IMG/VR virus record: IMGVR_UViG_3300031669_000001
Location: 248,001 to 312,000 of that record
DNA: 64,000 nt
Strand: one strand, 5' to 3'
A program made the translations under genes and the position numbers. Positions 1 to 64,000 of this stretch are shown here, piece after piece (positions within the stretch are counted from its first letter, which is position 1; every line of letters begins with the position of its first letter). Under the pieces are notes generated by a model. It was given only the letters and a program-made list of their open reading frames with translations. It was not told where the DNA came from and did no database searches.

Positions 1-472
1 ATGCTTCTGCTGGTTTGCGACCAAGCAGGCGGCTGAAGAAGCCTTTGCTTTCAGTTGCAGGAGCATCATCTTCAGGCAGGTAGCCGAAGAGTTGAAGTGC
101 TTGACGAAGAGCTGGAGCATACTGAGTGCCACCATCCCATGGACCGCAACCGACGACGTTCTTGGCGATGAAGTTTGTGTAGTTCTTTTCAGTGACGGAA
201 CCGACGTGTTCGCTGCTATTTGCAAATGCGATAGTGTCCAGTTTCTTGTCAGGATCAAACAGCATACCCCATGGAGTCAGACGCTCCAGAAGTAGCTCAG
301 TGATCGCAGGTTCACTACGGTGAGACTGGTGTGCGTCGACAAATGATCCACTCACATCAAGGATAAAGCACAGCTCCATGACTGGTGGTGTAGTGATGCC
401 GGCTTTGGCCAGGCAGAGAGTGAGAGACTTCTTAGTCTCGTTCAGTTTTTCGAGGTTGAGTTGTAGTGCCAT
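1..472 (-). CDS. vWA-domain protein (TerF-associated vWA type), runs off the window start
   Basis: Not in the ORF track. Manual translation from ATG at 472: MALQLNLEKLNETKKSLTLCLAKAGITTPPVMELCFILDVSGSF...LFDPDKKLDTIAF...GGTQYAPAL. MIDAS DxSxS motif, open to base 1, within the Ter cluster. Confidence 0.8.
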   Translation of the reverse strand, partial: MALQLNLEKLNETKKSLTLCLAKAGITTPPVMELCFILDVSGSFVDAHQSHRSEPAITELLLERLTPWGMLFDPDKKLDTIAFANSSEHVGSVTEKNYTNFIAKNVVGCGPWDGGTQYAPALRQALQLFGYLPEDDAPATESKGFFSRLLGRKPAEA

Positions 473-474
473 GA

Positions 475-1473
475 TTAAATTGCTCCTTTTGATGTTGCAC
501 GAATTTCTTCAAGCTTGTTTTTGGCGAGGATCCTGTTAGACTCATCATTTAGATAATTCAGAGTCGTTACGGAGATCCAACTGGGTATGGTAGTCAAGAC
601 GGTATCAATCAACAATGCATTGATATTCTTCATAGACTGAACTACCGTTGAAGACATTAACTTCATCTCCAACAAATTGTTCCAGCTCTTAGTTAGGGAC
701 ACTAACCTCATATCGATCATGTCACGTTCATCCTGAGGACGAATCCTCGAGAGAATGTTGTTTGCCAAGATCAAAATTCTAACGTTGTTCTCAGTTTCAA
801 GAATTTTGTTAACGAGATCAGACATCTCTTTTGTGGCTGGTTCTAATTGCGTACTTACCGTTCTTAAAATTGTTACACACTTCTCCAACTGGTTTACATT
901 ATCTTCAAACTTCGTATCGCTATGCATGAAGTTGAAGATGCCCTTTGATTCAAACCACTCATACAACCGGTCAATCAGTTCATTGACGCGGTTTAACATA
1001 GATCTTGCATCGACGAAAGCTCTTGTTTTAGAAAGCTCCATGAATTGCGAAGCTAACCGTGCGGCCTCTTTTTGCTCATCGATACCAAAATCACTCCAAT
1101 CCCTGGATGCACCTTTTGCTGGAAGATTTCTTACTAACAACTCTCTCGCAGCGTTTAGATCTTTATCATCAGAAGTTGGATCTGCAAGCTTCAACTCTGC
1201 TAATGTTGGAATATCAACTACTACACGTTCACCTTTTAAAGCATTGGCTGGAGCAAAAGAAGTTGGAGCTGCTTGCTTTCTTTCTACCGGCGCGACAGGA
1301 TCCTTTTTCGGCGCAGTTTTTGGCAACGCGTTGGGTTTGAAAGATGGTCCCGTCGAAGAACCTACAATCGTAGGACTACTAGATCCAGTATAACCTATAG
1401 AGGTAGGACCAATCTGTGGTCCTACCGGTGCAGATTTTACCGCTCCAGCCAATGATGTAGGTTTGAAATCCAC
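475..1473 (-). CDS. TelA/KlaA-like toxic-anion-resistance coiled-coil protein
   Basis: Low-complexity Pro/Ser N-terminus, then a helical domain (DFGIDEQKEAARLASQF...) resembling TelA; Ter-cluster context. Confidence 0.5.
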   Translation of the reverse strand: MDFKPTSLAGAVKSAPVGPQIGPTSIGYTGSSSPTIVGSSTGPSFKPNALPKTAPKKDPVAPVERKQAAPTSFAPANALKGERVVVDIPTLAELKLADPTSDDKDLNAARELLVRNLPAKGASRDWSDFGIDEQKEAARLASQFMELSKTRAFVDARSMLNRVNELIDRLYEWFESKGIFNFMHSDTKFEDNVNQLEKCVTILRTVSTQLEPATKEMSDLVNKILETENNVRILILANNILSRIRPQDERDMIDMRLVSLTKSWNNLLEMKLMSSTVVQSMKNINALLIDTVLTTIPSWISVTTLNYLNDESNRILAKNKLEEIRATSKGAI

Positions 1474-1475
1474 GT

Positions 1476-2117
1476 TTAGGAGAAGTGACCAAGTACTTCG
1501 TTGAAGTCTTGGTCGAAGCCGACCGCCATTGGGTAGAACGAGATGGTGTTTGTTGGATCGATGATGATGGATCCCATTTGCACACCGACAAACTCGCCGA
1601 ATTGAGCAGACAGATTAGCGTCAAACACTGACTTGCCGTCGCCATCCTCGATGATAACGCGAGGGTTGGTAACATGCTTGAACTTGCTGGTACCACTTTG
1701 TGGGTGGATCATCGCGATCAGCGGGATTTCGATGGCGCTGTTGGCCTTTGGAGTCAGCTTTGATGGATCGATCAGGACGAATTCGTCATCTTCACCGTCA
1801 TCATCACCACCTTCGAGAGCATCCGCGCTGTGGATCAGAGCGCCGCCGTGAATTTGGAATGTGCCATCAGCTGCTTTGTCCAAGGTACCGACGATGTCGC
1901 CTTTGATCTTTCGCTTGACATTGTACGTGGAAAGGATGTCATCGAAGCTTTCAACTGTAGCGGCGGTGCCGTCATTTGTGCACAGGAATGCATGGAGATC
2001 CAGGTCGGTGTTACCGCCCCAGGACAAGCGCACCTTGAAACGTTCAGTCTTTTTCAGGTTCAGAGACAGTTTAGCTGGTTTGTCGCCGGCTTTGGTGAGG
2101 TTCATTGTTAGTGCCAT
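1476..2117 (-). CDS. terD: TerD-family stress protein
   Basis: LSWGGNTDLDLHAF, HSADALEGGDDDGEDDE and terminal GFDQDFNEVLGHF match TerD/TerA-family motifs. Confidence 0.8.
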   Translation of the reverse strand: MALTMNLTKAGDKPAKLSLNLKKTERFKVRLSWGGNTDLDLHAFLCTNDGTAATVESFDDILSTYNVKRKIKGDIVGTLDKAADGTFQIHGGALIHSADALEGGDDDGEDDEFVLIDPSKLTPKANSAIEIPLIAMIHPQSGTSKFKHVTNPRVIIEDGDGKSVFDANLSAQFGEFVGVQMGSIIIDPTNTISFYPMAVGFDQDFNEVLGHFS

Positions 2118-2134
2118 TTTCTGTACTTCCCTTC

Positions 2135-3340
2135 TTAGTTTAATTTAACGGTGCTAGTGCGGGCACCAAGAGCCGCGATGTTTTGGCGAGCTTCGCCGAA
2201 CACCTTTCTTGCTTCTTCGAACGATGCCTTGTTTGTAGCCTTGGCATCATCGACGATCTTCATCAGCTCAGTAGTATCAGCGACGATCTGCTTGATCTGT
2301 TCTGCCTGCATCATGCGATTTTTGCCTGGTGCGGTAGCAGAGTCGGTGACTACTTGCTGCATGAGCTTGCTACGAACTGCAAGCAAATTGTTATCCAAGT
2401 CGGCAGACTGTTGAGACAGTTGCTGTACGGAGCGGATCGCCAGAGTGCTGTTCAGAGTGATCAAAGTCATCTTGATGCTGGCAAAGCGTGTGGCGGCTGT
2501 CGTGGTCGTTTCTTGCAGGGTGATGATACCTGCATTTTGCAGTTGACTAACAACCAACGCATCGGCTGGAAGTCGAGTCAAGACACCTTCCATGGCCAGC
2601 ACTCGGCTTTCCATAGCTTGTAGCTTTTCTTCCCACTCGCGCTTGTCAGAAACGTTCCACGTGCTTGTATCAACAGCTTGGGCTTTTGCAAGTGCAAGCT
2701 GTCCTTGATAGGTGGCGCCGACGAACTGTTTGTAGTTTGTGAAATATGTTTCGCGAAGCTTGCCCATTATGATCAGTTCATTTTCGAGGTTGGCCTGTTC
2801 AGTTTTGAGTTCAGCTTCCATCTTCGTGATGACGTTCGTCAAGGTGCCGCTCTTGCCAGAGATGAGAACGCGGGTGCTTTCCAGGAAATCATTCTTGAGC
2901 TTGGCGAGCTTCTTCTTTGACAAGAAACCAATGAGGCGATCCATGAACGGAAGCTTGTCATCGAGAACTTTTGCAGCTAGTCCTGGAAGATCTTCCTTGG
3001 ACACCTGCTCGTTGAAGGTGCTAACGAGGTTGAACAGGCGCGGCGCATCCGCGTGATTGATTCGATCCAGGAAACCATTGAGCGCGTTGTTCAAGCCTTG
3101 GTCGACGTCAGAGTGAAAGAGGGCGATGTCACGCATGCTCAACAATTTGATGTCGGGCACTTGCGTTTCAATCGTTGCACGATCTTCTGGGCTCAGCAAC
3201 TGAGCAACAGATATTTGACTCGCAGATACCGCCACCGCCTGGGTTCCAGTCTGAACGGCTGGAACCGGTGCAACTGATGCTGGCGCGAAGAAATCTGTCT
3301 TGACCACTGTGGGCGTGATTGTTTGTGTTTGGTCGTCCAT
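2135..3340 (-). CDS. telA: TelA-family toxic anion resistance protein (start reassigned to MDDQTQ at 3340)
   Basis: Long coiled coil with conserved TTTAATRFASIKMTL; start follows directly on the upstream stop at 3342. Confidence 0.7.
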   Translation of the reverse strand: MDDQTQTITPTVVKTDFFAPASVAPVPAVQTGTQAVAVSASQISVAQLLSPEDRATIETQVPDIKLLSMRDIALFHSDVDQGLNNALNGFLDRINHADAPRLFNLVSTFNEQVSKEDLPGLAAKVLDDKLPFMDRLIGFLSKKKLAKLKNDFLESTRVLISGKSGTLTNVITKMEAELKTEQANLENELIIMGKLRETYFTNYKQFVGATYQGQLALAKAQAVDTSTWNVSDKREWEEKLQAMESRVLAMEGVLTRLPADALVVSQLQNAGIITLQETTTTAATRFASIKMTLITLNSTLAIRSVQQLSQQSADLDNNLLAVRSKLMQQVVTDSATAPGKNRMMQAEQIKQIVADTTELMKIVDDAKATNKASFEEARKVFGEARQNIAALGARTSTVKLN

Positions 3341-3341
3341 G

Positions 3342-4355
3342 TTATTTCCCTTCAAGTACGATTGCGTTACGGTTTGAGATGATTGAGCTGATGAGAGCCA
3401 GAATGATGAAGCCTGCACCAATCAAACCTGTAACCAGCTCGGGAATTTCATACATCGTTCCTACAAACATGATGATCGCGAGGGTGCCGATGGCGTAGAA
3501 AGCGCCGTGTTCCAAGTATTTGAACTCACTCAGCGTGCCTTTGTCGACGAGCATCAGCGTCAACGATCGAACGAACATAGCACCGATGCCGAGGCCGAGA
3601 GCGATGATGAAGATGTTGTTGGTGATAGCAAAGGAGCCGATGACACCGTCAAATGAGAAGCTTGCATCCAAGACTTCCAAGTAGATGAACGCTCCAAGAC
3701 CAGCTTTAGCGAGTCCTACGACCGCGTCATCTGCTTCCAGGAATTCACCGAGCCATTCGACCAGAACGAAACCAGCTACACCCATCATACCAGCAGCTAA
3801 GAAGCCATTGACTTCCGCGACAGGTAGAAACTTGGAGACGATGAAGACTGTAACCAACGTGACCGCGATCTCGGTGGCTTCCAGGCGAGGCATCCAACTT
3901 TCAACGAAGCTAATCCAGTGAACATCTTTTTCAGAGTCAAAGAAGAACTTCAACGCAACCATCATCAGGAACGCGCCGCCGAAGCCAGCTATCAGAACGT
4001 GAGCGCCGGTAAGAGTTGAAGCATACAGTGCAGGATGATAAATTGCCATGTCCAGAGCGGCCAGTGGGCTAACAGAAGAAACTACAGATACGATCAGAAG
4101 AGGGAAGATAACGCGCATACCAAAGACGGCGATAACCATACCCCATGTAATGAAACGTTTGCGCCAGATGGGATCCATCGTGTTGAGTTGCTTGGCGTTG
4201 ACGACGGCATTGTCGAAGGAGAGAGAAACTTCCAGGATACCCAGAATGCCGACGATAATGGCAGCTTGGATGCCTCCGAGGAAGAGCGCAGCTGTGGCGA
4301 GAGCCACCACCGTAAAGGCCATAGAGCCTTTGAAGTAGTTCAGAAAGTTATTCAC
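3342..4355 (-). CDS. TerC-like integral membrane protein (DUF475 type)
   Basis: LEVSLSFDNAVVNA, YLEVLDASFSFDGVIGSFA and YLEHGAFYAIG motifs; multiple TM segments; GTG start. Confidence 0.85.
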   Translation of the reverse strand: MNNFLNYFKGSMAFTVVALATAALFLGGIQAAIIVGILGILEVSLSFDNAVVNAKQLNTMDPIWRKRFITWGMVIAVFGMRVIFPLLIVSVVSSVSPLAALDMAIYHPALYASTLTGAHVLIAGFGGAFLMMVALKFFFDSEKDVHWISFVESWMPRLEATEIAVTLVTVFIVSKFLPVAEVNGFLAAGMMGVAGFVLVEWLGEFLEADDAVVGLAKAGLGAFIYLEVLDASFSFDGVIGSFAITNNIFIIALGLGIGAMFVRSLTLMLVDKGTLSEFKYLEHGAFYAIGTLAIIMFVGTMYEIPELVTGLIGAGFIILALISSIISNRNAIVLEGK

Positions 4356-4430
4356 AGATTTTCCTTTGTTGTTGACGCTACCCTTTAGAGAGGTGGGTAG
4401 TATATCCTCTTTGCTTTAACTGTAGAATGA

Positions 4431-4459
4431 ATTATAACTTAGACTACAGGGAAAGTAAA
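4431..4459 (-). promoter_or_regulatory. Early sigma70-like promoter for the Ter cluster
   Basis: TTTACT-N17-TATAAT on the minus strand. Confidence 0.8.
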
Positions 4460-4469
4460 CAACTTTGTG

Positions 4470-4477
4470 AATAAATA
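4470..4477 (+). promoter_or_regulatory. T4-like late promoter box
   Basis: AATAAATA 20 nt upstream of ATG 4497. Confidence 0.55.
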
Positions 4478-4496
4478 TGGAAGACTGGAGAACAAC

Positions 4497-4694
4497 ATGA
4501 AATTCAAAAACTTTGTAACAGAATCAAATGACGGCGTGGACGTAGTGAAGGTAACGGTACCTCTTTTGATCCGTTTACTTGAGTGGGCGCGTGAAGAAGC
4601 TAAGAACGACATCCAAATTCACGAACTTACTGAAAAGATCGTGAAGAAGAACGGCGTTCTTAACTCAGATGATTATGACTCTTTGATGTCTTGA
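4497..4694 (+). CDS. Small hypothetical protein, candidate internal head protein (MKFKNFVTES)
   Basis: GGAG RBS before ATG 4497; late box upstream; N-terminus resembles the T4 internal-protein capsid-targeting sequence. Confidence 0.6.
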   Translation: MKFKNFVTESNDGVDVVKVTVPLLIRLLEWAREEAKNDIQIHELTEKIVKKNGVLNSDDYDSLMS

Positions 4695-5191
4695 GAACCG
4701 ATACGAAGATTGTTAGCAGCTCTACCAGTCCAACCAGCCCCAAATGTAGACCAAACTGAGAGGTGACGCCAAAAGTCTAGACGCTCAGCTGTAAGAAGCA
4801 TGATTACTTGAGCTGGTTTAAAGCTCTTGATAGTTGCAACCGTAACAGGACCCACATTACCGTCGGGTGCAACACCAACAGCAGTTTGAAGATGTCTTAA
4901 AGCGGTTTGAATTCCGCTATTAACAGCAAAGTCAAAAACTTGGAATGAGATAGCTGGATCATATTGATCCATCTTACCTGCATCCCAGAAGAAAGCTTTG
5001 TAAATGACGCTCGCTTGATCACGAGTCATGTCGGCGATCGTTGTATCTGTTGGTAAAAGATTAGCACCGATAGCTTGGTGTAGAACTGGCCATGTGATAC
5101 CCCAGTTTGTTTCTCCACCAGGATCTGCTGGATTGTTTACGTAACCGCCTTCGTTGCCTATGATTCTATTGAATGCTGTTGGGTAGTCCAT
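4673..5191 (-). CDS. Endolysin, glycoside hydrolase family 108 with peptidoglycan-binding domain
   Basis: EGGYVNNPADPGGETNWGIT catalytic signature; FDFAVNSG; start reassigned to MDYPTAF at 5191. Confidence 0.9.
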   Translation of the reverse strand: MDYPTAFNRIIGNEGGYVNNPADPGGETNWGITWPVLHQAIGANLLPTDTTIADMTRDQASVIYKAFFWDAGKMDQYDPAISFQVFDFAVNSGIQTALRHLQTAVGVAPDGNVGPVTVATIKSFKPAQVIMLLTAERLDFWRHLSVWSTFGAGWTGRAANNLRIGSQDIKES

Positions 5192-5263
5192 TATTTTCCT
5201 TTGTGTTAAAAATTCTTTCCACGATTGCATCTATGGAATAGTCAAACGTTGTGATCTCTACAT

Positions 5264-5634
5264 CTACGTTAGATGGACGCTCGAACATTTTGTTAGTGTC
5301 ATCAAATCTTCCAGCGTTGTAAGGGATCCGACTTGAATAGGGCTAAACTGGGAAACAGTCGAATTTATACCTAGTTGCCCATCAACATTCAATCCCCAAC
5401 TCCAAAGAGTTCCATCAGTTTTTAATGCTAATGAATTTGTATAAGCAGCAATTGCTGACCAAGTGATTCCTGATCCTACTTGAGTAGGACTGCTTATATG
5501 AGGCCAGCCAACAGGACCAAGATTTAATCCTAGGTCACCATCTAAGTTATACTCCAAGACCATAGACCACCTACAACAGGACCTAGGCTAGGTTTTACTG
5601 CACTTCCAATCCCTATAAAAAATGAACTAAACAT
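5264..5634 (-). pseudogene. Frameshifted, truncated RCC1/BLIP-II-repeat protein
   Basis: ATG 5634 overlaps the upstream TAA and reads [27 protein letters not shown]. The RCC1 consensus continues (YNLDGDLGLN...DGTLWSWGLNVDGQLG) only after a frameshift at about 5552-5556. Only about 2 repeats remain. Confidence 0.7.
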
Positions 5635-8360
5635 TATGCCACTCCATGTTTGCTTAATCCAAACCATACATGTGTAGAATCTACAACATAGAATGTAAGT
5701 AAGTTAACTGCACTGGCAGTGGTAGACACCGTAGGTATTGTTCCATCATTAGAAATCCAATTGGTGTCAAAGGTTAAGGTCGAAGGTGTTGCATTTTGTG
5801 TGATAGCAATTTGTCCACTTGTCCCAGCTACTGCATTTGTTGGGTTGCTCAATACCTGTGAAGTTGTAGCTTGCAGAGCCAATGAGAAGTTATTCGTTAA
5901 ACTTAAATTCACGGCAACCGCATTTGCTGCAACTGAAAGAGCTGTCACGGCAAACGATTGTGTAGCGGTGAAAGTTTCCACATTTGCGAGATATGCCACA
6001 CCAGCAGGTACTACACCTGTTGGACCTGTTGGGCCTTCAAGACCTGTAGGACCTGTAGGACCTTCTATACCAGCCGGACCTGTAGCTCCATCTGCACCAG
6101 TTGGACCAGTGAGTGAAGGACCGGTAGGACCGTCTAAACCTGTAGGACCGGTAGGACCGTCTAAACCTGTAGGACCGGTAGGACCGTCTAAACCTGTAGG
6201 ACCGGTAGGACCGTCTAAACCTGTAGGACCGGTAGGACCGTCTAAACCAGTAGGACCACCAGCTGGGCCTGTAGCTCCAGTAGGACCAGTTACGAATGAG
6301 TCGGCACCTGTAGGACCTGTAGCACCTTCAAGACCTGTAGGACCAGTTACGAATGAATCTGCACCCGTAGCACCAGTTGGACCAGTGAGTGAAGGACCGG
6401 TAGGACCGTCTAAACCTGTAGGACCGGTAGGACCGTCTAAACCTGTAGGACCACCAGCTGGGCCTGTAGCTCCAGTAGGACCAGTTACGAATGAGTCGGC
6501 ACCTGTAGGACCTGTAGCACCTTCAAGACCTGTAGGACCAGTTACGAATGAATCTGCACCCGTAGCACCAATAGGACCTGTAGGACCTGTAGCACCTTCA
6601 AGACCAGTAGGACCAGTTACGAATGAGTCGGCACCTGTAGGACCTGTAGCACCTTCAAGACCTGTAGGACCAGTTACGAATGAATCTGCACCCGTAGCAC
6701 CAATAGGACCTGTAGGACCTGTAGCACCTTCAAGACCTGTAGGACCAGTTACAAATGAGTCGGCACCAGTTGCACCAGTTGCACCTATAGCTCCAGTAGG
6801 ACCAGTTACGAATGAGTCTGCACCTGTAGGACCTGTTGGACCGTCTAAACCTGTAGGACCTGTAGCACCTTCAAGACCTGTTGGGCCTGTAGGACCACCA
6901 GCTGGACCTGTTGGGCCTTCAAGACCTGTAGGACCTGTAGGGCCACCAAACGCACCTGTAGGACCAACTTCGCCCGTAGGACCCGTAGCACCTTCTAGAC
7001 CAGTAGCTCCAGTAGCTCCAGTAGCGCCAGTGTTACCTAAATTACCTTGAGGACCTGTAGGGCCGGTTACGAATGAGTCTGCACCAGTAGGACCGGTAGG
7101 ACCGCCGAATGGACCTTGAGGACCTGTAGGACCTATCGCGCCAGTAGCGCTGTTAGCACGGATAGTTCCATAAGAAGATGCGCTCCAACCTGTAAAGACA
7201 GATTCTGTGTTCAGATAGATTGTAGTTGGAACAGCCAGAACATATCTCTTTGTTGTCAGAGGAACTTCATAGATTGTAGTGAACGTTGTATTAGTAAAGT
7301 CTTGTGCGTTAGTTTGAAAGTTAAATCCATTGCCTGTACCAATCACCGCGCTTGTAGAATTTGAAGCTCCAGAGAGCGTAGTTACAGATGCACCAGCTGA
7401 AATTGGAGATTCATTTGCAGTACCTGTACCTGTACCGGGACCTGTAGCAACGAAAGTTGTTCCAGATAAACTATCTGTTGCGCCTATCAAAGTAAAATCT
7501 GTATTGCCTGGACTTGCAATTGTGTAAGAATATCCAGTTACAAAAGAACCAGCTGTTACTATTGGAGCAACAAATTGGTAACCTACGAAACCTGAAATAT
7601 CCCACGAACCCGCTGATAGTGAGATGCTTGTAATGTTCGCAGTTAAACCTGATGTCAATGTAACAGGAACAGATATGACAGATTCTACGTAGATACCATC
7701 ACCTGTTGCGCCTGTAGGACCAGTAATTGACAATCCATCTGCACCAGTAGGACCTGTAGGTCCTTCGAGACCCGTAGGACCTGTTACAAAAGAGTCAGCA
7801 CCAGTAGGACCAGTAATAGCTAGACCATCAGGACCTGTAGGACCTGTTACAAAAGAGTCAGCACCAGTAGGACCAGTAGGACCACCAAATGCACCTGTAG
7901 GACCAACATCTCCTGTAGGACCTGTAATCGAAGGACCAGTAGGACCAGTAACTGAAGGACCTGTAGGACCACCAGGTCCTACAAAACCAGATTTGATAGA
8001 ACCATCAAGCTGCATAACTGAGAAGCCGTCTGTGTCAATGTAAGCTAGAGTTTCACTAGATTGAAGAGTTATCTTGCAAAGAACGTATGTGATAGCGTTA
8101 TCGTTGACTTGTAAAGTCACTACGATCGGTGCCGTATCCGCGTTGTAGATAGTGAGAGCTTTTAACTGTCTTTGAGTAGCTGCTGCAGGTGCAGTTACCA
8201 TTGGTTGAGCTATTGTAGAGCCGATGTTTCCATCAGAGCTCAGTGGAGTAAATGTTGTGCTTGTGATGTCAACGTAGCTAGCTGTCCAAGGTATGGAAGC
8301 TCCTGGAAGAGATCCTAAGAAGATCTCAAGAGATTTAGTAGTTGTATCAAAAATGATCAT
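5634..8360 (-). CDS. Collagen-like (Gly-Pro-Thr) tail/whisker fibre protein, 908 aa
   Basis: Two long G-X-Y tracts (GPT, GAT, GLE) separated by globular domains; C-terminal fibre-tip-like domain. Confidence 0.85.
6118..6252. repeat. 27-bp tandem repeat x5 inside the collagen gene
   Basis: ggaccggtaggaccgtctaaacctgta units (encode TGLDGPTGP). Confidence 0.9.
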
Positions 8361-8361
8361 A

Positions 8362-9729
8362 TTAGACTCTCAGTGAAATAAGTGTTAGTACTTGTTGTTG
8401 ATTTGCAGATGACGGTCCTGTAGGTCCTGTTATTGATGGTCCTGCAGGACCTGTAGAACCTGCTGGACCAGTTGGTCCTTCTACATTCGAAGCTGCTCCA
8501 GTAGGTCCCGTTATCGATGGTCCTGTAGCGCCTGTAGGTCCAACTGAACCAACAGGACCGGCGCTTCCAGGTAATCCAGCAACACCTTGAGGACCTGTTG
8601 CGCCTTTTACACCGGCGGGTCCGATAGCGCCAGGCGCACCAACAGGTCCTGTAGGTCCCGCTACACCAGCTCCTGTAGGTCCTGTAATTGATATGCCAGC
8701 GGGACCTGTTGCACCAACCTGTCCAATGGCACCAGCGGGACCTGTAGGACCGTCAACGCTTCTACCGACAGAGTAAGATGCATTCGTTGTCAGTAATACA
8801 GTCTGAGCGCTTAAAATTATAGCAACTTGCTGAGATATTAAGTTAGACGCTAAAGGTGCAGTTTGTGTTAACTCGCCTATAGATCTTGGAGAAGTATCTG
8901 CGTATAAAACTTTACCTTGAGTTAAATCCCAATTCCAATTAGAATTGTAAACTACGCCACCTGTTATTATCTTTGCTGCCTGACCATACGTTAAATTTAC
9001 ATCTACGATACCGATGATAGGGTGTATTAAATCTGCGCCATCTGCTACGCTGATAGTACCTTCACTTTTAACTGAAACACAGTAGAAAGCTGGTATAGAT
9101 TCAGCGGCTATAGACTGAATTTCTAGATCAACAGGAACAGAGTAATTACCTTGATCAACAGCAACAGGTGACGCTGTCGTTAGGAAGTTTCCATTGATCG
9201 TTTTGATTCCCGATCCATCGCTGCCTCGTAGGATGTAACCAGCTGCAACATCATTAGTTGTATCTGGTCCAAGTCCAACTTGAGTTCCCAAAGGTTCAAA
9301 TGTAAAGCTCGATCCACCATTGAAGGAACCTGCAAAGACTCTACACTTTTCTACCCACTGACTTCCACTCCACACCTTCATAATGAATGTGTTTAGATCA
9401 TACCAATGTTGATCTACTGCCGGCGCTGTTGGAGTCACGCTCGATGTTATAGGATCATAAATCGTGTAACTTCTAGTGATGAGACCTGTCGCTAAGTCGA
9501 TATCCCAATAGAGATAGAATGGAGCAGAACCACTGAATGGACCCCAAGCATTTGCAACCGAAGAAACTTCATTGATCAGGTAATTTGCCTGACCGTACGT
9601 AACCGTTACGATGACAGGCGTCGTCGGCGTAGCTAAGATTTGAACGTACGTGCCATTATAGTCAAGGAAAGATGGACTTCCATTAACTATCGGTGCTGTA
9701 ACTATACCTTGCCTGAAATTTAATTTCAT
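8362..9729 (-). CDS. Virion protein with C-terminal collagen-like tract
   Basis: About 120 aa of G-X-Y repeats at the C-terminus; late box upstream; co-transcribed with 5634-8360. Confidence 0.75.
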
Positions 9730-9754
9730 GTTTATCCTAATTACTTGTTAGGAG

Positions 9755-9762
9755 TATTTATG
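9755..9762 (-). promoter_or_regulatory. Late promoter box
   Basis: CATAAATA upstream of 9729. Confidence 0.6.
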
Positions 9763-9799
9763 ATTTTCAACAAAATGGTTGCATTACTGGTCAGTAAGT

Positions 9800-10414
9800 T
9801 TACTTCAAAGCCAAGAATTGAGCGAGAGTAAGTCCAGGAGTAGTCGTCAAGCTTCTAGCAGCTGCAGCCCAAACGGCGTCAGGAACGGTGCTTAGATCGC
9901 CTGTAACAACATTTTGGTTCTGCACGACGGTGTTGATAACAGAGCTTACCTGCGCAGCATAAACAGGATTTAGATTTGCATCGTAGTATGCAGTCGTATA
10001 ATTGTCTGAGAACAACACCCCAGATATCGCAACCTTCGTTATATCTACAACCAACTTCCAACCATTTATGAGGAAGTAAACGTCGCCTGTAAATCCACCT
10101 GGGATAGGATCTAGACCATTGTACCGTATTGCATATAGATATTCAGTGTTAGGTGACAACGTTAACCATTTTACCCACGCAGAATAGACATCGGTTCTAA
10201 TGTTTAAGGCAGTAACGCCAGGGTTTACAGTGATGAGCTTATTGGGACCATCAAATGTGACCTTTTCGTATAGTTGCCAATCTGTCATTCTAGCTAAGAC
10301 AACTCCACCGTCAATTGAATTTATCGCGAATACAACCGATGGATCTATGGGACACGCATCGCCAACGATCACCGCGCTGTACAGATCTTTAGGGAAGTTG
10401 AAAATTTGCGTCAT
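9800..10414 (-). CDS. Putative virion structural protein
   Basis: 204-aa ORF in the fibre block, preceded by GATAAATA. Confidence 0.55.
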   Translation of the reverse strand: MTQIFNFPKDLYSAVIVGDACPIDPSVVFAINSIDGGVVLARMTDWQLYEKVTFDGPNKLITVNPGVTALNIRTDVYSAWVKWLTLSPNTEYLYAIRYNGLDPIPGGFTGDVYFLINGWKLVVDITKVAISGVLFSDNYTTAYYDANLNPVYAAQVSSVINTVVQNQNVVTGDLSTVPDAVWAAAARSLTTTPGLTLAQFLALK

Positions 10415-10445
10415 AAAATACCAGAATAGTTTACTACATTCTGTG

Positions 10446-10453
10446 TATTTATC
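10446..10453 (-). promoter_or_regulatory. Late promoter box
   Basis: GATAAATA upstream of 10414. Confidence 0.6.
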
Positions 10454-10454
10454 G

Positions 10455-11150
10455 TTAATCTGACTTTAACCCATAACGGAGAAGATCTGCTTTGGAAACT
10501 GTGCGCTTCCAGATAATGTTGGTAACTGTTGGACGATGCCGATCAGCGATGATCTCGACTTTAACGTGAAACCAAACATTATCAATCTTCTCGAACTTGA
10601 GACCATCAACTTCACGGCGTGTTGAGGCAAGCTTTTCCTTATGCTCGATCGCCCATCTTTTATTGCGAGCACGGTAAGATTCAGAGTTTTTGGATTTGCA
10701 GAGGATGCCAGAGATTGGATGAACGAAAAGATCACCATTGTTGATGGTAGATCCGCCGTTATAAGCGTCGCAGTAGCAGATGTAACCTGCATCGCTGATG
10801 TAGGTGTGGATCTCTACTTTATCGAGGAAGATAGATTTGAGATCGAGAGCTTTTGCTGCTGAGGTTTTGCAGATGGAAACTATCTCGGAATAGACTTCAT
10901 CCCAAGGTTTACCAACGCGAGATTCGATGAAACGTTTAGCTGTTTTATAGGCAAAGCGGTGTGATTTACCTTCCCAACCAACTTCTTTGGAACGGATAGG
11001 ATTGATACGACCAGAAAATTGATCGTCAACGTTGAGATCTTCATCGAGCTTGAAGTGCTTAGCACGGCGATAATCGTTAGAAAGGGTACGATAATACCCT
11101 ACACCAGCCCGAGCGGGCTCAGTGATAATTTTGGACATGTCATGACGCAT
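10455..11150 (-). CDS. Hypothetical basic protein
   Basis: 231-aa ORF with AAGGAG RBS and its own early promoter. Confidence 0.7.
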   Translation of the reverse strand: MRHDMSKIITEPARAGVGYYRTLSNDYRRAKHFKLDEDLNVDDQFSGRINPIRSKEVGWEGKSHRFAYKTAKRFIESRVGKPWDEVYSEIVSICKTSAAKALDLKSIFLDKVEIHTYISDAGYICYCDAYNGGSTINNGDLFVHPISGILCKSKNSESYRARNKRWAIEHKEKLASTRREVDGLKFEKIDNVWFHVKVEIIADRHRPTVTNIIWKRTVSKADLLRYGLKSD

Positions 11151-11229
11151 GATGTTTCTCCTTTAGGTTTAAATCGTCATGGCATTTCCTTTCTTAGTGT
11201 AGTTGAATGATTTATATTTAGAGATGAGC

Positions 11230-11258
11230 ATTATAACTTAGAATTTGTAGAATGTACA
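11230..11258 (-). promoter_or_regulatory. Early promoter
   Basis: TGTACA-N17-TATAAT. Confidence 0.7.
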
Positions 11259-11389
11259 CATTTATTGACATTATGGAAATTAAAGAAGAAGCATTTACAC
11301 CGTTATTGACATCTTGATGTAGAATGTACACATTTATTGACATTATGGAAATTAAAGAAGAAGCATTTACACCGTTATTGACATCTTGA
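11246..11389. repeat. Perfect 72-bp tandem duplication (2 copies), each with two TTATTGACAT boxes
   Basis: 11246-11317 is identical to 11318-11389; boxes at 11262, 11303, 11334, 11375. Confidence 0.95.
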
Positions 11390-11406
11390 TTGATAACCTA
11401 CTCAAT

Positions 11407-11428
11407 AAAAAGGGACCTTCGGGTCCCT
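11407..11428 (-). terminator. Intrinsic terminator of the thyX transcript
   Basis: AGGGACC-CGAA-GGTCCCT followed by a T-tract on the minus strand (cTTCGg loop on plus). Confidence 0.8.
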
Positions 11429-11527
11429 CGGTTTGCTGGCAAACCGTAATTGCACAATACGCGAAAGAATTTTACCTCTCTCCGTGCAACCGAAGGTTTA
11501 TTGTAACACCTCGGTGCCCATTGTACA

Positions 11528-12298
11528 TTATTTGCCAGCCAAATACAGCTCATAAGTGCGAGGGAACTGCTTCTGAATCAGTTCACCTACTGCATCTGCA
11601 TACTGACGAATTTCCCATTGAGCTGCAGGTGCCTGCCGCAACGTCAAGAATGCAAGCCAATTGCGAAGATTTGCGCTGGCTCTCATTCGAGAATAACGTG
11701 CAACAGGCACTGGAAGACGAGCGAGTTCCTTTGGAATTCCAGCTTCAATTCCCTGCTCATAGATCGATTGGCAATTTTCGTAGCAAATCTCAAGAGTTGA
11801 TCTCCAATCTTTTGCTTCCTGCTCAGTTAACGCCTTACCTGTTCCTTGAGCTTGCTTGTTGGTAGTTGTAGTGTTTGCACCTAACATCAATCGTTCGATC
11901 GAAGGGATGTAGTTCTCGTCTGGAAGAGGGATGTAGCGAGCTGACATCTCATTGTAGCTCTGCGTGCGATGACGGTGCCATTCACGGAACACGAAGATAG
12001 GAGCCTTGACTTCGATTACCATACCAGCCATTTCAAATGGAGTGGAGTGCTTGTTGTTGTAGAGGAAAGCAAGAAGCTTTTCATCTCCTGGAGTATCGTG
12101 ATCACACGTACAACGACGACTTATCGCCTCGAGGTGAGGAAGGTTGGAAGAGAGTCTACATGCCTTGGAATGATTTGGACCCCATCCAAGGAATCCTTTT
12201 CCAGTTGACATGCGTGCTGCCTCGATGATGCTTTCATCGCTTCCCCAATGATCGATAAAGCTAACGTAACCTTGGTCTAACACATCTAATTTCTTCAT
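11528..12298 (-). CDS. thyX: Flavin-dependent thymidylate synthase ThyX
   Basis: REWHRHRTQSYNEMSARY ThyX motif; HSTPFE; NLRNWLAFL; QWEIRQYA. Confidence 0.95.
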   Translation of the reverse strand: MKKLDVLDQGYVSFIDHWGSDESIIEAARMSTGKGFLGWGPNHSKACRLSSNLPHLEAISRRCTCDHDTPGDEKLLAFLYNNKHSTPFEMAGMVIEVKAPIFVFREWHRHRTQSYNEMSARYIPLPDENYIPSIERLMLGANTTTTNKQAQGTGKALTEQEAKDWRSTLEICYENCQSIYEQGIEAGIPKELARLPVPVARYSRMRASANLRNWLAFLTLRQAPAAQWEIRQYADAVGELIQKQFPRTYELYLAGK

Positions 12299-12594
12299 TT
12301 ATTTTCTCTCTTAAAGTGAATGTAAGTTGCTTCTATTCCATTTTTGCGCCGTTGGATTTCAATTTCAACGTCATATCTAGGGGTTACTTCTCCTAGGCTG
12401 ACTTCATCAAATTCCGTTGAAACCGCTTGAACTATGAAAGTCTCGTTGAAGTAATCAAATTCAATTCGGATTGGAATGATCTTTGCATAGATCTTTTGAA
12501 TGATAGCGGGATTTTGTTCTAGAATCTGATTTGTGTAGGCGATAGTTCCTATTCGCCTTTCAATGAGAACGTTTGAATCGAGTTGTAATGACAT
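12295..12594 (-). CDS. Hypothetical protein
   Basis: ORF with AGGAG RBS; overlaps the thyX start by 4 nt. Confidence 0.65.
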   Translation of the reverse strand: MSLQLDSNVLIERRIGTIAYTNQILEQNPAIIQKIYAKIIPIRIEFDYFNETFIVQAVSTEFDEVSLGEVTPRYDVEIEIQRRKNGIEATYIHFKRENK

Positions 12595-12635
12595 AAAATG
12601 ACTCCTTAGAATATAGGAGTCATTCTATCACAGAC

Positions 12636-12989
12636 TTACTTAGTTGAACATTTTTCCACGGTGGTTCGTGAACCCAACCTGAAAAATTGATTCCTGATAG
12701 CGATCGCTTCCTCGAAGGATAGTTCGCTCTTGATGACAGCTGGAAGCTGAGAGATGACATCATTAACCTCATTGAAATTCTGCCCATTGAGGTCTTTGAT
12801 TAGGTTGATGGTATTTAACGTGCTGTGCCCAAAGGAATGCATCAACACTTCAAATTTATTTTGAGAACTTTCATCAAGGAAAGCTTCATACTGCCTAGCG
12901 ATCGCTATCACCCACTCGCCTTGATTTCTCTCAACGTTGGGTGATAGAGTTTGGACAGCCAAGCTTAACGCCAGCTGCTTGTTGTTCAC
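12636..12989 (-). CDS. Protein with ribosomal protein bL12 (L7/L12) C-terminal-domain-like region
   Basis: NTINLIKDLNGQNFNEVNDVISQLPAVIKSELSFEEAIAIRNQFFRLGSRTTVE parallels the bL12 CTD pattern (VIK.VR.LTGLGLKEAK..VE..P..IKE.VS.EEA..IK..LEEAGA.VE). Confidence 0.6.
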   Translation of the reverse strand: MNNKQLALSLAVQTLSPNVERNQGEWVIAIARQYEAFLDESSQNKFEVLMHSFGHSTLNTINLIKDLNGQNFNEVNDVISQLPAVIKSELSFEEAIAIRNQFFRLGSRTTVEKCSTK

Positions 12990-13561
12990 ACAGATCCTTT
13001 GCCGATCAGCGAGTGATTGTAGCTGAGACCGTTAAACTTCCAGTCAAGACGCTTCGAGAGTTCCTTCTTCAGGAGGCCGAGGTCGGCGAGAATGGTTGTT
13101 TGTGTTTGTGGATCGTCGTTCAGCTTGGAGTCAGAGTAACGAACGGTGTTGCTGAGGATGACCTGAACTTTGACGTCAGTTCCACCGGAGTTGTACTCGA
13201 AGTCTGGAGTACGCACAGCGGACACGCGGAAGCCGCGACGATTTTTAACGCGTGACTTTTCAGCCCAGTGTTTTAACACTTCGCGAAGCGAAGATTTGAC
13301 TGCGCGAACTTCGAACTTATCAGTGATGCTCAACTTTACCTTGAGATCGACGATCTGCAGCGTGTCTTTTGGATCATGTGCTACCGAGATCATGCCGCTG
13401 AAGTCGGAGTCGGTCAGCATCGCTACGATCGCTTCAGATTGTGTTTGCGCGACACATTCCTTGAATGTTGATTTATCAGCGATGACACCTGTCGGTGAAT
13501 CGAAGCTTTCAACTTCGGCATCGAATCCACGGATCACGAAACTTTTCTTTGGTTTGCTCAT
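12986..13561 (-). CDS. Hypothetical protein
   Basis: 191-aa ORF, 4-nt overlap with the downstream gene. Confidence 0.65.
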   Translation of the reverse strand: MSKPKKSFVIRGFDAEVESFDSPTGVIADKSTFKECVAQTQSEAIVAMLTDSDFSGMISVAHDPKDTLQIVDLKVKLSITDKFEVRAVKSSLREVLKHWAEKSRVKNRRGFRVSAVRTPDFEYNSGGTDVKVQVILSNTVRYSDSKLNDDPQTQTTILADLGLLKKELSKRLDWKFNGLSYNHSLIGKGSV

Positions 13562-13612
13562 TTTCTTTTTTCCTTTTGCTAGGTTGTACTACGAAATTTT
13601 CTCATTTAATGC

Positions 13613-14077
13613 TCATTTTGCCCTATACCCTACTCTTAGATTTGCAGGAACGTGAGACATGATCCACTTGTCCATACCATTTCCCACCTTTTCACCAATT
13701 TGATCCATTTCAAACACAGCGAATCCATCCATCTCTGGAAAGTTAGGACCTTTCAGATTCTCTACCATTGAGATACACTTCATGATCCGAGTGTCGATCT
13801 TTTCAACCTCGATGTAATAGAGGTGAAGGTCTTTCTTATTATCGTAATCGTGCTGACCGAGATCGATTACCGAATCGATACCAAAGAAGATTTCCAAACC
13901 TGTCTCTTCAAATAGTTCACGCTTCGCAGCTGCGAAGTGATCTTCACCTTCATCAGCGGCACCTTTTGGAAGATCCCACCTATTTCCAGTGTTTGTTGGA
14001 TGACAGAGTAGCCAGCCGCTAGGAAAACCGTTCTTTGTTTCTGCTATGATGAATCCACAACTGCATTTATTTTTCAA
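13613..14077 (-). CDS. nudE: Nudix hydrolase, T4 NudE-like
   Basis: RWDLPKGAADEGEDHFAAAKRELFEETG Nudix box; KDLHLY and PEMDGF segments as in NudE. Confidence 0.85.
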   Translation of the reverse strand: MKNKCSCGFIIAETKNGFPSGWLLCHPTNTGNRWDLPKGAADEGEDHFAAAKRELFEETGLEIFFGIDSVIDLGQHDYDNKKDLHLYYIEVEKIDTRIMKCISMVENLKGPNFPEMDGFAVFEMDQIGEKVGNGMDKWIMSHVPANLRVGYRAK

Positions 14078-14103
14078 GATGATCTTTCTTTAGAATTTCG
14101 TCT

Positions 14104-14132
14104 ATTATATCACAAGTAGAATTCAATGTTAA
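14104..14132 (-). promoter_or_regulatory. Early promoter
   Basis: TTAACA-N17-TATAAT with TGTGA extension. Confidence 0.7.
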
Positions 14133-14139
14133 CTTTCTT

Positions 14140-14328
14140 TCATGAAGTCTGCCTATAGTCTTCTGGCGCCAACACTTCATTGAGACTACTCAAGACGAAA
14201 TCTTCAACCTCTACCAGATGCTGATCAACTTGCTTAAGAAGATCTTGCGCGGCCTCTTCAGAAACACAATGTCCACTTAAGCCAGACATCGAGATGATAT
14301 TTCGAATTGCTGCAATGTTGTCTCTCAT
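14140..14328 (-). CDS. Hypothetical protein
   Basis: 62-aa ORF, ATGA overlap with the upstream gene. Confidence 0.55.
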   Translation of the reverse strand: MRDNIAAIRNIISMSGLSGHCVSEEAAQDLLKQVDQHLVEVEDFVLSSLNEVLAPEDYRQTS

Positions 14329-14579
14329 CCGAAGATGTTCTCACAGATGTCACAAAGGTCGAAGAATGGATCTCGTCTGATTTCTTTTGAATCAGGCAGC
14401 GCCATCCAAAATGTATTCAACATCGAGACAAGTTTGTCATCGTCAAATTCACTCTGATCAATAGACGCGGTGCTCATGTTATACTTACCCAAGACCTTCA
14501 GGTATAGATCGATGTAATACTTTTCCGAGAAGATCTTATCTTGAAGGTTTATTGCAGCTCGTTGAATTTCTGTAGTCAT
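14325..14579 (-). CDS. Hypothetical protein
   Basis: 84-aa ORF coupled to the PARP stop. Confidence 0.6.
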   Translation of the reverse strand: MTTEIQRAAINLQDKIFSEKYYIDLYLKVLGKYNMSTASIDQSEFDDDKLVSMLNTFWMALPDSKEIRRDPFFDLCDICENIFG

Positions 14580-15922
14580 TATTTTTCCTCGAACTCGATG
14601 AGGTATCGAATGTTGACTTGACTGTTTCGATACACTATCATCTCATTGTTCATCACACCGCTCTTGCCAGCTTCTGCAAATGTAGAATCATAACCAGCTT
14701 TTGGCAGTGACTCATAAGAGCTCCGGGGTGTGTAATGTTTACCCATTGCGAAGTCGACTAAGAACATGAAGCAGTTCTTGTCTGTCGCACCGCGATCCCA
14801 ATAACCACGCGCGTAGTTCAACGCCTTGGTAGACTGATCTGAACCGTAGATACCATCGCCGAACATCCGGCCTGTTACCTGGAACGAACCACTCTTTGGT
14901 GGGCAGAAGAGACCGCTCTTCAGGATCGACAGCACGTTGAACACGCGAGTACCGTGCCAAAGCATTTGAATGTTTGGCAGCTTAGCACCATCTTTATCAA
15001 ATGCAGCTTTGCGCTCTGACATGTTCACTTCGTAGAAGCGAATCGGCTTCATGTTCTTTGACTCATGCCGATTGTTGATGCTGTCAAAGAACATTTTTTC
15101 AATCTTTGCAATCATGATCTTATCGCTGAGAATCTTCAAGTCTGCGTTGAAGATATTTGGAGTTGTAGCGAGAGTCGTTTGAACTGCAGAGGTCTTCGCA
15201 GCAGTAACGCGAGCTTCGGCGAGATCAGCAGATGCATCCAATTGATCGAGTAGGGTGCTTTGACTCTGCAGCGTGTTGTGACCTGAGAAGAATTCTTTGT
15301 GCCAGCCGCGCCGATGCCCGACTGTCTGAGGAACGAGCATCAAGTAAGTATTGAGGTTCTCGATGAATTGCTTGTCATCAAACTTTTGCTTCGCGACAAA
15401 CTTGTCCATCGCGTCGAGGGTTGCACGTGCCTGTTTCACGGTGTCCTTAGTGATCACGCCGATTGGAGTTGAAATGATACCTGTCGTCAAGTCGATGTCC
15501 ATCTGACCACCAGAAGCTTTGACCAACTCATGTCTGTTAGCTTCGACGAGACGTTCGATAAGCTTTGATAGCTCAGTGTCACCGCCGCCGAGTTGTTGCT
15601 TGGCAGCTTCACGAACAACGGCCTTAGACATAGCAGGCCCTGTAGGAGCGATGTCAGCTTTCTCAGCGAGGATGGCGATTTCACGGTATGGCGGCTTGTA
15701 GGTTGCAGAACCTTCTTTACCGCTTCCCTTCAGCTTTTCGCGAATTTTTGCATCGAGCTGCTTGCGCGTCATATGCTTTGGATCATCTTCATTGCGAGTC
15801 TTTCCAACTCGACCGTAGATAACGGTAACCATCTCAGTGTCAGTGTCGTACTTGTATTCCCAGAACTTGTTGTTGTTGTTAAGCGCGTCGGCGCACACGA
15901 ATTTCTTATGTTCGATTGTCAT
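14579..15922 (-). CDS. Poly(ADP-ribose) polymerase-like protein (WGR + regulatory + catalytic domain)
   Basis: N-terminal NNNKFWE...YGRVG (WGR-like); catalytic H-Y-E triad in LWHGT, FGDGIYGS...KALNY and NNEMIVY; terminal YLIEF. Confidence 0.9.
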   Translation of the reverse strand: MTIEHKKFVCADALNNNNKFWEYKYDTDTEMVTVIYGRVGKTRNEDDPKHMTRKQLDAKIREKLKGSGKEGSATYKPPYREIAILAEKADIAPTGPAMSKAVVREAAKQQLGGGDTELSKLIERLVEANRHELVKASGGQMDIDLTTGIISTPIGVITKDTVKQARATLDAMDKFVAKQKFDDKQFIENLNTYLMLVPQTVGHRRGWHKEFFSGHNTLQSQSTLLDQLDASADLAEARVTAAKTSAVQTTLATTPNIFNADLKILSDKIMIAKIEKMFFDSINNRHESKNMKPIRFYEVNMSERKAAFDKDGAKLPNIQMLWHGTRVFNVLSILKSGLFCPPKSGSFQVTGRMFGDGIYGSDQSTKALNYARGYWDRGATDKNCFMFLVDFAMGKHYTPRSSYESLPKAGYDSTFAEAGKSGVMNNEMIVYRNSQVNIRYLIEFEEK

Positions 15923-16100
15923 GCTGCTTCCTTGAGTTTGATTGATAAGATAACGCTGCGATCATACGCGATAGCCACTTTATTTCTGGCCTCTTTTCAG
16001 AGTATGCAGCACGAATTAAAGTCCTGACACCCATCAATCGCTTGTTTATCGCATCAAATTCTCTGAACTTTATTTCAAAATTGTCTGGATTGTTATTCAT
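15906..16100 (-). CDS. Hypothetical protein (start MNNNPD)
   Basis: Fills the gap between neighbours with short overlaps. Confidence 0.5.
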   Translation of the reverse strand: MNNNPDNFEIKFREFDAINKRLMGVRTLIRAAYSEKRPEIKWLSRMIAALSYQSNSRKQHDNRT

Positions 16101-16485
16101 CGTCACTTCCCTTCTTAATCGCATCCTCGATTTTATCCCAGCTGGATCCGATTAACACCATGCTGAGAATGACGATCACTCCTAAGAACCAATGGTCGTA
16201 CCATACGAGAACTCCAGCGAGCACCAAGTCGGTGTAGTTGAACAGCTTTGACAACTTTGAACGTGAAGATTTAGCCTTGACTAACATCTCCTTGCCCGTG
16301 TCAGTGGTGATCGCGATGCTGCTGAAGAATAATATCCAGATAAAAAACACCATCAAGTTGTAAGCGCCTGCAACATTCTTGACAATTGCAAAGTAGACCA
16401 GCACCCACATGATAACGTTGTAGACTGTCTGTTTTAGTTCTCTCATTTGTTTTCCTTTGGAAATTGTAAACGCGTCATTCATCAA
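16093..16485 (-). CDS. Hypothetical membrane protein
   Basis: 3-4 hydrophobic segments. Confidence 0.65.
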   Translation of the reverse strand: MMNDAFTISKGKQMRELKQTVYNVIMWVLVYFAIVKNVAGAYNLMVFFIWILFFSSIAITTDTGKEMLVKAKSSRSKLSKLFNYTDLVLAGVLVWYDHWFLGVIVILSMVLIGSSWDKIEDAIKKGSDDE

Positions 16486-17701
16486 GCTCCGCGGTGGTCT
16501 GCAAAAGGTTCAATTGACGTAAGCCAAATTGTTCACGTAGGTAGTTGCGTTCGTAGAAGCCATTGTAGTCTGGCTCCTTGCCGTCCTTCTTGTTCATGAT
16601 CAGCTTGAAGAAAGGATGGTTGTAGCCTTGCGAACCGTAAAGCAACGCAAGCTCTTTCTTTGTCTTGTTACAAACAAGTTCAAAGATGTCATTGACTGTC
16701 CAGATGATCGCATCTATCTCAGCAACCACTCGAGTTTCGATGGCGTTGATCTCGGTGATATCGCAACCTTCACCAACCAGTACCGACTTTAAGTCATCCA
16801 GAGTTTCATTCAACACCATCTCAGCGATGTCACGTTCGCGCAGGAAGGTCATTGCTTTGTGACGCTCCATGTACCAAGCAGTTTTTACCTTCAACATTTC
16901 ACCGCTTTCAAACTGAACTACTACGCCTTCAACATCTGTAGTTTCTTCAATGTAGCGCTTAACGCCCTCGGGATTGTCAAACATCTTCTTGAGGTGATCG
17001 AGTTCAGTTACAACAGGGATATAAAACGATTTTGCAGTTACTTCCAACTCTGCGGTCTTAAAGTATTCACCTGTAACGTTGTGACGAATGTGCAACAAGG
17101 TCAATGAATCGTGCTTGTAACCTATGACTATCCGTGCAACTGGGGAAGTCCACTCGAAGATAGCAGTGAGATCATTCTCAACGCACCAATTGCAAAAATC
17201 GCCGTAGCGTGGATAGGCAAAGGAGGAAGAGAGGAGAAAGGAAGGAGAAGGAGTTGCAGTTTCAGCTAACATCAAGAAGCCCTTAGCTTGGTGTGCAACG
17301 TCAGACACGTAGCTCTTCTTTGACTTTAAATCAAAGTTGAGGTTACTTGGCCATAATTTGTCTGTATTCTTTACAGCGACTGTGTGGATCATTGAACCGT
17401 CGCGCTTGTCCATCACGCGAACAACCTTGGACCAGTCGATATTCTCAAAGAGCACATCTTGATTCTGATTCAGGTTGCTAAATTTGTGAAGTGGGCGGGC
17501 AATTACTTTGCCGTCTTTGAATACGATGCCGCGAGCTTCACGAGAGTACATCTCGTCGAAGGTACCATCGCAAGAGACGATGTAGGAACAAACGACAGTT
17601 CCATTATCTTGGTCCATGAAGCGAATTTCAGGCTTGTGAGCGACAGCCTGACGCATTGCCAAGTCATCAGTAAGAACTGGAAATACCAAATCGTTGCTCA
17701 T
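16475..17701 (-). CDS. rnlA: RNA ligase 1 (T4 Rnl1-like)
   Basis: EARGIVF, RPLHKFSNLN, motif I KRDGSMI, FEWTSP..RIV, EGVVVQF...LKVKTAWY. Confidence 0.9.
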   Translation of the reverse strand: MSNDLVFPVLTDDLAMRQAVAHKPEIRFMDQDNGTVVCSYIVSCDGTFDEMYSREARGIVFKDGKVIARPLHKFSNLNQNQDVLFENIDWSKVVRVMDKRDGSMIHTVAVKNTDKLWPSNLNFDLKSKKSYVSDVAHQAKGFLMLAETATPSPSFLLSSSFAYPRYGDFCNWCVENDLTAIFEWTSPVARIVIGYKHDSLTLLHIRHNVTGEYFKTAELEVTAKSFYIPVVTELDHLKKMFDNPEGVKRYIEETTDVEGVVVQFESGEMLKVKTAWYMERHKAMTFLRERDIAEMVLNETLDDLKSVLVGEGCDITEINAIETRVVAEIDAIIWTVNDIFELVCNKTKKELALLYGSQGYNHPFFKLIMNKKDGKEPDYNGFYERNYLREQFGLRQLNLLQTTAELDE

Positions 17702-17727
17702 CTTTGCTCCAATCTTTAAGATGAGTC

Positions 17728-17756
17728 ATTATATCACCAGTCCTACTGAAAGTAAA
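17728..17756 (-). promoter_or_regulatory. Early promoter
   Basis: TTTACT-N17-TATAAT. Confidence 0.85.
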
Positions 17757-17875
17757 CAGTTATATGTAGTTTATTCGTTATCCATGATGAAACGTGGGTA
17801 ATAATGATAATCTACAAATGTCATCTTTGATAAGATTTTTGATAGTCCAATATGATCACTTAGTGGATGCATACA

Positions 17876-17906
17876 AACTTTCGCAGGATATTTTCCTGCG
17901 AAAGTT
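17876..17906. terminator. 13-bp inverted repeat, probable terminator
   Basis: aactttcgcagga-tattt-tcctgcgaaagtt, downstream of the 17932 microprotein. Confidence 0.6.
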
Positions 17907-17931
17907 GAATTATAAATGATGTAACAAAACA

Positions 17932-18003
17932 TTATTTTGCAGGAACTGGTTGTTTCTTTGGCTTTTTCTTTTCTTTGGTGCTGCGTTGTTGACCTTTTGC
18001 CAT
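17932..18003 (-). CDS. 23-aa lysine-rich microprotein MAKGQQRSTKEKKKPKKQPVPAK
   Basis: Below the ORF-track cutoff; GAGGA RBS 7 nt upstream; starts 2 nt after the nuclease stop. Confidence 0.7.
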   Translation of the reverse strand: MAKGQQRSTKEKKKPKKQPVPAK

Positions 18004-18005
18004 GA

Positions 18006-18779
18006 TTATTTCCTCTTTTGTTTTGCTTGTATTAACCAAGCTTGATAGTTAGCAACTGTGGTTTTGTCGAGACTTGGATCAAACTTGATTCCAGTAACAG
18101 CTTCAATCGCCTCCAAGTTTACAACAAATTTTGATAGGTCGTGTTCAGGCTCGTTAGGCATCATGAATGCGATTGACTTTCCAGTCTGAGCATCGATCAT
18201 GATCTTCCACAGTGAGCTTGGAACCCAAACTTTATCCTTACCGATCGTAGGTGGATTGATGGTCTTGTAGACTGGACCTGTGATGACGTAGACACCAGCT
18301 GGATGGCTCTTCGTGTAGCCTCGAATGTAAGTTTCCATTTGCTTCCAGATAACCTCATTGTTTTTGTAATTTTGAGGCACCATGTTGGACATGAAGAACG
18401 ACTCATGAACGCAAACTTCACACGCGCTGAAGTCTTGATCTGGGGTCATGTGACCGCGATCGCATCTTCCGCCGTTACACATGGAATGCACGTAATCTTT
18501 TGGAGAAGATTGATGACTTGGATCGATGGCTGGATCTACTCTAAAGTCATTGCTTCTCTTCATCTTTCCAGTGTGATTAGCTGCGAGAAATTCAGTCGTG
18601 TAGATAGGATTTCTGCTCGTCCAAGAGTAGGCGACGGCGTATTCTTTGTGGCAGATATACTGGTCAGCGTTGATAACTGGGGCTGACTTGTAAGTTAGCT
18701 GTTTGCAGGAATCATCAATAGGATTTGCAAACGCGGTGGTTGCTGCAAGCAGCAAGAATAGAGAAAGTAGTTTCTTCAT
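18006..18779 (-). CDS. Exported DNA/RNA non-specific endonuclease (NucA/Serratia-type)
   Basis: Signal peptide MKKLLSLFLLLAATTAFA; DRGHMTP active-site motif; SFFMSNMVPQ; YVITGP. Confidence 0.9.
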   Translation of the reverse strand: MKKLLSLFLLLAATTAFANPIDDSCKQLTYKSAPVINADQYICHKEYAVAYSWTSRNPIYTTEFLAANHTGKMKRSNDFRVDPAIDPSHQSSPKDYVHSMCNGGRCDRGHMTPDQDFSACEVCVHESFFMSNMVPQNYKNNEVIWKQMETYIRGYTKSHPAGVYVITGPVYKTINPPTIGKDKVWVPSSLWKIMIDAQTGKSIAFMMPNEPEHDLSKFVVNLEAIEAVTGIKFDPSLDKTTVANYQAWLIQAKQKRK

Positions 18780-18788
18780 ATTGTACCT

Positions 18789-19379
18789 TTAAATTGTGAT
18801 TTGAAAGATGTTGTCGATTTTGTTGTAGAGATTATTTATTCCCAACGTTTTGTCATTTAGGATGACAAAATCACTATCTTCATGAGTGATACCAGCTTCT
18901 GATGCATGTTGATACTTTTCATCTCGCACGAGATTAGGAACTATGATGTAGATCAAGATTGAATCTGGTTGCGATCTAACCCAGTCTGCCTCATTCTGAA
19001 AGCGAACGTCGGTGATGATCGTCTTAAAACCTTCAGCTGCGTTCTTTTTAACCTCAAGCTCAGCTCGCCTTATCCAAATATCATCACGAACCATCTGCCT
19101 ACCGAATTCAGTACCGAGAAGTTGAAACATTCTGCGAGGTGTTAACCCACCGCCCCAGAATTCATCTTCGGCTTCTTTGAGAATTCTGTCTTCGAGCTGT
19201 TCATCGCTAAAGCCAAACATGATCTGACATGCTCGTTTTACTGGATTTGCAAAAGCGTAACGCTTCCACCTCGGTGGTCCTGAGATAGTTTTATCCATAG
19301 CGCTGATGTAGTTCGCGACTGTATCTTTTCCACCGTTTAAAGGCCCGTGGATGCCTATCAATTTGGGAATTTTGTTCAT
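18789..19379 (-). CDS. Deoxynucleoside monophosphate kinase (T4 gp1-like)
   Basis: GIHGPLNGGKDT, FANPVKR, TPRRMFQLLGTEFGR, IITDVRFQNEA, HASEAG. Confidence 0.9.
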   Translation of the reverse strand: MNKIPKLIGIHGPLNGGKDTVANYISAMDKTISGPPRWKRYAFANPVKRACQIMFGFSDEQLEDRILKEAEDEFWGGGLTPRRMFQLLGTEFGRQMVRDDIWIRRAELEVKKNAAEGFKTIITDVRFQNEADWVRSQPDSILIYIIVPNLVRDEKYQHASEAGITHEDSDFVILNDKTLGINNLYNKIDNIFQITI

Positions 19380-19585
19380 AAGAGTGAAAAGAAGGACTTG
19401 ACTAGATCAGAAAGGCTGTAAACTACGCCTACGATTAAGAACCAGATTCCGAGGATACTTGCTGCGATGTTGAAGAGCGTTTGATTTTCAGAAGAGTTTT
19501 TCACCACTGAACTTTGACTCGTTCTCAATATCAAGAACATGATAATTACAGCGATGATGATTGCAGCGTTGAAAAAAGAAAACAT
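19376..19585 (-). CDS. Small membrane protein
   Basis: Two TM segments. Confidence 0.55.
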   Translation of the reverse strand: MFSFFNAAIIIAVIIMFLILRTSQSSVVKNSSENQTLFNIAASILGIWFLIVGVVYSLSDLVKSFFSLL

Positions 19586-19614
19586 TCAAATCCCCTAAAA
19601 TTATTCTAGGGAAG

Positions 19615-19643
19615 ATTATAACATTGCGCTGTTAACTTGTACA
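19615..19643 (-). promoter_or_regulatory. Early promoter
   Basis: TGTACA-N17-TATAAT. Confidence 0.7.
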
Positions 19644-19650
19644 TTTGCCC

Positions 19651-19956
19651 CTAGTAATCTGGCTTCCGCTTTTTGTGTGAATGACGAATGACGAATGGCT
19701 CTAAGGTGAATTCTTCTTTGAGACCAAATTCTTTGATTTGTTCATCAGTAAGTCTTCCAATGATCGGATCTTCTTCTACTTTGATCTTTGGATTTGCAGG
19801 AATACAGATTGCTTTCCTACTTCTATTAGGATAGATTCCGTATTGATGTGATCGATAAATGCAGTCCTGTTGTGTTTCGAAGCTGCTAGCGAATTCTGGC
19901 ACTAGAGTTCTACCGTATAGCACAAAGATGATCAGGACTGTGTTCATAGGAGTCAC
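19651..19956 (-). CDS. Hypothetical protein
   Basis: 101-aa ORF. Confidence 0.5.
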   Translation of the reverse strand: MTPMNTVLIIFVLYGRTLVPEFASSFETQQDCIYRSHQYGIYPNRSRKAICIPANPKIKVEEDPIIGRLTDEQIKEFGLKEEFTLEPFVIRHSHKKRKPDY

Positions 19957-20049
19957 CAGAGCTTACCACATAATTTTGTTATATGGTACTATGTCTTAGT
20001 TTTGAGAGTGACGCAGAGATGATTCTGTCGGGTTGATTTATTATTCAAA

Positions 20050-20214
20050 TCAATTACTTGGTTTAGCTGGTGAACATTTCAGATTATCTATCCAAGCAGA
20101 GCTGACTGTTGTTCCATGTAGTCTGCATTGAGTCTGTATGTCATGTTCATGTGAGTACGCACCAATGTAAAGTAGCGAGATAGCAACGGCAGTGAACAGA
20201 AAAATTTTCATCAT
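20050..20214 (-). CDS. Small exported protein (54 aa, MMKIFLFTAVAISLLYIGAYS...)
   Basis: Manual translation; GGAG RBS; signal-like N-terminus, two Cys. Confidence 0.55.
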   Translation of the reverse strand: MMKIFLFTAVAISLLYIGAYSHEHDIQTQCRLHGTTVSSAWIDNLKCSPAKPSN

Positions 20215-20221
20215 TTTCTCC

Positions 20222-20557
20222 TTACCAACTAATCTCGATCATCAGCTCGTCTCCGCGATCGAGATTAAAATGTTTCATCAGCCCAGCGTTAAACTGTCTG
20301 AGCACCTCTTCATCCTCATCCTCATCCTCAATTACACAGTAATCTACCGTGCAGTCATTTCCTGGAAAGTCGATGCAATCCAATACATTATTAACCCATA
20401 TCCTGTCATAGCCTTCATGCGCTACAATGTACATCGCAACCTTGAAGAACTCATAAACTGTTACGACCTTTGGCTCTGGCTTGTCGCACATAGGGCAGTA
20501 TTGGACGTAATGCATTTCCATTTTACCGCCGCATTTGGGGCATTGATCGTAATTCAA
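20222..20557 (-). CDS. Zn-ribbon hypothetical protein
   Basis: CPKC and CPMC pairs. Confidence 0.6.
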   Translation of the reverse strand: MNYDQCPKCGGKMEMHYVQYCPMCDKPEPKVVTVYEFFKVAMYIVAHEGYDRIWVNNVLDCIDFPGNDCTVDYCVIEDEDEDEEVLRQFNAGLMKHFNLDRGDELMIEISW

Positions 20558-21933
20558 AATTTTAACTCCATCAATTCACGACGGTACATCTTCGGCGCGG
20601 TGTCTGATTCCAGGTTTTGCAGCTTCTTGCGCTCTGCTTCAAGCTTCTTCAGCAGCTCTTCCACGTTATCTTTCGTCAGAGTCCAGATTGACATTCCAAG
20701 CAGACGTTCTGGTTGAGTGAACGCGTTCACCGTTAACAGCTCGAGAAGTTCTTTCTTTCCAGCGTTGCGGAACTCTTGAGTGCGAGCGAGGTAGAACTCA
20801 ATGAAGCGAACAACCTCTTCAAGCCAAACGATCTGTGCTTTCGTTATCTCGATTTGCTTGCTGCGACGATCTTCGTAACGCTCTAGACGCCAAGTTACAA
20901 AAGCTGCCAGAAGCTTCTCGACAGACTCATACTTCTCGATGACTCCGTCAGGATTCCACACCGTCAGATTTTCTGTGTCGCGAGCTTCAAGCTTCAAGAG
21001 CTTTAGTATCTCGGCATTCTCAAGCATTGTGGTGGTACGTGGAGCTTTGATGATGAAGTCAAAGCCATTGTCGTCCGACGCGTTCTTGAAGCTCTTGATG
21101 ATCTCTTTATCCTCAAGCTTGAAGAGAATTTCTTCATACTTGTCACTTTGGACTCCAACGGGAAGCTCAACAACTCTGATCTCAGTGGTGTTGACTTTCT
21201 CGAAGACTCCAGTAACCTTCACTTGATTGTTTGTCTTGTCACGTTCAACCTTGCCGATGAAATCACTCCACCAAGGTACGAGTTCACCATCTGTAAGCTT
21301 CTTGCCGTCGATCAACTTGATCACTGCATGCTTCAGATCGTCAGGCTTGTAGGCGAAGATTCGAGTAGCGTGCCCGGTACCCATACCTTCTGCACCATTC
21401 AGAAGAACAACTGGTAGAATAGGGATGAAGTATTTTGGCTCTATCTTGATGTCACCAACCTTGCGCTGCTCGAGGATGATGTCATCTTCTTTCTTGAAGA
21501 TCTTGCGGAAGTTTTCATGAATCTTCGTTTCGATGTAACGAGGAGCAGAAGCTCCATGAGAACGGCGAGAACCGAACTGTCCATCAGGAACGAGGAAGTT
21601 CATGTTGTTGCTACCTGCAAAGTCTTGCGCGAGACCGACGATGGTACCTTGCATTGAACCGATACCATGATGGTAGTCTGTACATGCAGCACATGATGCC
21701 GAGACTCGCTCGACGGTGATCAGTCCTGCATTTTCACCACGATCGAGCATACCCCATAGAGCTTTGCGTTGTGCTTCCTTGAAGCCATCGCCGATGAATG
21801 GAATTCCACGAACGTTGCTGTGAGCGCTGTAAAGACGAAGCGAGTTATTGAAGAAGTCATGTGCTGACATCTCAACAAGCTTTGCTGCATTAAGACCAAA
21901 ATCTAAAAGAGGTTTACTCAAAAGAATCTCCAT
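20554..21933 (-). CDS. Type II DNA topoisomerase medium subunit (T4 gp52 / GyrA-like)
   Basis: DGFKEAQRKAL, YHHGIGS, GQFGSR...ASAPRYI (catalytic Tyr), LLNGAEGMGTGHAT. Confidence 0.95.
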   Translation of the reverse strand: MEILLSKPLLDFGLNAAKLVEMSAHDFFNNSLRLYSAHSNVRGIPFIGDGFKEAQRKALWGMLDRGENAGLITVERVSASCAACTDYHHGIGSMQGTIVGLAQDFAGSNNMNFLVPDGQFGSRRSHGASAPRYIETKIHENFRKIFKKEDDIILEQRKVGDIKIEPKYFIPILPVVLLNGAEGMGTGHATRIFAYKPDDLKHAVIKLIDGKKLTDGELVPWWSDFIGKVERDKTNNQVKVTGVFEKVNTTEIRVVELPVGVQSDKYEEILFKLEDKEIIKSFKNASDDNGFDFIIKAPRTTTMLENAEILKLLKLEARDTENLTVWNPDGVIEKYESVEKLLAAFVTWRLERYEDRRSKQIEITKAQIVWLEEVVRFIEFYLARTQEFRNAGKKELLELLTVNAFTQPERLLGMSIWTLTKDNVEELLKKLEAERKKLQNLESDTAPKMYRRELMELKF

Positions 21934-22099
21934 AAGTTCCGTTATTCATTACATCTTCGATTGCAACCATAGTCTCATCATCGATGCAAAGCTTCTTCTG
22001 CTCTAAGCTTCTACAATCTCTACAAGAACAGTTGCGATGCTTTCTTGCCGCCTTTTCAGCGTCAGATAAGACAATATAATTTCCATTGATGTCAAACAT
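21914..22099 (-). CDS. Small Cys-containing hypothetical protein (start MFDING)
   Basis: GGAGG RBS; promoter at 22119-22147. Confidence 0.55.
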   Translation of the reverse strand: MFDINGNYIVLSDAEKAARKHRNCSCRDCRSLEQKKLCIDDETMVAIEDVMNNGTYGDSFE

Positions 22100-22118
22100 A
22101 TAACCTCCGTAATGAGTA

Positions 22119-22147
22119 ATTATATCACAGTTCAACGCGAATTGAAA
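22119..22147 (-). promoter_or_regulatory. Early promoter
   Basis: TTTCAA-N17-TATAAT with TGTGA. Confidence 0.6.
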
Positions 22148-22389
22148 CACTTTTTACGAATGATTGGATGACCTTTCAACCGAATCAAGAATCTTCTGAG
22201 GCTCTTGTAGCGTAACCATCTAGAGTTCATCTTCAAATCAACGCCAGGTTCAAACTTGATGTAGCCTTTGTAGTACTCAATGTACGGCCTTTTAACGTAC
22301 GTCATCTTTCTCGCAGAAAGCCCTATAGCTTTCTGCGTTGTTGTTCTCGCACGTAAAATTAACCTGCGTTTGATTCGACGACGTTTCAT
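22132..22389 (-). CDS. Basic hypothetical protein
   Basis: 85-aa Arg/Lys-rich ORF. Confidence 0.5.
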   Translation of the reverse strand: MKRRRIKRRLILRARTTTQKAIGLSARKMTYVKRPYIEYYKGYIKFEPGVDLKMNSRWLRYKSLRRFLIRLKGHPIIRKKCFNSR

Positions 22390-22544
22390 CTTCCTTGGTT
22401 ATTTGCTTTGTTCATACCAAGTATTGCAGCGTACAGAATAACTCCAATGCCAGCAGTTGTCAACCCTCCGCTTATTGAGTTTCCCGATAATCCAAGACCT
22501 ACTGACAGTAGGGTGAGTCCAACAAAGTATATGAGAGTCAACAT
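22386..22544 (-). CDS. 52-aa two-TM membrane protein
   Basis: Manual translation MLTLIYFVGLTLLSVGLGLSG...; ATGA coupling to the next gene. Confidence 0.55.
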   Translation of the reverse strand: MLTLIYFVGLTLLSVGLGLSGNSISGGLTTAGIGVILYAAILGMNKANNQGR

Positions 22545-22546
22545 GA

Positions 22547-22882
22547 TTACTCCGATTTAAGTTCAAATTCTTCTAGAAAAACATCAACGACTGGAGGATT
22601 GGTAACAGGACCATCGCTCTGCATTACGTGGGTGTCTGTTTGAGATGTGTTGTTGGCAAAGCGAACATCATACTCACATACCCTATCAGCATAAACACCA
22701 CAGTAAACTTTTACCACTTGGCCTTTAGCATTCGTTAAAACGCTGCGAACGAAATCACCGCGATGCCACTTTGGAATTGGGTCTGGGGTGTTATCGCAGC
22801 CAGACAATGCACCCAAAATGCAGATGAGTGCTATGAAGGGTATGTAGTATCGAGGAGTATCTACCATCTCATGTAATGTCAT
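22547..22882 (-). CDS. Putative lipoprotein
   Basis: Hydrophobic segment ending in LSGC lipobox. Confidence 0.6.
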   Translation of the reverse strand: MTLHEMVDTPRYYIPFIALICILGALSGCDNTPDPIPKWHRGDFVRSVLTNAKGQVVKVYCGVYADRVCEYDVRFANNTSQTDTHVMQSDGPVTNPPVVDVFLEEFELKSE

Positions 22883-22898
22883 TTTGATTCCTTTTGTT

Positions 22899-23219
22899 TC
22901 ATGAATAGAAAAGTCTGAAGTAGCGTTTTTTGTCGCTGTTTATCAAATACGTCAGAGGCGCGATATCTTCCCATAAGACACCAGAAGGATCGTGAATTTC
23001 ATCACGCTTATCAGGAAACAATATCCTGCAGATTTGGCGTATTTGTCCGATCGTAGTCGTTTCAGGAACGATAATAGCGGCACTCTCATTGAATGAGATC
23101 AAGGTAATGCAGATACCATCAGGCATGATGCCGAGAACGTATTTTGTTCGGAGAAGCTTATTAGCTTCTTCCAAATCAAAGAACATTCCCTCTCTAGTTT
23201 CTAGTGTAATCTTGCTCAT
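22899..23219 (-). CDS. Hypothetical protein
   Basis: 106-aa ORF coupled to the topoisomerase stop. Confidence 0.6.
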   Translation of the reverse strand: MSKITLETREGMFFDLEEANKLLRTKYVLGIMPDGICITLISFNESAAIIVPETTTIGQIRQICRILFPDKRDEIHDPSGVLWEDIAPLTYLINSDKKRYFRLFYS

Positions 23220-25150
23220 TATTCAAAGCTGCTGAAGTAGTTAATATTGTTTAGCCATTCTTTGCGCTCGTCTGCTTGACTTCCACGGAAGGCGAGTTCT
23301 AATCCCTTGAAGTCTACATCTTCGAGCTTGCCAACTCGGCAGAGGTAGCTCTCACGATTTTCCAGAATCTGTTTGAATCGTGCGGTCTTGAACTTACCAA
23401 GTCCTTTGAAACGAGCAGCTTCATGCTTAGGAGCAGTCTTGGCCCACTCTTCGTAGGATTCGTCAGTCATGAACTCGATCTCCTTACCCTTGACCGTTGC
23501 AATGACCAGCGGGGTGTTCATGCGGTATATGATGCCGAGTTCGAAGAGCTCTGGCCAGAAGTAAGCGAAGAAGTTTATGAGCAGAGAACCAACGTGGAAG
23601 CCGTCCAAGTCTTGGTCGGACAAGATGATGATCTTACCGAACCGAAGGTCTTTCACGCTCTTGACTGGAACACCAATCTTCAAGCCTGTGATCTTCAGGA
23701 TGCTCTTGATCTCGTTGTTGCCGTTGTCTTCTTTTTCCTTATCTTTTTTCTTACCGCCGATTACTCGCTTCAAGTCCACATCCATGACGTTCAACGGTTT
23801 CCCCTTTAACGCGAAGCTGCCAATGTAAGGGTTCTTTCCGCGAGCTTCATGAATTGACTTACGAGCTGAGTCACCTTCTGTCAGGTAGAGTTCGCAAAGG
23901 TGACGGTGATGATCTTCCATCGCGTCAGAGAACTTGTCAACGCGCCGCGGGTTACCCTTGTCGATGTCCTTGCTAAGTTCTTTCAATTGACGCATCTCTT
24001 CAGCTTTAGCTTTCGCTTCTGCCCAAAGCAGAACGCGATCAACGATGCCAGAATCGATGACTCGCTTGATAAACTTGTCCGTTGGTTCCCATGCAGTCTT
24101 GTATTCTTTGATCTCGGTGATCAGATTTTCTTTGGTCTGCGAATCATAGCGAGGGCGAACTATTGACGCGTTGATGAACACCTGCATGTGAGCTTGAATT
24201 TGAGTAGGGATAACGTCAATCTTGTGCTTCTTGTTGATGTACTCACGGAGTTTCACTGCGATCTGAGACCAGACGTAAAATAGGTGGGTACCACCTTGCA
24301 AAGTCTCCGTAGTGTTGACGAATGAGACGTGCTGAAATCCATCGTCAGAAGCCGCAACACCGATCTGCCAGTTACCATTATCGTCATACTCAAACTTGTC
24401 AGTGTAGAGGCTGATGTAATCTTTGAATGAAGCGATCCGGATCTGTTCGCCGTTAAGATACACCTTCAGCTTAGGATTACACCCAGCTACATCGTAGACT
24501 CTCTTCACGAGTTTGCTATAGTTGTCATCATCAAGCTTGGTATCTATGTGGGCGTAATCTGGTGTGTAGGTAATCTTGGTGAAGCCTTTACCATTACCAT
24601 CAGTGATCTTTGGATCGGTCTTATCCATCATGTTGTTAGTCCAAGTTTGCTTGAACTTCTTCTTGCCGTCAGAAGATTCAACGGTGAAGGATGTGGAGAA
24701 GATGTTGGTGAGAGATGCACCTTCACCATTTTGGCCTGCGCCTGTTGAGTCTTCAGTATCGTCGAAGTTTGAACCTGAACGCAGGTAACCAAAGATCAGA
24801 GTTGGGACGTACTCGTCATATTCTTTATGCTTGACGACTGGAATTCCACCATTATCCCAAACCGTTATCTCGCCTGTAGGCTGATCAATGTCAACTTTGA
24901 TGACGTCCAGGTGCTTTCCTTCTGGACGCTTTGAGTGATCGACTGCGTTTGAGATGACTTCATCGAAAAGCTTGATGAGGCCAGGATTGTAGGTTATCTC
25001 TCGCTTGGTCATAGATGAACCATTCAGGATCACCCAAGATTCAGCTGTGTGGGGTTTGACTGAGCCAATGTATCGACCTGGTCGAATCAGAACATGCTCA
25101 ACATCTGAGAGTTTACGATATGTAGTTTCAATTGTTTTATTTTTTGTCAT
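23219..25150 (-). CDS. Type II DNA topoisomerase large subunit (T4 gp39+gp60 equivalent, GyrB-like)
   Basis: RPGRYIGS, FDEVISNAVD, GQNGEGA ATP lid; TEGDSA; TOPRIM SDQDLDGFHV; RFKGLG. Confidence 0.95.
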   Translation of the reverse strand: MTKNKTIETTYRKLSDVEHVLIRPGRYIGSVKPHTAESWVILNGSSMTKREITYNPGLIKLFDEVISNAVDHSKRPEGKHLDVIKVDIDQPTGEITVWDNGGIPVVKHKEYDEYVPTLIFGYLRSGSNFDDTEDSTGAGQNGEGASLTNIFSTSFTVESSDGKKKFKQTWTNNMMDKTDPKITDGNGKGFTKITYTPDYAHIDTKLDDDNYSKLVKRVYDVAGCNPKLKVYLNGEQIRIASFKDYISLYTDKFEYDDNGNWQIGVAASDDGFQHVSFVNTTETLQGGTHLFYVWSQIAVKLREYINKKHKIDVIPTQIQAHMQVFINASIVRPRYDSQTKENLITEIKEYKTAWEPTDKFIKRVIDSGIVDRVLLWAEAKAKAEEMRQLKELSKDIDKGNPRRVDKFSDAMEDHHRHLCELYLTEGDSARKSIHEARGKNPYIGSFALKGKPLNVMDVDLKRVIGGKKKDKEKEDNGNNEIKSILKITGLKIGVPVKSVKDLRFGKIIILSDQDLDGFHVGSLLINFFAYFWPELFELGIIYRMNTPLVIATVKGKEIEFMTDESYEEWAKTAPKHEAARFKGLGKFKTARFKQILENRESYLCRVGKLEDVDFKGLELAFRGSQADERKEWLNNINYFSSFE

Positions 25151-25179
25151 TTTCTCACATTTCTATAGCTAAGATGTGT

Positions 25180-25209
25180 ATTATATCACAAATCGCGTTA
25201 AAAGGTAAA
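25180..25209 (-). promoter_or_regulatory. Early promoter
   Basis: TTTACC-N18-TATAAT with TGTGA. Confidence 0.7.
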
Positions 25210-25821
25210 TTTATTTTGGTTGACATTTATGTCTACCATCATTCCGAGCTCTCTTGCTTCATCCCTGAGATATCGACCTTCATCTTTTGTTGAATCTCTG
25301 TAGTAAGGTTTTGCATCTTTCCACAGTAACTGCTGATCAACAACGTTGCTGTCGATTAGTAGCCAAGGTACTATGAACTTTCTACCATCATTTTCTTTCA
25401 CGTAGAAGGAGATGATGTAGTCGTACTTTTTCCAGTAAGTGAAGAGCTGATCATCCATGCTCTTGCTGCTAAAGCAGAACAGGAATGGGAAGCTTTTACC
25501 TTTAAACTTGATCTCGCACTTTGCGCCTTCAACTTCAACGTCCCAGTAGAACTGTTTAGTTTTTGGTTCATCATTGTGAACAACGTTGACACCCGCATCC
25601 TTCAACGCGTTGTAGATACCATGTTCTCCAAGCTCTCCGACTTGAGTAGATCGAATGACATCTTTTAGCGATCGTGCGTCACTTCCATATTGCGCGTAGA
25701 AGATCTTTGACTTCTCAAGAACTTCAGCTTCAAACGCTGGATCGCTTTCGATGTCAGTTACGTCAATCGGTTTGGAAAGCACCTCTCGGATGAGAAGCGC
25801 CGTTGGATGATCAAGCTTCAT
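25198..25821 (-). CDS. denB: T4 endonuclease IV (DenB)-like PD-(D/E)XK nuclease
   Basis: VIRSTQVGELGEHGI...QFYWDV...KCEIK parallels the T4 DenB pattern (IERCRIAVYAEF...YAWDV...RVEVK) as recalled; not aligned computationally. Confidence 0.6.
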   Translation of the reverse strand: MKLDHPTALLIREVLSKPIDVTDIESDPAFEAEVLEKSKIFYAQYGSDARSLKDVIRSTQVGELGEHGIYNALKDAGVNVVHNDEPKTKQFYWDVEVEGAKCEIKFKGKSFPFLFCFSSKSMDDQLFTYWKKYDYIISFYVKENDGRKFIVPWLLIDSNVVDQQLLWKDAKPYYRDSTKDEGRYLRDEARELGMMVDINVNQNKFTF

Positions 25822-26390
25822 CTTGCGAGTGGGCAGGATTTCATCATCGTTAGGAATCTACCTTCTGAGCTTTCTTTCGCGTAACGAGCCTTGATAACTC
25901 CATCCTTAACGAAGAAGTAATCCTCTTCGAGGTTGCCTGGGAGATAAAAGCCATTGTCGTACTCGCGGAAGGTATTGAACTGATCTGACATTCCAGTACC
26001 GTCTCCTAGAGAAGTTTCATGGACAAGATCTTTAGCTCTACGATAGGTGACAGCGTCGTAGATTTCTTCTGGCAAAATGATTCCCACGCCAGTCATGATT
26101 CCTTCTAGCGAGATGTCGTCTTCATAGAATGGTGCGTATGGAGCAACAAAGCTGAAGTCGTCAGCTTCTGCGTCCAAGAATTCCAGAATAGTTTTTGTAC
26201 CAATGCTTGGACCACCGTTCAAGACGATCATCGTCTTGTGGTTTTCAGCCCAATTGTAGATGAGAGAAGATTTATCGAAGTCGTACTTGTACTTGACAAA
26301 CATGTCACCCAGAACGTGACCTGACTGGATTCCCTGTTGGATGCTTGAGAGGTAGAAGTTGATGAAGGTGTATAGTCGAAGTTCGCTCAT
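25818..26390 (-). CDS. Conserved phage protein, possible divergent PTH2-like fold
   Basis: SSIQQGIQSGH...W..NHKTMIVLNGG resembles the PTH2 AQxxHA...W...KIVL layout. Confidence 0.35.
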   Translation of the reverse strand: MSELRLYTFINFYLSSIQQGIQSGHVLGDMFVKYKYDFDKSSLIYNWAENHKTMIVLNGGPSIGTKTILEFLDAEADDFSFVAPYAPFYEDDISLEGIMTGVGIILPEEIYDAVTYRRAKDLVHETSLGDGTGMSDQFNTFREYDNGFYLPGNLEEDYFFVKDGVIKARYAKESSEGRFLTMMKSCPLAR

Positions 26391-26476
26391 GGTCTTTTTT
26401 ATGATTTAAGAGTGTTTGAAGGTGTTTGAAGCCGTCATCAAGAATCTTGTCCTTATCAGGACCATCAGGATGAGAC

Positions 26477-26677
26477 TCAAGAGTCTTCAACCATTCTTTG
26501 TAGATTTTTTTCTTCAGAAACTCGTGTTGTTTGCTTCTTGTGAGTTGACTGTTTTCCTGCAAATGATCTGCTTAGTGCTCTCGAAAAAGCTTCATTCATA
26601 CGCAACATTCTTTTCTTTGCTGCTTCGTTTGCTTCTTGAAAAGCATTAAGTTCTTCGTTTTTCTTTTGAGAATCCAT
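26477..26677 (-). CDS. Hypothetical protein (start MDSQKK)
   Basis: GGAGG RBS; promoter at 26750. Confidence 0.55.
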   Translation of the reverse strand: MDSQKKNEELNAFQEANEAAKKRMLRMNEAFSRALSRSFAGKQSTHKKQTTRVSEEKNLQRMVEDS

Positions 26678-26749
26678 AATACCTCCAAATATGCAAAATA
26701 CGCATAGGAAAATCATAATAGACTAATTGATGGGGTCATTCATGCGACG

Positions 26750-26778
26750 ATTATAACACAGTACTCGTGAACAGTACA
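26750..26778 (-). promoter_or_regulatory. Early promoter
   Basis: TGTACT-N17-TATAAT. Confidence 0.75.
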
Positions 26779-26781
26779 ATG

Positions 26782-27225
26782 TTATTTGTAGAGCGCGATT
26801 TCTGCTTTAAGAGCTGCGATTTCTTTTTTAGTTTTCTCATCTTGAGGCTTAGTCTTTAATTCTTTCAACTTGCCCATCAGATAATCAACTTCATCTACAT
26901 TCTTGGTTTCGCCACCTTTTTTAACAGGAAGACCGCGCTTTACCTCTGTAGAACCGACTGGGTGATAAACATACTCTTGATATTCTTGCTTGCCTGACTT
27001 GAAGGCTTTCTTCTCAGTCTTATCGTTAACCTTATTGAAGACTACACCATGAACAACAAATTGTCTGATTCCATCTTTGCTCTTGAAGGAGTGGATGGAA
27101 GGCTTCTGAATGGAAAGGATGTTTTCATTTGGCTTGAATTTTTCACGAATAGCAGCGTCAAGCTCTGACATCTTGCTTTCTTCTAGAGTTTCAGATGCTT
27201 CTAGTAAAGTCTTTAGGATTGACAT
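26782..27225 (-). CDS. Lys/Glu-rich late protein, candidate internal head protein
   Basis: MSILKTLLEASETLEES with L-x-E motifs; perfect TATAAATA upstream. Confidence 0.6.
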   Translation of the reverse strand: MSILKTLLEASETLEESKMSELDAAIREKFKPNENILSIQKPSIHSFKSKDGIRQFVVHGVVFNKVNDKTEKKAFKSGKQEYQEYVYHPVGSTEVKRGLPVKKGGETKNVDEVDYLMGKLKELKTKPQDEKTKKEIAALKAEIALYK

Positions 27226-27250
27226 GGAGTACCTCTAAGTTTGATTGAGG

Positions 27251-27258
27251 TATTTATA
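27251..27258 (-). promoter_or_regulatory. Late promoter (perfect T4 consensus)
   Basis: TATAAATA. Confidence 0.75.
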
Positions 27259-27517
27259 GGAAGAATGGGGAATACTCTATCCCCCAACCATGCTCTAGGT
27301 CAAGACTTGCATCTTTGTAAGCTTGCCCAAAGTTTGAATTTCCAGACTGAGTCATTCTAAAAATTTGATCCTTTTTGATTTCTCGAATGCTAACCTCTAC
27401 CCACTCACCATCTTGAAAAATTTCAAAAACGGATTTATTGGTTGTAGGCTTTTTCTTTTTAACGTCAACATTCTTAACATCAATCGGTACAATCTTTTGC
27501 TCTGTTTTTGTGATCAT
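27254..27517 (-). CDS. Hypothetical protein
   Basis: 87-aa ORF. Confidence 0.55.
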   Translation of the reverse strand: MITKTEQKIVPIDVKNVDVKKKKPTTNKSVFEIFQDGEWVEVSIREIKKDQIFRMTQSGNSNFGQAYKDASLDLEHGWGIEYSPFFL

Positions 27518-27520
27518 GAT

Positions 27521-28210
27521 TTAATCCTTAAATGTGTAAGAGAGTCTGGTCAGACCGCCGCTGATGCGCTCCAGCTTTAGATTTTCACGTTTGAGATGCC
27601 CATAGAATACAGGCAACATCACATGACGATCTAAGATGAGGTACTTTTTAGTTCCTACAGGGCCAGCGAGAAGATCTTCAAAGTACTTTTCCTCTGATCT
27701 CTTGTAAGCAACTGGACAGGCAACCTTCAGTTCCTCTATCTTGCTCTTGCTAATGTTGGCAAAGTTCTGAGGAATCAAAAGCTTCTTGGATCTCTCTGCC
27801 TTCTCGAATAGCTTCAGTGTTCGATAGAAGTACTTCAGCGAGGCTGGAACCTCATCGATTCCAAGCATGAAGTTGGTGTACTTCTCGCCCTCACGCTGCG
27901 CGCTTTTGATCTCAAAGACCGGTTCACCATTCACGAAGCAATCTATTGAACTTGATGATCCACCCAACTCAATGTCATCAAAGATGAAGTATACCAATAC
28001 CTCACCTCGACCTAACCTTGAACCAAGGTGTGGGACGTTTCCGTGAATATCGTATAGAGCAGATGCAAAGGTTGGAAAATCAGCGATGAAGTTTGTGATC
28101 GTTGAAACTAATTTGTCATCATCAAACTTCGTGCAATGTGAGAGTGGATCATCCTTACCATTGAAGTGCTTCAGTAATCTTTCCCGAATTTGCTTCTTCA
28201 AGTTATTCAA
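27521..28210 (-). CDS. Putative PD-(D/E)XK nuclease-like protein
   Basis: GRGEVL...SSIDC...FEIK spacing is typical of restriction-endonuclease folds. Confidence 0.4.
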   Translation of the reverse strand: MNNLKKQIRERLLKHFNGKDDPLSHCTKFDDDKLVSTITNFIADFPTFASALYDIHGNVPHLGSRLGRGEVLVYFIFDDIELGGSSSSIDCFVNGEPVFEIKSAQREGEKYTNFMLGIDEVPASLKYFYRTLKLFEKAERSKKLLIPQNFANISKSKIEELKVACPVAYKRSEEKYFEDLLAGPVGTKKYLILDRHVMLPVFYGHLKRENLKLERISGGLTRLSYTFKD

Positions 28211-28514
28211 TGATACCTGCGTTGTATGTTACAAATATTCGGTACGCGATATTCGTTTCATTGTATATCGCTTTTGGAGTCACCTCGAAGATTTCTCTTG
28301 GCTCTTCACGCTGCCAAGTCTCGAATTCTTCCGTGGTGCGAAATACCTTCATTCCTACTAGGCTTCTGCGGATTTTAGGCGAGTCTGATGGAATAGCTTG
28401 TTCGTGAATCTTGGCGAAGTCTGTATTTTCGTCAACTACGATTACTGTAGGTTCAGGATAACCAGAGCTGGATTCTGTCCAAGAGTCAAGGGATGGTGTT
28501 GTTTCGTTTGTCAT
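28203..28514 (-). CDS. Hypothetical protein
   Basis: 103-aa ORF. Confidence 0.55.
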   Translation of the reverse strand: MTNETTPSLDSWTESSSGYPEPTVIVVDENTDFAKIHEQAIPSDSPKIRRSLVGMKVFRTTEEFETWQREEPREIFEVTPKAIYNETNIAYRIFVTYNAGIIE

Positions 28515-28534
28515 GTTTTATTCCTTACGCAGAT

Positions 28535-29251
28535 TTATATTTTTATTTTATCATCTTCCGTAAGAAATTTACATTTTTCAAAATGCCATTGGTTCATGGT
28601 ATTTTTGGATATTTCTCGTTTACAATGAGGACATTGAATTTTCAGGTGGGATGCAGCTATCATCTTTTTCATCTGTTCAGGAGATGAAGTATTTTTACGT
28701 TCTTTATTTGAAGCAATAATACTTTCACGATGATTGGTGGATATAATGCGCTTCTCTCCTTTACGATGTTTACCTTTGCCGCCGATAGACATTTTAGTGA
28801 GTGTCTCAACAGAACGATTTTGTTGAGCTAACGACATTTTGGTACGAGTTTCAACAGAAATGTTTTGTTTAGCGATCTTCATTCTTGCACGTGATTCGGC
28901 AGAATGTTTTCGTCCTGTCATTTTAGCGATCGTTTCCGCGGTATGCCCTGAACTACCACCCCAGATTCCATTTTCAGGCATTAAATTAAGCCATAAATCT
29001 GATTTCACAATGTCTTGATGTTCACTAAACATTAGCGCAAACTTTGTGAGCTCTTCCTGCTCAGTGAACAGACAATACCAAAGAGTCTCTACATACTCGC
29101 GACCATGTTTCTTAATATGACGTTTCCAACGTTTCCCTGATCCAAGGTATTGGAATTTAGAAAGATCACCCGTAGTCTTACCGAAATAACACTTTCCTGT
29201 GATAGAATGCAGCTTGATATAAAGATAGGTAGGTCTAAAGTTAATCGTTAT
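28535..29251 (-). mobile_element. Free-standing GIY-YIG-like homing endonuclease with NUMOD3-type repeats; non-AUG start
   Basis: The frame is open 73 codons upstream of the annotated ATG: (I)TINFRPTYLYIKLHSITGKCYFGKT...YLGSGKRWKRHIKKHG. C-terminus has HTAETIAKM/HSAESRARM repeats and CPHC. Confidence 0.75.
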
Positions 29252-29783
29252 TGATCTCCAAAATCAGATTAAAGCCCTCACTACGAGACGGAGCGACATA
29301 CGAATTGAACATGTTCTTCAGCACAAAAGGAGGGATTACTTTCCCCGTCAAGGCTGCACGTGCATCAAGACGAGCTTGCAACACCTTGTCATCGCAGGTG
29401 AAGTTCAGACAAATCTTGTTGTACGAGTCTGGTACTACGGCAAGTTTCGACGTGCGAGCCTTGCGACCCATGTTTGTTTGATCGTGGAAGATGTTCTTGC
29501 GAGCTAGGATAGCTTTAGCGATCTGCTCTTCCATCTCACGCTTAACCTTCTTCTGATTCACTTTGTGAAAAGCTTCGGAGTACGTCAACCCCATCTTCGC
29601 AGCTTCGATTTCGACTAGGTCGTCCGTCGATGCCAAGATGAATGGATTACACGCACCGTTAGATTCTTCTTGAAGTTTCTTCAAGAATGTAGATTTGCCT
29701 ACACCAGGAGCGCCGACCATCATGACGTATGACGGTGTTTGCCATTCCTGAAGTAAACGCTGGATTGCTGTAGATGGTTTCAT
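29241..29783 (-). CDS. P-loop kinase (polynucleotide kinase / AAA_33 type)
   Basis: MMVGAPGVGKST, STDD, DQTN...R, R...TGK.IP...EGF. Confidence 0.85.
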   Translation of the reverse strand: MKPSTAIQRLLQEWQTPSYVMMVGAPGVGKSTFLKKLQEESNGACNPFILASTDDLVEIEAAKMGLTYSEAFHKVNQKKVKREMEEQIAKAILARKNIFHDQTNMGRKARTSKLAVVPDSYNKICLNFTCDDKVLQARLDARAALTGKVIPPFVLKNMFNSYVAPSRSEGFNLILEINND

Positions 29784-29789
29784 ACAGGC

Positions 29790-29818
29790 ATTATATCAAA
29801 GTGTAACGTGAAAGTAAA
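29790..29818 (-). promoter_or_regulatory. Early promoter
   Basis: TTTACT-N17-TATAAT. Confidence 0.85.
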
Positions 29819-30334
29819 CTAAAGTTTGAGTTTCTTCAGTTCTTTGATCGTCTTAGCAGCGCTGACGTGTAGAATTCCTATTCCACCTGCAGCTACCCAA
29901 GGATCAATGGACTTGGAACGATCGTCTATCAGAATAGAATGTTCGTTTGCATACTTTGACTTTTCCTTAGACTGTCTTACAAACAGCGCTCTCTTAGCAG
30001 CTTCGTATCCGAGGTGCTTCTTTACCCACTCTCGCTTTTCTTCAGCTGCCCTTGGAGTGTGTCCTGTCGAAGATAGGACAATCGGATCATACTTCTTAAT
30101 GTGATTCCAAAGCACCATAGCGTCTGGCATTAAGTCCATGTGCTCGAAGAACTTTTTACCAGAACGAGCTCTCTTGTCAAGCTCCTTAAAGAATTCACTC
30201 GTCTCTCTATCGTCGGCCTTGTCGAGATCGATGCCAGTAACTTCTTTAGCCTTCTTCATGAAGTCTGCCAAGACTCCATCTAGGTCCACGTAGACGGTGT
30301 AGTGATTTGGATTTAAGATTTCCGTAAGCTTCAT
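29819..30334 (-). CDS. HAD-superfamily 5'(3')-nucleotidase-like phosphatase with MKLTEIL N-terminus
   Basis: YVDLDGVLADF motif I; LSST; KREWV; ILIDDR motif IV. Confidence 0.85.
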   Translation of the reverse strand: MKLTEILNPNHYTVYVDLDGVLADFMKKAKEVTGIDLDKADDRETSEFFKELDKRARSGKKFFEHMDLMPDAMVLWNHIKKYDPIVLSSTGHTPRAAEEKREWVKKHLGYEAAKRALFVRQSKEKSKYANEHSILIDDRSKSIDPWVAAGGIGILHVSAAKTIKELKKLKL

Positions 30335-30618
30335 CTTGTTTTTAGAACCTTTAATGTATGACTGAACGAAGAACCCTTCGCGTGCATGTGATCTTTGACG
30401 GCTTTCTTAATTGAATCTTTGAACTTTCCAGGGATGACCTCATCAAAATCTCCATCAAAGAAGTGCCAGCTTCCCTGATCTTCATCCTTTGGAAGAGTTG
30501 CGTGATGATCACCAGGCGCGTACTCTACGGATGAATTTCTATTGAGGGTGTAGGTGTTCTTTCCACCCGGAACTAGAGGAAAGCCTACTTTTCTTTGAAC
30601 TATTTCTGTAAGCTTCAT
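30331..30618 (-). CDS. Hypothetical protein with MKLTEIV N-terminus
   Basis: Shares the first 6 residues (MKLTEI) with the neighbouring HAD gene. Confidence 0.6.
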   Translation of the reverse strand: MKLTEIVQRKVGFPLVPGGKNTYTLNRNSSVEYAPGDHHATLPKDEDQGSWHFFDGDFDEVIPGKFKDSIKKAVKDHMHAKGSSFSHTLKVLKTR

Positions 30619-30721
30619 GCTACCACCACAGGGTGAAGGATTGAGCGATTATAGGCGCTGACGAGTTGAAGTTTGTAATTTTTTGGAATAAAAGAAACAC
30701 GAGATCATCCTAAGTGATGAT

Positions 30722-30955
30722 CTATTTACTCTTTCTATTCCTTCGACGAGATTTTTGGGATAGCTTGCGCAGTCGCTTGCGATTTGATGGTTTCGGTTTG
30801 CCTATAGGTCCTACATAATCCTGCACGCTGCCATTTATGATGTTGTCGTCATCGTTCCTGATTCTTAATGGATAGATAGGAACATCTTCGTAGATTGGAG
30901 GCGCACAAACTACTGACGCGATAGCTAACATTGCTAGAGTTTTTTGAATTGTCAT
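30722..30955 (-). CDS. Hypothetical protein; its 3' end contains an AGTAAATA late-like box (30723-30730)
   Basis: 77-aa ORF with a basic tail. Confidence 0.5.
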   Translation of the reverse strand: MTIQKTLAMLAIASVVCAPPIYEDVPIYPLRIRNDDDNIINGSVQDYVGPIGKPKPSNRKRLRKLSQKSRRRNRKSK

Positions 30956-31401
30956 TCTGCTACCCTATCAATGCTTTCGAGAAATTTTGTTTGTAAGATG
31001 TGACGGATTGAATAGACAGCTTCAATGTATGCAAATCGATAAGGATATGAACGAGTGTGATACTTGACGCGAGTGCTGAGAGAAGCGTTGAGGTAAACTT
31101 TCTTTAACTTCTTTGCAGCCTCTATTGCAGCGTCGAGACATTCTGAGTGCAAAACGCGGACTAAACGATCTTCCTCACTCATCGGGTTAAATGTGCCGTA
31201 GACTCGCTTGATTCTCTCGATTGTTTTTGAGGCCTTAAGCTCTGCAATTTCAGCTTCAAGTTCCTCGATTCGACTCAACAGTTGATAACGTTCTGATTCT
31301 TGTTGCTCACATTCCTGAACAGCGGCCGCACCGTGTCGTGGGCAATCTGGATCTTCCGCGATGAAGCGTCCACCAATTTGATAGCATTCACAACTGTCCA
31401 T
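30952..31401 (-). CDS. Hypothetical protein (CxC...CPxH N-terminus)
   Basis: 149-aa ORF after the promoter at 31431. Confidence 0.6.
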   Translation of the reverse strand: MDSCECYQIGGRFIAEDPDCPRHGAAAVQECEQQESERYQLLSRIEELEAEIAELKASKTIERIKRVYGTFNPMSEEDRLVRVLHSECLDAAIEAAKKLKKVYLNASLSTRVKYHTRSYPYRFAYIEAVYSIRHILQTKFLESIDRVAE

Positions 31402-31430
31402 GTTACTCTCTGCTCAATTTCGATGGAGTA

Positions 31431-31458
31431 ATTATATCACAGGTGTGAAAAAAGTAAA
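31431..31458 (-). promoter_or_regulatory. Early promoter
   Basis: TTTACT-N16-TATAAT; shares TGATATAATTACTCCATC with 32324. Confidence 0.75.
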
Positions 31459-31461
31459 CAG

Positions 31462-31764
31462 TTAAATGCTGCTTTCTTCTTTGAGAGGTCGGCGATATTC
31501 ATCGAGACCGATGCGTCGAAGATTTGAGTAATCATTGAGCATAAAGGCCAGCATTAAAATTGCAACGTAAGAATACAGAGCAAAATCTTTGATGAAGTGA
31601 CCATTGACTCCTAGAATTTTGAGAAGTGGAATAGAGATCAACAAGTGACCGCCCAACAAAACTCCAAAGATTCGAAAAATGTCATTGTACCAGAGCCAGA
31701 TCCAAGCCCGCTTTAGCTTGTTGGTTTCTGGTACCAATTCATTGCCGTAATAATCTACGTCCAT
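31462..31764 (-). CDS. Membrane protein (start MDVDYY)
   Basis: Two TM segments. Confidence 0.5.
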   Translation of the reverse strand: MDVDYYGNELVPETNKLKRAWIWLWYNDIFRIFGVLLGGHLLISIPLLKILGVNGHFIKDFALYSYVAILMLAFMLNDYSNLRRIGLDEYRRPLKEESSI

Positions 31765-31801
31765 TATTTTGGTCCTTCTGCGATCTTGGATAGTTTGAGT
31801 G

Positions 31802-32293
31802 TCATACACATATCTCCACGAATTCCACGCCGTCAACTTTCTGAACTGCGATGTACTTGCTGATCTTACGATCTTCGTAGTAGGTTCCGAAAGCATTATT
31901 GGGGGTTTCTTGCAAAACAGATACGTTCAATGGCAAATTTTTGCCGGCTTCACGACGGATAACTTCCAGGTGAGCGATGAGCTCATCAAGGGTTTCGACG
32001 TCATTTGTTTCCTTGTCATCTACTGCACACTTGGCACATGCGTTATTGACGCCGTGCTCATCTGCACAGCTAACTGGAGTGTCGTATTTTTCAATGACAT
32101 AGTCGCTCCAGCCTGGAATAGGCTGTGCAAGATTGGCTTGATCCCAACCGCGATACCAATGTTCAGCGGCCTTCAAAGAATCGGGTGTAGAATCTTTACC
32201 TTCAGGCAATAAAATTTCAATTGGAACCAAGCGAACCCTTCCAGCCTTAAATGCTCTTTGACCGGCTAAACGATACGAGTCGAAAGTTGACAT
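31802..32293 (-). CDS. Hypothetical protein (start MSTFDS)
   Basis: GGAGG RBS; promoter at 32324. Confidence 0.6.
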   Translation of the reverse strand: MSTFDSYRLAGQRAFKAGRVRLVPIEILLPEGKDSTPDSLKAAEHWYRGWDQANLAQPIPGWSDYVIEKYDTPVSCADEHGVNNACAKCAVDDKETNDVETLDELIAHLEVIRREAGKNLPLNVSVLQETPNNAFGTYYEDRKISKYIAVQKVDGVEFVEICV

Positions 32294-32323
32294 GTGAACC
32301 TCCAATCAATTTATGATGGAGTA

Positions 32324-32351
32324 ATTATATCATAGTGCAGCAGAAAGTAAA
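32324..32351 (-). promoter_or_regulatory. Early promoter
   Basis: TTTACT-N16-TATAAT. Confidence 0.75.
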
Positions 32352-32564
32352 TCAATTTTTAAGCTTTTTCAGCTTATTTTCACGAGCGATACGCTGCTTC
32401 TCACGCTGAACTAAGATTTCTGTCCATTCCTCTTCTGTCACGCTTGACTTCAGAATTACATCCCATGCATCTTCTGTAAGAATAGGAGTCATGATGTAAC
32501 CGCACCACCTCATCCATGGAAGGAGAGTGACGTAGGACTGTGATTCAAAGTGCCAGACTAGCAT
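32352..32564 (-). CDS. Hypothetical protein
   Basis: 70-aa ORF; start uncertain. Confidence 0.45.
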   Translation of the reverse strand: MLVWHFESQSYVTLLPWMRWCGYIMTPILTEDAWDVILKSSVTEEEWTEILVQREKQRIARENKLKKLKN

Positions 32565-32932
32565 TTGACGAATCCATAACGAATCAACATGATAGGACTC
32601 GATCCGTCAGACCACTTACAATCAACCTTGATAGCAAGCTGATTGAATCTTTTTGCTCCGCGATTAGCATCGAAGTACATTTCCTCCTCTACCCAATCGC
32701 TAACCCATGTCAGATTGTTATCGTGAATGATCTGATCTGACCTTGACAGGCTTAGCTTGAGATGTCCACACCAAACTTCAACGAGATTATAACCATCATC
32801 TCGTATCGTAACGTAGAATCTGTTCAGTCTAATCTTGACAACTTCGTAAAGTTGTCCTACTCGCAGTCTAGGTGGTTTATCGAAGTAAGGCATCGATGTC
32901 AGCGTAACTGGAGAACCGATTTCCAAGTTCAT
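32558..32932 (-). CDS. Hypothetical protein
   Basis: 124-aa ORF coupled to the CoaE-CoaD stop. Confidence 0.55.
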   Translation of the reverse strand: MNLEIGSPVTLTSMPYFDKPPRLRVGQLYEVVKIRLNRFYVTIRDDGYNLVEVWCGHLKLSLSRSDQIIHDNNLTWVSDWVEEEMYFDANRGAKRFNQLAIKVDCKWSDGSSPIMLIRYGFVKC

Positions 32933-34020
32933 TTGTGAACGTCCTTGAGCTTTTCAAGAACACACTTTGAAACGTAAGGAGCTGCAACTCTCTCCCACTC
33001 TCGAAGCGCTAAGGCCCCCTTGATCAGAGAAGAACTAATCTCTATCAGTTCACGAGGCGTCATCAAGAAGATCGTTTCAATCTCAGGCGCTATCTTCTTC
33101 TGAAGAAGGTTCAATTGATTTTCATACTCAAGGTCTGTAGCGCCTCGAAGTCCCCTGAAGATAAACTTTGCGCCTGAGTTTGCTGCGTAACTAACGATCA
33201 GTTCGTCGGATGGAATGAAGTCGATTGTGACTCTCGCCATTTGTTCAGGTGACAGGACTTCTTGTAACGTGCACTTTACTAGCTGCGATCTCGTCTCATC
33301 ATCGAAAAGGTATTTCTTAGATGGGTTTGATGCTACAGCGACGATGATATAGTCCACTATATCAAGCGCTCTTTGAATGACCCAGGTGTGTCCCAGTGTA
33401 ATCGGATCGAATGATCCAGACACTATACCGATCTTCTTTCCCTTCAGCTGCTTCTTACGCATGAGGTCAAGAGCTTTCTTTATCTCCAATTGAAGATAAT
33501 TTTCTTCATGTATCGCTCTTATTCCATTGTAGATTATCGCATCGCTAACCGCAAATCTATGTTCGTCTGTAGTTTGAGATTCCATGATAGCCAAAATTTG
33601 ATCTTGTGATCGTCCATCTCTATCACTCACTCGCTGAATCTGTAAGCTAGGGGGAGACACCACTGAGATTACAAAGTCAAACCTTGAAATCAACGTTGGA
33701 GCGTTCTCAACTAATAACGGGAACTCTAGGATAAAGTCATTCCTTTGCATAAGAGTTTCAATCTTCCTAGAGATTATGTCATGAAAGATGAATTCAAGCT
33801 CTTTCATCGCTTGCTTATCTGCAAAAACAATATCACGTATCTTTAATCGATCGCTTGTTCCAAATTCCAGCCTTAAAGCGCTGCATATTTCTGGATTATC
33901 ATACGCATCCCTTACAAATTCATCTATGCTAAAGACGTGATGATTTGGAAGAGCGTCAGCTAACAACTGACATACTGTTGATTTGCCTGAACCTATCCCA
34001 CCTGTTACTACGATCTTCAT
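32929..34020 (-). CDS. coaE-coaD: Fusion of dephospho-CoA kinase (CoaE, N-terminal) and phosphopantetheine adenylyltransferase (CoaD, C-terminal)
   Basis: MKIVVTGGIGSGKSTV...RDIVFAD...PLLVE...QIQRVSDRDG...SQ (CoaE); GSFDPITLGH, NPSKKYLF, FRGLRGATDLEYE, ISSSLIK (CoaD). Confidence 0.9.
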   Translation of the reverse strand: MKIVVTGGIGSGKSTVCQLLADALPNHHVFSIDEFVRDAYDNPEICSALRLEFGTSDRLKIRDIVFADKQAMKELEFIFHDIISRKIETLMQRNDFILEFPLLVENAPTLISRFDFVISVVSPPSLQIQRVSDRDGRSQDQILAIMESQTTDEHRFAVSDAIIYNGIRAIHEENYLQLEIKKALDLMRKKQLKGKKIGIVSGSFDPITLGHTWVIQRALDIVDYIIVAVASNPSKKYLFDDETRSQLVKCTLQEVLSPEQMARVTIDFIPSDELIVSYAANSGAKFIFRGLRGATDLEYENQLNLLQKKIAPEIETIFLMTPRELIEISSSLIKGALALREWERVAAPYVSKCVLEKLKDVHK

Positions 34021-34307
34021 GATATTTTTACCTCGAATGAAGTTTTGATTTCAGCTGGTGTTACCTTCAGCGCCAAAAAGTTCTTGTCACCATAAGTAGC
34101 AGATAAACGTTTTTTGATCTCATCTTCCCATTCTTGCTTTTCGGTGTACGCAACGTACTCTAAAAAGTGTTCTGTTGAAGCTGGATATCCGTGACCTGGA
34201 AAGTCAATGCTTCTCTGATCGCCTGGTATCGAGACAGAACGATTCTCGATGATCGCGTAGTGCTCTGTCTTTGGCACTTCACTTGTGTTATGGCAATATT
34301 TTATCAT
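34017..34307 (-). CDS. Hypothetical protein
   Basis: 96-aa ORF. Confidence 0.6.
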   Translation of the reverse strand: MIKYCHNTSEVPKTEHYAIIENRSVSIPGDQRSIDFPGHGYPASTEHFLEYVAYTEKQEWEDEIKKRLSATYGDKNFLALKVTPAEIKTSFEVKIS

Positions 34308-34681
34308 GGCTTTTTAGGTGGTGCTTTAATTGGTTTTGGTGTAGGACGATAATCAAAAATTTCATCTTTCGATGGAACAACTTCACAATCATCAAACCAG
34401 AAGCGGCTCAAACATCCTTTCTCGGTTCTCGGCTCCGTCAAGCTAACGTGATCGATGCTCTGGTCTGTATATCTTTTTGATGGTGCTGACCAAAGAGATA
34501 ATTTTCCGTCTTCATCAATGCAACCTGGTGCATATTCCCAATAAGTTTGTCTCCAGATGTATTGACCATTGCTAAGCATCGTCCACGGCCACCAGGCGTA
34601 ATGCTCTACGCCATAAATTTGTTCACGAAGCTCTAGTTGTCTTTCATAATGCTGCTGTTCAGTTGTTTTACCAAAGATCAT
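34304..34681 (-). CDS. Hypothetical protein
   Basis: 125-aa Trp-rich ORF. Confidence 0.55.
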   Translation of the reverse strand: MIFGKTTEQQHYERQLELREQIYGVEHYAWWPWTMLSNGQYIWRQTYWEYAPGCIDEDGKLSLWSAPSKRYTDQSIDHVSLTEPRTEKGCLSRFWFDDCEVVPSKDEIFDYRPTPKPIKAPPKKP

Positions 34682-35016
34682 TTTATTTCCTTTTCTGATT
34701 CTTTTGTTTCCTTTTCTGATTCTTCTGTCAATTCTTCAACTGATTCCTGCATCTCTTCGATCGTCTCGTTGACTTCTTCCATTGAAGATTTCACCTCTGT
34801 AAGCTCTACACCTTGGAGATTTACGGTTAACTGCAGGAAAAGCATTTGATAGATCGCCTCTAGCGATACTAACGTAGTGAGAACTAACAGGATATGATCA
34901 CGTCTGGATACGTCAAATAAGAACCACAGCCCCATTCCAGTGAAGAAGATGGTGTGTAGAATGATGGATTGAGTGGTGCCGATCCACTGAGTTATCTTTT
35001 TTGCTAAAGCTTCCAT
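34678..35016 (-). CDS. DUF1003-like membrane protein with acidic coiled-coil tail
   Basis: ITQWIGT..IILHTIFF...LLVLTTLVSLEAIYQMLFL. Confidence 0.65.
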   Translation of the reverse strand: MEALAKKITQWIGTTQSIILHTIFFTGMGLWFLFDVSRRDHILLVLTTLVSLEAIYQMLFLQLTVNLQGVELTEVKSSMEEVNETIEEMQESVEELTEESEKETKESEKEIK

Positions 35017-35024
35017 TTTCCATC

Positions 35025-35342
35025 CTAGTAAAGATTTTCTGAGAAGAGATTACCACCATTCAAGGTGTCACCACCACATCTTCTAAAAATTTGACCGTTC
35101 TTCTCCGCTATCACCCACGCTTCTTCACGAGTATGAAAGTCACCAAATTGATCTATGAATCCTTGAATAACTCGTTGTCGTTCTTTTTCTTCTTTCCAAC
35201 GATCTCCTAACAAGGCTATCTGCTCTCTCATCGTAGAATCATAGTGACGTGGACCAATTACAACAACGTCACCACACGCGCAAGCTGCACAAACTATCCT
35301 AGGTTCTGCCTTGCCTTCCCAATGTTCAGATCTTTTGATCAT
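35025..35342 (-). CDS. Conserved phage hypothetical protein
   Basis: GPRH...QGFIDQFGDFHTREEAW...LFSENLY. Confidence 0.6.
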   Translation of the reverse strand: MIKRSEHWEGKAEPRIVCAACACGDVVVIGPRHYDSTMREQIALLGDRWKEEKERQRVIQGFIDQFGDFHTREEAWVIAEKNGQIFRRCGGDTLNGGNLFSENLY

Positions 35343-35484
35343 TTTGGATGGAGAACTTCATCCATGACCATAAATGTTATGAAGGGACTTAAGAACACTC
35401 CGAGCTGTGCACCTATATCTCCATTGTTAAACATCACAAAGCAAAAGTAAACTATCCATGGAATAAAAGTAGCTATCAAAATCT

Positions 35485-35808
35485 TCATGTCTTCCTTACC
35501 CCTTGTTCCCATTTAGTTAACTTTTCAAGTGCTCTGAACTGTAGCAGCATTTCGATTTCTTCGTTTGACCACTCGCTATCTTTGTACATCAGGTGAATGA
35601 TGTCGACGACTGCTGCTATCACATCGACACACTCACCAATGATTCCATCAGGGCCCGGTTGCCGATTCTTGTGACCGCTAACGATTGCAATCTCTGTTGC
35701 AAGTTCTCCTACTTCTTCCATGAGCGTCATCAAGACGTCGCGAGGATCACGACCATTCTTTATCTTGTCGCTTGTTTCTAGAACTTGCGTTATCAGCGTG
35801 TTTGTCAT
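35485..35808 (-). CDS. MazG-like nucleotide pyrophosphohydrolase
   Basis: LMEEVGELA...IIGECVDVI acidic helical motif. Confidence 0.75.
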   Translation of the reverse strand: MTNTLITQVLETSDKIKNGRDPRDVLMTLMEEVGELATEIAIVSGHKNRQPGPDGIIGECVDVIAAVVDIIHLMYKDSEWSNEEIEMLLQFRALEKLTKWEQGVRKT

Positions 35809-35809
35809 G

Positions 35810-36613
35810 TTAGTTTTTTATAGGTCCATAGCAAAATGAATGTTGTGGAGAACATTTCTCTGGCGCGTCATACGGTTTGAACGTAGGGTCAGGTATTGGG
35901 TAGTTTGTTTCAGTCTGGTGAACCGCGTTACCGTCAAACATCTGTCCACACGTCTCAGAAACTTTTTCAGCTGAACCTACAGCGCCACTACATTGATCAT
36001 TCAACGCTTTTATCTTTGCTTCAAAATCTTTGATGCGCTGTACTAGAGCGTAATACTTTTTGAAATATTCTTTGCCCCTCGCATTTTCCGCGTAGCCTTT
36101 AACATCAAACTCTTTTACTGCTTGATTGAGAGTGGCTGCATCTTGATTGATAGTATCTCGTTCAGCGTTGACTTTGCTGGCTTCATCATCAACCTTTACC
36201 TTCCACTCATTGACTTTGTCAATCATTGGCTGTATTCTGGATCTTTCGCTGCTGCACCAGTTGTACGTGTTTTGATCAACTGTCCCGCTGCACGTTCCGT
36301 TGTAAGAGTCGGCCTGTTGATTCACGTCTTTCGCGTAAGCACGTTGCTGCTTGATTTCAGCAGCAACCTGATCGGTCCATGCATTGTGCGTAGCAAGATC
36401 TTTTTCATGGGTTGTGACTGCGCGCATGAGCAAATCTGCTGTGTCAAGTTGATGAGCTTGTTCGCTTTGAAGTTTTGTTCCTTCTTTATTCAAGATGTTG
36501 ATGTCTCGAATCGCGTCATGAATTGACGCGACGTATAGGCTTGCATTGGGAGCTGCGATCGCACATGTAATCGATCCCAGCAACAGAACTACGGCTGCTA
36601 TAATGTATTTCAT
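35810..36613 (-). CDS. Exported coiled-coil protein
   Basis: Signal peptide MKYIIAAVVLLLGSITCAIA; heptad repeats; Cys pairs. Confidence 0.65.
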   Translation of the reverse strand: MKYIIAAVVLLLGSITCAIAAPNASLYVASIHDAIRDINILNKEGTKLQSEQAHQLDTADLLMRAVTTHEKDLATHNAWTDQVAAEIKQQRAYAKDVNQQADSYNGTCSGTVDQNTYNWCSSERSRIQPMIDKVNEWKVKVDDEASKVNAERDTINQDAATLNQAVKEFDVKGYAENARGKEYFKKYYALVQRIKDFEAKIKALNDQCSGAVGSAEKVSETCGQMFDGNAVHQTETNYPIPDPTFKPYDAPEKCSPQHSFCYGPIKN

Positions 36614-36656
36614 TTTATTCTCCTACTAAAATACGGTTTAATCTTCCTAAGATAGG

Positions 36657-36689
36657 ATGTCTGGCGGTAAACCGCGGACCGCCAGACAT
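36657..36689. terminator. 12-bp GC-rich inverted repeat after nadV
   Basis: atgtctggcggt-aaaccgcgg-accgccagacat. Confidence 0.55.
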
Positions 36690-36693
36690 TTTC

Positions 36694-38178
36694 TTACGCG
36701 TAGGTGGTATCTGCCCGTGCCCAAGACTGTACTTCATCGAAGTCTTGGAAGCGTTTTTGCGCACCATCTTTTGACCACAATCTCCAGCCAGGACCATCAA
36801 CGAAGAAGGAAGCTGGGTTGGCAGTGCAATCACGAACCTCCAACTCACCGCTTTCCAGTTCGAAAGGACGAACCAAACCACGCAGAGACTTCTTGCCCAG
36901 GTCGGTGATTGGTTCTTTAACCAAAGACCTCCAACCGTTTGCATCCATCATCGCGATTGCCTTCATGCTGAAGCTGAAGTCATCGCGAGCACCTTCGTGG
37001 GTAACACCAGCACCCATACCCAAGGTCAGGCTGTCCATGCTGTAACCTTTGCTAGTGAATCCTTCCAGCACTGGCTCGATGGTGTTGATGCGGATTCCAT
37101 CACCTTGGATGACGGCGGTGCAAGGTGCCAAGACCTTGTAACCGGCTGCATTCTTGTGGACACCGAAGGTATCTTCGATGTCCTTTGCGACCCGCGCCGG
37201 CTCAACAGTTGCATCGCCAGAGTCAGGACGCATGACCATCACACCACCACTGTTCTCGATCTCTTCGCGGAAGGTTTCACCCATGTACTCACGAACGAAG
37301 CGGCGAGCATTGTAGGTGTCGATAACGACGCTCAACAGTGGGATGCCTATGCCGCGCTTAGTACGAGCAACAACGGCGTGCAGGCGTTTCACTGCCATCT
37401 TCGCGGCGCCGAAGTCATCACGCTTGTCAGCGTCGCTGTGCGCGCACATTACGCTGTGCTCAGTAGCTTCAACGCTTGAGGTGTATGGCTTGTTGGAGAA
37501 AACGGTGTTCTTGTTGAACAGAGCTTTGATGTAACTGTTTGCGCGAGTGCAATCGCTACCATCGAACATCGCTGCGTGAGCGATACCCGCGATGACAGCA
37601 GCTTCATCTGGACTGTCTGCACCACGATCGCCGAAGTTGTGCAGCTTGTAATTCAGCATTCCCATGTTGGCGCCGGTCTTCTGCATGTACTTGGCGATGA
37701 TGATGCGAGCTGCGCGGCAGGTACTTGCTACGGTAGACATCTTCCAGACGGTGCATTGAACGACAGTCTCGACATAAGTAGGCAACCAGGCAAAGAGATC
37801 GTGAGTATTGACGATACCCAGCACTGGAGTTTGAGGCTTGACGATACGACCTTCTTCAACTGCCCATACTTCCAGCGGCAGCTTGCCGTCCAAATAGTCG
37901 ACCATGTACTGCCAGTCGGCGCGGTTGAATTCGTATCCTTGTTGGGTGATTTCGATATCAGCTTCATCGACCATCCACTGTTCGATGCGCACTGAAGCCA
38001 AAAAGTTTGCTACGTAGGTTTGACCCATCGCGACGATCTTATCTGCGTACTTGCTGGGTTTACGTGGAACGATAGCTGCGTAAGAACGCAGAGTTCCGTC
38101 GGGCAATTCTTGCCAGTGACCAGCTTTGTAGCTGTCGCAGGCCAGAATAAAGTTGAAGCGCTTTATCATTTGTAACAT
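36694..38178 (-). CDS. nadV: Nicotinamide phosphoribosyltransferase
   Basis: DSYKAGH, LHNFGDRG, EATEHSVM, SVVIDTYN, VMRPDSGD, VIQGDG, GMGAG, KEPITDLGKKS. Confidence 0.95.
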   Translation of the reverse strand: MLQMIKRFNFILACDSYKAGHWQELPDGTLRSYAAIVPRKPSKYADKIVAMGQTYVANFLASVRIEQWMVDEADIEITQQGYEFNRADWQYMVDYLDGKLPLEVWAVEEGRIVKPQTPVLGIVNTHDLFAWLPTYVETVVQCTVWKMSTVASTCRAARIIIAKYMQKTGANMGMLNYKLHNFGDRGADSPDEAAVIAGIAHAAMFDGSDCTRANSYIKALFNKNTVFSNKPYTSSVEATEHSVMCAHSDADKRDDFGAAKMAVKRLHAVVARTKRGIGIPLLSVVIDTYNARRFVREYMGETFREEIENSGGVMVMRPDSGDATVEPARVAKDIEDTFGVHKNAAGYKVLAPCTAVIQGDGIRINTIEPVLEGFTSKGYSMDSLTLGMGAGVTHEGARDDFSFSMKAIAMMDANGWRSLVKEPITDLGKKSLRGLVRPFELESGELEVRDCTANPASFFVDGPGWRLWSKDGAQKRFQDFDEVQSWARADTTYA

Positions 38179-38224
38179 GTCAATCTCCTTGACGTTGTGG
38201 TTAAAAAGCGGAGTCTATCTCCAC
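38176..38224 (-). promoter_or_regulatory. Structured 5' leader of nadV (AUAGA hairpin, CAACGU, SD-sequestering hairpin)
   Basis: GTGGAG-ATAGA-CTCCGC TTTTTAACCA CAAC GTCAA-GGAGA-TTGAC ATG. Confidence 0.65.
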
Positions 38225-38323
38225 TTGGTGGTTACTACTCTTTACTGCCTCTTCTATCAGATGCACCCGCGTTGAACATCAAGATCAACGCAACTGCAAC
38301 TAAATAAATTCCAAACCAAATCA

Positions 38324-38683
38324 TTACAGCCCCATAAACTTTGTGATTAGGTAGAACGGCCAAACTTTTTCCCAAAGCAAATGTTCAAGTGGGAATCCCA
38401 TCGTTAAACCTGCCCAGAATTGCCAGTTCATCAACATCGTTTTGCAACTGTGGTAACACTTTATAGCGAAACCTCGATCATCTATATGATAGTGAGGTTC
38501 TTGTGGGATGTAATCAGCTCTCATAATTTTAGGTGGGGCTGGAATTCTTCCAGCCTTTATTAGCTCTTGTTCCATTACATCCAAGGCTTCTCTACTCAAT
38601 TTTTCACCTCTGCAAACACTACATGAACACGTAAAAGAATGTTGTGTGCCAAATAGAGTCGTACTGCGAGCTGTGTCAATCAC
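38324..38683 (-). CDS. Hypothetical membrane protein
   Basis: C-terminal WQFWAGLTMGFPLEHLLWEKVWPF. Confidence 0.6.
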   Translation of the reverse strand: MIDTARSTTLFGTQHSFTCSCSVCRGEKLSREALDVMEQELIKAGRIPAPPKIMRADYIPQEPHYHIDDRGFAIKCYHSCKTMLMNWQFWAGLTMGFPLEHLLWEKVWPFYLITKFMGL

Positions 38684-38853
38684 AATGATGTCCTCTTCTT
38701 AACTCTTACGTTCTGCGTCTTCAGCAGCTCTTGAAATTCTTTCTTGATGTCATCACATGACTTGTTTGCTTCGGTGTACACGACATCGTAGAATCGATAT
38801 TTTCCACCGGTGCTACCGTTTTTCGGTACAAACTTGATCTCATAGAATGGCAT
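38680..38853 (-). CDS. Hypothetical protein (start MPFYEI)
   Basis: 57-aa ORF. Confidence 0.45.
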   Translation of the reverse strand: MPFYEIKFVPKNGSTGGKYRFYDVVYTEANKSCDDIKKEFQELLKTQNVRVKKRTSL

Positions 38854-38870
38854 TTGAAGTATTATAACAC

Positions 38871-39113
38871 CTATTCTAATGGAAGTACATACCTTTTTTG
38901 GAACTGGAATCCTTCTCCGCGAAGGTAACATCCAAGATATGGACCTCTTTGACCTGGATCACGAGGGAAACCTTCTTCGAACAGCTTAACTTCTCCATAT
39001 CCAAGAGAGTTCAGCCAAGTTTGAAGTTGATCTTTAGTCAAGATATAGTCGTCAAGGTCTTGCCACTCTGTAACGGGAGTATCACAAAACACTCGACGAC
39101 TCTGGTACGTCAT
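38871..39113 (-). CDS. Hypothetical protein
   Basis: 80-aa ORF coupled to the ATP-grasp stop. Confidence 0.55.
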   Translation of the reverse strand: MTYQSRRVFCDTPVTEWQDLDDYILTKDQLQTWLNSLGYGEVKLFEEGFPRDPGQRGPYLGCYLRGEGFQFQKRYVLPLE

Positions 39114-39922
39114 CTCTCCATCCCTTCCAACGCCATCACTATCTCCATCACGTTTCCTGCGTAGAAGCCAGATGCATTGATGGTGTTGATCTCTACTATC
39201 TTCATGCCGTCAGGAGTCTCACAGACGTCAAGTACGTAAGCTCTGTGCGGTTGCCATGCACTCGTTGTCATGCTCAAGGTGATATCACCAAAGCGGATAA
39301 CTTGGGCTGCAAACCAACGCACCGCGTCATCAACGACAGGTGAATAGATCACGCGATTGCCTCTTTTGTAAAGAGAGGCTGTAACAATTTTCTTATCGAC
39401 TATCCAAAAACGGTACTCAGCAAAGATCTTCTTTGGAGTGCAGACTTGGACGAGAGTGCTAGGCATTAAGCTGTTACCGTAGTCCAGTTCCAACACGCAA
39501 ACGTTACGCTGCCAATCCTGAAATTCTTCCCACTCAAAGACCCGGCCAGCGAAGACCTTCGAGTCCTCGATAGGACGAATGAACCGCGGCTCATCATCAG
39601 TCCAATGCACGTCTTTGAACTGAACAACTTTAGCGTCAGCGTTCAGCATCATGTCACCCCAATGCTGCAATTGAATCTCAAAGTTGATAGGCTCGAGATC
39701 ATACACTCCTGGGTTCCAGTTGTTTGCCTTTGCTGCATGACGCATCGAGTATGATCCAAAGCAGATAACTTTGTCCTGCTTGGGTTCAGCGGGCGGTACC
39801 AACTCACCGATGAAGGGTACTACCTTGTGAATAGAGTATGGAATCTTGAAGCGATCCAGCGTTCCAACCAAGTTATCCCACTCGGCTTCATTGAACAAAT
39901 TTGTTTGTAAAATCCAGTGCAT
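39110..39922 (-). CDS. ATP-grasp domain protein (DUF4343/R2K-like)
   Basis: FIRP...K.F.G.V; EYRFWIV; YVLDV...KIVEIN..NASGFY. Confidence 0.8.
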   Translation of the reverse strand: MHWILQTNLFNEAEWDNLVGTLDRFKIPYSIHKVVPFIGELVPPAEPKQDKVICFGSYSMRHAAKANNWNPGVYDLEPINFEIQLQHWGDMMLNADAKVVQFKDVHWTDDEPRFIRPIEDSKVFAGRVFEWEEFQDWQRNVCVLELDYGNSLMPSTLVQVCTPKKIFAEYRFWIVDKKIVTASLYKRGNRVIYSPVVDDAVRWFAAQVIRFGDITLSMTTSAWQPHRAYVLDVCETPDGMKIVEINTINASGFYAGNVMEIVMALEGMER

Positions 39923-39986
39923 TAGCAGAATACCGAGTAGATCATCATTAACAACGAAATCGTTACGAAGATTGTGATGAAGAGTT

Positions 39987-40223
39987 TCATCCTAGTTTCC
40001 TTAACATGTTTGCGACGCTGTCCTTTGGAATGCAATCTGGGTCGCTCTTTCCACTAGCGACGAGGTTATCAATTCCTCTTTCAATGATCATCTTCCGGCC
40101 AATTGTGTTCATTGCCCGCATCGCGGTGAATATTCTTTCTGTTGTGATGGAGTTGTGACGCTTTGGATCTAGTCCATTAGCTTCATTGTAAATTTGCGTC
40201 AGCTCTTCATTTGTGAACAACAT
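39987..40223 (-). CDS. Hypothetical protein
   Basis: 78-aa ORF. Confidence 0.55.
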   Translation of the reverse strand: MLFTNEELTQIYNEANGLDPKRHNSITTERIFTAMRAMNTIGRKMIIERGIDNLVASGKSDPDCIPKDSVANMLRKLG

Positions 40224-40255
40224 CTTTCAATCCTTTCAATCCTCTGGGATCGTGT

Positions 40256-41413
40256 TCATAATTTCCCCAGCATGTACTCGATGATGAAGTAGTGATCTTC
40301 GAAGAACATCTCAGGGCTCTTCATCACTTCATCCAATGGAACCCACCAGGCCTTCTCAGCATCATCGTCACCCTTAACCTTCGGCAGCGATATCTTGCCG
40401 TCTACTACGAAGTCAGGCAGCTTAAACAAAAATCCCTTGGTGACAGTGCGACCGCGTAAGGAACGTTCAGGATAATCGAAGTCTTCTTTGAAGATCATCG
40501 AGCTGCGCAGAATCGGTTCAGGAACCTTGATGCGAGTCTCTTCACGCAGTTCACGGATTGCAGCTTCAAACAATCGTTCTTTGGGGTTCAAGAAGCCTCC
40601 AGGCAGCGCCCACAAACCTTTTCCAGGACGGCTACGACGTTTAACCAGCAGCACGTGACCAGTTTGGATGACGATTGAATCAACCGTCTGGAAGATTGGT
40701 TCGTAGCGAAGACCGGGATCATTTTGACCATAAGTTCCAGGATCACGTGGTATGTTCGGTTTACGATACTCGATGTTGAAGAGATGCTCTTCACGCAGGT
40801 TGTCGTAGAATGGAGTCTCTTCGAAAGCGCGAAGCTCATTAATCGTTTCAGCTGGCAAGAATGCGTTCAATAACAATTCTGCGTGGTTAGCGGTGATCTC
40901 GTTGCCATCGAATGAACGGCCAAAGTAGATTTCACGGACTGCGGTGGCGGTCAAGAAGCGACTGACTTCCATATTTTCATCGACCATGTCAGCGATGAAG
41001 TTAGGAAAGTACTTCAAGTAGAACGTTGAGGAATCACGATCAGCACCAGTGATTCTGATCTCAATGTCTTTGGGATTGAGTTTGACTTGCTCAGCGCTAT
41101 CAACGAACTCGTTGATCACCTTGTTAACGTTTGCTATCCAAAGTTGATCATTGTAGGGGAAGTCTCGAATGCCACGCACTGATACCGGTGCATTTTTAGC
41201 GTGTGGAGTCCAAGGACGAGATGCCCACTTATCAATGACGCTTGCACGTTCTTCAAACGTCCAGGGATTTTTGGGATTTCTTGCTTGATTGATGGAACCG
41301 ATGAGGACCAGCACAGCGTCCGAGCGCTCACGTGCTCGCTTCAGAACTTCTGCATGTCCATTGTGGAATGGGGAAAATCGACCGATGTACACGGTCAGTA
41401 CAAACTTAGCCAT
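40256..41413 (-). CDS. natV: Bifunctional NMN adenylyltransferase / ADP-ribose pyrophosphatase (NadM-Nudix, NatV)
   Basis: YIGRFSPFHNGH, KNPWTFEER, D.PYNDQLW; Nudix box GLWALPGGF...E.L.EAAIRELREET; DDAEKAWW; FFEDH. Confidence 0.95.
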   Translation of the reverse strand: MAKFVLTVYIGRFSPFHNGHAEVLKRARERSDAVLVLIGSINQARNPKNPWTFEERASVIDKWASRPWTPHAKNAPVSVRGIRDFPYNDQLWIANVNKVINEFVDSAEQVKLNPKDIEIRITGADRDSSTFYLKYFPNFIADMVDENMEVSRFLTATAVREIYFGRSFDGNEITANHAELLLNAFLPAETINELRAFEETPFYDNLREEHLFNIEYRKPNIPRDPGTYGQNDPGLRYEPIFQTVDSIVIQTGHVLLVKRRSRPGKGLWALPGGFLNPKERLFEAAIRELREETRIKVPEPILRSSMIFKEDFDYPERSLRGRTVTKGFLFKLPDFVVDGKISLPKVKGDDDAEKAWWVPLDEVMKSPEMFFEDHYFIIEYMLGKL

Positions 41414-41457
41414 AAGAGCTCCTCTTACGTTGGAAAGTGTGAACGTCTATCGTTCAC
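41411..41457 (-). promoter_or_regulatory. Structured 5' leader of natV (AUAGA hairpin, CAACGU, SD-sequestering hairpin)
   Basis: GTGAACG-ATAGA-CGTTCAC ACTTTC CAACG TAAGAG-GAG-CTCTTA TG. Confidence 0.65.
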
Positions 41458-41468
41458 TGCATATTTAC

Positions 41469-41497
41469 ATCTTAACACATATTTGAGAAAAAGTACA
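41469..41497 (-). promoter_or_regulatory. Early promoter for natV
   Basis: TGTACT-N17-TAAGAT. Confidence 0.65.
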
Positions 41498-41704
41498 CTA
41501 GATTGTCCATTCTTTTTCAAATTTGTTTGCATCTGACTTCAACTTAAATCTGAACTGCCACATGTCAGATGCTAGAGTTTTCCACTCGAGATGCCTTGTT
41601 CCGACATTTTCATTACACCACCTACCCATCTCTATGCGAATGTCAAGATCGTCAGGTATGATGTTCACCTGATGTCGCATTGGAGTTGTGTATCTGCAGG
41701 TCAT
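41498..41704 (-). CDS. Hypothetical protein
   Basis: 68-aa ORF. Confidence 0.5.
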   Translation of the reverse strand: MTCRYTTPMRHQVNIIPDDLDIRIEMGRWCNENVGTRHLEWKTLASDMWQFRFKLKSDANKFEKEWTI

Positions 41705-41949
41705 AGAGCTGACAACATACCTGCAATTTCTTTTATCTGTTCGAAAGCATGAACAATCTCATTCTCACGATCCATATCTGTCGTTAACTCTTTAACCTTA
41801 TCAAGATCAAGAATGTTCTCCATGATCTCAGAATATTCTGAAGCTGTAATTTGATTGCTTTGAAAGGCTGACATCGCGTTGATTGTAAGATTTGCAGCGC
41901 TTTTGATGATTGGATCTGCTGAACGAAGATAGTTACTGAGAATAGTCAT
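41701..41949 (-). CDS. Hypothetical helical protein
   Basis: 82-aa ORF coupled to the lipoprotein gene. Confidence 0.6.
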   Translation of the reverse strand: MTILSNYLRSADPIIKSAANLTINAMSAFQSNQITASEYSEIMENILDLDKVKELTTDMDRENEIVHAFEQIKEIAGMLSAL

Positions 41950-42340
41950 TGTGTTTGCCTCCTACGGCCTTTACTATTTCTAGCAGAGAGGATTGTTGAA
42001 CTTGCAGCTTCAACTTACAATACATCTCTGTAGGTGGTGGAGCATTTCCAGTATAAGATTTGATCATTTCATCTAAGTCTGCTTTGACTATCTCCGTAGC
42101 TTGTATCAGATTCTTTTCACCGCCATGATATTGATCGTAGATAAGGGCTTCATCCAAAGAAGTGATTACTTCATGGATGTTATTGACTATGCTTGATGAA
42201 TCACTACAGTCGGTATTAGAAAGCTGAACAGAAGCTTTCACGTATTTATCGTACAACACGTTATCAAACGGCTGTGGAAGTACCGTACAACCAGCTAACA
42301 ATAAGAGGAGAAAATATTTCACAGTGAAACAATTTGCCAC
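41933..42340 (-). CDS. Putative lipoprotein
   Basis: YFLLLLLAGC lipobox. Confidence 0.65.
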   Translation of the reverse strand: MANCFTVKYFLLLLLAGCTVLPQPFDNVLYDKYVKASVQLSNTDCSDSSSIVNNIHEVITSLDEALIYDQYHGGEKNLIQATEIVKADLDEMIKSYTGNAPPPTEMYCKLKLQVQQSSLLEIVKAVGGKHNDYSQ

Positions 42341-42573
42341 TTGAAAACTGAGTTCTCAATCACTCCACGGCTCAAAGTTATCTCTGCATCTTCTCGATTT
42401 GAAACTATCGTGAATGAGTCACAAGATCTGAGAAGCTCTTGAATGTTATCTCTTTCTTCTGCGGCTTCTTCCGATGAAGAAAATAACCCAGTAGCGCTAC
42501 CTTCAAATTCTCCTACTTTACTGTACACATGAACATGTACCAAGTAGCCATGTTCTACGTCAAGATCATCCAT
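42319..42573 (-). CDS. Hypothetical protein
   Basis: 84-aa ORF with GAGG RBS. Confidence 0.55.
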   Translation of the reverse strand: MDDLDVEHGYLVHVHVYSKVGEFEGSATGLFSSSEEAAEERDNIQELLRSCDSFTIVSNREDAEITLSRGVIENSVFKWQIVSL

Positions 42574-42582
42574 AAAAATTCC

Positions 42583-43293
42583 TCAGTTAACGATTCGTGA
42601 AGTGTTTGGTTGAAGCGTGTTACGTCTATTTAAACTTCCATCAGAATCCTTGAACCACGTCGTGTACATGATCTGTTGACTCATTGTCTGTAGTTCATTA
42701 AATGCGTGGATTACAACTTCAAGTAACTTTTCAGGAGCTACAAAATTTCCAGATCCATCGTTGACGTCAAGCAAAAGTTTGTGCTTTACCTGGGACTTCT
42801 CAAACGCTCTAATGAAGTCCATCTGTTCTTCATCCTTCTTATCGAAGTTGAATGATAACCCATCGTCCTTGATGAAATCGAAAGATGAAGTGTGAAGAAG
42901 AACCAACAACGTGTTATCCAGAAAAGCTGGATAATTTTGCTCTAAGTTGAAAACGTAATCACCTGAATAACCGCGGTAGCGATGAGAATAAACTGCTTCT
43001 CCGAGGTGAGCCCTGTTCATGATAAATGGAACATCAGTAGACAGCAGCTTCATCATGTCAATGAAAGAAGCTGCTTGATACAGTTTTTGTGCCAAAGATT
43101 TAACGTTTGCCCCATCATAATCATCCGGAACATTCAGGACTTGTCTAGCCTGCTTCACGTAATGATCTAGAATTTCAGGCTTTTGATAATGGATCTCTTG
43201 GAAGAACCCTAAGCGATTTTTGATGCCACTTATGAGCGTGTTCTTTCCAAGGCGATCGATGCCTTCGATTATGATAGAATTTAGCATTGTCAA
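42583..43293 (-). CDS. Thymidylate-kinase-like dNMP kinase
   Basis: IIIEGIDRLGKNT P-loop; IMNRAHLGEAVYS..YRGY. Confidence 0.8.
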   Translation of the reverse strand: MTMLNSIIIEGIDRLGKNTLISGIKNRLGFFQEIHYQKPEILDHYVKQARQVLNVPDDYDGANVKSLAQKLYQAASFIDMMKLLSTDVPFIMNRAHLGEAVYSHRYRGYSGDYVFNLEQNYPAFLDNTLLVLLHTSSFDFIKDDGLSFNFDKKDEEQMDFIRAFEKSQVKHKLLLDVNDGSGNFVAPEKLLEVVIHAFNELQTMSQQIMYTTWFKDSDGSLNRRNTLQPNTSRIVN

Positions 43294-43653
43294 TTACATC
43301 TTTGTGCCAGGGCGTGCAAGCTTGATGTTGGATGTTTGTTCCAGGTAACCATCTTCAACAGCTTTTTCTGCTGGGTAAACGGCAGCTGCACAATTTGTGA
43401 GGTTGATGGTGAACATTCCATCTTGATTTCCGAGAGACCACGGGAAGAAGGCGATAGCCATTTCATTCTTGTTGATCTGTTGTGCAGTGATACCGCGAAC
43501 TTTTTCAATCGTGATGTTGCCTTCTGGTTCCCAAGGACCTTTACCAGTGAATTGATAACCATCTTCTGAACCACCAAGCAGTACCTTTTTGTCTTCAACC
43601 ACGCGACCTAGAATTTCTTCACCACTGTTCAAACGTACGCATACTACTTTCAT
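43294..43653 (-). CDS. Sm-like-fold phage protein
   Basis: VCVRLNSGEEILGRV...FFPW pattern of small beta-barrel proteins in T4-like phages. Confidence 0.55.
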   Translation of the reverse strand: MKVVCVRLNSGEEILGRVVEDKKVLLGGSEDGYQFTGKGPWEPEGNITIEKVRGITAQQINKNEMAIAFFPWSLGNQDGMFTINLTNCAAAVYPAEKAVEDGYLEQTSNIKLARPGTKM

Positions 43654-43686
43654 ATATTTCTCCTGTTATTTGTTTGTTGTATTTTA

Positions 43687-43812
43687 TGTCGGCGCGAGCA
43701 GGATGCCGGTATTCACTTCGCTAATCTCGCGCTGCTCGGGCGTGGCATCTTTTTCCTCGACGATGCGCTGCACATCGCCCTGTGCGTCGCGCACGATGCG
43801 TCCGTAGCCGTG
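43687..43812 (-). pseudogene. glmU: 126-bp internal fragment of a bacterial glmU gene
   Basis: Alternative frame reads [42 protein letters not shown], matching GlmU GYGRI...IVE.KDA..EQ..I.E.NTGI. 80/126 GC; 32/42 codons end in G/C. Confidence 0.9.
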
Positions 43813-44683
43813 ATGTGAGCCAACGCGTAAATTCAAACTCTTGAGGGATAGCTTCGAATTGACAAGCTCTCAAGAACTTAACTTCCGCTGGACCACTGAT
43901 AGGAGGACAAGAAATTTCCTCATAGGGATCTTTTTTGGTAGTTGGTAACGACAGAAAGTTTTCTCTATTTTCGATTGTCGATCCTGTGATCTTCTCAAGA
44001 AGCTCGAAGTGTCGTTCGTAAACGTGAAAAGAATCTGCAGAGTGATGATAGTTACCGTACTTCAACTCTGGATAAAATTCACGCAATGCATTGAGCACCA
44101 TCTCATGAGTAAAACTGAAAGCTGGAGCATCATTTGCCATTCCATAGACAGAATCCTGTGAACGCATCCTAACGCTCATGTTCAGAAAGTTTTCACGAAT
44201 CCTGAAGTTTAGCGCGTATGTACAAGGGACGTCATTAGTGTCGCTAAGAAGATGATCTCTGCTTAGAATCGATATAGAAGCTCTGCGAGAATCTTTGTCA
44301 TTCTTTAACTGATTGACGACGTTGTCAAATTGACTTACGGGAGTATCTCTGAAGATATATTGCCCGTAGTTTGAGTTTATGGATCCATCACGATTGATGA
44401 GATTGCCCCACATCTTTGCAAAGTCTGCTATGGAAGTATCAAACTTGTCACCTTTCAGGTACCAGAGAAATTCTCTCTTGACGTAGTCTAACTTGAAGCC
44501 GCGAGATGCAAAGCTTGTGAATCGGACGAAAGGTGGAAGGTTGTAGGTATAGTTTTCTATTTCAATGGACTTTTGACCTCGAGGAGATACTCTCTTTCCT
44601 CTTGCAATTAAGTCTTCATAGATGTTTCTAAATGTTGATTCGCTACTGACTACATTATCGTTGTGGTGTCCTGCATTTGACAT
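43721..44683 (-). CDS. Thymidylate-synthase-fold enzyme, probable dCMP hydroxymethylase/modifying enzyme
   Basis: DSRRA, DVPCT catalytic Cys, [13 protein letters not shown] (Asp in place of the ThyA Asn), SFHVYERH. The last ~29 aa derive out of frame from the glmU insert. Confidence 0.75.
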
Positions 44684-44839
44684 TATTCATCCCATCCTGG
44701 ATAAGGACCTAGTTTTATTGTTCTTGATTGATTTCCATCTTGCCTATTTTGGTATGTCGGGTATTTGAGGCATTATTTCAGGTGTTCTAAAGCATTCATT
44801 TGAATTTCCTTGATGTCGATCATTTCCATGATTTGATCA

Positions 44840-44868
44840 ATTATAACTTCACTGTAGCAAGAAGTAAA
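44840..44868 (-). promoter_or_regulatory. Early promoter for the ThyA-fold/kinase operon
   Basis: TTTACT-N17-TATAAT. Confidence 0.8.
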
Positions 44869-44880
44869 TTATTCCTACAT

Positions 44881-45984
44881 TTATTTTGACAAAGATTTTG
44901 ATAGATTTTTTGATAATTCATCTTCAATCAATTTAACATTTTTAATCAATCGGGCATCAGTTGGCTCAAATTCAAGTGCTTTTTTTGCCAAAGTCAATGA
45001 TTCTTCTTTAAGACCTAAATTATAAGCTGCTATAGCACAATAATCATAAGGAAAAGAATACCAAGCGGCGGGCTCACAAATATACGACATCGGCTTCTCG
45101 GTGATCTGCAACATTCGTTTCATGGCAAAGTAGAGACCATGCCAATTTTGCATCTGATAGTAAGTTTTTCCAAGGTCTAACCATGGCTCACGTTCACCAA
45201 TAGCTTCAGCGCACGCTTTCAAACCCCAAATTTCAGCTTGCTTAACGTCACCCTTTTCAAGGTAGCATCTAGATAGGAATCTCATAGAAGCGCAACGCTC
45301 AGCATCCCACTTAGCACGTGGAAGAGATAGATGTCGCTTCAATTCATCGATAGCTTTGTCATACTGTTTGTAGTACATGTATTCTCGACCGAGATAGTGA
45401 GAATTTCTGTCATCTTCAGGTTCATCTCTACAACCCATCTCCAATAGAGGTAGGTAACTTCCTCTAGACTTTGTTTTATCAGGATAATGAAAGAGCGTGA
45501 AGTCATGACAGTAAGTTTGAACTTCTTTGATGTCATAGTTGTGAAGAACTTCATGGACAGGTTTTACCCAACGATAACCTTTGCGAGAGTGAATCTTGTC
45601 ATACCAAAAAGTGGTCCCAGGTCTACCATCTGGAAGAGTGTTCCAGACGTATTGATAGCGAAGTCTAGTTGTTTCAGGAGTCCATGCTTTTTCGATCGCA
45701 GCTCTCCAACCTGGTGTAAGAACCTCATCAAGATCGATACAGACGCAGACGTCTACATCTTCTGGAACGAACTGTAATGATGCATTACGAGGAATGTCAA
45801 ACCTCCACGGCTTCATCTCGATCGAGTGAACTATCGCACCTTCATCCCGAAGCATCTGTACTGTGTTGTCTGTTGATCCGGTGTCAGCAACCACGATAAG
45901 GTCAGCTTCATCTTTGATAGAAGCCATGAAGCGCTTTACAAACTTTTCCTCATTCTTACAGATTGTGTAAACTGCTATCTTCAT
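44881..45984 (-). CDS. GT2 glycosyltransferase with TPR-like C-terminus
   Basis: AVYTICKNEE, VVADTGSTD.T, FDIPRN, IDLDE (DxD), VHE; helical TPR-like tail. Confidence 0.9.
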   Translation of the reverse strand: MKIAVYTICKNEEKFVKRFMASIKDEADLIVVADTGSTDNTVQMLRDEGAIVHSIEMKPWRFDIPRNASLQFVPEDVDVCVCIDLDEVLTPGWRAAIEKAWTPETTRLRYQYVWNTLPDGRPGTTFWYDKIHSRKGYRWVKPVHEVLHNYDIKEVQTYCHDFTLFHYPDKTKSRGSYLPLLEMGCRDEPEDDRNSHYLGREYMYYKQYDKAIDELKRHLSLPRAKWDAERCASMRFLSRCYLEKGDVKQAEIWGLKACAEAIGEREPWLDLGKTYYQMQNWHGLYFAMKRMLQITEKPMSYICEPAAWYSFPYDYCAIAAYNLGLKEESLTLAKKALEFEPTDARLIKNVKLIEDELSKNLSKSLSK

Positions 45985-47000
45985 TTTGCTTCCTTTATCT
46001 GCTTTGTAAGTTGATCAAATCTTGTTCCCCAACAACCTGCGTTATATTCGTAGCCGTATGTACGCTCTGTGATCTTTGCTGCACGTTCCATTGTAGCAAC
46101 AGCATCTGATTGTCGACCAGCTTCAAGATAAGTTTGTGCTAGATAAACAACGTATTCACGAACCTTAGGTGCATGCTTGACTACGTTCATCATGTTCATG
46201 ATCGCCGAATCATAATCCTTCTGACGCTTGTTGATTCCAGAGAGTTGATAATGTAGAAAGGCCTTATCAGAATCAGGTAATGTGAGAGCATGCTCAATCG
46301 CTTCTGCCGCTTCTCGATAGAAACCTGCGTTGATATATTCACCTGCTAGAAATGAAAATGTCTTCCAACGCTTCTTATCTTCGATAGCAGACTGTTTAAG
46401 CATCGTAAGATAACTTCCTCTATTCTTTGAGGTGTCTGGTTTTTGAGTCATTTGAATGTCTTTGAGCCACCTAACTTCATCAGGCGTACCATCACACTTA
46501 ACAATATGTTCGTGAACAGGAAGCTTCCACATATAACCATGTCGAGTGTGAATTCTTTCATGCCAATGTTCACTTACATTGCTGTTAGTTGTCTGCCAAT
46601 CCCAGATCGTTCTGAACCTGTGGTGATAACGATCATGTGGTTTACCTCTAGCTGCGATATCTTCCTCAACTGCAGTCTTTAAGATTTGGTACCAACCAGG
46701 CTCCAGCATCTCATCTGCATCAATGGAAACGCAAATATCAACATCACTTGGTAATGACATGAGAGCTGTATTGCGCGCATCGTCGAAACGCCACGGACTA
46801 ACGAATATATTTTTGACGATAAGATTTTTATGTTCTTTGCTTAAATCTGCTAAAATGTCGATTGTCTCATCTTTTGATCCAGTATCACAAATTACGATGG
46901 AATCAGCTTCTTTTATCGATTCATAACAACGTTTTATGAATTCTTTTTCATCTTTGCAGATCATGTAAATGCCTATCTTTACTGTCATTAAATTCTCCAT
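45981..47000 (-). CDS. GT2 glycosyltransferase with TPR-like C-terminus (paralogue)
   Basis: GIYMICKDE, ICDTGSKD.T, WRFDDARN, SIDADE, VHE. Confidence 0.9.
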   Translation of the reverse strand: MENLMTVKIGIYMICKDEKEFIKRCYESIKEADSIVICDTGSKDETIDILADLSKEHKNLIVKNIFVSPWRFDDARNTALMSLPSDVDICVSIDADEMLEPGWYQILKTAVEEDIAARGKPHDRYHHRFRTIWDWQTTNSNVSEHWHERIHTRHGYMWKLPVHEHIVKCDGTPDEVRWLKDIQMTQKPDTSKNRGSYLTMLKQSAIEDKKRWKTFSFLAGEYINAGFYREAAEAIEHALTLPDSDKAFLHYQLSGINKRQKDYDSAIMNMMNVVKHAPKVREYVVYLAQTYLEAGRQSDAVATMERAAKITERTYGYEYNAGCWGTRFDQLTKQIKEAK

Positions 47001-47001
47001 G

Positions 47002-47009
47002 CATAAATA
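47002..47009 (+). promoter_or_regulatory. Late promoter box
   Basis: CATAAATA upstream of 47067. Confidence 0.6.
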
Positions 47010-47066
47010 TAGAAATGATTGTATCTCATCTTAATGAATTTGAACATTTTCTAGAAAGCGTCGTCG

Positions 47067-51299
<4,233 letters not shown>

Positions 51300-51300
51300 C

Positions 51301-52185
51301 ATGCCATTCTTATCTACTTTCGGCACGGCATCTGTTGGAGGTTTTCGTAAAAATAATTTACTGAAACTTCCTTCAAGTATTACATATTTGATTGTTGCAG
51401 GTGGAGGCGGCGGTGCTAAAGATAATTATTCTGGTGGTAGAGGTGCTGGAGGCGGTGGTGCTGGTGGATTATTGACGGGTGTAACATCCATTTCTCCCGC
51501 TACTTCATACCCTATAACAGTGGGAGCTGGTGGAGCTGGAGCAAATTCTTTAAATGGTTCAAATGGAACGAATTCTGTTTTTAATTCATTCATTGCGATA
51601 GGAGGCGGTGGAGGCGGTGGAGATAATAGTTCAGGAACACCTTACAATGGTTTAGCAGGAGGTTCAGGAGGCGGTGCAAGTCAGGGATCACCAGGTCAAA
51701 CAGGTGGAGCAGGAACAGCTGGTCAAGGAAATGCAGGCGGTAACTCTCCAACAAATTCTCCACCATACTGTGGAGCTGGTGGAGGTGGAGCTGGTGCCGT
51801 TGGATCCAACGGAGGATCATCAATAGGTAATGGAGGTATAGGATTATCGAGTTCTATAAGTGGAGTGTCGACGTACTATGCAGGCGGTGGTGGAAGTAAC
51901 AGCGGTCAAGGCGCAACCCCAGGTACTGGAGGAACCGGCGGAGGAGGAACCGGCGGACTTTATGGCGGTAGTGTAAATGGCATTTCAGGTACTGCAAACA
52001 CTGGTGGAGGCGGTGGAGGTGGAGCTTACGGTGGTAACGGTGGTAACGGTGGTTCAGGCATTGTTATCTTAAGCTTCTCTAATAATAGCTCTTTACCAAC
52101 TAATGTAACAGGATCTCCAACGATAACAAATGTCGGTGGAAATTACATCTACACCTGGACTACTAACGGTTCCATACAATGGTAA
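51301..52185 (+). CDS. Glycine-rich virion protein
   Basis: YLIVAGGGGG...GGGGAGG...GNGGSGIVIL pattern. Confidence 0.75.
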   Translation: MPFLSTFGTASVGGFRKNNLLKLPSSITYLIVAGGGGGAKDNYSGGRGAGGGGAGGLLTGVTSISPATSYPITVGAGGAGANSLNGSNGTNSVFNSFIAIGGGGGGGDNSSGTPYNGLAGGSGGGASQGSPGQTGGAGTAGQGNAGGNSPTNSPPYCGAGGGGAGAVGSNGGSSIGNGGIGLSSSISGVSTYYAGGGGSNSGQGATPGTGGTGGGGTGGLYGGSVNGISGTANTGGGGGGGAYGGNGGNGGSGIVILSFSNNSSLPTNVTGSPTITNVGGNYIYTWTTNGSIQW

Positions 52186-52188
52186 AAT

Positions 52189-52196
52189 CATAAATA
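52189..52196 (+). promoter_or_regulatory. Late promoter box
   Basis: CATAAATA upstream of 52213. Confidence 0.6.
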
Positions 52197-52212
52197 AGTC
52201 AAGGAACTCAAT

Positions 52213-54351
52213 ATGACAGTAACTAGCACAACTTTAGGCCCTAACACTGTAAACATCAACATCTCTGGTGAGTATAATGTTGGAAATATCATCAACGCGA
52301 TAGACAACGTGTTGACTACTCATAGTTGGGCCCAATTTGATCTCATCACTCCAACAAATGCATCCTACGCATACCAACGAATCTACAGGTCAACAAACGT
52401 AGATGGCACTTTCAAGTACATGCAGCTCTTCTTCTATCCCTGGAAACACAAGATCTTCATCGATTTCTTTGAGTCGTGGAACGCGACTACTCACGTCGGT
52501 ACAAATCAATGTTACATGGGTCCAATGGACATAGGTGCTAGCATAGATTATGGACAAACAGCTTGTAATATCTTAATCATGGCAAATTCTCATTGGTGCG
52601 TGATGATGTCAAGCTTCACATTGTCATATTCATCAATGACAGCAGATGCTCAATTTGGGCCTTGGGTCGGTTGCTTTGAAGTAACAAGAGACGCGTTAGA
52701 AGATACAATAGCTAATGGAATTCCATGTTGGTTTGCTACTACATCTTTAAAGTTGGCGAACGGTGGAACTACTGGAAACAATGGAACAATTCTTGAGAGC
52801 GGGTACAATGGAACCGCGCAATTTGCAGTGAGCTTTCCACGCACAAGCTTAGGAACAGGATACACTGCATCTATGCACTCTGGTTCAGTGACGCCTTATT
52901 TTAGCTCTGGTTGTCCAAATAACAATGCATCAATAGGTGCAATCCTTGGTAACGTGCTAGGTACGGCTTCAGCATTTTTTAATAATGGTGGAAATTATGC
53001 TTGGGATTTTACTAAAAAGATAGCAAGCTTGTTTAGAGTTAACGTTGGCGCTGAACTTCATGGAACAGTGATCGGTGCAAAGTTGATGTCTAATCAATTT
53101 TCTACTCAGGCAAAGGTAACGATGCCTCTTGATGCAAATTACATTTACAGCTCAGTTGGAACGCCCACGGATCATGTAGTGTTACCTCTTCAAGTTCAAA
53201 CTTATCGACAGTTAACTATCAACAATCTTCATCAATATAATACAATCAGCGCTGTAGGATTTTCAAATTCATCGATGACTTACTTCAAAAATATCTTCCT
53301 AGCACCAAATGGATATTATTATGTTTGCACGGGTGCATCGATCTACAAGATAAATCCGATATCAGTGCAAACGCTCGTCATCAGTGGGTTACCTGGTAAC
53401 TTGATAGATTCCTGTTTTGACGGTCGTTACATTTATACAGTTTCTAACTCTGCTAATGGAAGCGTTTATACCATTGACACCCAAAACTTTGACTCTGTCA
53501 TCACCAATACAACGGTGGGTGCAAATTTAACGCCTTATAGCATCTGCTGCGATGACGTAAACATTTGGGTAGGTTGTAGAAATTCCGTTGGACCTGCCAT
53601 CAATGTTGTCCAAATTACAAAATCTTCGCCAACAGCGGTAGCTTTTACTACCGCCTGTGCAAATTCTGCATCGGTTTCTTACCCTCTAACCGTGATACCT
53701 GATAATGATGGAAATTGCTTCACAATTGGATCACAGAATATTTGGACAAGTAATAATACTAATGTCCAAAATTATTCTTGGAAGATAGCCCCAGGTGGTA
53801 CTACAACGTCTCTATCTAGCGGCGTGTGGAGCCAGATGTGTGGTCAAATGTTAGTAGGTCCAAGAAAGATTTTAACCTTTGGCGCGTCAACGTACTCAAA
53901 CTTTAATTTAATGCTTGTATCATCGCAAACTTTGTCAACAGATACTCTTACACAAAGCACTAGCATTTGTATGCAAACGTCAGGTTCAAACTATTTCACG
54001 AATACAGTAGGCGGTAATAATACAACTACAGGTAATCTTCAAACGATGGCATTAAATCACCCGATAAAGTTGAGCACGTATGGAAGTACAGTCCTGCTCA
54101 ATCAAAGTGGTGGTACCTATGGAACTGCTATGTACGTAAATACTGCAGTCAACTCAAACTTAGTGTTCAACACTCAAACTTATTTGAATGATCAAACTGT
54201 CCAGAGTTGGCAAGGTTTTGGAGAGATGAAGTACAATCAATGGTTTGGATTGAGTGGAAATGGTGGTGGCTCGCTGGTCGCAGTTTATAACATTTTTAGA
54301 GCAGACGACATCAACAGTTACGCATCAGGAAGAATGATCTTACCGTATTAA
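52213..54351 (+). CDS. Putative receptor-binding/fibre protein A (beta-propeller-like middle)
   Basis: Asn/Thr/Ser-rich; DGRYIY and ICCDDVNIWVG repeats; paralogue of the next gene. Confidence 0.6.
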   Translation: MTVTSTTLGPNTVNINISGEYNVGNIINAIDNVLTTHSWAQFDLITPTNASYAYQRIYRSTNVDGTFKYMQLFFYPWKHKIFIDFFESWNATTHVGTNQCYMGPMDIGASIDYGQTACNILIMANSHWCVMMSSFTLSYSSMTADAQFGPWVGCFEVTRDALEDTIANGIPCWFATTSLKLANGGTTGNNGTILESGYNGTAQFAVSFPRTSLGTGYTASMHSGSVTPYFSSGCPNNNASIGAILGNVLGTASAFFNNGGNYAWDFTKKIASLFRVNVGAELHGTVIGAKLMSNQFSTQAKVTMPLDANYIYSSVGTPTDHVVLPLQVQTYRQLTINNLHQYNTISAVGFSNSSMTYFKNIFLAPNGYYYVCTGASIYKINPISVQTLVISGLPGNLIDSCFDGRYIYTVSNSANGSVYTIDTQNFDSVITNTTVGANLTPYSICCDDVNIWVGCRNSVGPAINVVQITKSSPTAVAFTTACANSASVSYPLTVIPDNDGNCFTIGSQNIWTSNNTNVQNYSWKIAPGGTTTSLSSGVWSQMCGQMLVGPRKILTFGASTYSNFNLMLVSSQTLSTDTLTQSTSICMQTSGSNYFTNTVGGNNTTTGNLQTMALNHPIKLSTYGSTVLLNQSGGTYGTAMYVNTAVNSNLVFNTQTYLNDQTVQSWQGFGEMKYNQWFGLSGNGGGSLVAVYNIFRADDINSYASGRMILPY

Positions 54352-54363
54352 CAGGAGCAACAA

Positions 54364-56442
54364 ATGACAATAACAAGTACCAGCATCGGCACAAACTCCA
54401 TCGACATCAACATAAACGGTGAGTTAAACTCTGGCGGAATCATCACTGCAGTAGACGCAGCTCTTGTAGCTCAAGGATGGGCACAATTCGACTTGATCAC
54501 CCCTACTGGCGCGGCTTTCGCATACCAACGAATCTACAGGTCAACGAACATTGATGGAAGCACCTACAAGTACATGCAGCTCTTCTTCTATCCTTCAGAA
54601 ACAAAAATCTTCATCGATTTCTTTGAGTCGTGGAACGCGACTACTCACGTCGGTACAAATCAATGCTTTTGGGGTCCGATGGACGTAGGTGCATTTGTAC
54701 AATATTCTTACGCGCTGTGTGACATCATCATCTTGGTATCCCCTCGGTGGGTAGTGTTCCAAACTTTCATTAACAATGAACCAGGACCTTGGGTAGGTGC
54801 TTTTGAATGTGAACGTGATGCGCCTGAAGATACTCTGTTAGCAGGATTCCCTGCATGGTTTGCAACAACTTCTTACATGTTGGGAAGTGGCGCTTCTTGT
54901 TACGGTCTTGAATCTGGCGTAGCTGGACAAGCTTCATATAGTGTAGCTTTTCCAAGAAACAATTATGGAACGGGATACTTGGCATCGATGTATTCTGGAG
55001 TAACTACACCTTATTATGGATCTGGTTCAGTGAGTACAGCAAATCCAGCTACGTGGGCAAGTAATCTCGCTTCATCTACAGCATCATTTGGAAATTACGC
55101 GTGGAATACCGCTAATAAAATTGTTTGTGCATTTAGACCTCGCGTTCAAGCTGAGATTCATGGACGTGCGATAGGACCAAAAATTACAGGCGGTGCTTAT
55201 TCTATCTACAACAAGATAAACATGAACGTAGATGCAAGTTACATGTGGGTATCTACAGGTGGAACATCAACGGATCATTGGGTTCTTCCTCTTCACAATT
55301 TTACATATCGCGGTCCAACACAAACTGTAAACATTCCTCATGCCAGCCTCACGATGATTACAAATTCTACAACGATGTACAGGAAGATTTATCTTGCACA
55401 AAATGGATATTATTACGCGTTGGCAATCACTGGAGCTCTACATAAGATCAATGTAACTACTTTAGTATTGAGCGTTGTTGCAAGCACTGGTAACTTGACA
55501 GATATATGTTATGATGGACAGTACATCTGGGGTGCAGTGTACGCTGCAAATGGAACATTAATGCAGATAGATACCAATAACTCTGATACAGTTACTATAG
55601 GGGCTGCAGTTGGAGCATCAATGTCGCCTGTATCCATCGCATGTGATGATACAAATATTTGGATTGGTTGTTATTTCGCTGGGCAAGCAAAGGTGGTGCA
55701 GATAGTAAAAGCTACACCATCTGCCGTCGCTTTTACAACATCTTTAACTGGTGCTACCTCAACTCCTTATCCAATATCTATCATCGTAGATAATGATGGA
55801 AATGCTATGGTTGGAACATCTAATATCTTTTCTAGTGCAAGTCAAAATTTTGGTATAACTTACACTAACTTTTTCCAAGTTAAACCAGGTGGAACACAAG
55901 TAGCTTTTGGTTTGACTGGACAAGCAGATTGTCAAGGTGTTTTGATGATTGCACCAAGAAAATGTTTGTTAGTTGATCAATCAAACACTAATAATTCTTC
56001 TACTTCATTGTCAGCATATACAGTAAGCACTGATACTAGCACCTTAAGCATCAACATAATTCAAACGCTAGTAGCAGTTAGCAGTTTGAATAATACTCTT
56101 CAATGGTGTGCTAATACAATATCTAATACTAATATGAAGATTAGCATGATAGGTGGAATTCCAAATTGCATGTTTGCATCTACTCAAGGTTTAACAAACT
56201 TAGGTACATTTTATGTTAACACTCCAATTCACGGTAATGTACCTATAACAGCTATCGCTACTTATATTGATTTAGTTTCATCAGAAATAACCACTCCCGT
56301 TTGGGGTGAATTTAAGTACAACATGTACTATGGAACTAATAACGTAAATCTTTACGTTTCGACCAGCGTCTGGCGCGCTGATGATGGATATGCTACAACG
56401 GTCGGCGCGGTTGGTGCTGGTCGATTGTTGTTGCCAGTATAA
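54364..56442 (+). CDS. Putative receptor-binding/fibre protein B (paralogue of 52213)
   Basis: Shared YQRIYRSTN.DG..KYMQLFFYP...IFIDFFESWNATTHVGTNQC block and overall domain order. Confidence 0.6.
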   Translation: MTITSTSIGTNSIDININGELNSGGIITAVDAALVAQGWAQFDLITPTGAAFAYQRIYRSTNIDGSTYKYMQLFFYPSETKIFIDFFESWNATTHVGTNQCFWGPMDVGAFVQYSYALCDIIILVSPRWVVFQTFINNEPGPWVGAFECERDAPEDTLLAGFPAWFATTSYMLGSGASCYGLESGVAGQASYSVAFPRNNYGTGYLASMYSGVTTPYYGSGSVSTANPATWASNLASSTASFGNYAWNTANKIVCAFRPRVQAEIHGRAIGPKITGGAYSIYNKINMNVDASYMWVSTGGTSTDHWVLPLHNFTYRGPTQTVNIPHASLTMITNSTTMYRKIYLAQNGYYYALAITGALHKINVTTLVLSVVASTGNLTDICYDGQYIWGAVYAANGTLMQIDTNNSDTVTIGAAVGASMSPVSIACDDTNIWIGCYFAGQAKVVQIVKATPSAVAFTTSLTGATSTPYPISIIVDNDGNAMVGTSNIFSSASQNFGITYTNFFQVKPGGTQVAFGLTGQADCQGVLMIAPRKCLLVDQSNTNNSSTSLSAYTVSTDTSTLSINIIQTLVAVSSLNNTLQWCANTISNTNMKISMIGGIPNCMFASTQGLTNLGTFYVNTPIHGNVPITAIATYIDLVSSEITTPVWGEFKYNMYYGTNNVNLYVSTSVWRADDGYATTVGAVGAGRLLLPV

Positions 56443-56443
56443 C

Positions 56444-56722
56444 ATGATCAACGTTACTACTTACGTTACTGATACAGTTGAAGATTTTGCTGCGATAATT
56501 GTCACAGGTGAATTTTCACACAGTTTACAGTGGATTTTTGCAAACGGGGCGTCATTAAATATACAAGGAATCAGTGACTTTATAAATTTAGCGATTACAC
56601 CAGATGCAGCTCAAGCCGTTGCTCGTCCGATAGGAACAGGTTTCTTTGGAAGAGTTGCGGAAACTGTATCAGATTTGATAACTGGAACAGGTGCGGGTGT
56701 GCTGACACAAAGATGGTCTTAA
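56444..56722 (+). CDS. Hypothetical protein (start MINVTT)
   Basis: 92-aa ORF after the fibre stop. Confidence 0.55.
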   Translation: MINVTTYVTDTVEDFAAIIVTGEFSHSLQWIFANGASLNIQGISDFINLAITPDAAQAVARPIGTGFFGRVAETVSDLITGTGAGVLTQRWS

Positions 56723-56739
56723 ATTAAAGAGGAGAAAAT

Positions 56740-56925
56740 ATGGCAATATCTTACGATCAAGCAAAAACTATGATGAATGTACCATACATCTATTACGATG
56801 TTCCTGCAACTTATAACCCGATTCAACATCACTACATGATTTATGATGGTACAAAAATCATACTCGGTTTTGCGCAATCAGAAGATGCATTAGCAAGCTA
56901 TCAACTTCAAGCTCCACCTCCTTAA
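56740..56925 (+). CDS. Hypothetical protein
   Basis: GAGGAG RBS. Confidence 0.6.
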   Translation: MAISYDQAKTMMNVPYIYYDVPATYNPIQHHYMIYDGTKIILGFAQSEDALASYQLQAPPP

Positions 56926-57755
56926 AGCGAGGTTGGAACCTTGAGCTTCTTGTTTTTGATTCCTAAATGAGCCTGCTTGAGAATGTCCTCATACTTTTCA
57001 GCGTGAAGAAATTTAGGGGACCTGATGGCCTTGAGAGTGCCTTCAAAGGTCGATACTTGTTTAGGTGTTACTCCGGGACCAAACATCAACTTGGTCACCT
57101 TCGTTGGATCATCTGACACTACTTTCTTTTCAATCGTAGCAAAGTTCTTTCCTACCTTACCCTTCACGTTTACTCTAGACCTAACACCAACCATCAAACC
57201 TCTAGCGAGATCGTAGAAGTAACGCTTCACTTCTAGAGGCTCTCCCTTGTCGTCTTTCTTAAGGATTGTTTGTGGCATGTACTTCGCGATCGCGAAGAAG
57301 AGTTCGTTGCGCTGAGCACCTTTAAGACCATCTGCAAGATCTACAGGGTTAGCTTGATAGGACCACTCTGCGAAGTTGATGTTGTTGACAGGCATCAAGT
57401 CAACCTGTACGAGCTTGTCACCAACCGGGTACGCGAAGGAGAATACTCCAATGCCCTTCATGATTCTGGATGAGTGATTTCCCGCCAGCTCTTTTAGATG
57501 TTCATCGATGACGTTAGGATCACACTCGACCGCAACATCTAGATCTCCAGAGAGATCTGAATCTTGAGGTTTCTTTCCTGCAGAACCAATCAGCTTCACC
57601 TTGCTAGGTGATAGGCTTAGGATCGATTGAATGTTCTTGATAAGTTCAGGAGCAACCTCACGAACTTCAGCTTGAGTGATCTCTGATACCCCCTTCAAGG
57701 CTTTGCCCCCTTCTGTGAGGAGTGAGGGTGATTGGCATAATTCGAGTAGCTTCAT
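56922..57755 (-). CDS. Pol-beta-superfamily nucleotidyltransferase with L-x-E N-terminal tag
   Basis: LIGSAGKK...SGDLDVAVE and third Asp in VQVDLM; MKLLEL...LLTE-GG. Confidence 0.75.
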   Translation of the reverse strand: MKLLELCQSPSLLTEGGKALKGVSEITQAEVREVAPELIKNIQSILSLSPSKVKLIGSAGKKPQDSDLSGDLDVAVECDPNVIDEHLKELAGNHSSRIMKGIGVFSFAYPVGDKLVQVDLMPVNNINFAEWSYQANPVDLADGLKGAQRNELFFAIAKYMPQTILKKDDKGEPLEVKRYFYDLARGLMVGVRSRVNVKGKVGKNFATIEKKVVSDDPTKVTKLMFGPGVTPKQVSTFEGTLKAIRSPKFLHAEKYEDILKQAHLGIKNKKLKVPTSL

Positions 57756-57761
57756 GTAATC

Positions 57762-57769
57762 TATTTATC
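57762..57769 (-). promoter_or_regulatory. Late promoter box
   Basis: GATAAATA 7 nt upstream of ATG 57755. Confidence 0.65.
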
Positions 57770-57832
57770 TGCAAACCAACACCTCCAACCAAAACACTGA
57801 CCTCTAGATACAGAGATAAGTTGAAACCATTT

Positions 57833-58192
57833 TTAATAGGAATCAGCACAAATGTTGAATGCTTGAGCGTAAGGGATTCGATAGAGCTTGCAGATTTCAT
57901 CAAGCGCGAACTTTGGAGTGTTACCTTCTTGAATGTATTCCTTGTAGTCCATCACTATCTTGTGAATGGATGATGGAAGTAAATTTCGGAATTCAGGCTC
58001 ATCATCGCTCATCTTGTGAGTTTGTTTGCCACCTATTTGATTGACCAATTTCCTCGGACGACCTCTGGTCTTCTTTACATCATTTGATTCTATCGGGTGA
58101 TCGTGATCCCGAAAAGGTTTTCCAAGAATGTCAGCCCATAAAAGAGCTGAAACGTGAGGGCGAGAGGTGTCTATTGCAGTATCTTCTGTCAT
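57833..58192 (-). CDS. Hypothetical protein with AT-hook-like RGRPRK
   Basis: 119-aa ORF. Confidence 0.5.
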   Translation of the reverse strand: MTEDTAIDTSRPHVSALLWADILGKPFRDHDHPIESNDVKKTRGRPRKLVNQIGGKQTHKMSDDEPEFRNLLPSSIHKIVMDYKEYIQEGNTPKFALDEICKLYRIPYAQAFNICADSY

Positions 58193-58281
58193 TGTAATCT
58201 TTCTTATGGATTTAGTTATTCCAACTTCGTGGATTTACTCAACCGAGAGAATTTGCTGCTAGGTGAGCTGGAGGTGATGCG

Positions 58282-58551
58282 TTAAATCAGATGGTGTAAT
58301 TGTGCTTTTGCTATCATGTCAGAGATAACTTTTTCACCTTTGAATACTTTCTTTAAAAGCTCGTCAGCTTCGTGATGTTCACGAGTAGCGATCAAATATG
58401 CATGATAGACAGCTAAAGTGTCAAAGCAAGATGGTCTTAGGATCTGTGCGGTCTTAGTATTGACTAATGCTTTTTCTTCTAGGTTAATCTTGATGTGACA
58501 CATTCCAATTATTCTCATATTTGCTGACGAAATGCAATTGTTGAATTTCAT
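58282..58551 (-). CDS. Hypothetical protein (start MKFNNC)
   Basis: 89-aa ORF. Confidence 0.45.
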   Translation of the reverse strand: MKFNNCISSANMRIIGMCHIKINLEEKALVNTKTAQILRPSCFDTLAVYHAYLIATREHHEADELLKKVFKGEKVISDMIAKAQLHHLI

Positions 58552-58599
58552 TTCGTCAGCACGCTGGCGAACCAACGTGCTAGTTGTTAGATTTCTTTA

Positions 58600-58936
58600 A
58601 TAAGGTAGAAAGCTTTCACCCTCTATTCTAAACCTCAGGCAACAATTAAGCTGCCAGAGCCAGAGCTCCGTTTGCGTCGTTTGCATTTACATGCTTGTCA
58701 GATTTACGGTCTGTACTCACCGAGTTGTAAAATTAAGGTACGTCCCTACTCAATCGAAACCAGGTACACCCCCATTAGGGGGCACTAGTTACTTTGATCC
58801 GACCTGGGTTCAGGTGTTAATGCGAATCAGGGAGCTCTAGTGCTCGGTGGAGGTGGGGAGAATCGAACTCCCGTCTTGCGCAGCTTTCGCTTTTTCCTTT
58901 CAGCAGTTTCCTGCCATACAACCATCTTTACTACTT
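58600..58936 (-). ncRNA. ssrA: Circularly permuted (two-piece) tmRNA gene; outer ends approximate
   Basis: The T-arm GGGAG-TTCGATT-CTCCC and acceptor strand CACCTCC-A-CC (58875-58846) come BEFORE the 5' strand GGGGGTG-TACCTGGTTTCGA (from 58773). G3:U wobble present; pk1-like CGGT/ACCG + CAG/CTG; tag ORF 58684-58646 ANDANGALALAA*. Confidence 0.93.
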
Positions 58937-58942
58937 GAATCC

Positions 58943-58971
58943 ATTATAACAAATTGATACATGAAAGTACA
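58943..58971 (-). promoter_or_regulatory. Promoter of the tmRNA gene
   Basis: TGTACT-N17-TATAAT. Confidence 0.8.
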
Positions 58972-59195
58972 TTATTTATTTGCGGGCTTTTGATTCCAAT
59001 AGATAGTTGCGAGCGTGAGAAGAACACCCACACCCATTCCTAGGAAAAAAGCTGTGGAGTAGCACAGCACATACTCTAAAATGATTTCCACGTTAAGCTC
59101 CAGCGATCAGAATAGCAAATATTACGAATGCAATGAAGAAATGACCTGTCACCAGGAATAGGAGCGCTAGGACTGCTAGGATCTGGACAGTATTT

Positions 59196-59750
59196 CTACT
59201 CATTTGTTTCTCCATAAAGTGTGTTAGGTAAACCTTTGCGTTGAAGCTTTGCACGAGAACGAGCAATCAACGTTTCTGCTGTCGTTGGGTCCTTAACATC
59301 TCCAATAGTAATTGGTTTTACAGTCAAAACTTTCTTGACTTTCCTGTCCATGGATCCAACGATTCTTTGTTGCTTGTGTTTCAGCAGAGTTACCTCTCTG
59401 CATCGTCTAACTACGCTCTTGAGCTCGCCTATCAGAACGTTAGACATCAAGTTAATAGAAAGAGCGTCAGGCATCTCACAGCCGCCGCTACCAATGTACA
59501 TCTCTTCGCGAAGCAGATTATCGGCGGTGTCTTCGATGTCGAGGCGCAGCTTACTCGATATGAAGTTGAGAGTTTTTACGCTCAACATTCCAGCCTCAGC
59601 TGCGCGGACAGCGTCGGCCATGATTGCTTGGACGCTATGAATCTTCACTGAAAGCTTTCTCGTGTACTTTGGATCATTGAGAAAGTTCAATCTGTCTGCT
59701 AGGTAGATCGCAGCTGGTGTCTTACCAAAGGTGTGCTTATCTAGATTCAT
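59196..59750 (-). CDS. Hypothetical protein
   Basis: 184-aa ORF in a coupled operon. Confidence 0.6.
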   Translation of the reverse strand: MNLDKHTFGKTPAAIYLADRLNFLNDPKYTRKLSVKIHSVQAIMADAVRAAEAGMLSVKTLNFISSKLRLDIEDTADNLLREEMYIGSGGCEMPDALSINLMSNVLIGELKSVVRRCREVTLLKHKQQRIVGSMDRKVKKVLTVKPITIGDVKDPTTAETLIARSRAKLQRKGLPNTLYGETNE

Positions 59751-60055
59751 TTTACTTGTGCCGTAAATTTTTGTGCTTTTGTTTGGAGTTCCTGAGCAAA
59801 TGCATTTTGATTCATTCCAGCTATCTCAATGTGTAGCTCACATTTAGCGCCTGTTTCTGCATCAAGAACTTCGTCGACGCTGTGGATTCTTCCTTCATTT
59901 TTCTCAACAAACAAGAAGTAGCTAAACAGCATCTCTAAAAATTCATCCTTCTTGCTACCAAGCACGCTGAATACGATGACAAGATCGTTTGCCTTTGGTG
60001 CAGGCTTCATCAAAGTTAACTTGATGAATTTTTCCTCATCATTTTTCCAGCTCAT
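59747..60055 (-). CDS. Hypothetical protein
   Basis: 102-aa ORF. Confidence 0.6.
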   Translation of the reverse strand: MSWKNDEEKFIKLTLMKPAPKANDLVIVFSVLGSKKDEFLEMLFSYFLFVEKNEGRIHSVDEVLDAETGAKCELHIEIAGMNQNAFAQELQTKAQKFTAQVK

Positions 60056-60813
60056 TTCTTTCCCTTTATAGGCTTTGGTATCGTTACTTTACGAACAGGT
60101 TTCACTTTACGCTGTGATCTAAAGGCGCTAGCTATAGTATCAGATGAGCTCCTTACTGGTGAACCTGTTGAGCTGTATTGTTCACCAGTTTCCAAGTCAA
60201 CTATCACGTATTTTCCTGGACAATCAGTCGTGATTATGATGTCGACTTCATGATCTAACCCCTCGATGACATTACCAGTCAAGAGCTTCCGCTGTAAACC
60301 TCCGCTAGCTTTGAGAGCTGATCTTGACGCTTGTACGCCTTCAAGCATCGTGTCAATCTGTGTTTTGTTACAAACTTCTTCTGTGATAAGCCTGCGAAGC
60401 TTCGTTGAATCCATAGCTTTAACGAACGTTTCTGGCAAATCAGCTGGGCCAGATGCTACATATCGTCCAGAGGCGGTGATCGTTGGCTGATTATTCACCT
60501 TGATCTTACCTAGAACATCGAGAGCCTTTTTAAGTGCAAGCTCTTTCGTTATAACTTCACGAACCTCAACCTTCACTTTACACGCTGTGTTGAAGAGCTT
60601 GGTAACCCTGATGCGAAGCTCTTTCATAAGATCTGTGTTCTGGTAGTTCACAGAATATTTGTAGCTTGGATTTACAGAAAATTGTGCAGACTTAAAAGCC
60701 GGCCAAAAATCAATGGTGGATAGCTTTCCCGATGTCATTTGCTTGTACATGTTGTCAGCAACTTGCTGTAGTTCGTTTTCTGTCCACTTAAACTTATGCG
60801 CAGTCTTCGTCAT
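60052..60813 (-). CDS. Hypothetical protein
   Basis: 253-aa ORF. Confidence 0.65.
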   Translation of the reverse strand: MTKTAHKFKWTENELQQVADNMYKQMTSGKLSTIDFWPAFKSAQFSVNPSYKYSVNYQNTDLMKELRIRVTKLFNTACKVKVEVREVITKELALKKALDVLGKIKVNNQPTITASGRYVASGPADLPETFVKAMDSTKLRRLITEEVCNKTQIDTMLEGVQASRSALKASGGLQRKLLTGNVIEGLDHEVDIIITTDCPGKYVIVDLETGEQYSSTGSPVRSSSDTIASAFRSQRKVKPVRKVTIPKPIKGKK

Positions 60814-61144
60814 CTTCTTTTTCTCCGGGAGTTAAAAAGTTGTTCCAGCAAAGTTTCATTTCTTCGTTAAACTCTAACGTTTCGACGTTGAATGGGATTA
60901 TCTCTAGAGTCTCCAAATCAAGTCTATCAAACCTAATACCCATCAACTCAGCAGCGTAAACAGGAATAGGTCCATCAAAGATTCCATTATGTTCAGGAAC
61001 GAAGTCGATTTGGCACTTATCACACCAAAGATGCTTCGCGTATTCTGACCACTGTGTGTTCTCATTACCACACTTACAAGGTGCTATGTCATACTTTCTT
61101 GGTGGCTGAACGTAGCACCAAGTTCGCTTAATCAGCTCTGCCAT
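60794..61144 (-). CDS. Zn-finger-like hypothetical protein
   Basis: CKC...WSEY..HLWCDKC. Confidence 0.6.
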   Translation of the reverse strand: MAELIKRTWCYVQPPRKYDIAPCKCGNENTQWSEYAKHLWCDKCQIDFVPEHNGIFDGPIPVYAAELMGIRFDRLDLETLEIIPFNVETLEFNEEMKLCWNNFLTPGEKEDDEDCA

Positions 61145-61581
61145 GTGGCGATGACGTCTTTCGCGATGCGCGCAGCGAGTCCGCCGTCATAACGACCCTC
61201 GTATTTGAACTTTAGAATCTTGAGCATCTCACCCATTGGCTTATTGGCAACGTCGAAGCCATTCACCTTGACGATGTCGATCAGAATTTCACGAATCTTT
61301 TCTTCGGTGAGTTGTGCAGGCAGGAAAGAATTGATCAGCTCTTTTTCAGTCGTAGCATCAACGAAGCGCTCATCACCTTCTGCAAGTAGAGGAAGAATTT
61401 GATCGAGGTTCTTGATGAACTTCTTTATCACGGCAATTGTTTCTGCATCGGTCGTTTCGCGACCTTCGTTCTTACCAACCATAGTTGCTTCAGAAAGAAG
61501 TGTGATCAGAGAAGCTGCCTTCTTGGATTCGCGATTTTTGCGCGCTGTGATAGACGCGGCTTTAATGTCATCGAGAATCAT
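61132..61581 (-). CDS. GatB/YqeY-domain protein
   Basis: IKAASITARK...LLSEA...VIKKFIK...FLPAQLTEE...MGEMLK...GRYDG. Confidence 0.85.
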   Translation of the reverse strand: MILDDIKAASITARKNRESKKAASLITLLSEATMVGKNEGRETTDAETIAVIKKFIKNLDQILPLLAEGDERFVDATTEKELINSFLPAQLTEEKIREILIDIVKVNGFDVANKPMGEMLKILKFKYEGRYDGGLAARIAKDVIATWQS

Positions 61582-61769
61582 ATCGCGACAGCGTCTGCGT
61601 GAATCTTGCCAGGGAATTTTCCTGTTTGTGTGATGTGAATTCCGCGCTCTTTCAGCTCACGAGTCTTTTCAACCCATTGATGACGAAGGTTACGAGTGAC
61701 GCGGGATTTGCCGTAGAGAATTTGAGATTGTTTGACAAGCGCTTTTATAGAGTTCATTTTCGTTCTCAT
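61578..61769 (-). CDS. Hypothetical basic protein
   Basis: 63-aa ORF after the promoter at 61786. Confidence 0.55.
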   Translation of the reverse strand: MRTKMNSIKALVKQSQILYGKSRVTRNLRHQWVEKTRELKERGIHITQTGKFPGKIHADAVAI

Positions 61770-61785
61770 CTAAATTAGATGAGCT

Positions 61786-61813
61786 ATTATAACACAGAGA
61801 TCCAAAAAGTACA
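61786..61813 (-). promoter_or_regulatory. Early promoter
   Basis: TGTACT-N16-TATAAT. Confidence 0.7.
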
Positions 61814-61817
61814 CAAG

Positions 61818-61847
61818 AAAAAGCCCCAGTCTCTTGGCGACTGAGGC
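61818..61847 (-). terminator. Intrinsic terminator
   Basis: GCCTCAGTC-GCCAAGA-GACTGGGGC followed by TTTT. Confidence 0.75.
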
Positions 61848-61879
61848 GCTGCCACGTTCCAAAGCCTTAGGCAAAGGAA

Positions 61880-62272
61880 CTATTTAAATACCGAGAGTGA
61901 AGCCTTTGCTTTTAGACCTTCATCGTTAGCGCTCTTGATGATCTTGTCGTTCTTCAAGACTACCACGTTAACTAGCTTGTACATCCCCTTCGACGCACCA
62001 CTTTGATCGTGAACGCCATGAAATTCTTTACCGATATCCTTTACGTAGCTGTCATAGGCATTACCTGAGCTAGAGATGAAAGCGAAGCGATTCTTTTCAT
62101 CAGGCTTCTTGCAGACTAGAATCGTATCTTCGCTATCTTTCCACTCTGAAGCTGCGGTGATAATATCTACCGTACGACGACCGTAAAGTGCCATGGTGGC
62201 AGGAAGAATTACCCAATCACGAACTCCATAACGACGCTCGTTGAGAGTTAAAAGCTCTAGAAGTAAGTTCAT
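61880..62272 (-). CDS. Hypothetical protein with MNLLLELLTLNE N-terminus
   Basis: Coupled to the DUF3175-like gene; L-x-E tag. Confidence 0.6.
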   Translation of the reverse strand: MNLLLELLTLNERRYGVRDWVILPATMALYGRRTVDIITAASEWKDSEDTILVCKKPDEKNRFAFISSSGNAYDSYVKDIGKEFHGVHDQSGASKGMYKLVNVVVLKNDKIIKSANDEGLKAKASLSVFK

Positions 62273-62763
62273 TTTGAAGCTTCCAGCGTTTCTAAGGCGC
62301 TCTTGAGAACAGCCTTACGATCAGCTGAAAGATTTTTACCTGCACGGTTGATGTAGAAGTTTAATGCAGATACAGCACCCTTCTTATCAGCGTGAGATGA
62401 CTTTAACCATTTAACGATAGCCGATGCAGAACCGTCAGCAAACAGTCCTTCTGGAGGATGCTTTTTGGTTTTAACGTCGCCAGACCACTTCAGCTCCATC
62501 AATTGTTCTAATGAAAGATCATCTTCCATGGATTCGTGAAGGCGCTTTTTAGCAGCTTCCAAAGTTGCCTTGCGATCAGCTGAGAGCTTCTTGCCGGCGC
62601 GGTTGATGTAGAAGTTGAGAGCGCCCATTGCGCTCTTAAGATCTTTGTGGGACGACTTCAACCAAGATGCGATCTCAGCAGCAGATCCAGTTGCAAAAAG
62701 ATCTTCAGGTGGGTGCTTCTTTGTCTTGACGTCGCCAGACCATTTTAATTCGGATAGTAACAT
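62269..62763 (-). CDS. Tandem DUF3175-like domain protein
   Basis: Two ~75-aa copies of ELKWSGDVKTKKHPPE.LFA.GSA...AL NFYINRAGK.LSADRKA.LE. Confidence 0.7.
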   Translation of the reverse strand: MLLSELKWSGDVKTKKHPPEDLFATGSAAEIASWLKSSHKDLKSAMGALNFYINRAGKKLSADRKATLEAAKKRLHESMEDDLSLEQLMELKWSGDVKTKKHPPEGLFADGSASAIVKWLKSSHADKKGAVSALNFYINRAGKNLSADRKAVLKSALETLEASK

Positions 62764-62785
62764 GATGGTGATCTCCTTATGCGCT

Positions 62786-62793
62786 TATTTACT
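62786..62793 (-). promoter_or_regulatory. Late-like promoter box
   Basis: AGTAAATA upstream of the AAGGAG RBS of 62763. Confidence 0.45.
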
Positions 62794-62818
62794 ATAGGGA
62801 GATCGAAACGCGAAAAAT

Positions 62819-63211
62819 TTACAGCAACTTAAGGTGCCCAGTTATCGCGTTAATCTTATCATTCTCTGCAGGACCAACAGAAATGCATGTATTGGTTGGA
62901 ACTCCACTGAATTCTGTTAACCCACTATCAGTGATCAGCGAGCAGGTTATTCCAGCAGCTTTAGCCTTCTCTAATAGTTCAAGAAGCTCGGCTTCACTGT
63001 TAACACCGCAACAGATCTTCTTGAACACTCCTTTCATGAGCCACTCATCCATCTCAGGCGTAAGTGGGATCATGAGGTAACGTGCTCCTCCATTGGCAAC
63101 AAAAACACTTCCACTATCAACAACGGGTTTCATAGAAGCGTGAGAACCTTGGGCTACCATCTTACCCTTGCGCATGTTGAGGTCGGTCCTCATTACAATG
63201 ACCTGTTTCAT
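62819..63211 (-). CDS. pth2: Peptidyl-tRNA hydrolase, Pth2 type
   Basis: MKQVIVMRTDLNMRKGKMVAQGSHA, KKIC..V.SE.EL, ITDSGLTE, TC..VGP, ITGHLKLL. Confidence 0.95.
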   Translation of the reverse strand: MKQVIVMRTDLNMRKGKMVAQGSHASMKPVVDSGSVFVANGGARYLMIPLTPEMDEWLMKGVFKKICCGVNSEAELLELLEKAKAAGITCSLITDSGLTEFSGVPTNTCISVGPAENDKINAITGHLKLL

Positions 63212-63522
63212 TCGTATGAATCTGCCTGTACGAGGATAACTTGGAATTGATTTTTACCAAGCTTGATGTTAACGCATGAATCACCAACTATCAGCTTTGT
63301 GCCGTCCCAACCTTTCTTGCGAAGTCTAACTCCACGCTGAATCTCATCCCAGCGCTCGCGTTTTTCCCTCACAAACTTTCTATTTCCTTCTCGGTTTATC
63401 TCGGCACTTTTCTCAGGATTCTTACGGCGCCAGCGAGCATTTGCTTTTCCACCCGGAGTTTCAGGACGTATTTCGCCTTTACGAGGGCGGCCTTTTTTGT
63501 AGCCAGTAGGTTTGTAAGCCAT
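63208..63522 (-). CDS. Basic protein with AT-hook-like KKGRPRK
   Basis: 104-aa ORF with its own promoter. Confidence 0.55.
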   Translation of the reverse strand: MAYKPTGYKKGRPRKGEIRPETPGGKANARWRRKNPEKSAEINREGNRKFVREKRERWDEIQRGVRLRKKGWDGTKLIVGDSCVNIKLGKNQFQVILVQADSYE

Positions 63523-63542
63523 TTTTGTACTTTCAAAAGAAA

Positions 63543-63581
63543 TAGGGTGTTCATTATATCATGAACACCCTACAGAGTAAA
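63543..63581 (-). promoter_or_regulatory. Early promoter whose -10 lies in a 12-bp inverted repeat (also terminator-like)
   Basis: TTTACT-N17-TATAAT; arms tagggtgttcat (63543-63554) / atgaacacccta (63561-63572); minus-strand TTTCTTTT follows. Confidence 0.75.
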
Positions 63582-63587
63582 ATTTAT

Positions 63588-63809
63588 TTACGGTTGAATG
63601 CGAAAGAATCTTACGTTGGTGAGAATTTGACCATTTGAGGTGCTGAACAAACTTCCATAACCTTCGTAACGACAGTCTTTGAAGAGGGTTCTACCGTCTG
63701 TAATGACGGTGAATCTACTCTGTCTTTGACCGTGAACTCCATGTAGTTCAAAGTCAATTGGAGTTCCTACTGGATATTCTTTGTCGATCTCTAGTATAAT
63801 TTTTGTCAT
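63588..63809 (-). CDS. Hypothetical protein
   Basis: 73-aa ORF. Confidence 0.55.
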   Translation of the reverse strand: MTKIILEIDKEYPVGTPIDFELHGVHGQRQSRFTVITDGRTLFKDCRYEGYGSLFSTSNGQILTNVRFFRIQP

Positions 63810-63813
63810 TTTT

Positions 63814-64000
63814 TTATTCGCAGCTTTGAGCTACAGCTTCAAGTTGAGCTTCATAGCCTTTACGAATTTCTATCTCGGCTAAAGCTTTCTTCGTTTTGAC
63901 GAAGACGTCATCCTTTACGTCACCGGTATCTGTCAAGGGCATGACAGGTTTAGGTGGCAAAGTTACCTTGCAAGGAACCGTAACTAAAACATTGTGATCG
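63814..64000 (-). CDS. Probable o-spanin (Rz1-like), 3' part only
   Basis: Manual translation ...VTVPCKVTLPPKPVMP...KKALAEIEIRKGYEAQLEAVAQSCE*; Pro-rich then helical, as in outer-membrane spanins. Confidence 0.6.
   Translation of the reverse strand, partial: DHNVLVTVPCKVTLPPKPVMPLTDTGDVKDDVFVKTKKALAEIEIRKGYEAQLEAVAQSCE

What the first reader, a model, noticed from the sequence alone, without database searches (positions are those of the whole stretch)
58600..58971. Phage-encoded circularly permuted (two-piece) tmRNA
Seen, minus strand, after a TGTACT-N17-TATAAT promoter. First comes the acceptor piece, ending ...GACGGGAG-TTCGATT-CTCCC-CACCTCC-A-CC (58875-58846). Next is a ~72-nt intervening segment closed by GCACTAG/CTAGTGC. 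Then the coding piece starts GGGGGTG at 58773, which pairs with CACCTCC including the alanyl G3:U wobble. It carries a pk1-like pseudoknot and the tag ANDANGALALAA* (58684-58646). Inter-piece pairing GGTTGTA/TACAACT is present. Established: two-piece tmRNAs occur in alphaproteobacteria, some marine cyanobacteria and a betaproteobacterial lineage including Dechloromonas; the phage tmRNAs I know of are one-piece; terminal ALAA is a ClpXP degron. Inference: the phage acquired the permuted form from such a host and uses it to rescue ribosomes stalled by anti-phage RNases. It also constrains the host, consistent with the glmU fragment.
Basis: partly seen in the sequence, partly recalled or inferred. 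Interest (0 to 1): 0.9.

Follow-up and report, generated by a model that had tools for sequence, protein, structure and literature searches.

The report
Two-piece tmRNA gene in a jumbo phage
A 345-kb uncultivated phage carries a complete, circularly permuted (two-piece) tmRNA gene under one of its own promoters, most likely to rescue stalled ribosomes during infection; the gene is real, but phages with such genes are already documented, so this is a new member of a known kind.

Summary
ARAGORN calls a permuted tmRNA at 58937-58555 (minus strand) with tag ANDANGALALAA*. Rfam tmRNA_permuted (RF04321) scores 84.5 bits against a threshold of 47 (E 1e-14). The window is part of IMG/VR contig UViG_3300031669_000001 (345,069 bp), a jumbo phage.

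New evidence for function:
- The promoter belongs to a phage promoter family (TKTACT-N14-TGnTATAAT): 9 sites in the window against 0.05 expected.
- The only relative found (L170/L171) has the same tag peptide. It differs at 6 tag bases, all synonymous third positions (P about 3e-4).
- That relative also shows compensatory changes in the T stem, P2a and an inserted GAAA hairpin.
- A Pth2 peptidyl-tRNA hydrolase and a YqeY-like gene lie 2-4 kb upstream.

- Phage two-piece tmRNAs are already catalogued (Buchholz 2022: 53 permuted forms in phage genomes).
- 89 of the first 120 IMG/VR pattern hits were permuted.
- Cultured Xanthomonas and Achromobacter phages carry unannotated permuted tmRNAs, and Xanthomonadales-related MAGs here have standard tmRNAs, so the gene does not constrain the host to a two-piece lineage.
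- The RNA is beta-like but divergent (RF01850: 63 bits, below the threshold of 84).

Verdict: real and probably functional; a new member of a known kind; modest interest.

The parts
59045..59068 (-). Intrinsic terminator (6-bp G+C-rich hairpin followed by T6) that ends the upstream transcription unit, so the tmRNA gene is its own unit.
58943..58971 (-). Promoter: TGTACT (58971-58966), TG (58951-58950), TATAAT (58948-58943). It belongs to the phage's own promoter family, TKTACT-N14-TGnTATAAT.
   Evidence: 9 sites with at most 1 mismatch against 0.05 expected, all on the minus strand
58846..58936 (-). Acceptor piece, transcribed first. The 5' end is inferred from the -10 element. The 3' end is ...CACCTCC-A-CC. 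The next encoded base is G, so the terminal A of CCA is not encoded.
58917..58923 (-). P2a 5' strand, GGTTGTA, which pairs with 58729-58723 in the coding piece.
   Evidence: the family covaries at this helix; only this strand is complementary to ACAACT
58902..58915 (-). Inserted hairpin GGCAG-GAAA-CTGCT just after P2a. It is absent from the main IMG/VR family and from the Rfam consensus, but a hairpin in the same place occurs in L171, L007, Xoo-sp13 and JWDelta.
58876..58881 (-). Proximal P2 5' strand, GCGCAA, which pairs with TTGAGT 58753-58748 (5 of 6 pairs).
58856..58872 (-). T arm: GGGAG, loop TTCGATT, CTCCC.
58774..58845 (-). Intervening segment of 72 nt, removed on processing. It folds into a long irregular hairpin closed by GCACTAG/CTAGTGC.
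58556..58773 (-). Coding piece. It starts with GGGGGTG, the 5' strand of the acceptor stem (G3.U at 58771/58851), followed by the D-loop-like TGGTTTCGA at 58762-58754.
58723..58729 (-). P2a 3' strand, TACAACT.
58697..58722 (-). PK1 region. Stem 1 is CGGT/ACCG. The candidate stem 2 is GT(A)CAG/CTGAC.
   Evidence: stem 1 matches the model hairpin; stem 2 is inferred only
58646..58684 (-). Tag reading frame: resume codon GCA, 12 codons (ANDANGALALAA), stop TAA. It is preceded by GTAAAT, as in the family.
58638..58655 (-). Helix 5, GGCAGC/GTTGCC, with the stop codon in its loop.
58558..58581 (-). 3'-terminal 10-bp hairpin with a TTCG loop. It matches the last hairpin of the beta_tmRNA model.
58523..58560 (-). 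12-bp stem-loop without a T tract just after the gene. It may be a 3'-end or terminator structure. L171 has an analogous long hairpin.
62819..63211 (-). Context: Pth2-type peptidyl-tRNA hydrolase, on the same strand about 4 kb upstream.
   Evidence: PF01981, E 4.5e-31
61132..61581 (-). Context: YqeY/GatB-C-like protein, on the same strand about 2 kb upstream.
   Evidence: PF09424, E 5.8e-16; PHROG 1460

Best explanation
This is a functional, phage-encoded two-piece tmRNA (ssrA) of the betaproteobacterial structural type, though a divergent one.

Shown:
- The gene order is acceptor piece, 72-nt spacer, coding piece.
- It has an alanine-type acceptor stem with G3.U, a T arm, inter-piece P2 pairing, and a tag frame ending in ALAA with its stop codon in the loop of helix 5.
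- Its promoter belongs to the phage's own promoter family.
- The tag peptide and the helices are conserved through synonymous and compensatory changes in a second, otherwise unrelated phage contig.

Inferred:
- Host RNA polymerase transcribes the gene along with the phage's nucleotide-metabolism and replication genes, which use the same promoter type.
- RNase P cuts 5' of G58773, and tRNA 3'-processing enzymes trim the acceptor piece.
- Because the DNA reads ACC-G, the host CCA-adding enzyme supplies the last A.
- The two pieces stay base-paired. AlaRS charges the RNA and SmpB delivers it to ribosomes stalled on broken mRNAs. No smpB was found in this window, so SmpB is probably the host's.
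- Translation switches to the tag, the ribosome is released, and the tagged protein goes to ClpXP-type proteases.
- The benefit to the phage is a larger pool of working ribosomes while mRNAs are being cut, by phage or host nucleases or by defence RNases. The nearby Pth2 peptidyl-tRNA hydrolase serves the same goal.
For: - Detection: ARAGORN reports a permuted tmRNA with this tag. RF04321 scores 84.5 bits against a gathering score of 47, E 9.8e-15, over the full model. The best subtype model is beta_tmRNA, E 1.4e-18 within the 901-nt region searched.
- Phage setting: the window lies in a 345,069-bp IMG/VR contig. It carries tail fibres, topoisomerase II subunits, Rnl1, a dNMP kinase and other phage genes.
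- Promoter: the motif TKTACT-N14-TGnTATAAT occurs 9 times against 0.05 expected, always on the minus strand. TGnTATAAT occurs 15 times against 1.7 expected.
- Relative: L170/L171 was retrieved both by a tag pattern and by a pattern that does not involve the tag. The tag peptide is identical with 6 of 36 bases different, all synonymous third positions, P about 2.7e-4. The rest of the RNA is only about 56% identical.
- Compensatory changes against L171: T stem GGGAG/CTCCC versus GCGGG/CCCGC; hairpin GGCAG/CTGCT versus GTCC/GGAC, each closing a GAAA loop; first pair of P2a G.U versus C-G.
- Family covariation in P2a: pair 3 is T-A in 35 sequences and C-G in 32. The proximal P2 helix also covaries.
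- Context: Pth2 and a YqeY-like gene lie upstream.
- Precedent: PMC9004378 and PMC7162821.
Against: - There are no expression, processing, charging or tagging data.
- The beta_tmRNA score of 63 bits is below that family's gathering score of 84.
- PK1 stem 2 is not supported by comparison.
- The proximal P2 helix has one G-A mismatch.
- The CCA end is not fully encoded, whereas 69 of 72 family members encode ACCA.
- No smpB was found among the roughly 70 window ORFs scanned, and the other 281 kb of the contig was not available.
- The host is unknown, so compatibility with host SmpB and AlaRS is assumed.
- The comparative evidence rests on a single relative.
Confidence: 0.8

Rival explanations
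1. The RNA hijacks or inhibits host trans-translation rather than adding to it. It would outcompete the host tmRNA for SmpB and stalled ribosomes, either blocking the host system or replacing the host tag with a phage-chosen one that changes the fate of tagged proteins.
For: - A phage tRNA-like-domain-only tmRNA (mycobacteriophage DS6A type) inhibits endogenous tmRNA in E. coli (PMC11915505 and PMC4131195).
- The 12-residue tag, with Gly at position 6 and no aromatic residue, is unlike the ANDxx[FY]ALAA tags of most family members.
- The tag peptide is conserved between two unrelated phage contigs.
Against: - The gene has a complete tag frame with a canonical ALAA end, helix 5 and a stop codon.
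- An RNA that only titrates SmpB would need none of these, and their conservation argues that the tag is translated.
- Nothing shows that the tag differs from the host's, because the host is unknown.
Confidence: 0.08
2. It is a recently captured host ssrA gene, or a decaying copy with no function for the phage.
For: - The beta_tmRNA score is below threshold.
- The terminal A of CCA is not encoded.
- The spacer is unusually long and there is an extra hairpin.
- Capture of ssrA through imprecise prophage excision is discussed in PMC9004378.
Against: - The promoter is the phage's own type.
- The ACC-G end and the GAAA hairpin are shared with L171, so they are lineage traits and not damage.
- Changes in the tag are all synonymous, and stem changes are compensatory.
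- No close bacterial counterpart turned up among 185,579 species genomes searched with the exact 27-mer.
- Local GC content equals that of the phage.
Confidence: 0.05
3. It is an integration-site element. Phages and genomic islands that integrate into ssrA carry a copy of its 3' part, so this could be an attP-associated fragment.
For: ssrA is a frequent integration target (PMC4383910 and PMC9004378). Some IMG/VR hits with standard tmRNAs may be junctions of that kind.
Against: - The whole gene is present, with both pieces, a promoter and the tag, not just a 3' fragment.
- No integrase was found among the ORFs scanned around it.
- The genome is a 345-kb phage with a T4-like replication gene set.
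Confidence: 0.02
4. It acts as a sensor or timer. [quoted passage not shown]
For: The idea is stated for huge-phage tmRNAs in PMC7162821, citing Janssen and Hayes.
Against: No regulatory target, riboswitch or linked lysis gene was found next to the gene. Rfam at E up to 10 found no riboswitch in 58300-59200, unlike the glutamine riboswitch of phage Melnitz.
Confidence: 0.05

Closest known systems
Betaproteobacterial two-piece tmRNA (Rfam RF01850 beta_tmRNA; Sharkady and Williams 2004, as cited in PMC9004378 and PMC11915505)
   Same: - The gene order is acceptor piece then coding piece.
- It shares the motifs ATGGTTGTA ... GAC-T arm-CACCTCCACC ... GGGGGTG-TA-CTGGTTTCGA ... ACAAC-CGG, an AND-type tag ending in LAA, and a terminal hairpin.
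- RF01850 is the best-scoring subtype model.
- The nearest relative, L171, passes that family's threshold at 87.8 bits.
   Different: - The window scores 63 bits, below the threshold of 84.
- It has an extra GAAA hairpin after P2a, a 72-nt spacer, ACC-G instead of ACCA, a T stem of GGGAG/CTCCC instead of the consensus GGGGG/CCCCC, and a 12-residue tag.
- It lies in a 44% GC phage, not a bacterial chromosome.
Phage-encoded two-piece tmRNAs already published: OM43 phage Melnitz, Pelagibacter phages HTVC008M and Mosig, Caulobacter phiCbK-like phages, Synechococcus phages S-CAM1, S-CAM3, S-CRM01, S-SSM7 and S-CBWM1 (PMC9004378, Table S1)
   Same: These are complete permuted ssrA genes in large lytic phages. 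The authors propose that they maintain the hijacked translation machinery.
   Different: - By the authors' phylogeny those are alpha-type or cyano-type; this one is beta-like.
- Melnitz and Mosig have a glutamine riboswitch, which is absent here.
- There is no nucleotide similarity to any INPHARED phage beyond the T arm and acceptor stem.
Unannotated permuted tmRNAs in cultured phages: Xanthomonas jumbo phage Xoo-sp13 (MN047793, about 39030-39373) and Achromobacter phage JWDelta (KF787094, about 19736-20120)
   Same: - Both match RF04321 (65.7 and 95.8 bits).
- Both have the same T arm and a small hairpin inserted after P2a.
- Xoo-sp13 is also a jumbo phage, and its topoisomerase II is 43% identical to the window's.
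   Different: Core identity is only about 48%. The tags, spacers and 3' domains all differ.
IMG/VR contigs L170/L171 (UViG_3300037424_000713 and UViG_3300037483_000443)
   Same: - Identical tag peptide.
- ACC-G end followed by AGCA.
- GGGGGTGTACCTGG at the start of the coding piece.
- GAAA hairpin after P2a.
- Promoter of the type TTTACT ... TGaTATAAT.
- A long 3' hairpin without a T tract.
   Different: - The spacer is about 19 nt, against 72 nt here.
- The D-loop-like motif is GGATTTGA.
- The 3' domain differs.
- The gene lies next to a 25-tRNA array.
- The flanks share no protein homology with the window.
One-piece phage tmRNAs (mycobacteriophage Bxz1 group, Bacillus phage G; PMC4131195)
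   Same: They are phage-borne ssrA genes in large phages and presumably have the same role.
   Different: They have the standard, unpermuted gene order.

Membership tests
Permuted (two-piece) tmRNA, Rfam RF04321 | The 3' (acceptor) part of the tRNA-like domain is encoded upstream of the 5' part and the tag. | tested here: met
   the acceptor 3' strand is at 58855-58849, upstream of the 5' strand at 58773-58767 and the tag at 58684-58646.
Permuted (two-piece) tmRNA, Rfam RF04321 | The covariance-model score reaches the curated threshold. | tested here: met
   84.5 bits against 47, model positions 1-213 of 213.
Permuted (two-piece) tmRNA, Rfam RF04321 | An alanine-type acceptor stem with G3.U70 and discriminator A, plus a T arm. 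| tested here: met
   GGGGGTG pairs with CACCTCC, G58771.T58851, A58848. The T arm is 58872-58856.
Permuted (two-piece) tmRNA, Rfam RF04321 | Inter-piece P2 pairing holds the two RNAs together. | tested here: met
   family covariation (T-A 35, C-G 32 at pair 3). In the window the pairs are 58923-58917 with 58729-58723 and 58881-58876 with 58753-58748. Compensatory change against L171.
Permuted (two-piece) tmRNA, Rfam RF04321 | A tag reading frame with an Ala resume codon, a hydrophobic C-terminus and an in-frame stop. | tested here: met
   GCA ... GCT TAA, ANDANGALALAA*. All six differences from L171 are synonymous.
Permuted (two-piece) tmRNA, Rfam RF04321 | Pseudoknot PK1 upstream of the resume codon. 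| tested here: inconclusive
   stem 1 is present and aligned. Stem 2 is only a 5-bp candidate with a bulge, and L171 gives no covariation support.
Permuted (two-piece) tmRNA, Rfam RF04321 | The 3'-terminal CCA is encoded (usual, but not required). | tested here: not met
   the DNA reads ACC-G, whereas 69 of 72 unique family members read ACCA. The trait is shared with L171, so the CCA-adding enzyme is needed.
Permuted (two-piece) tmRNA, Rfam RF04321 | The RNA is processed into two pieces, alanylated, bound by SmpB and able to tag proteins. | not testable with these tools
   This needs RNA and protein experiments.
Betaproteobacterial subtype, Rfam RF01850 | The covariance-model score reaches the curated threshold. 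| tested here: not met
   63.0 bits against 84, although it is the best subtype and covers the full model. The relative L171 scores 87.8, and many IMG/VR phage copies score 84-162.
Betaproteobacterial subtype, Rfam RF01850 | It resides in, or derives from, the bacterial lineage that has two-piece tmRNA (Dechloromonas and relatives). | tested here: inconclusive
   the exact 27-mer of the T arm and acceptor strand is found in 46 species genomes, mostly in standard tmRNAs. Only 6 are permuted (Herminiimonas, Noviherbaspirillum and unclassified MAGs), and none is close.

The most novel reading that the evidence does not exclude
Beta-type permuted tmRNAs may form a largely phage-borne lineage. It would circulate among phages of Proteobacteria whatever form the host's own tmRNA takes, including hosts with the standard one-piece form. 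Within that lineage, small clades such as this one plus L171 would keep a specific tag peptide under selection. If so, the two-piece form is favoured in phage genomes, and phages could be the vehicle that spread, or even seeded, the permuted form in bacteria.
Probability: 0.25. Interest if true: 0.55.

Novelty: new member of a known kind. Interest (0 to 1): 0.3.

Why it matters
It adds a well-supported example of a jumbo phage carrying its own ribosome-rescue RNA. The gene is wired into the phage's own promoter system and sits near a peptidyl-tRNA hydrolase, which supports the view that large phages invest in keeping host ribosomes working.

Two practical lessons follow:
- A permuted tmRNA in a phage should not be used to predict that the host belongs to a two-piece-tmRNA lineage.
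- Several cultured phages (Xoo-sp13, JWDelta) and many IMG/VR contigs carry permuted tmRNA genes that are not annotated.

The conserved tag ANDANGALALAA could become a host marker if a bacterium with that tag is found.

Tried and rejected
- Nucleotide searches of INPHARED phages with the locus, 24 kb of the window and the tmRNA alone found nothing beyond T-arm/acceptor matches of about 30 nt.
- The neighbouring 184-aa protein retrieved only the source contig from IMG/VR.
- The pattern GGGGGTGTACCTGGTTTCGA retrieved only the source contig.
- A looser tag pattern retrieved the same three loci.
- The single metagenome scan returned only the source scaffold, Ga0307375_10000004.
- The single genome scan, with the exact 27-mer, gave 46 hits. 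Most were standard tmRNAs of Patescibacteria and other phyla, and none was a close bacterial relative. In hindsight the tag pattern might have been more informative about the host.
- The CM and MAFFT alignments place CTGCTGA opposite the family's P2a strand. I rejected that placement because it does not pair with ACAACT, whereas GGTTGTA does.
- The minimum-free-energy cofold pairs GGTTGT with a second ACAAC near the 3' end. I rejected this in favour of the pairing that is homologous across the family.
- Global identity did not single out L171 (56%). Its relationship rests on shared derived features.
- No glmU-like motif or Pfam hit was found.
- No SmpB and no CCA-adding enzyme were found among the ORFs scanned. 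PHROG 23333, named 'polymerase', turned out to be PARP-like.
- Flanking ORFs of L171 share no context with the window.
- My first promoter pattern had the wrong spacing and matched nothing.
- The tag string does not occur in the searchable literature.
Full report
**1. The observation**

- Promoter: TGTACT (58971-58966), 17 nt, then TATAAT (58948-58943). A TG at 58951-58950 makes it an extended -10 element.
- Acceptor piece: it ends with T stem GGGAG, T loop TTCGATT, T stem CTCCC, acceptor 3' strand CACCTCC, discriminator A, and CC (58872-58846).
- Spacer: 72 nt (58845-58774), closed by GCACTAG/CTAGTGC.
- Coding piece: it begins with GGGGGTG at 58773. This gives a 7-bp acceptor stem with the G3.U wobble that alanyl-tRNA synthetase recognises (established knowledge).
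- Tag frame: 58684-58646.

ARAGORN finds one RNA gene in the 64 kb, a permuted tmRNA at 58555-58937 with tag ANDANGALALAA*. Rfam finds one family at its gathering score. That is tmRNA_permuted RF04321, at 84.5 bits against 47, E 9.8e-15, covering the full model.

**2. What the window is**

The window is a phage.
- It encodes two collagen-like tail fibres, both topoisomerase II subunits, a T4 Rnl1-type RNA ligase and a dNMP kinase.
- It also encodes thymidylate synthases, NAMPT with an NMNAT-Nudix protein, and a GH108 lysozyme.
- It is identical to part of IMG/VR contig UViG_3300031669_000001 (scaffold Ga0307375_10000004), which is 345,069 bp. The window corresponds to about 248-312 kb of that contig. 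This is therefore a jumbo phage.
- No cultured phage resembles it at the nucleotide level.
- Its topoisomerase is at most 48% identical to those of Xanthomonas, Ralstonia, Stenotrophomonas and Pseudomonas large phages.
- Local GC at the tmRNA (43%) equals that of the rest of the window.

**3. Anatomy**

The best subtype model is beta_tmRNA RF01850. It matches from end to end (58957-58556), but at 63 bits it is below its threshold of 84.

I compared the gene with 72 unique permuted tmRNAs collected from IMG/VR and genome loci.
- The P2a helix covaries. Pair 3 is T-A in 35 sequences and C-G in 32.
- In the window, only GGTTGTA (58923-58917) is complementary to the coding-piece strand TACAACT (58729-58723).
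- The CM and MAFFT alignments mis-place this strand. The cause is a 14-nt hairpin, GGCAG-GAAA-CTGCT (58915-58902), inserted right after P2a.
- A hairpin in the same position occurs in L171, in L007 (a 281-kb contig), in Xanthomonas phage Xoo-sp13 and in Achromobacter phage JWDelta.
- The proximal P2 helix (GCGCAA with TTGAGT) keeps 5 of 6 pairs, through changes on both sides relative to the family's GTTCTG/CAGGGC.
- Helix 5 (GGCAGC/GTTGCC) holds the stop codon in its loop.
- A 10-bp hairpin with a TTCG loop ends the model match.
- A 12-bp hairpin without a T tract follows.
- PK1 stem 1 is clear. Stem 2 is only a candidate.
- The DNA reads ACC-G after the discriminator, whereas 69 of 72 family members encode ACCA. 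The last A must therefore be added by the CCA-adding enzyme. Some T4 tRNAs also lack an encoded CCA (established knowledge).

**4. Evidence that the gene is used**

(a) The promoter is one of a phage promoter family.
- TGnTATAAT occurs 15 times in the window against 1.7 expected. Fourteen of these are on the minus strand, and many lie in gaps upstream of ORFs.
- The fuller motif TKTACT-N14-TGnTATAAT occurs 9 times (at most 1 mismatch) against 0.05 expected, always on the minus strand.
- The same type of promoter precedes the RNA ligase, a topoisomerase subunit, a kinase, and the Pth2 and YqeY operons. The tmRNA is therefore part of the phage's transcription programme.
- A good intrinsic terminator lies just upstream.

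(b) One relative exists in IMG/VR, L170/L171: two contigs of 19.8 and 135.7 kb from the same phage.
- It was found by a pattern built on the tag and independently by a pattern that does not involve the tag.
- Its RNA is only about 56% identical to the window's outside the universally conserved core.
- The 12-residue tag is nevertheless identical. The 6 differences in 36 nt are all third-position and synonymous, P about 2.7e-4 for random substitutions.
- The T stem, the GAAA hairpin stem and the first P2a pair differ by changes on both sides.
- It shares the ACC-G end and a similar promoter.
- It passes the beta_tmRNA threshold at 87.8 bits.
- This is the pattern expected for an RNA whose helices and translated tag are both under selection.

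(c) A Pth2 peptidyl-tRNA hydrolase (62819-63211, E 4.5e-31) and a YqeY/GatB-C-like protein (61132-61581) lie on the same strand 2-4 kb upstream. These genes give the neighbourhood a translation-rescue character.

**5. How it most likely works**

The mechanism is set out in the best explanation, and apart from the anatomy its steps are inferred.
- Host RNA polymerase transcribes the gene from the phage promoter.
- RNase P and tRNA 3'-end enzymes release two pieces that stay paired through the acceptor stem and P2.
- The terminal A of CCA is added, and the RNA is alanylated.
- SmpB delivers it to ribosomes stalled on truncated mRNAs.
- The tag is translated, the ribosome is released, and the tagged protein is degraded through its ALAA end.

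No smpB was found among the window ORFs scanned, so SmpB is probably the host's. Huge phages are already known to carry tmRNA and sometimes SmpB (PMC7162821).

**6. Comparison with what is known**

- Buchholz et al. 2022 (PMC9004378) described the two-piece tmRNA of OM43 phage Melnitz and surveyed 18,146 phage genomes. They found 402 genomes with tmRNA and 133 unique forms, of which ARAGORN called 53 permuted.
- Their Table S1 lists phiCbK-like, Synechococcus, Pelagibacter, Stenotrophomonas, Bordetella and other phages.
- My first IMG/VR scan hit its limit at 120 loci. Of these, 89 carry permuted tmRNAs and 11 carry standard ones.
- Many of the permuted ones pass the beta_tmRNA threshold, at 84-162 bits.
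- Their loci have a median GC of 38%, and several lie on contigs of 100-280 kb.

Beta-type permuted tmRNAs are therefore common in uncultivated phages.

**7. The host claim**

- Rfam finds unannotated permuted tmRNAs in Xanthomonas jumbo phage Xoo-sp13 (65.7 bits) and Achromobacter phage JWDelta (95.8 bits).
- Lysobacter and Stenotrophomonas MAGs, which belong to the Xanthomonadales, have standard tmRNAs. Bordetella-group tmRNAs are also standard, from my own knowledge.
- The exact 27-mer of the T arm and acceptor strand occurs in 46 of 185,579 species genomes, mostly in standard tmRNAs. Only six are permuted, and none is close.
- A permuted tmRNA in a phage therefore does not place the host in a two-piece lineage.

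**8. Verdict**

The finding is real and accurately described, and the gene is very probably functional. It is a new, divergent member of a known kind: phage-encoded two-piece tmRNA of beta-like structure.

Its particular features are the inserted GAAA hairpin, the long spacer, the non-encoded terminal A, the 12-residue tag shared with one other phage, the phage-family promoter and the nearby Pth2 gene. Interest is modest.

The most novel reading still open is that these RNAs form a phage-borne lineage independent of the host's tmRNA form.

Noticed in passing
window, 15 sites including 17728-17756, 26750-26778, 29790-29818, 38861-38889, 58943-58971, 63553-63581 (minus strand): A phage promoter family with the consensus TtTACTTT, about 12 nt, ctgTGaTATAAT. 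TGnTATAAT occurs 15 times against 1.7 expected, and the full motif 9 times against 0.05 expected. Nearly all sites are on the minus strand, and many lie in gaps upstream of ORFs. None was seen upstream of the plus-strand tail-fibre block.
   Followed up: partly
window 62819-63211 (-), 62269-62763 (-), 61132-61581 (-): A Pth2-type peptidyl-tRNA hydrolase, a DUF3175 protein and a YqeY/GatB-C-like protein lie in a row upstream of the tmRNA. This may be a translation-rescue module.
   Followed up: partly
window 36694-38178 (-), 40256-41413 (-), 14579-15922 (-), 13613-14077 (-): A NAMPT gene and an NMNAT-Nudix fusion form an NAD salvage pair of the kind reported to counter NAD-depleting defences. 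There is also a PARP-like protein (WGR, PARP regulatory and catalytic domains) and a separate Nudix protein.
   Followed up: no
window 16475-17701 (-), 29241-29783 (-), 18006-18779 (-): A T4 Rnl1-type RNA ligase, an AAA_33 P-loop kinase that may be polynucleotide-kinase-like, and a non-specific endonuclease. The ligase and kinase could form a tRNA-repair set.
   Followed up: no
window 1476-2117 (-), 3342-4355 (-): TerD-like and TerC/DUF475 membrane proteins in a phage.
   Followed up: no
window 32929-34020 (-): A fusion of a dephospho-CoA kinase domain and a cytidylyltransferase-like domain. No GlmU-like hit was found anywhere I scanned.
   Followed up: partly
window 59038-58973 (-): A 21-codon hydrophobic ORF lies between the upstream terminator and the tmRNA promoter. 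A second, weaker promoter-like site (TTGGAA-17-AATAAT, 58999-58971) overlaps it.
   Followed up: no
L170 1105-4936 (-): The only relative of this tmRNA sits next to an array of 25 tRNA genes. L170 1054-1101 matches window 32311-32358 (86% over 49 nt), which contains one of the phage-type promoters.
   Followed up: partly
L167 1480-1823 (MN047793 about 39030-39373); L168 1173-1557 (KF787094 about 19736-20120): Xanthomonas phage Xoo-sp13 and Achromobacter phage JWDelta carry permuted tmRNA genes that their GenBank records do not annotate. Xanthomonas phage XacN1 shares part of the Xoo-sp13 locus.
   Followed up: partly
L132 4739-5127, L160 2428-2834, L134 6357-6765: Noviherbaspirillum genomes and a proteobacterial MAG carry permuted tmRNAs for which ARAGORN predicts odd tags of 28-30 residues starting with VN. 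These may be second copies on mobile elements.
   Followed up: no
loci L001-L120: The IMG/VR loci with permuted tmRNAs are AT-rich (median GC 38%). Most encode ANDxx[FY]ALAA tags and share a conserved 3' domain (GGGTTTCGGTAGGTTTCCTCGTAACAGAATAACCTACC). This is a large phage family of beta-type tmRNAs.
   Followed up: partly
window 58282-58575 (-): A 97-codon TTG-start ORF overlaps the 3' end of the tmRNA. It has no family match and is probably not a gene.
   Followed up: partly
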